Assembly (NCBI GenBank): GCA_038245905.1
Contig: JBBRRY010000039.1
Span: 1 to 29,265 of the forward strand
Reading direction: 5' to 3'
Length of the DNA stretch: 29,265 bases
Source of the DNA: Thermoanaerobaculia bacterium
GTDB taxonomy: Bacteria > Acidobacteriota > Thermoanaerobaculia > UBA5066
The position numbers were made by a program, and so were the translations under genes. Below, in pieces: positions 1 to 29,265 of this stretch. Under the pieces are notes generated by a model. The model was not told the DNA's origin. It saw only the letters and a program-made list of their open reading frames with translations, and made no database searches. Within the stretch, counting starts at the first letter, position 1. Each line of letters opens with the position of its first letter.

Positions 1-140
1 CGAGCTCCTCGGGCGTCATCGTCACAACGAGGTCGGGCTGCTGCTCTCTGTCTCCACGCATCCCAACAAGGTGCTTCCGCACTTCGCTCTCTTCAAGACT
101 TCGAAAGCTAACTCATCCGACTTTTTCAGCAGCCTGCTAG
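1..140 (-). mobile_element. Left end of an IS5/IS1182-type insertion sequence (truncated by the window edge)
   Basis: The minus strand reads CTAG-CAGGCTGCTGAAAAAGTC from 140 inward. This is a typical terminal inverted repeat preceded by a CTAG target site (137-140), just upstream of a transposase-like N-terminus. Confidence 0.75.
2..61 (-). CDS. IS5/IS1182-family transposase, N-terminal fragment (runs off the window)
   Basis: ATG at 61 gives MRGDREQQPDLVVTMTPEEL..., matching the MRG-x-D/E-x-QQ...-x-PE start typical of these transposases. It lies inside the terminal repeat. Confidence 0.7.
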   Translation of the reverse strand, partial: MRGDREQQPDLVVTMTPEEL

Positions 141-173
141 CTCGCCGGCGCGGGTAATGCGCCGCTGCGCGCC

Positions 174-587
174 TCAGAGATCGCGCGGGTAGAGTTTGGG
201 CGAACCCTCGAGCGTCACGGAGCCGAAGTCGCGGACGTCGAGCGTCGCGATCGCATCCGCCTTCAACCTCTCGGCGACCGCCATGACAACCGCGTCGACG
301 AGGCCGAATCGGAGCGCCCGGTGCTTCCGGCAGATCCGCGACGCCTCCACGAGATCGCCCTCGTCGCCGAGGACCACCGCGAATCGCCCTTCGGCGAGGT
401 CTTCAAGGAATTCCTCTTCGACCTTCTGGCCGAGGCGCTTGCCGACGAGGTAGTCCACCTCGGGAAGGATGGCCCATGGAAGAACCCAGGTGTCCGGATC
501 GGCCTCGAAGAGCTTTCGAAGGGCGCGATGATGCCGATCCCGGGAGTCGATGAGCGCGTACACGGCGCCGGTATCGGCGACGATCAT
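174..587 (-). CDS. vapC: PIN-domain ribonuclease toxin (VapC family)
   Basis: 137 aa with the PIN acidic residues: IVADTG, ILPEVDY, GLVDAVV, ATLDVRDF. It overlaps the antitoxin stop by ATGA. Confidence 0.9.
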   Translation of the reverse strand: MIVADTGAVYALIDSRDRHHRALRKLFEADPDTWVLPWAILPEVDYLVGKRLGQKVEEEFLEDLAEGRFAVVLGDEGDLVEASRICRKHRALRFGLVDAVVMAVAERLKADAIATLDVRDFGSVTLEGSPKLYPRDL

Positions 588-817
588 CGGGAACGGCCGA
601 AACCGGCAAGGAGCTCTTCCGCCCGGCTGCCGCCGTCATCGCTCTTTCCCCGTCCGGCCCCGAGACTCTTCGGAAGCCGTCTGCGCCCGTGCCGCCTCGC
701 ATATTCGGAGACGGCTTCCCGGACCAGTTCAGCCGGCGGTCGTCCGGCCTCTCGGGCGATGGCCTTCAGTTTTCGGTAATCGGCCTCGTCCAGATAGACG
801 GTCGTCTTGAGCGACAT
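584..817 (-). CDS. vapB: CopG/ribbon-helix-helix antitoxin (VapB-like)
   Basis: 77 aa with KTTVYLDEADYRKLKAIAREAGRPPAELVREAV, an RHH pattern. It is directly upstream of and coupled to the PIN gene. Confidence 0.85.
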   Translation of the reverse strand: MSLKTTVYLDEADYRKLKAIAREAGRPPAELVREAVSEYARRHGRRRLPKSLGAGRGKSDDGGSRAEELLAGFGRSR

Positions 818-830
818 ATGGTAACCATAT
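816..830. promoter_or_regulatory. Palindromic operator and -10 box of vapBC (likely leaderless)
   Basis: Perfect inverted repeat ATATGGT-A-ACCATAT overlapping the start codon. The minus-strand TATGGT (829-824) sits 6 nt before ATG and there is no SD. Confidence 0.65.
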
Positions 831-848
831 ACGGCTCAGGGTAGGCCG

Positions 849-2411
849 TCAAGACGGCCGCTTCCGCCGCAGCGCGCCGAGGACCTCGCTCACCTCCGGC
901 GCGCGAAGCGCCATCGCGAACGCCAGGAACGACGCGGTCCCCAGCGCCGCGACGGCCGCGACCCAGCCGATCCGGAATGGGAGATTCCAGATCATCCGGT
1001 AAGGCACGAGCTTCGCCGACACCGCCCAGACGACCGCACCCATCGCGGCGCTCGCGAGTACGAGTCGGAAGAGGGACGCGAAAACAGCGCGCCCGCCCAT
1101 TCCGCCCAGCCTCTTCCGGAGAACGGCGAGGAGCACGAGAAAGTTGATCCAGAACCCCGCCGCCGTCGCGAGCGCGACCCCCGCGTGCTGCATCGGCCCG
1201 GCGAGCGTCACGCAAAGAACCCAGAACACGGCGAGGTCGAACGTCGCGACAAGGACGGGCGTCCGCGTGTCGTGGAGCGCGTAGAACGCCTGCGTAAGGA
1301 TCTTCACGCCCGCGGCGGCGAAGAGCCCCAACGCGAAGAACCCGACGGCGAGCGCCGTCTTGTCGACGTCCTCGGTCCCAAAACGCCCGCGTCGAAACAC
1401 GACGTCGATGAGCGGAGTCGCGAGCAGCGTGAGCCCGACCGTCGAGGGGATCGTGATGAACCCGATGAGACGGAGGGCAAAGCCGATCGTGCCGCGATAC
1501 GCCTTCCGATCCTTCTCGAGCGCCTGGTCGGACAGTGAAGGCAGGATCGCGCGGGTGATCGAGACCACGAATCCCCCGAGGACGAAGTCCGTGACGCGCC
1601 ACGCGCAGAAGTTGTACGTCACGAAGGCGTCCCCGAGGGCCGCGAGCGTCCGGGTCGACACGACGAAGGAGAGCTGTCCGACGCCGAAGCCATAGAGCCG
1701 GGGCGCTATCTGGAGCGCCGTGCGCTTCACCTCCGCGTCGCGGAACGGCGAGCCGGAAAACCTGAGGCCGAGACGCCGCACGGCCGGCCCCTGAAGCGCG
1801 ACCTGGAGGCCCCCTCCGACGAGGACGCCCACCGTGAGCGCCGCAACCGGCGAAACGCCGGCGGGCGCGAGGGCCCACGCGGCCGCGACGATCGCGAGAT
1901 TCCACGCGATGGGCGTCGCCGCCGAAAGCTGAAAGAAGCCCTTGGAATTCAGGAAAGCCTCGAGCAGCGCGGCCACGGAGACGAGCAGAACGTACGGGAA
2001 CATCCAACGCGTCAGCCGGACGGTCAGCTCGAACTTTCCCGGCGTGGCCTTAAAGCCGTTCGCGAAGAGCGCAACGACGGGATCAGCGAAGGCGATTCCG
2101 AGCGTCACGATGCCTACAAGGACGCAGACCAGGAGGACGAGAACGCGACCCGCGTAGACCCCCTCCTGGCCCGGCCGCTCACGCTCGACCTTCCTGGCCA
2201 TCGGGACGAACGCGCCCGGCAGACCGCCCTCGCCCACGATCGCCCGGAAGGTGTTCGGGATGCGAAACGCCGTGTAGAACGCGTCCGACAGGGCCGAGGC
2301 ACCGAGAAAACGCGCGATGGTCGCGTCCCTGAGGACACCCGCCAGACGGGAGACCGCCGTCCACGCGGTGATACCCCAGGCCGACCGGACCAGTTTCCGC
2401 GTGTCGCTCAA
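849..2411 (-). CDS. murJ: Lipid II flippase MurJ (MviN)
   Basis: Motifs SRLAGVLRD, DAFYTAFRIPNTFR...GEG and AFYALHDTRTP, with many TM segments. The start is placed at TTG 2411; the ORF-track extension to 2618 overlaps ssb antisense. Confidence 0.93.
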   Translation of the reverse strand: MSDTRKLVRSAWGITAWTAVSRLAGVLRDATIARFLGASALSDAFYTAFRIPNTFRAIVGEGGLPGAFVPMARKVERERPGQEGVYAGRVLVLLVCVLVGIVTLGIAFADPVVALFANGFKATPGKFELTVRLTRWMFPYVLLVSVAALLEAFLNSKGFFQLSAATPIAWNLAIVAAAWALAPAGVSPVAALTVGVLVGGGLQVALQGPAVRRLGLRFSGSPFRDAEVKRTALQIAPRLYGFGVGQLSFVVSTRTLAALGDAFVTYNFCAWRVTDFVLGGFVVSITRAILPSLSDQALEKDRKAYRGTIGFALRLIGFITIPSTVGLTLLATPLIDVVFRRGRFGTEDVDKTALAVGFFALGLFAAAGVKILTQAFYALHDTRTPVLVATFDLAVFWVLCVTLAGPMQHAGVALATAAGFWINFLVLLAVLRKRLGGMGGRAVFASLFRLVLASAAMGAVVWAVSAKLVPYRMIWNLPFRIGWVAAVAALGTASFLAFAMALRAPEVSEVLGALRRKRPS

Positions 2412-2420
2412 ACCGGACCG

Positions 2421-2430
2421 ATTGTAGGAT
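2421..2430. promoter_or_regulatory. Overlapping divergent -10 boxes for murJ and ssb
   Basis: ATTGTAGGAT contains TAGGAT on + (2425-2430) and TACAAT on - (2426-2421), in a 42-nt divergent intergenic gap. Confidence 0.55.
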
Positions 2431-2453
2431 CCAGGGCGATCGGAGGAGATTCC

Positions 2454-2888
2454 ATGGCTGGATCCGTGAACAAGGTCATCCTCATCGGACACCTCGGGGC
2501 CGACCCGGAGATGCGCGCGACGACGGGCGGCGTGCCCATCGCGCGCCTGCGTATTGCCACGACGGAAACGTGGAACGACCGCGCCAGCGGGCAGAAACAG
2601 GAAAAGACCGAGTGGCACACCGTCGTCGCGTTCGACAAGCTCGCGAGCATCTGCGAGCGCTATCTGTCCAAGGGCCGCCTCGTCTACATCGAGGGCGCGC
2701 TCCAGACGCGCACCTGGGACGACAAGGAGTCGGGCCAGAAGCGCTACGCCACCGAGATCAAGGCCCGCGACATGAAGATGCTCGGCGGGCGCCCGGACGG
2801 CGCCGGCGCCTCGGGGGCCTCGGGTCCGGCGGTTCCGGATGCGGCCGCGGACAGCGGCGGCGACGCGGACGACGACGTGCCGTTCTAG
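2454..2888 (+). CDS. ssb: Single-stranded DNA-binding protein
   Basis: SVNKVILIGHLGADPE, TEWH, KGRLVYIEG and the C-terminal DDDVPF tail. SD GGAGGAG at 2442-2448. Confidence 0.98.
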   Translation: MAGSVNKVILIGHLGADPEMRATTGGVPIARLRIATTETWNDRASGQKQEKTEWHTVVAFDKLASICERYLSKGRLVYIEGALQTRTWDDKESGQKRYATEIKARDMKMLGGRPDGAGASGASGPAVPDAAADSGGDADDDVPF

Positions 2889-2912
2889 GAAGAGAGGAAA
2901 AGAAAAGATTGC

Positions 2913-3992
2913 CTAGAAGGTGAAGAGGGGGTCTCGCTTGGGTCTGGGCTTCCTGAGCAGCTCGCTGAAGGCGATAGCCTCTTCCGCCAGCTTCGCCCAG
3001 GCGTTTTCCGTGAACTTCGGCCGCGGCGCGTCCGCGACGCGGCGTCTGAGAGCGGCGAAGCGGGCCTCGCGCGGCACGTCGTCGCCGAGCGCGGCGACCC
3101 GGGCCGCGCACGCCTCCCACATTTCCATTCCGGCGGACACGAGGAGCGCGTCGCACCCGGCCCGGGCCGCGCGCTCCGCCCGCTCGGGCAGCGTCCCGTC
3201 GAGCGCGCCCTTGACGAGATCGTCGGCGAGCGAAACGCCCTCGAAGCGCACAGGCCCGCGCAGGACCGAGAGCAGCTTCGGCGAGAAAGACGCCGGCGTG
3301 TCGTCTCCCGTGAAGCCCGGATAGGCGCCGTGCCCGACCACGACGCACTCCGCGCCCCGCGCAAGCTTCGTGAAAGGCGCCACGTCCGTGACCATGAGGT
3401 CCACGTCGTGCGCGTCGATCACGGGCCGCGAGAGACGTGTGTCCGCGCTGGCCCGCCCGAGCCCCGGGAAGTGCTTCACCCCGGCCGCGAGGCCCGCGCG
3501 CGCCAGACCGTGAAGGAACATCATCCCCGAGAGCACGACGTCCTCGGCGTGAAATCCGAAGCACCGCCCCTCGAGGATGACGGCTCCGGTTCCCGGCTGC
3601 GCGAGGTCGAGCCCGGGCGCGAGATCCACGTCGAAACCGAGGAGTCGCCCCGTGCGCCCCATCAGGTAAGCACACTCGTGCACGCGGTCCGTGCCGGCCG
3701 CCGCGCACGCCGCCGGCGAGGCAGACGGCGTCCCGAGGAGCGGGCCGAGGGGATCTTCGCTCCCGCCTTCCTGGGAGATGAAGAGGAGGGGCGCGGGAGA
3801 GGCGGGAGAGGCGGGAGAGAAGAGCCCTCGCAACGCCTCCAGCAGCGAAGCAGACTGAGATGGTGTTAGAAGATTTTGCTTAGAAAGGAAGATGCCGAGA
3901 GGCCGTAGTGCGACGAGCAGCGCCTGCTCCTCGGCGGACACCGAGGGACCAGCGAGCCCAAACACGAAGCGCGACCCGGATGCGGCAGCCAT
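2913..3992 (-). CDS. nagZ: GH3 beta-N-acetylhexosaminidase (NagZ)-like protein with degenerate active site
   Basis: QEGG, LGFDVDLAP, KHFPGLG, FEGVSLADDL and AGCDALL match NagZ, but several catalytic or substrate-binding residues are changed (see findings). Confidence 0.8.
   Translation of the reverse strand: MAAASGSRFVFGLAGPSVSAEEQALLVALRPLGIFLSKQNLLTPSQSASLLEALRGLFSPASPASPAPLLFISQEGGSEDPLGPLLGTPSASPAACAAAGTDRVHECAYLMGRTGRLLGFDVDLAPGLDLAQPGTGAVILEGRCFGFHAEDVVLSGMMFLHGLARAGLAAGVKHFPGLGRASADTRLSRPVIDAHDVDLMVTDVAPFTKLARGAECVVVGHGAYPGFTGDDTPASFSPKLLSVLRGPVRFEGVSLADDLVKGALDGTLPERAERAARAGCDALLVSAGMEMWEACAARVAALGDDVPREARFAALRRRVADAPRPKFTENAWAKLAEEAIAFSELLRKPRPKRDPLFTF
3793..3819. repeat. 9-bp tandem repeat x3 (GCGGGAGAG) inside the nagZ-like gene
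   Basis: Three exact copies, encoding SPA-SPA-SPA in frame. Confidence 0.85.
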
Positions 3993-4075
3993 TCTCTTCT
4001 TCTATTACCTTCTAAGAAATCTTTCTTCTCTTTCTTCTCTTCTCTTCCTCCGAAGCAAGGATTCTCTCTTTCTCT
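3993..4075. repeat. Low-complexity CT/AG tract between mutS and the nagZ-like gene
   Basis: About 83 nt dominated by (TCT/CTT)n, in sharp contrast to the GC-rich surroundings. Confidence 0.8.
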
Positions 4076-6703
4076 TCATTCTTCCCCGCGCAGGCGATGC
4101 TGGAGCGAGGCGAGGAGCTGCAGGGCGGCCAGCGGCGTCAAGGCGTCGACGTCGACGCGCCCGATCGCGTCGAGAACGAGCTCGCCCTGCCCGCGGAAGA
4201 GGTCGAGCTGCGCGTCCCTCAGAGCGGGCTCGCCCGCGTGTTCGGCGAGACGGGGACGCCCGCCGACGTCCATCTGCTGCCTCTCGAGGTTGCCGAGGAT
4301 CTCGCGCGCGCGGACGAGCACGGTTTCCGGAATTCCCGCGAGGCGCGCGACCTGCACGCCGTAGGAGCGATCGGCGGTGCCGTCGGCGACCTTGCGAAGG
4401 AAGACGACCTCGCCGTTCCACTCCTTCGCGGTCATCGTGCGGTTCTTGACGCCGGACTTCACGAGCGCCATCTCGGTCAGCTCGTGGTAGTGCGTCGCGA
4501 AGAGGACGCGCCTGATGCCGGTGTCGTGGAGGTGCTCGGCGATGGCCCAGGCGAGGGAGAGTCCGTCGAATGTCGAGGTGCCGCGCCCGATCTCGTCGAG
4601 GATGACGAGACTGTGCGCCGTCGCGTGCAAGAGGATGTGCGCCGTCTCGGCCATCTCGACGAGGAACGTCGATTCGCCGCGCACGAGAGAGTCCGAGGCG
4701 CCGACGCGCGTGAAGATACGGTCCGTAAGGCCGATCGTGGCCGCCGCCGCCGGCACGTACGAGCCGGCGTGCGCGAGAAGAACGAGGAGGGCGTTCTGTC
4801 TCAGGTAGGTCGACTTGCCGCCCATGTTCGGGCCGGTGAGCACCACGAGATGCTCGCCGTCCCCCCCCAGCATCGTGTCGTTCGGGATGAACGCTTCGCG
4901 GGGGCGCAGGGCTTCGACGACCGGATGGCGGCCGCCGTCGACGACCAGGAGGGGCTCGTCGACGATCCCGGGCCGGACCCAGCCGGCGGCCCGGGACACG
5001 CGCGCGAGGGAGACGAGCGCGTCCAGAAGGCCGAGCCGGCCGCACGCGGCGAGGATGCGCGACGAGTCCGCCACGATCTCCGCCACGAGGGAGAGAAACA
5101 GATCCTGCTCGCGCGCGGCCAACCGCGCGTCCGCGGAACGCAGCTTCTCGTCCACGAGAACGAGCTCGGGCGTCGCGTAGCGCTCGACGTTCGCGAGCGT
5201 CTGCCGCTTGAGGGCGTCCTCCGGGATGCGCGCGCGGGCCGAGCCCGGCACTTCGAAGACGTGACCGAACACCTGGTTGAACTTGACGCGGAGCGTCGGA
5301 ATGCCGCGGAGCACGCGCTCCCCGGCCTCGACGCGCGCGAGGATCGCCGCGGACTCCTTGCGCAGCGTCCGCACGTCGTCCACGGCGGCGTCCACGCCGT
5401 CGCGAAAGATCCCGCCGTCCCGCGCGGTCTGGGGCGGCTCCGGCACGACGCGCGACACGATCATTTCCCCGAGAGCGAATGGCACGCCGTCCGGCGAGGC
5501 GTCCCCGCCAGGCGCGAGAAGCGCGGCACGGGGCGCCGCGAGGCTGGCCGCGAGGCGTCCTGCGCGCACGAGCCCGCTCCCAAGCAGGGCCGCGTCGCGC
5601 GGTGATCCGGCGCCGACCGCGAGGCGCGCGAGGAGGCGCGGCAGGTCTGGTATCTCGCGGAAGGCCGAGGCGAGGCTCTCGAGGCGTGCTCCATCCTCCT
5701 GCAGCTCTTCGACGGCGTCGAGCCGCGCCTCGATCCCGGCGCGCCGGCCGAGCGGCCGTTCGACGAGCCGGCGAAGCGTTCGCGCGCCGAACGACGTGCC
5801 CGTCCTGTCGAGCAGAGAGAACAACGTTCCTTTCGGACCGCCGTCCCTCGCCGAGCGAAAGAGCTCGAGATGCCCGGCCGTCACGGCGTCGACGACGAGA
5901 CCTTCCTCGGGAGATTCGGAGCGGAGGGAACGCACGTGGTCGCAATCGGCGCGCTGCGTCGTCCTCGCGTACGACAGGAGCGCCGCGGCCGCATCCACCG
6001 CGCCGCCGGCGCCCGAAAGACCAAACGGCTCGACAGTCGCCGTGCGGAAGTGTCTCTTGAGGAGCTCCACAGCTCCGGTTCCGCGCGGAGAGTCGTCCTT
6101 GAGCGGCGAGAGCGTGGGGGCTTCGGCCCCCGACGACACGAGGGCGGCCACGAGAGACTCGGCGAGAGCAAGGTCGGAGGGAAAGACGACGAGCTCCCTG
6201 GGCATCCGGCGCAGGAGCCACTCCGCGACGGCCGCGCGCTCGGGCAGCTTCACGACCGCGAAATCGCCCGTCGAGAGGTCGAGTGTCGAGACCGCGGCGC
6301 CGTCCCCGCTCCACGTCACGGCCGCCATCTCGTTCGGGCAGCGCGCGTCGAGCCGCTCCGGATCCACGATCGTCCCGGGCGTGACGATGCGGACGATCTT
6401 CCGCGCGACGAGGGCACGGCCCTTCGACGCAGCCTCCGTCTGCTCGCTGATCGCGACCTTCTTCCCCGCCGCGATCAGCCGCGCGAGGTAAGGCTCGAGA
6501 GCATGCTGGGGAATGCCGCACATCGGCGCCTCGACGTCGCTGTCCTTGTGCCGCGCGGTCAGGACGAGGCCGAGAAGCGGCGCCGCATACGCCGCGTCCT
6601 CGAAGAACATCTCGTAAAAGTCTCCAAGGCGGTAGAGGAGAAGCGCGTCGCCCGCCTCCCGCTTGAGAGCCCAGTACTGCTCGAGCATGGGCGTCGCGCG
6701 CAT
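4076..6703 (-). CDS. mutS: DNA mismatch repair protein MutS
   Basis: TPMLEQY, GDFYEMF mismatch-binding motif, Walker A TGPNMGGKSTY, GESTFLVEM, DEIGRGTST, FATHYHEL and SYGVQVA. 875 aa. Confidence 0.98.
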   Translation of the reverse strand: MRATPMLEQYWALKREAGDALLLYRLGDFYEMFFEDAAYAAPLLGLVLTARHKDSDVEAPMCGIPQHALEPYLARLIAAGKKVAISEQTEAASKGRALVARKIVRIVTPGTIVDPERLDARCPNEMAAVTWSGDGAAVSTLDLSTGDFAVVKLPERAAVAEWLLRRMPRELVVFPSDLALAESLVAALVSSGAEAPTLSPLKDDSPRGTGAVELLKRHFRTATVEPFGLSGAGGAVDAAAALLSYARTTQRADCDHVRSLRSESPEEGLVVDAVTAGHLELFRSARDGGPKGTLFSLLDRTGTSFGARTLRRLVERPLGRRAGIEARLDAVEELQEDGARLESLASAFREIPDLPRLLARLAVGAGSPRDAALLGSGLVRAGRLAASLAAPRAALLAPGGDASPDGVPFALGEMIVSRVVPEPPQTARDGGIFRDGVDAAVDDVRTLRKESAAILARVEAGERVLRGIPTLRVKFNQVFGHVFEVPGSARARIPEDALKRQTLANVERYATPELVLVDEKLRSADARLAAREQDLFLSLVAEIVADSSRILAACGRLGLLDALVSLARVSRAAGWVRPGIVDEPLLVVDGGRHPVVEALRPREAFIPNDTMLGGDGEHLVVLTGPNMGGKSTYLRQNALLVLLAHAGSYVPAAAATIGLTDRIFTRVGASDSLVRGESTFLVEMAETAHILLHATAHSLVILDEIGRGTSTFDGLSLAWAIAEHLHDTGIRRVLFATHYHELTEMALVKSGVKNRTMTAKEWNGEVVFLRKVADGTADRSYGVQVARLAGIPETVLVRAREILGNLERQQMDVGGRPRLAEHAGEPALRDAQLDLFRGQGELVLDAIGRVDVDALTPLAALQLLASLQHRLRGEE

Positions 6704-6715
6704 ATGGAGCCGGGA

Positions 6716-6725
6716 ATGCTAGCAT
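6716..6725. promoter_or_regulatory. Symmetric bidirectional -10 (mutS / tsaB)
   Basis: The perfect palindrome ATGCTAGCAT gives TAGCAT on both strands in a 38-nt divergent gap. Confidence 0.6.
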
Positions 6726-6741
6726 CGAGGGGACGCCGCGG

Positions 6742-7323
6742 ATGCGCATCCTCTCGATCGACACGGCCTCCCCCTTCCCAACGCTGGCCATCCGCGACGG
6801 TGATCGCGCGGGGATGTCACGGGCCTTGTCGCAGGGCGCTGCGGAGAGCCTCCCTCTTGCGGTCACCGCCCTTCTCGCCGAGACGGGCCTGACGGTCCGG
6901 GATCTCGACCGCGTCGCGGTCGTCGCGGGGCCCGGATCCTTCACGGGACTCCGCGCGGGACTCGCCTTCGCGCGCGGCCTCGCGCGGGCGCGCGGCATCC
7001 CGCTCATCCTCGTCCAGACTTTTGCGGCCGCCCACGAGGCCATCCCGGAGCCCGCGAACGCCCTCCTCGTCCTCGACGCCGGCCGCGGCGACGTGCACGC
7101 GGCTCCGCGGACGGAGAACGCCGTTCTCGATGCGGGGCCCCCGCGTCCCCGGCCCGAAGTGGAGGCCGCCGCCTTCGCGCGCGGAATCTCCATCCTCGAT
7201 CTCGGCCTTCTGGGCCTGCCTCTCGCGGCAGCCGCCGCGCGCGTCGCCGCCCGGGACGAGACGACGGTGCGGTCCATCGTGTACGGTAGGCCGAGCGCCG
7301 CCGAAGAAAAGCGGGCCGTGTGA
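6742..7323 (+). CDS. tsaB: tRNA t6A biosynthesis protein TsaB (YeaZ)
   Basis: ILSIDTA, VVAGPGSFTGLRAG and LDAGRGDV, followed by rimI. Confidence 0.93.
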   Translation: MRILSIDTASPFPTLAIRDGDRAGMSRALSQGAAESLPLAVTALLAETGLTVRDLDRVAVVAGPGSFTGLRAGLAFARGLARARGIPLILVQTFAAAHEAIPEPANALLVLDAGRGDVHAAPRTENAVLDAGPPRPRPEVEAAAFARGISILDLGLLGLPLAAAAARVAARDETTVRSIVYGRPSAAEEKRAV

Positions 7324-7826
7324 GCGCCCTCCCAGAGCCATTTACGCTTCGGGACGCGCGCCACGTCGACCTCGACGCCGTCGCGGTCCTCGAGACCCTT
7401 TCGTTCCCCGTCCCGTGGAAACGGGAGTATTTCGAGGTCGAGGTCGGAGCTCCATGGCGCTTCAACCGCATCGCGTTATCGCGCGGCTCCCTCGCGGGCT
7501 ACGTCTTCTGCGCGTTCGCGGGAGGCGAGGTGCACGTCAACAAGATCGCGGTCGCGCCGGACTCTCGCCGCCAGGGTGTGGCGTCGGCGCTCATGGACGA
7601 GGTTTTCGCGTTCTCGGCCCGCGTGCAAGCCGAGGAGATCTTCCTCGAGGTCCGGTTTTCGAACAGGCCGGCCCGGATGTTTTATGCGGGGCTGGGGTTC
7701 CTCGAGGCGGGGCGCAGGGGGCGTTACTACCTCGATGGCGAGGATGCTCTCGTGATGGTCCGGAAGATGGTCGGTCCGAGACGCCTTGACGACCCCCCGG
7801 CGATGAAGGGAGACTCCGGTCGTTGA
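7320..7826 (+). CDS. rimI: Ribosomal protein S18 N-acetyltransferase RimI
   Basis: GNAT: SFPVPW, HVNKIAVAPDSRRQGVA, FLEVRFSN, RRGRYYLDGEDA. GTGA overlap with tsaB. Confidence 0.92.
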   Translation: MSALPEPFTLRDARHVDLDAVAVLETLSFPVPWKREYFEVEVGAPWRFNRIALSRGSLAGYVFCAFAGGEVHVNKIAVAPDSRRQGVASALMDEVFAFSARVQAEEIFLEVRFSNRPARMFYAGLGFLEAGRRGRYYLDGEDALVMVRKMVGPRRLDDPPAMKGDSGR

Positions 7827-7852
7827 TCCATATTCACCAGGAGGAGGTGGCG

Positions 7853-8089
7853 ATGCAGACCTTGACGGAGGAGACCAAGCACGAGCTCGAGAGCCAGAAC
7901 GAGGAATTTCGTTCCCTTCTGCGTGATCATCACGATCACGAGAAGCGGCTCGCCGAGCTCGCCTCCAAGACGTTTCTTTCCACGGACGAGGAAATCGAAG
8001 AGAAGCGCTTGAAGAAGCACAAGCTCCATTTGAAGGACCGGATGGAAGAGATCGTGCGCGAGTATCGCGCGCGCGTCTCGGCCCACTAG
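7853..8089 (+). CDS. DUF465/YdcH-like small coiled-coil protein
   Basis: EFRSLLRDHHDHEKRL...EEKRLKKHKLHLKDRM. Strong SD AGGAGGAGGT before ATG 7853. Confidence 0.8.
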   Translation: MQTLTEETKHELESQNEEFRSLLRDHHDHEKRLAELASKTFLSTDEEIEEKRLKKHKLHLKDRMEEIVREYRARVSAH

Positions 8090-8096
8090 GCCGCCC

Positions 8097-8846
8097 TTGG
8101 GCGAAGCCCCTCCATCGCCGCGTCGCGGCGTGCGCCGGGGGGTGTATGTGCTGCCGGCGCTTTTCACGGCCGGCAACATCCTATGCGGCTATCTCTCCCT
8201 GGACGCCTCCAGCAGGGGGGCTTACGAATACGCCGCGATTCTCATCTTCGCCGCGGCGTTCCTCGACGGCATGGACGGACGCGTCGCCCGGATGACCGGG
8301 ACGACCTCGGCGTTCGGCGAGCAGCTCGACTCTCTCGCGGACGTCGTCTCCTTTGGCGTCGCACCCGCCTTTCTCGTCTACCACTGGGGGCTCTCGGGCT
8401 TCGGCCGCGCGGGTCTCCTCGTATCCTTCCTCTTCGTCGTCTGCGGGGCCTCGCGCCTCGCGCGATTCAACGTGCAGATCCACGTCGTGGACAAGCGCTG
8501 GTTCGTCGGGCTTCCGATCCCGTCGGCAGCCGGCGCTCTCTGCGGCCTGATCTGGGCCGTGCCGGCGACGGACCTCACGGACACGCTGCGCGGCGTGTTC
8601 CTCGCGGTCACAGCGATCCTCGCGTTCCTGATGGTGTCGACGTTCCGGTACCGCTCGTTCAAGGACACGGACTTGAAGTCGCGCCGCGGGCGACTTTATT
8701 TCCTTCTCTTTGCGGCGATCCTCGCCCTCATCTGGTGGCTGCGCCAGTACGCGCTCGCCGGCCTGCTCGTAGCGTACGCGGCCTCGGCGCCCCTCGCGCG
8801 TTTTGCCGGCCTCTTTCGCGGGCGCTCGAAGGACGCGGCGGCGTGA
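8097..8846 (+). CDS. pssA: CDP-diacylglycerol--serine O-phosphatidyltransferase
   Basis: CDP-alcohol motif DGMDGRVAR...FGEQLDSLADVVSFGVAP, plus RLARFN, FVGLPIP and LMVS. Confidence 0.92.
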   Translation: MGEAPPSPRRGVRRGVYVLPALFTAGNILCGYLSLDASSRGAYEYAAILIFAAAFLDGMDGRVARMTGTTSAFGEQLDSLADVVSFGVAPAFLVYHWGLSGFGRAGLLVSFLFVVCGASRLARFNVQIHVVDKRWFVGLPIPSAAGALCGLIWAVPATDLTDTLRGVFLAVTAILAFLMVSTFRYRSFKDTDLKSRRGRLYFLLFAAILALIWWLRQYALAGLLVAYAASAPLARFAGLFRGRSKDAAA

Positions 8847-9859
8847 CGAAACCGCCGGGCGCGCCCGGCCTCTCCGTCGCGCTCGTCGAACCGACGACCC
8901 TGCTCGGACGCGACGTGCGCGCCGCCCTCACGGAGCGCGCTTTCCCCGCCTCCCGAGTCCATCTGTTCCACCAGGCCGGCGGTCTGGGCGGAGTCCTCGC
9001 CGCGGAAGACGACGAGGTTGCCTTCATCGCCCCGCTCACGAAGGATGCGCTCGAGACATGCCGGATTGCATTCCTGTGCGGGAGCGCGGACGAGACCGCG
9101 CGCTTTCTCGCGACCCGGACCGACGGCGCCCTCGCAATCGACCTCTCCGGGGTCCGCAACGGCCAGCCGCTGGTCGTGCCGTCGGAGAAAAGTGACTCGC
9201 CACCACTTCCTCCGGGCACCCTGTATCTCACGCCGCACCCTGTGGCCTTCGTGCTCGCCGAGGTCGTACGAACGGTTGAAGGGATCGTGCCCGTCGTCGG
9301 GGTGACGGCCGCCGTGGACCGTCCCGTGAGCGAGCTCGGCAAGGCGGCGCTGGACGAACTCTTCGAGCAGGCCCTCGCGCTGGCCACGTTTCGGCCGATG
9401 CCGAAAGCGGTACTGGGCACGCAGGTCGCCTTCAATTCTCATGCGCCGGCCGATTCCCGCGCCTTCGAGGCACGCGTCGCGGAGGATGTCGCGGCGCTGC
9501 TCGCCCGGGAGCTTCCGCTGACGATCCTCTCGGCGCGCACGTCGGTTTTTCACGGGCACCTCCTCCGCGTCGAGCTGCGGCTGGGCGCGGACGCTCCCAC
9601 GTCGGGCGAGATCCTGGCCTGTTTCCGCAAGCAGAAGCAGGCCTTCGAGATCGTCGACCCCGAGAATCTGTCCGGCCCCGTGGAGTCCGCCGGACGCGAC
9701 GAGACGCTCGTCCTCCGGGGCGAGGCAGATGGCCGTCGCGTGATGCTCACGCTCGCGGCCGACCACCTGAGGCGCGCGGGAGCGCTCCTCGCCGTTCGCC
9801 TCGCCGAGCAGGCCGCACGCGAGCGCGGATGGCTCGGTCCCGCTGAGAACGCCGGCTGA
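8843..9859 (+). CDS. Asd/ArgC-fold (aspartate-semialdehyde dehydrogenase-like, Usg-like) protein, probably non-catalytic
   Basis: IDLSG, VSELGKAALDEL, QVAFN and VFHGH, with a C-terminal ADHLR resembling Asd. Start at GTG 8843 overlapping the pssA stop. Confidence 0.75.
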   Translation: MTKPPGAPGLSVALVEPTTLLGRDVRAALTERAFPASRVHLFHQAGGLGGVLAAEDDEVAFIAPLTKDALETCRIAFLCGSADETARFLATRTDGALAIDLSGVRNGQPLVVPSEKSDSPPLPPGTLYLTPHPVAFVLAEVVRTVEGIVPVVGVTAAVDRPVSELGKAALDELFEQALALATFRPMPKAVLGTQVAFNSHAPADSRAFEARVAEDVAALLARELPLTILSARTSVFHGHLLRVELRLGADAPTSGEILACFRKQKQAFEIVDPENLSGPVESAGRDETLVLRGEADGRRVMLTLAADHLRRAGALLAVRLAEQAARERGWLGPAENAG

Positions 9860-9869
9860 CGCGCGCTGA

Positions 9870-11450
9870 TCAGCGACTGCGCACGTGAGGCTTCGGCTTC
9901 CGTTTCGACTTGGACTTCGGGGACGGCGTCTCCGCGACGGCAGGCGCCGCCAGGCTCGCTTCGATTTCCGGCCCGCTCGTCACCTTCCCGTCCGGCAGCG
10001 TGAGGTGCCAGCTCAAGAACACGCGCGGATGCATGCCGGCCACGCGGATCGCGCCCGACTGATTCGTCTCGCCGGGCGCGAAGATGTTCTCGAACAGCCG
10101 GCAGACGACCGCGCGGCTCGAACTCGTGAGCTTGTAACCCTCGGCCGCGGACGTCAGCTGCTCGTACCGGTCGAAATCGCCCGGCTTCACGGAAGACACG
10201 GTACCGCCGTCGACGCGGACCTGGACCCAGCTGTTGTAGTGCGAGAGGTCGGTCGGCGTGGGACCTGTGTTCGTCGCGCGGATCGTGAAATCGGTGTGTC
10301 CTCGTCCCGCCTCGCCCAAAATCGCCTCGACGACGAGCCGCGGCTCGACGGGCTTGCCCGTCAAAAGGGCCCTCACCGCCGCGTAGCCCACGAGGTAGCC
10401 GTCCTTCGGCACGCCGCCGACGAGAAACGTGCGGCCGAGAACGTTTGGAAGAGACCAGCGGCTCGTGGCCGAGAGAAAGCGTACGCCCTCGCCCATCGTC
10501 GGGAACTGGAACCGTGCGTAGCCTCCGTCCGCGGCGATCGTCGAACCCTTCGTACCGGCGCGCGGCTTGAACGTGCATACGGTGCCGGGCTCGGACGAGA
10601 ACACCTGCCCGAAATCGAAGTCCAAGGCGCGATCTTCGGAGAGCTGGTCGATCATGCCGTCGGGCAAGATGCGTCCCGTGAACGTCGTCCCATCACCCGT
10701 GCGGCCGTATCCGCCGAAGGCCACGAGCAGCCGAATCGGAAGGGGAAACTCCCGCGCGATCTCCTCGGGGAGCTCGCTGACGATCTGGCCGCCGAGCTCG
10801 CGCCGCCGTCCGAACGCCAGGACGAGCGCCTCGCTCGCGATACCCGAGAGCGGCTTCCACCGCTCCGGCTTCGCGGTCGGCGGAAGCGTGACGGAGACCG
10901 GCACCAAGAGCGCCTGATGCACGGCGGCGAGCGCTGCGGCGAGGTCCTTCGCAAGGTCTGGCGAGGGCCACAGGTGGAAGTGGACGCCTTCGACGCGCCC
11001 CCAGCCTCGCGCCTCGCCGAGAATCTTCCCGAGCGCGCGGGCCCACTCCGAGCCCACCGCGGCACCGCGCCCCGCGACGGCCGCGGCGGCGCCTTCCTCG
11101 CCGAGCACCGTGAGAACGAGCGGGCGCTTGAGCGGCGTGGGCGGCGGCGGAAGAGCGGTGATCGTGCCGGACCGGGACATCGTCGCCGCCGGAACGTAGA
11201 GGCGCACGACCCGCATCGACTCGAGCTCGGCGTCGACGTCGTCGGGCACGAACGCCGGGGCTTCGGCGAGGAAGAGGGCGTCGCCGCGAGGAACCGCCGG
11301 TGTTGCGTTGGCGGACGGAGCGGGCTCCTTCTTTCGGCACGACGCCGGCGCGACCAGGAGGAAAGCGAGGCAAGAAACAGCGGCGACGGTCCGGCCTGTC
11401 GTACGGCCCGCGGCATAGGCGCCGCGGCGGCGGGCGGCCGGGTCCATCAC
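9870..11450 (-). CDS. Hypothetical protein, probable lipoprotein
   Basis: 526 aa. A hydrophobic stretch ends in a lipobox-like PASC followed by RKKEPAP. It has a central alpha/beta region, a beta-rich C-terminal region and a Lys-rich tail. GTGA overlap with the kinase stop. Confidence 0.65.
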   Translation of the reverse strand: MMDPAARRRGAYAAGRTTGRTVAAVSCLAFLLVAPASCRKKEPAPSANATPAVPRGDALFLAEAPAFVPDDVDAELESMRVVRLYVPAATMSRSGTITALPPPPTPLKRPLVLTVLGEEGAAAAVAGRGAAVGSEWARALGKILGEARGWGRVEGVHFHLWPSPDLAKDLAAALAAVHQALLVPVSVTLPPTAKPERWKPLSGIASEALVLAFGRRRELGGQIVSELPEEIAREFPLPIRLLVAFGGYGRTGDGTTFTGRILPDGMIDQLSEDRALDFDFGQVFSSEPGTVCTFKPRAGTKGSTIAADGGYARFQFPTMGEGVRFLSATSRWSLPNVLGRTFLVGGVPKDGYLVGYAAVRALLTGKPVEPRLVVEAILGEAGRGHTDFTIRATNTGPTPTDLSHYNSWVQVRVDGGTVSSVKPGDFDRYEQLTSAAEGYKLTSSSRAVVCRLFENIFAPGETNQSGAIRVAGMHPRVFLSWHLTLPDGKVTSGPEIEASLAAPAVAETPSPKSKSKRKPKPHVRSR

Positions 11451-14400
11451 GGCGAAGATGATAGCGCGGGCAACGTGAAGCCCACGACAAGACCACCCTC
11501 GGCGCGCGCGTGCGCGAAAACGCTCCCGGAGTGCCTCTCGGCGGCCTGCCGGACGGCCGCGAGACCCATCCCCGAGCCTCTGGACTTCGTCGAGAAAGCC
11601 GGGTCGAAGAGCTGTCCCGCGGCCTCCTCGGGCACACCCGGCCCGTCATCGGCACACGCGAAGCGGACCGCCGGCACGCCTGCGCCTAGGGTTGCGTTCT
11701 CCGCGGACAGGCGCACGCGGCCAGCGGACGTGCCGATCGCCTCCACCGAGTTGACGACGAAATTCGTGAGGGCATCGCGCACGAGGAACGGATCCGCCGC
11801 GAACCTCCGCAAATCTGAAGCGACTTCGACCTCGATCATCACGGTCTCGTGAGCTCGAAAATCGGCGGCGACCTCGTCGAGGAGCGCCGCGACCGCCTCG
11901 CGATCGAGGACCCGCCGTTCCACGACGGCCGGGTCACCGAATCGGCCGAGGCGTCCGATGCGGTGCGTCATGATTCCGACCTGCCGGAGGATTCCCGAGG
12001 CGATCTCGGAGAACGCCGTCTTCCGCACGAGCTCCGGGCGCTCTTCGAACCTCTGGAGACGCTCGGCGGCGAGCCGGATCGGCGTGAGCGGATTCTTGAT
12101 GTCGTGCGCGATCGATCGGGCCGCTTCGACCCACGCGGCGAGGCGGTCGGCGCGCAGGAAGTCCGTGAGGTCCTCGAGGAGGAGGATCGTGCGCGGCCCG
12201 CGCTCCTCGCCCGGCAGCGTTACGATCGCGACCCGAAAGAAGCGTTCGCCCGATGGGCCGGGAATGGCCACGCGAGTTTCGTACGGCGAGGGCCGCACGG
12301 CGGCCTCCTCGAGAGCCGCGCGAAGTGGTTCCCATCCCGCGCCTGACAGGCGCTCTGGGAGGGACCTTCCAGGGAGCAGGAGGTCCGCTGCCGGGTTCGC
12401 GAGGAGGACGGTCCCGTCGTCGCGGCGGAAGAGCAGAACGGCCGCGGTTAGATTTCCGAGGAGGCCCACGGCGGACGCTCGCTCCTCCGCGAGAGACGCC
12501 GTCCTCTCCTCGATTCGTGCCGACATCTCGGTAAAGGCGTCGACGAGGCGTGCGAGATCCGCGTTCGCCGGCCGGACGAGCGGCGGCAGGCGCCTCCCCT
12601 CGCCGACGTTCTCGGTTGCCGCGATGAGCTCTTCCAACGGCCCTCCCAGCGTGAGCGCCGCCCGGCCGCCGAGACCCACGGCGGCGAGGGCGACCGCCAC
12701 GGAGAGGAGGAGAAGGGCGTCGGCCGCCGACCGGACGGCCTCGTCTTCGGCGACGACCACCGCCAGCGCCTCTCGCCCGTCGGGCGAGACCGACTCGGCG
12801 GCCTCGACGACGCGTGGCGCACCGGGAACGACGGCACCACGCGACGAAAACGCCGACGGACGTCCTTCCGCGAGCTCCTGCGCGACCGCGGAATCGAGCA
12901 TTTCGCGCGCGACCTCGGCGGCAACTGGCAACGCCCGGGACGCCGCAACGAGCGTCCCATCGCGATAGCGGAGGAGATCCCAGCCGATGACGGCGGCCGC
13001 ACGGTTGAGCGCCGCCTCGGCCGAGAGGCCACCACCCGACGCGTCGCCTTCGAGGAGCCGCCTGCCCTCGGCGACGACGTCGCGCGAGCGCCGGGCCGTC
13101 TCGCGCACGGCGTGGCGCTCGAGGGCGACCCGGACGAAAACGACGCTCAGCGCGAGAGGAAGGGCGCCGAAGATCAGGACGAGCGCGACGAGCCGTGTGC
13201 GAAACGTGGCGAAGACGCGCCGCGGAAACCGGAGCGAACCTCGCCGGACCGGCGCGCCGGCAAAAAGGAACGGAACGACGACGAGAAGCGCGGCCTCCCC
13301 GGCAGCAACGGCGGCGCCCGCCACGGCGAGAGCCGATTCGGCGGGCACGGCGAATCCCGTGAAGCCGGAAGAGGAGGCCGAGACGCGCACGCGGCGCAGG
13401 CCGTCCGGCGTCAGGACGGTCGCCACCGCCTCCCCGGTCCGGCGGGCGCGTTCGAGGACACCGGCGGGCAGCTCGACGCCCTCGCCGCGGGCACCGGTCG
13501 TCCGTCCGGCGGCGTCCCACTCGAGCCTCTCGACCGCGACACGATCCGGCACGTCGCGCGACGCGACCGCCGAGAGCAGCGGATCCCGATCGGCCTCGCG
13601 CGGCCAAGGCACGTGCAGGAAGGCCGAGGGGAACCCGGCCGGATTCGAGGCCGTGAGGACGAGATCGGCCGCCCGCCGCCCCGGGTGGATGACGCCGAAG
13701 GACGAGACGATGGCGCCCAGCGGACTCCGAATCGTGAGCGTGTCGCCGAGCTCGGGAAAGGTCTCGTCGGCGCCCCGCGCCCAGAGCGCGCGCGCCAGAT
13801 CGTCGGGATTCGTACGCTCCCCCGCCGGCAGCCACGGCTCGAGCGACGGCGAGGCAACGCGCTGCTCCCAGCGGTGCACGGCCTCGGTGCGCGCTCCGGC
13901 CGCGTCGCCCCGCGCGAGCGAGTCCGCGCGCACGATCGCGGCGTCCGCGTGGCGAATGCGGCCGTCCGCGAGACCCGTGGCGAAGAGAAGAGTCGCCGCC
14001 GCGAATACGAAGACCGCGGTCGTGGCGCGCGCCAGGAGATCGGTCCCGGGGATCGGCTGAATGCGATTCGAGAGGGCCCATGACGCGGCGACCGACGCGA
14101 CGGTGAGGCAGGGAGCAAAGAACGAGGAACCGCCGGCGGCGAGAGCCGCCGCGAGAGCGGCCAAGCCGAGAGCGGCCGCCAGAGTGGTCCCGCGCCGCGA
14201 CGCGCCGCGACGAAGAAGGAGAGCCGCCGCGGCGAGCCCGGCCGCCGCGACAGCAAGAAGACCCGTCTGCGCGAGGAAATCCGGGAGGCCGCGCGGCACG
14301 AGACTCATCGTGTCGAAGAGATCGGGCGCCACGCGAGCGGCGCCGCGCCCCAGTGTGCCCGGGAGGAAGGCGAGCGGGAGTGCGAGCAGAATGCCGAGGG

Positions 14401-15346
14401 TGGCCGGTCGGGCGTCTCGGCCGCGCGCTTGACGGGCCAGCGCGCGCGCGAAGATGAGCGCCGCAAAACCCGTGAGGATGACGTCCGCGGGCGTGGCGAA
14501 GAGCCCGAGGAGCGCTGGCGGGTCCCATCCGGCGGCGAAGACGCCGGAGGCGCCCCGCGGCATTCCGAGGAGGAGCGCGAACCGCGCCGCCACGATTGCG
14601 GTCGCCGGCCTTCGGGCAGCGGCTCCGAGGGCGCCGGCAAGGAGCGCGAGGGCGATCGCCGGCATTCGGCTTCGGGCGCGGGCGGCGTCCTCTTCGGCGA
14701 CCTCGGGCTCGGACGCCTCCACGGACAAAGTTAGAAGCCGGTCGCGACGCTCGGATGCCGCGAGGCGGATCCTCAGGCGCGTCGGGTCGTTTCGAAGCCG
14801 GAGAAACTCGATCAGGTCGGGGCGGAGGATGCCCGTCGGATAGCGCCGCGTGATGACAAGCGTCCCGCGCGCCCCCCGCTCTCCGCGCGGAGCCACCCAG
14901 CCAAGCACGGCGCGCGTGACGTGGAACGACGTGACGAAGCCCGCCGTCGCGGTCCCGCGCTCGGCCTCCAGCCCGGAGGCCTCGCCCGCCCAAGCAACGG
15001 CGCGGCCCGTCCGGTCGAAGAAAACGGCGCCCCACCCAGGCCCCTCCGGGAGCGACTCCCCGAGAATCGAGAAGAGCCTCGCGGGCCGCACCTCGGCTCC
15101 CCCTCCGTCCGCGATCGCGGCGAATTCCCGCCCCCCGCTAATCCGGTCGGCGGTCCGCCTGAGCGCCTCGCCGTCTCGCTCGAGAGCCTCCTCGGCGGCC
15201 ACGAGAAAGAGCCGGGCGCGCGCCTGCCGCGCGTGGGCGCCGACGGGGGCGAGGCGAAGCGCGAGCGCGAAGACGAGCGCGACGAGCGCTGCGGCGAACA
15301 GCCCGCAGACGACGAGCCGTCGCGCGCGCAACGTCGTCGAGGCCAA
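11447..15346 (-). CDS. Large multi-pass membrane sensor histidine kinase (NtrY-like core with HAMP and PAS-like domains)
   Basis: H-box AHDIKNPLTPI, N-box LTNFVVNSVEA, G1 DDGPG, F/G2 FDPAFSTKSRGSGMGL. About 1300 aa with many TM helices. The start is uncertain (TTG 15346 or 15331). Confidence 0.88.
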   Translation of the reverse strand: MASTTLRARRLVVCGLFAAALVALVFALALRLAPVGAHARQARARLFLVAAEEALERDGEALRRTADRISGGREFAAIADGGGAEVRPARLFSILGESLPEGPGWGAVFFDRTGRAVAWAGEASGLEAERGTATAGFVTSFHVTRAVLGWVAPRGERGARGTLVITRRYPTGILRPDLIEFLRLRNDPTRLRIRLAASERRDRLLTLSVEASEPEVAEEDAARARSRMPAIALALLAGALGAAARRPATAIVAARFALLLGMPRGASGVFAAGWDPPALLGLFATPADVILTGFAALIFARALARQARGRDARPATLGILLALPLAFLPGTLGRGAARVAPDLFDTMSLVPRGLPDFLAQTGLLAVAAAGLAAAALLLRRGASRRGTTLAAALGLAALAAALAAGGSSFFAPCLTVASVAASWALSNRIQPIPGTDLLARATTAVFVFAAATLLFATGLADGRIRHADAAIVRADSLARGDAAGARTEAVHRWEQRVASPSLEPWLPAGERTNPDDLARALWARGADETFPELGDTLTIRSPLGAIVSSFGVIHPGRRAADLVLTASNPAGFPSAFLHVPWPREADRDPLLSAVASRDVPDRVAVERLEWDAAGRTTGARGEGVELPAGVLERARRTGEAVATVLTPDGLRRVRVSASSSGFTGFAVPAESALAVAGAAVAAGEAALLVVVPFLFAGAPVRRGSLRFPRRVFATFRTRLVALVLIFGALPLALSVVFVRVALERHAVRETARRSRDVVAEGRRLLEGDASGGGLSAEAALNRAAAVIGWDLLRYRDGTLVAASRALPVAAEVAREMLDSAVAQELAEGRPSAFSSRGAVVPGAPRVVEAAESVSPDGREALAVVVAEDEAVRSAADALLLLSVAVALAAVGLGGRAALTLGGPLEELIAATENVGEGRRLPPLVRPANADLARLVDAFTEMSARIEERTASLAEERASAVGLLGNLTAAVLLFRRDDGTVLLANPAADLLLPGRSLPERLSGAGWEPLRAALEEAAVRPSPYETRVAIPGPSGERFFRVAIVTLPGEERGPRTILLLEDLTDFLRADRLAAWVEAARSIAHDIKNPLTPIRLAAERLQRFEERPELVRKTAFSEIASGILRQVGIMTHRIGRLGRFGDPAVVERRVLDREAVAALLDEVAADFRAHETVMIEVEVASDLRRFAADPFLVRDALTNFVVNSVEAIGTSAGRVRLSAENATLGAGVPAVRFACADDGPGVPEEAAGQLFDPAFSTKSRGSGMGLAAVRQAAERHSGSVFAHARAEGGLVVGFTLPALSSSP

Positions 15347-15351
15347 GGGCG

Positions 15352-17043
15352 TTAGCGCGCCATCGGGATGCGGACGCCATGACGCGCGGCGGAGTCCAGG
15401 GCCTCTCCGTAACCGGCGTCCGCGTGGCGAACGATCCCCATGCCTGGGTCCGTCGTGAGGACGCGCGCGAGGCGTGCGGCCGCCTTCGGGGTTCCATCGG
15501 CAACCACCACCATGCCGGCGTGGATCGAATACCCGATCCCCACTCCGCCCCCGTGGTGGAGGGAGACCCACGTCGCGCCGGCCGCGGTGTTCAGAAGCGC
15601 GTTCAGGAGCGGCCAGTCAGCGATCGCGTCACTGCCGTCCTTCATGGCCTCGGTCTCGCGGTTCGGGGAGGCCACCGAGCCGCAGTCGAGGTGGTCTCGC
15701 CCGATCACGATCGGCGCCTTCACGCGTTCCGTCCGAACGAGCTCGTTGAAGGCGAGGCCAGCCTTCGCGCGCTCGCCGTAGCCAAGCCAGCAGATCCTCG
15801 CGGGCAGGCCCTGGAACGCGACGCGCGCCCCGGCAAGCGCGATCCAGCGCCGGAGCGCCGTATTTTCCGGGAATAGGCGGAGGATCTCTCGATCCGTCTC
15901 CGCGATGTCGGCCGGATCGCCCGAGAGAGCAACCCAACGGAACGGCCCCTTGCCCTCGCAGAAGAGAGGCCGGATGTAGAGCGGCACGAACCCCACGATG
16001 TCGTACGCGTTCGCGACGCCGGCCGTCACCGCCCCCGCTCGGAGATTGTTGCCATAGTCGAACGTGACGGCGCCCTTGGCCTTGAGGGCGAGCATCGCCC
16101 GAACGTGCGCGCCCATTGAGGAGATCGAGAGGCGGATGTACGCCTCGGGATCACCCGCGCGGAGGCGGAGCGCCTCCGCGTATGGAAGGCCGTGCGGCAC
16201 GTACCCGTTCAGCGCGTCGTGCGCAGAGGTCTGGTCCGTCAGGACGTCGGGCACGAGCCCGCGCGCGAGAAGCCGCTCGAGAAGGTCCACGGCGTTGGCG
16301 CGGACGCCGAACGAACGGGCCTCCCCGCGGTCCCGTGCCGCGAGCGCCCGGTCGATCCCCGAATCGAGGTCGTCGACGCGCTCGTCGATGTACCGCGTCG
16401 CAAGGCGCTTGTCGATGCGCGATCCGTCGACCTCCGCGACGAGCGCCGTGCCGCCGCACATCGTCGCGGCCAGCGGCTGCGCTCCCCCCATCCCCCCGAG
16501 ACCGGCCGTCACGACGAGCCGCCCCGCGAGAGAACCGTCCTGGGACGAGAGGTCGCGGCGCGCGGCCTCGGCGAAGGTCTCGTACGTGCCCTGGAGGATT
16601 CCCTGCGTGCCAATGTAGATCCAGGAGCCGGCGGTCATCTGACCGTACATCGTCAGGCCGAGGGACTCGAGCCGACGGAACTCGTCCCACGTTGCCCAAT
16701 GAGGCACGAGGTTCGAGTTCGCGATGAGAACGCGGGGGGCATCCTCGTGCGTCCGGAAGACTCCGACCGGCTTCCCGGACTGGACGAGGAGGGTCTCGTC
16801 GTCGCCGAGGCGGCGGAGGGCGTCGAGGATCGCCATGAGGCACTCGGGATTCCGGGCCGCCTTACCGGACCCGCCATAGACGACGAGGTCCTCGCGGCGC
16901 TCGGCGACCTCCGGGTCCAGGTTGTTGAGGAGCATCCGGTACGGTGCTTCCGTGAGCCAGGAGCGGCAGGTGAGCGCGGTCCCCCGGGGGACCGCGGGCG
17001 GCGAAAACAAGGCAGGCGCCGATGGGCCGGACATGGCCTGCAT
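15352..17043 (-). CDS. hutU: Urocanate hydratase
   Basis: [58 protein letters not shown] and HHGGGVG. Confidence 0.98.
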
Positions 17044-17079
17044 GTTAGCCGCTGGGGCGCATCTAACGCACCGCGTCAG

Positions 17080-17121
17080 ATTTCTCTTGACAGAAATTAC
17101 GCGGCGCGTTACCTTGAGATC
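17080..17121 (+). promoter_or_regulatory. Sigma70 promoter of the phaR-like gene with a putative operator
   Basis: TTGACA (17087-17092), 17 nt, TACCTT (17110-17115), 6 nt, ATG 17122, with no SD. The -35 is bracketed by the inverted repeat ATTTCT...AGAAAT. Confidence 0.75.
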
Positions 17122-17853
17122 ATGAGCGAACTTCGCCGGATCGTCCGCTACCGCAACCGCAAGCTCTACGAGGCACGCGAGCGACGTTTCGTGACCTTGT
17201 CCGATCTCGCGAAGGCCGTATCCCTCGGCGACCGGGTGGAGGTCATCGCCGCGGATTCGGGCGAGGACATCACCGCCCGTGTCCTCTCCCGCGCCCTCGC
17301 GTCGAGTCGGACCCCGGTCCTCGCCTCGGCGGACACGCTTGCCCGGCTTCTCCGGGCTGGCAGCGAAGCCGCGGAAACGGTCGCGGAGGCTGTCGAGCTC
17401 GTTGGTGGCACCCGGGTGGCGGACTCGCTGCGCCGGGCCGCGAGCCCCGAGCGCCTCGGTAGAACTCTGGCCCCTCTCACCCGCCGGCTCGAGGACGCCC
17501 GCCAGGACGTGGAGAAAATCGTGGGCGGACTCGTTGAAAAAGGCCGCCTGACATGGGAAGAAGGGACGCGCCTGCGCGAGGATGTCGGCCTCGTCTTCCG
17601 CGAGAGCCTCGCCGACGTGGTCGGCAGCGTCCGCGACATCGCGAGCCGTCTCTCACCCAGCACGCAGCCCCAGCTCGCGAAGGAAATCGGTGACCTCAGG
17701 ACACGTCTCGCCCAGCTCGAATCGCTCGCCAAGAGCGCCTTCCCCGCGGAGTTTCCGAAGCCAGTTCACGCGCGGCGTACCTTGGCGCCCGTCTCCAAAC
17801 CCTCCGTCAAGACACCCGTCCGCAAACAGAACAGAAGAAGGAGAACAGCATGA
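17122..17853 (+). CDS. PhaR-like regulator: PHB-accumulation regulator DNA-binding domain plus C-terminal phasin-like domain
   Basis: N-terminus [20 protein letters not shown]...GEDITARVL resembles PhaR (IKKYxNRRLYD...GEDLT). The later [16 protein letters not shown] and [14 protein letters not shown] are phasin-like. Confidence 0.82.
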
Positions 17854-18365
17854 AGACATCCACCCGCAAGACCGCACCGAAGCTTCCTTTCAACGTCCCG
17901 GCCCCCGTCGAGAAGGCCCTGAAGACGGCTGGCAGCCGCTTCGACGCCTTCAGCGTCAAGGCCAAGAGCGTCGCCGCCAAGACCGAAAAGCAGGTCAAGG
18001 TCGCGGCAAGAGACCTCAAGAAATCGGGTCAGTCTTTCGCGAAGAATCCGCGCGCGTTCGTGGAAGAAGTAATGGAGTCGGGCCGCGATCTCGGCATGAA
18101 GCTCCGGGCGAACGCCGGCAAGGTCGGCGGCGACGTGCAAGACCGCGTCCAAAAGGCCAGTGCCGAGGCCGCGCGACGAGCCGAAGGCGTCGCGAAGAAC
18201 GTGACCGAGACCGTCGGCACGGCCGTCGAGAAGGGCCTCCACGGCCTGAACGTTCCGACCCGCAAGGAGCTCCGCTCGCTCGCCGCCAAAGTCGACGGCC
18301 TCGGCAAGAAAATCGACGCGCTCAAAACCCGCAAGGCTCCGCGCACGACGCGCCGCGCGCGCTGA
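17850..18365 (+). CDS. Phasin-family (PhaF/PhaI-like) granule-associated protein
   Basis: Ala/Lys-rich amphipathic helices and C-terminal LHGLNVPTRKELRSLAAKVDGLGKKIDAL, with basic tails. SD AAGGAG and ATGA overlap. Confidence 0.78.
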   Translation: MKTSTRKTAPKLPFNVPAPVEKALKTAGSRFDAFSVKAKSVAAKTEKQVKVAARDLKKSGQSFAKNPRAFVEEVMESGRDLGMKLRANAGKVGGDVQDRVQKASAEAARRAEGVAKNVTETVGTAVEKGLHGLNVPTRKELRSLAAKVDGLGKKIDALKTRKAPRTTRRAR

Positions 18366-18392
18366 ACCGGTCCGAAATCGGATAGAATTCCC

Positions 18393-18420
18393 GGCGCTGC
18401 CGCCAAGGCGGCGCCTTTTT
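18393..18420 (+). terminator. Probable intrinsic terminator after the phaR-phasin pair
   Basis: GC hairpin (GCCGCC-AA-GGCGGC, extendable with GGCGC/GCGCC) followed by TTTTTCATTT. Confidence 0.65.
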
Positions 18421-18436
18421 CATTTCAAGAAAACAC

Positions 18437-19729
18437 ATGGCCGGTCACTTTCGACAGCCCGAGCCCGAAACACCCGGGAAAGCGTTTTCCGAACGCGCGT
18501 TCAAGCCGTTTCCATCTCCCGTCCGCAAGCGCCTCGGCGTCGTTTGCGCGGGCGGGGGCGTGACGGGAGCGATCTACGAGATCGGCACGCTCGCGGCGCT
18601 CGAGGACCGGCTCGAGAACCTCTCGATCAACGACTTCGACGTCTTTGTCGGCGTTTCCGCCGGCGCCTACATCTCGGCCTTGCTCGCGAACGGCGTCACG
18701 CCGGGCGTGCTCTTCCGGAACGTGACGCGCTCGGCCGGCACACGAACCGACATCGACGACCTCGCGCTCTTTCGCCTCAACGTCGGCGAGATCGCGGGCC
18801 GCCTCGCCACGGCTCCCTTCACGATCCTCGACGCCGCCTGGGACTTCTACAAGAACCGCCGCGAGACCACGCTCACCGACCTCGTGCAGTCGCTCGGGCA
18901 GCTCCTGCCCTCCGGGTTGTTCCAGAACGAGGGGCTCGAGGCCTGGATGCGGAAGTGGCTCTCGCAGACGGGCCGCACGAACGACTTCCGGCGCCTCGCC
19001 AAGACCCTCCGCCTCGTCGCCGTGGACCTCGACTCGGGCGAGACGACGGCGTTCGGCTCCCCCGGCCACGATGACGTTCCCATCTCGCAGGCCGTCGCCG
19101 CGTCGTGCGCCATTCCGGGGCTCTACCGGCCGGTCCGGATCGACGGCGTCGACTACATCGACGGCGGCGTCCGGAAGACCGCGCACATCTCGCTCGCGCT
19201 CCGCGAACGTTGCGGCCTCACGATCTGCGTGAACCCGCTCGTCCCCATGCACATCACGCATTCCGAGAGCGGCATCAGGCGCCTCGGCATCGAGGAGGCG
19301 GGACCGCTCAGGAGCCGCGGCCTCACGACGATCCTCGACCAGGCGTTCCGCGTGACGCTCCACTCCCGGCTGCGCTACGGCCTTACGCGCTACCGGCGCG
19401 AGGTCCCCGACGCAGACATCGTCGTCTTCGAGCCGAAACCGGAAGACCTGCCCCATTTCATGCGAAACATCATGCGGACGTCGGGGCGCATCCGCATCGC
19501 CGAATACGCGTACCGTTCGACGATGACGCTCCTCGACTCCGACTTCAAGCGCTTCCAGCGCGTGTTCGCCAAGCACGGCCTCACGCTGCGCCCCGCCTGC
19601 GCGCGGGACCTGTCGCGCGTGAAGCTCCACGCGGATCGCACGAGCGAGCGCACCTCGACGCGCCTCGCCGCCTCCCTTCTCGCGCTCGAGGCCGACCTCG
19701 ACCGGATGACGGCGGCTCGCGGCCGCTGA
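18437..19729 (+). CDS. Patatin-like phospholipase/lipid hydrolase
   Basis: Oxyanion GGGVTG, nucleophile GVSAG, AASCAIPG and catalytic DGG. Confidence 0.92.
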   Translation: MAGHFRQPEPETPGKAFSERAFKPFPSPVRKRLGVVCAGGGVTGAIYEIGTLAALEDRLENLSINDFDVFVGVSAGAYISALLANGVTPGVLFRNVTRSAGTRTDIDDLALFRLNVGEIAGRLATAPFTILDAAWDFYKNRRETTLTDLVQSLGQLLPSGLFQNEGLEAWMRKWLSQTGRTNDFRRLAKTLRLVAVDLDSGETTAFGSPGHDDVPISQAVAASCAIPGLYRPVRIDGVDYIDGGVRKTAHISLALRERCGLTICVNPLVPMHITHSESGIRRLGIEEAGPLRSRGLTTILDQAFRVTLHSRLRYGLTRYRREVPDADIVVFEPKPEDLPHFMRNIMRTSGRIRIAEYAYRSTMTLLDSDFKRFQRVFAKHGLTLRPACARDLSRVKLHADRTSERTSTRLAASLLALEADLDRMTAARGR

Positions 19730-19769
19730 GACGATGTCTCCGCGCGCTATGATCGCGCCGGAGATCCCC

Positions 19770-21083
19770 TTGAAGCCGTACATCCGAGCCGCCCTCGCGG
19801 CAGTTCTATCCGTCCTCCTCGCTGCGGCGCCGGTTCGCGCCTGCTGTGACGACGTGCTGAGCTGCGCGGGCGCCGTCGCGTCCGGCGGGCTCACGTGCGT
19901 GATCGAGCTGGCTTTGGACGCGCTGAAATCCGCGCTGCGTCACGCGACTCAGGAGCGCGACGACGCGCGCGCCGGGTTCGAGAGCGGGCTCGCGGCGTCG
20001 ACGGCCGAGGCGAAGACCGTCCTGAACGGCTGGAAGAAGGCCGCGGACGACGCGGCGGCCGACGCGGAGCGCTCGGCCCAGACGGCCGCAAAACTCGTCG
20101 GGGACGACGAAGCCCGGCTCCGGAAGCTCACGACCGCCTCGGCCACGATGGCGACGAACGTTCCCCCGGCTCGGGCGCCGGCCGGCTCGAAGCTCTCGAC
20201 TTCGACGGGAGGGCGGGCGTTTCAGACTCCGTCACCTACGGCGTCGACGCATCAGGCGGCGCGGGTGTCGGCGGCGGAAATGTTGGCGCTCCTCAAGGAC
20301 GACTCCCTGCGGGACATGCGCCTGGGGATCGAGGACGAGAACAAGAAGACCCACGCACTGTCGGAGAATGCGGGGAGGGCAGCCTCCCACTCCCTGCAGG
20401 CGATGGAGAGGTCGGCCGCGTTCCAACGCGCGGGGTTCGCCATATTCCTCGCAGCGATCGTCGACGTCCTCGCCGTCCTGAACAATGGACTCTCGAACCC
20501 CCTGAAAGCCCCCGACATGGTCATCCTCGCCGTCAACGACCTTGCAGTGGCCGAGACCTTGTTCGCAACCGACGTTTTGCCCGCCGTCGATCGCGAGACG
20601 AAGGCGCGCGAGGATTACGCGGACGCGCCCCGTCCTGAGGCCGATGCTGCTGAAGACCACGCCCGCCGCGCACGCGAGATCCTCGCGAAGCTCGAGCGCG
20701 CCGTCCGCCTTCAGACCCTCGCCGAGAGGCAGAACGTCGCTCAGGAGCTCCGCTCCGCGACGACACCCGCGCCGGTCCGCCACGTCCGCGCCACGCTCGC
20801 CGCGTCGGCGGCCTTCTCGACATTCTCGAAGGCGCTTTCGAAGCGCGTCGGCCTGATGCACGCCGAGCTCCAGAAGGCGAAGCCGGCGGGAGCCCCGGAC
20901 GTGACGCTCTTCCGAACGAAGCTCTCGACAGACCTCTCGGCGCAATTCCGTGGGAAGAGCGCCGCCGAGACCGCCCGAATCCGCGACACGCTTCTCGCCG
21001 ACGCCCGCCGCCGATTCGCGTACGACCCGAAGACGCTCGCGGGCGTCGAGAGGCTCGTCACGGACGCGGCCCGCGTCCACTGA
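19770..21083 (+). CDS. Hypothetical secreted helical protein with an N-terminal Cys motif
   Basis: Probable TTG start at 19770 after TATGAT and GGAG. The signal peptide MKPYIRAALAAVLSVLLAAAPVRA is followed by CCDDVLSC...GGLTC, then Ala-rich helices. The alternative start is 19734. Confidence 0.7.
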   Translation: MKPYIRAALAAVLSVLLAAAPVRACCDDVLSCAGAVASGGLTCVIELALDALKSALRHATQERDDARAGFESGLAASTAEAKTVLNGWKKAADDAAADAERSAQTAAKLVGDDEARLRKLTTASATMATNVPPARAPAGSKLSTSTGGRAFQTPSPTASTHQAARVSAAEMLALLKDDSLRDMRLGIEDENKKTHALSENAGRAASHSLQAMERSAAFQRAGFAIFLAAIVDVLAVLNNGLSNPLKAPDMVILAVNDLAVAETLFATDVLPAVDRETKAREDYADAPRPEADAAEDHARRAREILAKLERAVRLQTLAERQNVAQELRSATTPAPVRHVRATLAASAAFSTFSKALSKRVGLMHAELQKAKPAGAPDVTLFRTKLSTDLSAQFRGKSAAETARIRDTLLADARRRFAYDPKTLAGVERLVTDAARVH

Positions 21084-21105
21084 CAAGCCCGCGCCCGCGG
21101 TCCCG

Positions 21106-22101
21106 CTATTCGCCGGTGAAGATGTTGCCGCGCCGCGAGAGGCGCGAGTCGATCATCGTCTGGAGCGTCGAACGCACCTGGTCCGCGAGCTCGTTCACGA
21201 TCATGGGGCGGTCGGCGACCTCCGGCCCGTGACCGAACACGATGGGCTTGCCGATGTCGATCCACCATTTCGTCGGCAGCGGCAGGACGCCGAGCGGGCC
21301 GAGGAGCGGGAACGTCGGAGTCAACGGGAAATACGGGAGCCCGAGCGGCCTGCCTATGAAATCCATGCGCGTAAGGTTCGGGTGGATCTCCTCGGCGCCG
21401 ACGACCGACACCGGAATGACCGGCGCACCCGTCTGGAGGGCGAGGCGCACGAAGCCGCCGCGCCCGAAACGCGCGAGGCGGTAGCGGTCGCGAAAGAGCT
21501 TGCCAACGCCCTTGACGCCCTCGGGAAACACGCCGACGAGCTCGTCACGGCGCAGCAGCCGTTCCCCGTTCTCGGGGCAGGCGCGCACCTCGCCCATATC
21601 CCGGAGCCACGGCTGAAGGAACGGAAGCGTGGTGAACATGTCGAGGACGAGCATTCGGGCGGTGCGATGCGCGGAGTGCTCTCGCGCGATGCCGCGCTTG
21701 ACCATTGCGCCGTCCCACGGCAGGACGCCGGAATGATTCGCCACGAGAAGCGCGCGGCCCGCCATCGGGATGTTGTCCACTCCCGACAACGTCACGCGCC
21801 ACCACACGGAGTAGAAGAAATCGAAGAGCTCGGTCCAGGATCGAGCGGCCACCTCGTTGTAGCCGAAGTCGTCCAGATCGAAAGTGTGCGAGCGGTTCCG
21901 GAAGAGGTTCCAGAGATCCACGAGAGCCCGCGGCGATTTGAACTCCGGATGTCCGTCGAGGAACCGGGCGGCCTCGCCCAGCATGGCATGGAGAAAATCG
22001 TCCGGATTCTGCGGAAGGAGCGAGGGCGCGAATCCCGAGGCCCCTCCGGCGGGAGCGGCGGGCGGCGCCGCGTCGGGAGCGGGGTGGCGGCGCGCGCTCA
22101 C
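21106..22101 (-). CDS. Lysophospholipid/glycerol acyltransferase (PlsC superfamily)
   Basis: NHSGVLPWD (HxxxxxD), VFPEGVKG, FGRGGFVRLAL and VVGAEE. GTG 22101 overlaps the SDR stop. Confidence 0.9.
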   Translation of the reverse strand: MSARRHPAPDAAPPAAPAGGASGFAPSLLPQNPDDFLHAMLGEAARFLDGHPEFKSPRALVDLWNLFRNRSHTFDLDDFGYNEVAARSWTELFDFFYSVWWRVTLSGVDNIPMAGRALLVANHSGVLPWDGAMVKRGIAREHSAHRTARMLVLDMFTTLPFLQPWLRDMGEVRACPENGERLLRRDELVGVFPEGVKGVGKLFRDRYRLARFGRGGFVRLALQTGAPVIPVSVVGAEEIHPNLTRMDFIGRPLGLPYFPLTPTFPLLGPLGVLPLPTKWWIDIGKPIVFGHGPEVADRPMIVNELADQVRSTLQTMIDSRLSRRGNIFTGE

Positions 22102-23228
22102 GAGGCCACCCCCGCGGTTCCCGGCCGGTGGAGAGGATGGACGCGCTGCTCGAATGTGTAACGCGCGGACCGGGCCGCATCCGCGACCGCGTCGAAGTCC
22201 ACGAGGCGCCCCGTTCCAAAGCGGGCGCGCGCGGTTTCGAGAACGACCTCGAGAGTCGTGTGCTGCGCGGTGAAGCCCAGGAGCCGCCGGGCCTTCGCGC
22301 CGTCGACCACGCAGAGATAACGGAAGTAATGCGCGTGGACGCCCGGCATCAGGCCGACTCCCGCGAGCCACGCGGCCTCGTACAGAGCGTAGGCGAGCGG
22401 ATGCGGCACGGGCACCCCGAGCGAACCGAAGAGCAGGCGCACGGTGGAGAGCGGCACGACACCTTCGGGCGCGATATTGAAGACGCCCTGCGCCTCGGGA
22501 CGGTCGAGCGCCCGCACGAGCGCGTCGACGGCGTCGTCCGGGTCGAGAGCCTGCAGGAGAGGGTCGTACCCCATGAGCTGCCACGAGAACGGGGCCGCAA
22601 AGAGCCGCGTGCGATAGTCGCGTACCTCGGGCGAAAGGAGCGGGACGAATCGCAGGATCTGCACGCGTGCGTCGGGATGGCGCCGCACGTGTGACCGGGC
22701 GTGGCTCTCGGCCTCCACGAAGTCACGCACGAAGCGGTCTTCCGCGTCGGGCTGGAGCGGGTGGTCTTCCGTGAGAAAATTCGGGTTGTCGCCGCGCGCG
22801 CCATACACGAGAGACGTCGAGCCGAGGAGGATGCGCGGGATCTTCGCCTCGCCGGCAGCCGCAAAGACGTGCAAAGCGCCGATGGAATTCAGCTCGTGGG
22901 CATAGGTCGTCTGGCGGGACGGGCTCCTGAGCTGCGCGAGATGGACGATGGCGTCCGGTCTCTCTTCCTTCAGGAGCTTGAAGAGCGTGCCGTCCGCGAA
23001 GGGCAGGTTGAGATCGAGGAAGCGGTGCTTCACGTCGGGCAGGTCCGCCGGCGGCACGAGGTCGAACACCACGACGTCGCGGTCGCCACGCGCGACGAGC
23101 GCGCGGACGAGGCGTTCCCCGAAGAAACCGCTGCCTCCCGTGACGACGACCTTCCGCCGCCGCGTCAGGGTGTCCGCGACCTTCGGAAATCGCACGACGC
23201 GCCCGCCGGCGCCGGCTTTTCTCGCCAT
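22098..23228 (-). CDS. NAD-dependent epimerase/dehydratase (extended SDR)
   Basis: VVVTGGSGFFG, IVHLA, STSLVYGA...NFLTEDHPL and GYDPLLQ. Confidence 0.88.
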   Translation of the reverse strand: MARKAGAGGRVVRFPKVADTLTRRRKVVVTGGSGFFGERLVRALVARGDRDVVVFDLVPPADLPDVKHRFLDLNLPFADGTLFKLLKEERPDAIVHLAQLRSPSRQTTYAHELNSIGALHVFAAAGEAKIPRILLGSTSLVYGARGDNPNFLTEDHPLQPDAEDRFVRDFVEAESHARSHVRRHPDARVQILRFVPLLSPEVRDYRTRLFAAPFSWQLMGYDPLLQALDPDDAVDALVRALDRPEAQGVFNIAPEGVVPLSTVRLLFGSLGVPVPHPLAYALYEAAWLAGVGLMPGVHAHYFRYLCVVDGAKARRLLGFTAQHTTLEVVLETARARFGTGRLVDFDAVADAARSARYTFEQRVHPLHRPGTAGVAS

Positions 23229-23235
23229 GGGGCCC

Positions 23236-23538
23236 CTACCTCTTCCGCCCGGAAGCCTTGCGGGCGGGCTTCGCCGCCGGTCTCGCGCTCCGCGCCTTCA
23301 GGGATTCGAGCTCGGCCTCCATCTCGGCGAGGCGCTTCTCCAGCTTCGAGATGTCCTTTCGCGTCGCGACGTTCATCGCCTTCAGGCCCTCGGCCACGCG
23401 CTTGTCGACCTCTTCCTTGGCGGCGATGCCCTTTTTCAGGACCTCGATGAAGGCCGGGTTCGCCATGAGGTTGTTGGAAATCTCGGTGAGGAAGCCCTCG
23501 CCTCGGGCCCGGAGCTGATCGAACAGGGATTCGGACAT
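23236..23538 (-). CDS. Small phasin-like coiled-coil protein with a basic tail
   Basis: LKAMNVATRKDISKLEKRLAEMEAELESLK, then the histone-H1/PhaF-like tail RPAAKPARKASGRKR. Confidence 0.7.
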   Translation of the reverse strand: MSESLFDQLRARGEGFLTEISNNLMANPAFIEVLKKGIAAKEEVDKRVAEGLKAMNVATRKDISKLEKRLAEMEAELESLKARSARPAAKPARKASGRKR

Positions 23539-23595
23539 GCGCTACCCTTTCGCGGAAGCCTGGGGTCGGTCGGCCTCCTGCAGGAATCCAGCATT

Positions 23596-25581
23596 ATGCG
23601 TCCACCCCTCCTCGAAAGCCTCTTTTCCCGCCGGTTCCTCGTCGTGTCAGGCAAGGGCGGCGTCGGGAAGACCACGGTCGCGGCTGCGCTCGCGAAGCTC
23701 GCCGCGGACGCGGGCCGCACCGTCCTTCTCGTCTCCACGGACGGGCGCGGGGACGCGGCGGCGCTCCTCGGGAAGCAGGACGCGGGCTACCACGAGGCCG
23801 AGCTCGCGCCGCGCCTCCATGGCCTCACGGGCGACTTCGACGCCCTCCTGACCGACTTCGTCCACGCCGTCGCGCCCGTCCGGCTGCTCGCCGACCGCCT
23901 CCTCGCCGTGCCGGCGTTCCGATTCTTCACGCGGGCGACGCCCGGCCTCCCCGATCTCCTCCTCCTCGGCAAGATCCGGGAGATCCTCAGGCGAAAGCGA
24001 TCGACCGCGCGCGCCCCCCGCGTCGATCTCGTCGTGCTCGACGCGCCCGCCACCGGCCACGCGCTTTCTCTCGTCGCGCTCCCCCGCACGCTCCTCGCGA
24101 CGGTTCCCGTGGGGCCCGTACGAAAGCTCGCGGTGTGGCTCGACGAACTCCTGTCGGACCCGGAGCACGCGGCGCTCGTGGTCGTCTCGGCGCCCGAGGA
24201 TTTCGCGGCGAAGGAAACGGAGGAGTTGATCGCGGGCGCATGGGAGAAGGCAGGTCTCGCCACGAGCCTCGTCGTCGTGAACCGGGTCGGGCGAGGGGGA
24301 AAAGAGGGAGAAGAGATTCTGCTGAAGAGGGGGACCGGGAATGCGCTCGTCGAGATACCGGAGATCGAGGCCGACGAGTTTGAAGAGGAAGAGAGGATTT
24401 CTTCGAATGGTCCTGTGCGCCCTGCGCCCTCTGAGCCGAATGGCCGCGTGACCGCACAGGCCAGGCAGTTTTTCTCTGCCTTTCTCACCACATTCGAAGA
24501 AAATACGGCGTCTCCCTTGCGAGCAGTCCGCAGTGAGAAGACGGCGCGCGCCCCTGCTCCGGAAAGCAAAAATCCCCTCTTTCCCTCCTTCGTCCTCCCG
24601 CGCCCCCTCGACCTCCGCCCCTGGCTCGACGACGAAAAGCTCATCGTCCTGACGGGCCCCGGGGGCGTCGGGAAGACGACGCTCTCGGCGGCTCTCGGAA
24701 TCGCGGCGGCCCGCCGCGGACGGCGCACGCTCGTCCTCACGGTCGATCCCGCCAGGCGCCTCGCGCAAGCCCTCGGACTCTCGGGCCGGGAGGCGCGCTC
24801 CGGTCGCCCCACGGAGGTGAACGTGAGCGGCATCCCGAAGGGCGGCGGTGGCCGTCTCTTTGCGCTCCAGATCGACCCGAAGGCCACGTTCGAGCGCCTC
24901 CTCGCGCGCACGGCGAGCCCCCCCGCGCTCGAGAGGATCCACGCGAACCGCCTCTACTCCGGGCTCGTCGACTCCTTGCCCGGTGTCCTCGAGTACATGG
25001 GGGTCGAGGCGCTCCACGAGCACTCCGCCGATCCTGACTTCGACCTCCTCGTGCTCGACACGCCACCGGCCGCCCGCGGCCTCGATTTTCTGGCGGCGCC
25101 GGAGCGCCTCGTCACTCTCCTCGAGAACGACGCCCTGCGCTTCTTCCTCCGGCGCGACGGGTTCTTCGGGCGCGCCTTCTCCGAGGCCTCGCGCGGGGGC
25201 GCGGCGCTCCTTCGCGCCGCGGACAAGATCCTCGGGCTCGGTTTCCTCGCCGACCTCGCCGACTTCTTCCGCGCGTTCGACGGCCTCTACGACGGCTTCC
25301 GGGACCGCAGCCGCGAGGCGACCCGGCTCCTCTCCGAGGGGCGTTACCTCGTCGCGACGACGCTCGACTTCTCCGCGCTCGCGACATCCGTCGACCTCGC
25401 CGCCGGCCTCGCGCGCCGCGGGACCCGGCCGGGCCTGCTCGTGAATCGCGTGAGCGCACGCCAGGCCTCGCCCCTCAATCTTCCCGGGCCGCTCGCCGCC
25501 CTGCCGGCGCTCGCCGTTGCCGAGGCAGACGCGCCTCCGGACGACTTGCCCTCGGTCCTCGCGTCGGCGCTCGCGGACTAG
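23596..25581 (+). CDS. Fused tandem ArsA/Get3-like P-loop ATPase
   Basis: Domain 1: SGKGGVGKTT, VSTD, DAPATGH. Domain 2: TGPGGVGKTT, TVDPARRLAQALG, DTPP...LDFL. They are joined by a ~100-aa linker. Start ATG 23596. Confidence 0.88.
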   Translation: MRPPLLESLFSRRFLVVSGKGGVGKTTVAAALAKLAADAGRTVLLVSTDGRGDAAALLGKQDAGYHEAELAPRLHGLTGDFDALLTDFVHAVAPVRLLADRLLAVPAFRFFTRATPGLPDLLLLGKIREILRRKRSTARAPRVDLVVLDAPATGHALSLVALPRTLLATVPVGPVRKLAVWLDELLSDPEHAALVVVSAPEDFAAKETEELIAGAWEKAGLATSLVVVNRVGRGGKEGEEILLKRGTGNALVEIPEIEADEFEEEERISSNGPVRPAPSEPNGRVTAQARQFFSAFLTTFEENTASPLRAVRSEKTARAPAPESKNPLFPSFVLPRPLDLRPWLDDEKLIVLTGPGGVGKTTLSAALGIAAARRGRRTLVLTVDPARRLAQALGLSGREARSGRPTEVNVSGIPKGGGGRLFALQIDPKATFERLLARTASPPALERIHANRLYSGLVDSLPGVLEYMGVEALHEHSADPDFDLLVLDTPPAARGLDFLAAPERLVTLLENDALRFFLRRDGFFGRAFSEASRGGAALLRAADKILGLGFLADLADFFRAFDGLYDGFRDRSREATRLLSEGRYLVATTLDFSALATSVDLAAGLARRGTRPGLLVNRVSARQASPLNLPGPLAALPALAVAEADAPPDDLPSVLASALAD

Positions 25582-27098
25582 TCGAGATTCGCGAGGAGGC
25601 CTTCGAGATCGCCGCCGAGGACGGCCCGTGCGCCCTCGATGGCCGGCGCCGCATGGCGATCCGCGTCCCAGAACGGCACGCGCGCGCGCACGAGCCGGTG
25701 CGCCTCTTCGAGCGGCGGAGACGACCGGAGCGGCCTCCGGAGGTCCAGGGCCTGCGCGGCGGCCAGGAGCTCGATCGCGAGCACGGTCTCGAAGAGGTCG
25801 ACGTTTTTCAGGAGCTTGCGGGCCGCGATCGGGCCCATCGAGACGTGGTCTTCCTTCCCCGCCGACGTCGGAATCGAGTCCACGGACGCCGGGAAGGAAT
25901 TCGACTTCGCCTCCGAGACGAGCGCCGCCGCCGTGACGTGGATCATCATGAGGCCCGAGTTCAGGCCGCCGTCACGCGTGAGAAAGGCGGGCAGATCCCC
26001 GGAGAGCGCCGGGTTGACGAGCCGCTCGGTGCGCCTCTCGGACAGCGAGGCCATGTCGGCGGTCGACGCGGTGAGGAGATCGCACACGAGGGCCACTGGC
26101 GCCGCGTGGAAATTCCCACCCGAGACGAGCGTGCCCGTCTCCGCGAAGACCATCGGGTTGTCGGTCGCGGCGTTCATCTCGATCTCGATCACGCGCCGCG
26201 CGTGCGCCGCCGCGTCGCGGGCCGTGCCGTGCACCTGCGGGATGCAGCGCAGCGCGTACGCGTCCTGGACGACGCCGCAGTCGCGGTGGCTCTCGCGGAG
26301 GCCTGAATGGGCGAGGAGCGCCCGAAGGTTGCCCGCCGAGACGATCTGGCCGGGATGCGGGCGCGCCGCGTGGATGCGCGGGTCGAACGCGGCATCGGTG
26401 CCCTTGAGCGTGTCCAGCGTGAGCGCCGCCACGAGATCCGCCGCCTTCAGGAGCCGGAGGAGGCGGTGGAGCGCGAGGGCGCCGAGCCCCGTCGTGAGCT
26501 GCGTCCCGTTGATGAGAGCGAGCCCTTCCTTCGCTTCGAGGACCGCGGTGGAAAGGCCCGCGGCGGCGAGCGCCTCGGCGGACGGCAGGATCTTCCCGTT
26601 CCATTCGACGTCGCCTTCTCCGACGAGGGCGAGCGCGAGGTGCGCGAGAGGCGCGAGATCGCCCGATGCACCGACCGAGCCCTGCTCCGGGATCACCGGG
26701 TGGATTCCCTTGCCGAGGCACGCGAGAAGGAGCTCGAGCGTCTCTCTTCGGATGCCCGAAAATCCCTTCGCCAGGCAGTTCGCGCGGAGAAGCATGACGG
26801 CTCGCACCGCGGGCGGGTCCAGAGGGCGTCCCGTGCCGGCCGCGTGGCTCCGCACGAGATTCAGCTGGAGCTGCCCGAGCTTCTCCCGCGGGATGACGAC
26901 GTCGGCGAACTTCCCGAAACCGGTCGTGACCCCGTAGACGACCCGGTCCTCCCGGACGGCGCGGTCGATGACGGCGCGCGCCGCGGCGACGCGGACCGCG
27001 GCGCCGGGCGCAAGGACCGCGGATGCCTCGCCGCGGGAAATCGAAGAAAGATCCTCCAGTGTGAGAGATTCCCCGTCCAGCTCGACGACGCGCTTCAC
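25578..27098 (-). CDS. hutH: Histidine ammonia-lyase
   Basis: VYGVTTGFG, LVRSHAAG, MIO-forming GSVGASGDLAPL, KEGLALING, QDAYALRCIPQV and SGGNFH. Start GTG 27098 or ATG 27116. Confidence 0.97.
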   Translation of the reverse strand: MKRVVELDGESLTLEDLSSISRGEASAVLAPGAAVRVAAARAVIDRAVREDRVVYGVTTGFGKFADVVIPREKLGQLQLNLVRSHAAGTGRPLDPPAVRAVMLLRANCLAKGFSGIRRETLELLLACLGKGIHPVIPEQGSVGASGDLAPLAHLALALVGEGDVEWNGKILPSAEALAAAGLSTAVLEAKEGLALINGTQLTTGLGALALHRLLRLLKAADLVAALTLDTLKGTDAAFDPRIHAARPHPGQIVSAGNLRALLAHSGLRESHRDCGVVQDAYALRCIPQVHGTARDAAAHARRVIEIEMNAATDNPMVFAETGTLVSGGNFHAAPVALVCDLLTASTADMASLSERRTERLVNPALSGDLPAFLTRDGGLNSGLMMIHVTAAALVSEAKSNSFPASVDSIPTSAGKEDHVSMGPIAARKLLKNVDLFETVLAIELLAAAQALDLRRPLRSSPPLEEAHRLVRARVPFWDADRHAAPAIEGARAVLGGDLEGLLANLD

Positions 27099-27134
27099 GA
27101 TGCCGCATTCTCGCATCGGCGGTACAATTCCAAA

Positions 27135-28475
27135 GTGACACACACCAAAGGCTCGGCCCTCGCGGTCATCGGGGGCCAGTGGGGCGACGAAGGCAAAGGC
27201 AAGGTCGTCGATCTCATTTCCCCCTCCTTCGACCTCGTCGCCCGCTACCAGGGCGGCCACAACGCCGGCCACACCGTCAAGTTCGGCGACAAGCACTTCG
27301 CGCTGCGTCTCATCCCGTCGGGAATCTGCCGCGGCGGGGTCATGAACGTCATCGGGAACGGCCTCGTCATCGACCCGCGGGCGCTCCTCTCCGAGATCGA
27401 CTCGCTTCGCGCCGCGGGGATCACGATCGGCGACAACCTCCTCGTGTCCGACCGCGCCCACGTCATCCTGCCGACGCACGCGCTCCTCGACGGGGCGCGC
27501 GAGAAGGCGCTCGGCGGCGCGAACATCGGGACGACCTCGCGCGGGATCGGTCCGGCCTACGAGTCGAAGGCGAATCGGAGCGGCCTACGCATGGCCGACC
27601 TCGTCGACCCCGACCGCTTTTGCGCGATCGCCCGTCCGCTCGTCTCGCATCACGATGCCGTGCTCAAACATTTCTACGGCGTCGAGGGCGCGCCCGTGGA
27701 CGAGACGCTCGAGACCTACATCGAATGCGGCCGCAAGCTCGCGCGCTTCGTCACGGATACCTCGGTGTTCCTGCACGACGAGCTCGCGAAGGGCAAGAAG
27801 CTTCTCTGCGAAGGCGCGCAGGGCGTCATGCTCGACGTCGATCACGGGACCTATCCTTTCGTCACGTCCTCTTCGTGCGCGCCGGGCGGCGCCTGCACGG
27901 GTCTCGGTCTTCCCCCGTCCGCGCTGGGCGCGGTCGTGGCCGTCATGAAGGCTTATACGACGCGCGTCGGGTCCGGCCCGTTTCCGACCGAGCTCGAGGA
28001 CGAGACCGGCGAACGGATCCGGAAGCGCGGGAACGAGTTCGGCACCGTCACGGGCCGGCCGCGGCGAGTCGGCTGGTTCGACGCCGTCGTCGCGCGCGCC
28101 GCCGTGCGCGTCTCGGGCCTCGATGCGATCGCGCTGACGAAGCTCGACGTTCTCGACGACCACGATGAGATCCGCATCGCCACCGGCTACGTCATCGACG
28201 GCAAGCCCGTCTCGTCCGTGCCCGCGCGCGCGGACCTTTACGAACGGGCGCGGCCGGTCTATCGGTCGTTTCCGGGCTGGAAGACCCCGATCGCGGGAAT
28301 CGAGACGTGGGAGGGCCTGCCGGCACGCGCCCGGGAGTACGTCTCCGCCCTCGAGGAGATCGTCGGCGCGAAGGTCGGCCTCCTCTCCACCGGTGCCAAA
28401 CGCGAGGAGACGATCGTCCGGCCGGGCACGGCGCTCGACGGCTGGCTGAAGGCGACCGTCGGTCTGCCGGCGTGA
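27135..28475 (+). CDS. purA: Adenylosuccinate synthetase
   Basis: GGQWGDEGKGK, QGGHNAGHT, GTTSRGIGPAY, EGAQG, HGTYPFVTSS and EFGTVTGRPRR. GTG 27135 lies 6 nt after TACAAT (27123-27128). Confidence 0.98.
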   Translation: MTHTKGSALAVIGGQWGDEGKGKVVDLISPSFDLVARYQGGHNAGHTVKFGDKHFALRLIPSGICRGGVMNVIGNGLVIDPRALLSEIDSLRAAGITIGDNLLVSDRAHVILPTHALLDGAREKALGGANIGTTSRGIGPAYESKANRSGLRMADLVDPDRFCAIARPLVSHHDAVLKHFYGVEGAPVDETLETYIECGRKLARFVTDTSVFLHDELAKGKKLLCEGAQGVMLDVDHGTYPFVTSSSCAPGGACTGLGLPPSALGAVVAVMKAYTTRVGSGPFPTELEDETGERIRKRGNEFGTVTGRPRRVGWFDAVVARAAVRVSGLDAIALTKLDVLDDHDEIRIATGYVIDGKPVSSVPARADLYERARPVYRSFPGWKTPIAGIETWEGLPARAREYVSALEEIVGAKVGLLSTGAKREETIVRPGTALDGWLKATVGLPA

Positions 28476-28509
28476 AGAAGCCAGCCCCTGCTACACTCCG
28501 CCGCCGGGC

Positions 28510-28586
28510 GGGCCGTTAGCTCAGTTGGTTAGAGCACATCCCTTTTAAGGATGGGGTCCTGGGTTCGAGTCCCAGACGGCTCACCA
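28510..28586 (+). tRNA. tRNA-Lys (anticodon TTT)
   Basis: Acceptor GGGCCGT/ACGGCTC, anticodon arm CATCC-CTTTTAA-GGATG, T-arm GGTTCGAGTCC and encoded CCA. TACACT -10 at 28492-28497. Confidence 0.97.
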
Positions 28587-28607
28587 GCCTTTTCCTCTCT
28601 GGCCGGA

Positions 28608-28636
28608 CTGACGCTGGGGCGAAAAGCCGATAGAAT
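28608..28636 (+). promoter_or_regulatory. Probable promoter of tRNA-Glu
   Basis: CTGACG, 17 nt, TAGAAT, followed by a GC-rich discriminator CCGCCG. Confidence 0.55.
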
Positions 28637-28652
28637 CCGCCGTTCCTCGGGT

Positions 28653-28729
28653 GCCCCCGTCGTCTAGCGGCCCAGGACGCTGCCCTTTCAAGGCGGAGAT
28701 CGCGGGTTCGAATCCCGCCGGGGGTACCA
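28653..28729 (+). tRNA. tRNA-Glu (anticodon TTC)
   Basis: Acceptor GCCCCCG/CGGGGGT, anticodon arm CTGCC-CTTTCAA-GGCGG, T-arm GGTTCGAATCC and encoded CCA. Confidence 0.97.
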
Positions 28730-28782
28730 TTTCCCTTCCTCTCTGCGAAGTGAAAGAATTCCTCCGTCAGCGAGGTGAAATT

Positions 28783-29040
28783 GTGTCGGTCGTAGACATG
28801 GGCTGTCTGCTCTGCGGCGGAACCGCTCTCGGAGCACGGAGCGCGACCGCCGAAATCGAAATGCGCTGCAGCATCTGCGGAACGTACACGATCACCGTCG
28901 GTGCCGTGAACACCCTTCGTCAACACCCGGCAAAAGGGGCGATCGTCCGCGCAGAAGTCGAGCGCCGACATGCCGCGGGCGAGGAGATGCCCCGTGTCGA
29001 CATGGAGCTTCTCGACGCGGCGATGAAACCGGGAGCCTGA
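28783..29040 (+). CDS. Small hypothetical zinc-ribbon protein
   Basis: SD GAGGTG 5 nt before GTG 28783. CLLCG...CSICGTY gives two CxxC pairs. About 85 aa. Confidence 0.6.
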   Translation: MSVVDMGCLLCGGTALGARSATAEIEMRCSICGTYTITVGAVNTLRQHPAKGAIVRAEVERRHAAGEEMPRVDMELLDAAMKPGA

Positions 29041-29076
29041 CGCGCTATCCTTTTCCTTTCGAAGGAGTCGAACGCG

Positions 29077-29265
29077 ATGGGTCTTTTCGGCGGGAAGGGC
29101 GACGAGAGCGGCGGGATGAAACCTGGCTTCCGGGACTTCAAGTGGGGAGGAGCCGCGGCCCCCCATATGGAAGTCCTCGACGAACACGCCGAGTCGAAGT
29201 TCTGCTGGATTCCGAACGACGACCTCACATTCGCGGGCGCCACAGTGGGCAAGATCGTCTACGAA
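29077..29265 (+). CDS. Hypothetical protein, N-terminal part (runs off the window)
   Basis: SD AAGGAG at 29062-29067 and ATG 29077. It reads MGLFGGKGDESGGMKPGFRDFKWGG...KIVYE and stays open to the window end. Confidence 0.65.
   Translation, partial: MGLFGGKGDESGGMKPGFRDFKWGGAAAPHMEVLDEHAESKFCWIPNDDLTFAGATVGKIVYE

Follow-up and report, generated by a model that had tools for sequence, protein, structure and literature searches.

The region considered here covers positions 17122-25581 of a 29,265-nucleotide stretch of DNA from a Thermoanaerobaculia bacterium, the whole of which is called the window below. GC3 frame plots and a reading of the open reading frames place eight adjacent genes there, A-H, in line with an earlier sequence-only reading of this DNA. 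That reading is confirmed in part, as the genes and most of their domains stand, while the phasin helices of A are not supported and the SDR lacks its catalytic Tyr-Lys. Judged from the sequence evidence, all eight are genuine genes with a functional link between them.

Genes and control elements of the locus

Gene A (17122-17853, forward strand) encodes a 243-residue regulator, in which the PhaR-type N-terminal DNA-binding domain proposed earlier is indeed found (52.8 bits against Pfam PHB_acc_N, PF07879, with a cut-off of 25). The score against the PhaR equivalog model TIGR01848 is below threshold (40.3 bits, cut-off 109.45). The domain is followed by a helical part and a basic tail with a charge of +10 over the last 30 residues. 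The C-terminal 184 residues matched no Pfam family, and in profile comparison this part reaches probabilities of 0.35% and 7.9% against the profiles of B and G, respectively. A was thus rejected as phasin-like beyond its DNA-binding head, so that among the three genes for which phasin-like helices had been claimed (starting at 17122, 17850 and 23236), B and G stand and A does not.

A putative sigma-70 promoter of the A-B operon lies at 17087-17115 of the forward strand, with the −35 box TTGACA at 17087-17092, a 17-nt spacer and the −10 box TACCTT at 17110-17115. It was read by eye and is absent from the output of a simple promoter scan. One operator-like palindrome, T-N-ACGC-N3-GCGT-N-A (17064-17078, forward strand), is located just 5' of the −35 box, and another (17097-17111, forward strand) lies within the spacer and overlaps the −10 box. 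Matches to the palindrome are rare, with only 7 in the 3.8 Mb genome, 2 of which are at this promoter. The position of the first palindrome is kept in 32 upstream regions aligned by eye, the pair brackets −35 and −10 in 32 loci, and a TTGACA box and a TATCTT/TATATT box are kept upstream of A across loci. Distant operons have a layout of two to three palindromes with a related half-site (TGCCGC-N3-GCGGCA) 5' of the PhaR-like gene in 14/14 cases. By analogy with known systems, the operator layout of A is the one expected for a repressor that is titrated by a hydrophobic surface.

The start of B (17850-18365, forward strand) overlaps the stop of A, as it does in orthologous loci. The product, of 171 residues with a basic tail, belongs to the phasin family (43.2 bits against Pfam Phasin, PF05597, cut-off 28.8). 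Downstream is a terminator-like hairpin (18393-18415, forward strand) with 9 pairs, 8 of them G-C, and then a T run; the total number of such sites in the region, this one included, is not above that in shuffles. G (23236-23538, reverse strand) is the first gene of the G-F-E operon and encodes a phasin-like protein of 100 residues, also with a basic tail. It scores 25.5 bits against PF05597, under the cut-off of 28.8, but profile comparison with hhalign identifies it as a homologue of the last 90 residues of B, with a probability of 96.4% and E 1e-9; 22 orthologues of G could be aligned. Weak Pfam matches to PspA_IM30 and coiled-coil families are also found for G. The basic tails in the cluster carry charges from +5 to +10. 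The amphipathic moments of B, G and A are not above those of shuffled sequences, as 15%, 52% and 21% of shuffles, respectively, reach the observed value. PF05597 also matches in the control genomes Synechococcus elongatus, Thermus thermophilus and Methanosarcina acetivorans, and the family name is therefore no proof of a granule.

C (18437-19729, forward strand) encodes a patatin-like lipase of 430 residues (106.5 bits against PF01734). The earlier claim of intact GxSxG and DGG motifs is borne out, since GGGxxG, GxSxG and DGG can be read directly, leaving the Ser-Asp dyad and the oxyanion motifs intact; all three motifs are present in 34/37 homologues. D (19734-21083, forward strand) encodes an Ala-rich protein of 449 residues that matches no known family in the family searches. 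A homologue of D is present in only 2/54 loci, and C adjoins E in 22/36. D is thus, as judged from these comparisons, a variable accessory insert at the convergent C/E junction, outside the conserved module.

E (21106-22101, reverse strand) encodes a PlsC/LPLAT-fold acyltransferase of 331 residues (53.7 bits against Pfam Acyltransferase, PF01553), in which the motifs NHSGxLPxDG, FPEG and GRGGFVRLAL..PIIP are conserved. Its only match among PDB sequences is PlsC 5kym. With 19.1 bits it is below the Pfam DAGAT cut-off of 22, and it is the sole DAGAT-like match in its own genome. E is a candidate for an ester-forming enzyme, for which a lysophospholipid acceptor is equally natural because it fits PlsC far better than DAGAT. 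Its partner F (22098-23228, reverse strand) is a 376-residue protein of extended-SDR fold (69.6 bits against Epimerase, PF01370). It keeps GxxGxxG, but [F/W]-x-R-D-x is found in place of YxxxK when aligned to 3vps (the column in 48 readable rows), and F can therefore not be a normal redox SDR. The previously noted coupling of the acyltransferase to an SDR is real, as the GTG start of E overlaps the stop of F (GTGA); it is the catalytic Tyr-Lys that the SDR lacks.

Finally, H (23596-25581, forward strand) diverges from G and encodes a chain of 661 residues. It is the fused double ArsA/Get3-fold ATPase that had been recognised earlier, with 153.6 bits against ArsA_ATPase (PF02374) in three stretches and two P-loops. 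Its N half resembles BagA/Rv3679 and its C half BagB/Rv3680. The NCBIfam scores are 225 bits for BagB and 141 bits for BagA, both under cut-off, and the PDB sequences 6bs3_B and 6bs3_A give 136.5 and 73.1 bits, respectively. No hydrophobic 19-mer or tail anchor was found in any of the cluster proteins, so there is no obvious Get3 client, which counts against a lipid-body reading.

Conservation in other genomes

With H as the query, 55 related loci were found. All seven conserved genes, that is, A-H without D, are together in 34 of these, 32 of them between hutU and hutH, with amino-acid identities across related loci falling to 32-60%. Partial sets are seen in other contexts: G097 has A, B, C and E, F, G, while G083 has E, F, G and G308 has F, E, C. 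In loci of other families, a co-directional operon of BagA, BagB, PhaR_N, phasin(s) and patatin is present in 13 of the 14 that were fetched (Pfam-checked in two). The co-localisation of homologues in other genomes, whose absence the sequence-only reading had named as refuting, is thus observed both in the related loci (34/55) and in the distant loci (13/14). These comparisons indicate that the conserved core is a phylum-wide operon of ATPase, regulator, one or two PF05597 phasins and patatin rather than the eight-gene set, and that the present cluster is a clade-specific rearrangement of this Acidobacteriota core operon, joined to the second conserved unit G-F-E. We did not find the core operon in the literature searched.

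Relatives in actinobacteria or myxobacteria had also been suggested. For E, F and H this is borne out; for the phasins it is not, as far as the three tested actinobacterial genomes show, all of which have BagAB and gave no PF05597 match. BagA and BagB, fused as H in this clade, are separate chains in most other Acidobacteriota and likewise in the actinobacteria examined; in Salsipaludibacter, BagAB adjoins a YbjN-like gene and PBP1A. Genes for lipid metabolism accompany the core operon in some lineages. An acyl-CoA synthetase gene lies directly upstream of BagA in locus L112, whose phasin 2 has a histone-H1-like tail, and ACBP, PHA_gran_rgn, ParA-like and WS/DGAT genes lie downstream of the operon in L120.

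Genes for F-like (30% identity) and E-like (44-46%) proteins lie side by side and point the same way in Rhodococcus, Salsipaludibacter and a Nitriliruptorales MAG. Fusions of the two are seen in numerous metagenomic proteins of ~598 residues and in Nocardia wallacei (P0245 was checked). The fused F-E of family f39 reaches the DAGAT cut-off with 22.1 bits and has as neighbours an ABC1 kinase, an SRPBCC protein, a CrtI-like flavoprotein, HMG-CoA reductase and a BagA/BagB pair. In Myxococcus xanthus and Terrabacter, the N-terminus of the E homologues consists of a Lys/Ala-rich tail like that of histone H1, together with helices. This is a Rosetta-stone hint, since G and B provide such features as proteins of their own. 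F-E has a putative counterpart in the mycobacterial gene pair Rv0501 (galE2)-Rv0502. In Rhodococcus the F-E pair lies near GNAT, HAD, Glrx-like and HemA genes, a neighbourhood that presumably matches the Rv0501-Rv0509 region of M. tuberculosis; the likeness is drawn via the actinobacterial pairs. The actinobacterial F-E pairs have no G-like neighbour at tblastn E<=0.01. Rv0502 is described in the available part of PMC10593935 as an uncharacterised, conserved, non-essential PlsC homologue.

Synthase genes and co-occurrence

The absence of phaC, phaA and phaB from the window, as stated in the sequence-only reading, holds for phaC and, among the ORFs scanned, for phaA and phaB, as no thiolase or acetoacetyl-CoA reductase is found among them (the scan left out ~8846-9870 and 28516-29265). 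In the bacterium's own genome, which is 96% complete and not closed, there is no phaC either, with no match to PhaC_N, class III PhaC or WS/DGAT, for which the positive control matched twice in Rhodococcus. PhaC_N is found in 0/29 genomes of the genus. A canonical phaC elsewhere that explains the phasins had been another refuting test, and none was seen in the own genome, the genus or any of the 31 ATPase-bearing genomes described next.

The phylum was sampled with 301 Acidobacteriota genomes, 31 ATPase-positive, which span 15 families according to the family labels, and 270 others. Since the sampled genomes are related, the following two-by-two comparisons overstate independence: a phasin match is found in 30/31 ATPase-positive genomes against 22/270 others, PhaC_N in 0/31 against 10/270 (including partial, class-III-like matches), WS/DGAT in 17/31 against 19/270, and either WS/DGAT or E in 27/31 against 23/270. 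In 20/31 ATPase-positive genomes, BagB and a phasin match share a contig and are no more than 6 kb apart, and WS/DGAT is within 9 kb in 8/31. Both E (at 1e-30) and WS/DGAT are missing from four ATPase-positive genomes, and in 13 of the 52 phasin-positive genomes both the ATPase and PhaC are absent. The enrichment of WS/DGAT or E, together with the lipid genes beside the operon in some lineages, lends comparative support to a link with a non-PHA lipid.

A possible lipid-body module and its alternatives

We give about even chances to the reading that the cluster is a module of regulator, coat, lipase and ATPase for non-PHA neutral-lipid storage bodies. To our knowledge, no lipid body is known for these uncultured bacteria. 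The analysis shows gene content, motif states, conservation of gene order and operator layout, the absence of PhaC and WS/DGAT from this genome, and co-occurrence; the lipid, all of the binding and what the ATPase does are inferred, as follows. E, held or regulated by F, would move an acyl chain onto a neutral acceptor, giving a hydrophobic body. B and G would form its coat, with their basic tails anchoring the body to anionic lipid or the nucleoid. A, bound to the two palindromes at its own promoter, would repress A-B until new hydrophobic surface titrates it off, a behaviour that can be likened to that of PhaR and MLDSR. C would hydrolyse the stored ester, while H, at the cost of ATP, would deliver coat proteins or enzymes, or arrange or position them. 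The earlier lipid-body interpretation is in this way supported in part, by the co-localisation, the phaC results and the comparative non-PHA link; calling the module complete was an overstatement, as D is a variable insert. The support is limited too by F, which cannot be a normal redox enzyme, and by A, which is not phasin-like past its DNA-binding head.

The PhaR-PhaP circuit belongs to the PHA granules of Cupriavidus and Paracoccus. A shares with it the PhaR N-terminal DNA-binding domain, a phasin-family gene that follows, and paired palindromes overlapping its own promoter. The differences are that PhaC is absent here (genome, genus and 31 ATPase-bearing genomes), that A fails the PhaR equivalog and has a family-less C-terminus, and that a patatin and a Get3-like ATPase are further members of the present operon. 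The MLDSR-MLDS system of Rhodococcus jostii works as proposed here for the basic-tailed proteins A, B and G, although the protein families differ and the likeness claimed is one of working; the Rhodococcus genome searched gave no PF05597 match. According to the accessible part of PMC5504291, regulator and major droplet protein share one operon, MLDSR binds to its own operon at the operator and promoter, triacylglycerol droplets sequester MLDSR, and the coat protein MLDS links droplets to DNA. M. tuberculosis BagAB (Rv3679-Rv3680, PDB 6bs3) is the best match of the H halves among PDB sequences and NCBIfam models, with both P-loops; H differs in being one fused chain that scores under the equivalog cut-offs, and the actinobacteria tested show no phasin link. 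Mycobacterial BagAB is known, in the text available of PMC10597346, only from glycerol/NO and citrate phenotypes.

Cyanoglobules are a bacterial neutral-lipid body whose ester synthase is of the LPLAT/DGAT2 type and not WS/DGAT; the DGAT2-like Slr2103 of cyanoglobules and plastoglobules appears in the available portions of PMC10171310 and PMC12048435. The cyanoglobule proteome, in the portion available of PMC12223511, includes ABC1Ks, Slr2103, START, CruP and CrtO, and ABC1 kinases, START-like proteins and carotenoid flavoproteins are the same families that adjoin the fused F-E of f39. In contrast, E is below the DAGAT cut-off, and the cyanoglobule coat is described in the accessible text as fibrillin and PG18, not phasins. 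Nor does that proteome name a patatin or a Get3-like ATPase, as a count of the words "patatin", "ArsA" and "Get3" in the available text (PMC12223511) gives 0 for each.

A different view, which we consider unlikely, is that the cluster is a membrane phospholipid remodelling or stress module. The patatin would then act as a phospholipase A and E would re-acylate the lysolipid (Lands cycle), with the phasin-like proteins as membrane-binding helical protectors of the PspA kind and the Get3-like ATPase as a chaperone of hydrophobic proteins or lipids. Patatins are typically phospholipases, and E is foremost a PlsC/LPLAT protein (53.7 bits) with PlsC 5kym as its only PDB match. The weak PspA_IM30 and coiled-coil matches of G, the envelope context of actinobacterial BagAB near PBP1A and the lack of a droplet-coat amphipathic signal in B, G and A fit as well. 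What remodelling leaves unexplained is a PhaR-type repressor with a conserved operator layout, the enrichment of the neutral-lipid synthase WS/DGAT (17/31 against 19/270), and the WS/DGAT, ACBP and acyl-CoA synthetase genes beside the operon; moreover, the core operon occurs without E in 17/31 ATPase-positive genomes. It is distinctly improbable, in our judgement, that BagAB and phasin-family adaptors serve a general ATP-driven handling or positioning of other cargo, for example hydrophobic proteins or a structure tethered to the nucleoid. The adaptors would then resemble McdB or PhaM for ParA-type ATPases, and the lipid genes would be frequent, incidental neighbours. The ATPase-phasin link is the tightest one (30/31, adjacent in 20/31), tighter than that of either with the acyltransferase, and DNA binding is suggested by the basic tails, with charges of +5 to +10, and by the tail of the L112 phasin 2, which is histone-H1-like; a ParA-like gene lies in the L120 neighbourhood, and actinobacterial BagAB occurs without phasins. 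Such a role is countered by the patatin in the co-directional operon (13/14 loci), by the strong acyltransferase enrichment (27/31 against 23/270) and by the loci read, in which the operon has no conserved neighbour for a different cargo.

There is little probability that the phasins and the PhaR-like regulator serve a PHA-like polyester granule with a synthase unrecognisable by the models used. PF07879 and PF05597 are named after PHA systems, a PHA_gran_rgn gene lies near the L120 operon, and the genome is 96% complete and not closed. However, PhaC_N is found in 0/29 genomes of the genus and 0/31 ATPase-bearing ones, yet is detected in 10 others of the sample, class III PhaC is missing from this bacterium's genome, and the operon has no conserved alpha/beta-hydrolase gene. 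That the genes are unrelated neighbours, kept by descent in one clade, is hardly credible. The location of the full set of eight between hutU and hutH is indeed specific to the clade, and D is clearly an unrelated insert. However, subsets recur in varied orders and contexts in at least 15 families, and the fusions (F-E and BagA-BagB), the overlapping stop and start codons and the strong co-occurrence argue for linkage; recurrence, core operon and enrichment bring this explanation close to refutation. Read as a module for non-PHA neutral-lipid storage, the cluster points to an undescribed kind of bacterial fat-body machinery.

Gene content and layout of the cluster

The source genome is a 3.8 Mb MAG of 96% completeness, and the window is its entire contig C39. 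Among the sequencing runs listed, the stretch is contained in one DNA run, possibly that of the source sample, and in no RNA run. Since long spurious open reading frames are common at its G+C content of ca 70%, genes were called from third-position G+C frame plots together with translations. The eight adjacent genes, called A to H, are the PhaR-type regulator A (17122-17853, + strand), the phasin B (17850-18365, +), the patatin C (18437-19729, +), the insert D (19734-21083, +), the acyltransferase E (21106-22101, −), the SDR-fold protein F (22098-23228, −), the phasin-like protein G (23236-23538, −) and the fused ATPase H (23596-25581, +). They are flanked by hutU (urocanate hydratase, 15352-17043, −) and hutH (histidine ammonia-lyase, 25578-27116, −), which were named by eye from their translations, without a family scan. 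A overlaps B, F overlaps E by GTGA, and the end of G lies 8 nt from F; on the basis of these overlaps and close spacings the genes can be arranged in the units A-B(-C-D), G-F-E and H. G and H are divergent, with 57 bp between them.

The genes hutU and hutH are usually adjacent within one operon. Here they are split by the 8.5-kb module, a placement that is kept in 32 loci, and the module is sited elsewhere in the comparison genomes G097, G083 and G308 and in 14 distant loci. A conserved CATGTTAGCC motif is found at the start of hutU. Upstream of this gene there are a CDP-alcohol phosphatidyltransferase (8034-8846), one or two open reading frames (8846-11645, the scanned part of which, 9870-11645, has no Pfam family) and a histidine kinase of ca 1370 aa (11447-15571), whose N-terminal 1100 residues match no family.

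We now turn to the individual proteins. H consists of two ArsA-type halves (PF02374, 153.6 bits) with the P-loops GKGGVGKTT and GPGGVGKTT, and the double ArsA/Get3 ATPase proposed from the sequence alone is thus confirmed, with two nucleotide-binding halves. The closest solved structures belong to the BagAB complex of M. tuberculosis (6bs3), the N half of H corresponding to Rv3679 and the C half to Rv3680. The best NCBIfam models are BagB (225.5 bits against a cut-off of 521) and BagA (141.4 against 400), both under cut-off, and TIGR00345 gives 132.9 against 135. A scan of the proteins of the conserved cluster, A-C and E-H, for a hydrophobic 19-mer gave none. The linker that joins the halves of H holds a near-perfect 13-nt inverted pair (24397-24409 and 24491-24504; core TTCTTCGAA / TTCGAAGAA), which is in frame and has its arms separated by 81 nt, and the third-position G+C dips at this site.

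B passes the Phasin model PF05597 of the PhaF/PhaI type (43.2 bits against 28.8). G alone is under this cut-off (25.5 bits against 28.8) and shares homology with the last 90 residues of B (hhalign probability 96.4%, E 1e-9). Three phasin-like genes had been proposed in the sequence-only reading, and two of them, B and G, can be retained, while A has no PF05597 match and showed no similarity to B or G in profile comparison (probability 0.35% and 7.9%). All three proteins end in basic tails, with net charges over the last 30 residues of +10 (A), +9 (B) and +5 (G), and the amphipathic moment of their helices is not above that of shuffled controls.

C is a patatin (PF01734, 106.5 bits), in the translation of which the GGGxxG oxyanion motif, the GxSxG serine and the DGG aspartate can be read intact, as had been claimed for the latter two; the full set of three motifs occurs in 34 of 37 homologues. 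D, a protein of 449 aa, is Ala-rich; its N-terminal segment is rich in Ala and Leu, and it contains a CCDDVLSC motif. It matched no family in profile scans, the protein atlas search gave no usable match, and by tblastn it is present in only 2 of the loci found with H. C directly adjoins E in 22 of 36 loci, and in the others the convergent junction between them holds inserts of about 0.7, 1.35 or 2.3 kb. D is an accessory insert.

The regulator, its promoter and the missing polyester synthase

Residues 7-59 of A hold the PHB_acc_N DNA-binding domain of PhaR (PF07879, 52.8 bits against a cut-off of 25), and no Pfam family was matched by the C-terminal 184 residues, the rest of the comparison being as follows. 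The protein as a whole is under the PhaR equivalog model TIGR01848 (40.3 bits against 109.45). The partner with which PhaR works, a PHA synthase in the same genome, is missing, as neither PhaC_N nor class III PhaC was found in the 96% complete genome. The absence of phaC, originally stated for the window, is in this way borne out and extended to the genome. None of the 29 genomes of the genus gave a PhaC_N match, and of the 63 of the family no more than three did so, all marginally (24-25 bits). The WS/DGAT family (PF03007) is likewise absent from this genome and three close relatives, in a search whose positive control, a Rhodococcus genome, rang twice; one species of the same genus, G009, carries it.

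The 78-bp spacer between hutU and A contains TTGACA and TACCTT with a 17-nt spacer. A 15-bp palindrome, T-N-ACGC-N3-GCGT-N-A, lies just 5' of the −35 element, and a second one lies within the spacer and overlaps the −10 element. This layout is retained in 32 upstream regions. In the distant operons (14 of 14) an internal promoter precedes the PhaR-like gene, with 2-3 palindromes of a related kind (TGCCGC-N3-GCGGCA) in equivalent places. The full operator pattern has 7 matches in the whole genome, of which only three are intergenic: the pair at the A promoter and a single site at position 337980 of contig C1. By analogy, the architecture is that of an autorepressor of the regulator-phasin unit. 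PhaR-PhaP has such an architecture for a regulator-phasin unit, and MLDSR-MLDS is described with one for a regulator and droplet-coat unit (PMC5504291).

The operator on C1 (TGACGCAATGCGTAA, region of about 337950-338260) is of the A type and overlaps a promoter-like site, TTGACG-17-TATATT. It is upstream of a 72-aa Cys-rich zinc-ribbon-like open reading frame and divergent from a nitronate-monooxygenase-like gene, both families being assigned by eye. A hairpin with a T run occurs 3' of B; terminator-like sites of the region are, as a class, not above shuffles, and the repeat search of the region gave chance-level repeats only.

Conservation and co-occurrence

A scan of species genomes with H gave 55 loci, against which the window proteins were compared by tblastn. 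A, B, C, E, F, G and H are all present in 34 of them, and 32 of these 34 sit between hutU and hutH. Another 15 shorter loci hold the part of the set that the contig allows, five have H only (four of them actinobacterial), and one is without a tblastn match. Identities of the window proteins drop to 32-60% in MAGs labelled Holophagales. The co-localisation of homologues, on which the proposal of a functional module depended, is thus observed for seven conserved genes. That the eight genes are chance neighbours is the explanation to which we give the least credence.

A sample of 301 Acidobacteriota genomes was then searched for five markers, which were found in 52 genomes (Phasin PF05597), 36 (WS/DGAT), 31 (BagB half of H), 20 (E) and 10 (PhaC_N). 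It is important to note that the sampled genomes are related and that the co-occurrence counts are therefore not independent: a phasin accompanies the ATPase in 30 of 31 genomes, PhaC does so in 0 of 31 (all 10 PhaC genomes are without the ATPase), and the ATPase is found in 14 of the 20 E-positive genomes. With the same reservation, WS/DGAT occurs in 17 of 31 ATPase-positive genomes vs 19 of 270 others, and either WS/DGAT or E in 27 of 31 vs 23 of 270. The 31 genomes belong to 15 families, by the family labels as we read them.

These numbers do not support the possibility that a phaC elsewhere accounts for the phasins. The related alternative, that the cluster serves a polyester made by a hidden synthase, would keep the usual meaning of the phasin and PhaR families, and we regard it as improbable. 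PF05597 also rings in the control genomes Synechococcus elongatus, Methanosarcina acetivorans and Thermus thermophilus, none of which is known as a PHA producer. Since this is so, and since 43 of the 52 phasin-positive Acidobacteriota genomes are without PhaC_N, the family name is a poor guide to PHA metabolism.

By coordinates, BagB-like and phasin matches of the 301-genome sample lie side by side on the same contig, and for this reason 14 such regions were fetched. In 13 of them, with calls that were Pfam-confirmed in two loci, one direction of transcription unites BagA, BagB, a PhaR_N regulator, one or two phasins and a patatin, while the 14th is short of this core operon only by the patatin match. 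The comparison covered Acidobacteriota and three actinobacterial genomes. Several of the neighbours are lipid genes. A long-chain acyl-CoA synthetase is immediately 5' of BagA in one locus (L112), and within about 4 kb past the patatin of another (L120) there are an acyl-CoA-binding protein, a PHA_gran_rgn protein, a ParA-like ATPase and a WS/DGAT. By coordinates, WS/DGAT is at most 9 kb from BagB in 8 of 31 genomes. The patatin of a third locus (L118) has an E-like gene (32% identity) facing it, an arrangement also seen in the window.

The acyltransferase and its Rossmann-fold partner

E is over the cut-off of the PlsC/LPLAT family (PF01553, 53.7 bits) and has the FPEG and (I/V)P(I/V) block; FPEG and GRGGFVRLAL..PIIP are invariant in 20 sequences and in a wider set. 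The catalytic block, NHSGxLPxDG, is H-x6-D rather than the canonical H-x4-D in all homologues read, and in the alignment with PlsC (5kym) the Asp is in a gap. E is under the cut-off of 22 for the DGAT2/MGAT family (DAGAT, PF03982), with 19.1 and 18.7 bits, and is the sole DAGAT-like match in its genome. Its actinobacterial and myxobacterial homologues score about 15-16 bits. In family f39, F and E are one protein of 583 aa, the acyltransferase half of which reaches the cut-off (22.1 bits).

F has an extended-SDR Rossmann fold with GxxGxxG (Epimerase PF01370, 69.6 bits). In the close clade this motif remains TGGSGFFG or TGGAGxLG; in distant and actinobacterial homologues it is degenerate. At the position of the catalytic YxxxK the alignment to 3vps reads F-V-R-D-F, and the column is [F/W]-x-[R/Q]-D-x in the homologues of the window clade and in the fetched loci L088-L090. 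No Tyr is present there in the 48 readable rows of a 49-row alignment (one row being unreadable). With YxxxK replaced in this manner, F is unlikely to be a redox enzyme. Of the earlier proposal of an acyltransferase coupled to an extended SDR, both folds and the coupling through the GTGA overlap hold; the catalytic Tyr-Lys pair of an SDR is absent from F.

An F-like protein (30% identity) adjoins an E-like one (44-46%) also in Rhodococcus, Salsipaludibacter and a Nitriliruptorales MAG, and the F-E unit is, judging from these homologues, older than the cluster. No close homologue of patatin C was found in three actinobacterial and two f39 genomes, which places the patatin outside this cross-phylum unit. 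The pair in Rhodococcus has GNAT, HAD, Glrx-like and HemA genes as neighbours, a neighbourhood that presumably matches the Rv0501-Rv0502...hemA region of M. tuberculosis. Rv0502 is described in PMC10593935 as an uncharacterised, conserved and non-essential PlsC homologue. A search for longer relatives gave many F-E fusions of about 598 aa.

Two further observations concern the length of these proteins. In a MAG labelled Holophagales (L046, 7397-9556) F and E form a single open frame of 720 aa, which is either a natural fusion or the result of a stop lost in assembly. The E homologues of Myxococcus xanthus and Terrabacter have N-terminal Lys/Ala-rich, histone-H1-like tails followed by acidic helices; these extensions were considered as F-like and rejected (probability 0.06% and 0.11%). 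Elsewhere, E thus has within its own chain a basic tail of the sort that G and B supply here.

In f39 (regions L094 4397-18718 and L098 174-13720) the fused F-E gene lies 5-6 kb from a BagA/BagB pair. Its neighbours are an ABC1 atypical kinase, an SRPBCC lipid-binding protein, a CrtI-like amine-oxidase flavoprotein, a lycopene-cyclase/halogenase-like flavoprotein and HMG-CoA reductase. Their families recall those of the cyanoglobule proteome, in which PMC12223511 names ABC1 kinases, Slr2103 (DGAT2-like), a START protein, CruP and CrtO. The neighbourhood in f39 may be an isoprenoid-lipid body set.

A possible storage-body module and its alternatives

The most economical explanation of the cluster is that it is a module for a non-PHA hydrophobic storage body, a reading that, resting on sequence comparisons, we hold to be evenly balanced between right and wrong. 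The regulator, the coat, the lipase and the ATPase would be its constant parts, and the ester synthase would be interchangeable, a part filled by WS/DGAT or by the F-E unit according to lineage, and by the latter in the present one. Several observations weaken this reading: E is a better PlsC than DGAT2, the coat proteins have no amphipathic signal, the cluster offers no client to a Get3-type ATPase, control genomes also match the phasin family, and four ATPase genomes are without a candidate synthase. Furthermore, the BagAB of three actinobacteria are without a phasin and have an envelope-type neighbourhood.

The PlsC-like character of E and this envelope-type neighbourhood speak for the alternative that the genes form a module of phospholipid remodelling and membrane stress, and the frequent company of the ATPase with WS/DGAT speaks against it; we consider it unlikely, if to be taken seriously. 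Less probable again is an ATPase-adaptor system for another cargo; the close association of the ATPase with phasins speaks for it, and the patatin of the core operon and the frequent company of WS/DGAT or E speak against it.

The storage-body reading can be extended to a bolder, tentative one, which we consider possible but doubtful. BagAB would be dedicated builders or positioners of neutral-lipid bodies, with phasin-family partners and a PhaR-type surface sensor, and the F-E pair, which we take to be of the Rv0501-Rv0502 kind, would add to WS/DGAT and Slr2103 a third, unrecognised bacterial family of neutral-lipid ester synthases. In that case the 'phasin' and 'PhaR' families would mark lipid droplets, and not polyester, across the whole phylum. 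The glycerol sensitivity of mycobacterial bagAB mutants, a phenotype reported in PMC10597346, would then be that of a lost glycerolipid sink.

The finding belongs with the granule and droplet coat-and-regulator systems, the new element being the Get3-like ATPase; a new ester synthase may be another. Literature searches found nothing on phasins with wax ester in Acidobacteria, on phasin with patatin and ArsA, or on Rv3680 with Get3, and nothing relevant, among the matches listed, on PhaR and phasin with triacylglycerol lipid droplets.

Detailed molecular knowledge of lipid droplets in bacteria comes largely from a small number of actinobacteria and cyanobacteria. The operon would bring into this field a dominant soil phylum that is not yet open to study in culture. 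It would also show that the labels 'PHA phasin' and 'PHA regulator' mislead in 43 of the 52 sampled Acidobacteriota genomes with a phasin, as these 43 have no detectable synthase. It gives a first genomic context to the conserved but unexplained BagAB Get3-like ATPases and to the SDR-like/PlsC-like pair shared with actinobacteria and myxobacteria, both of which become testable by simple lipid assays. The compact cassette of regulator, coat, lipase and ATPase could, finally, be of use in lipid-storage engineering.
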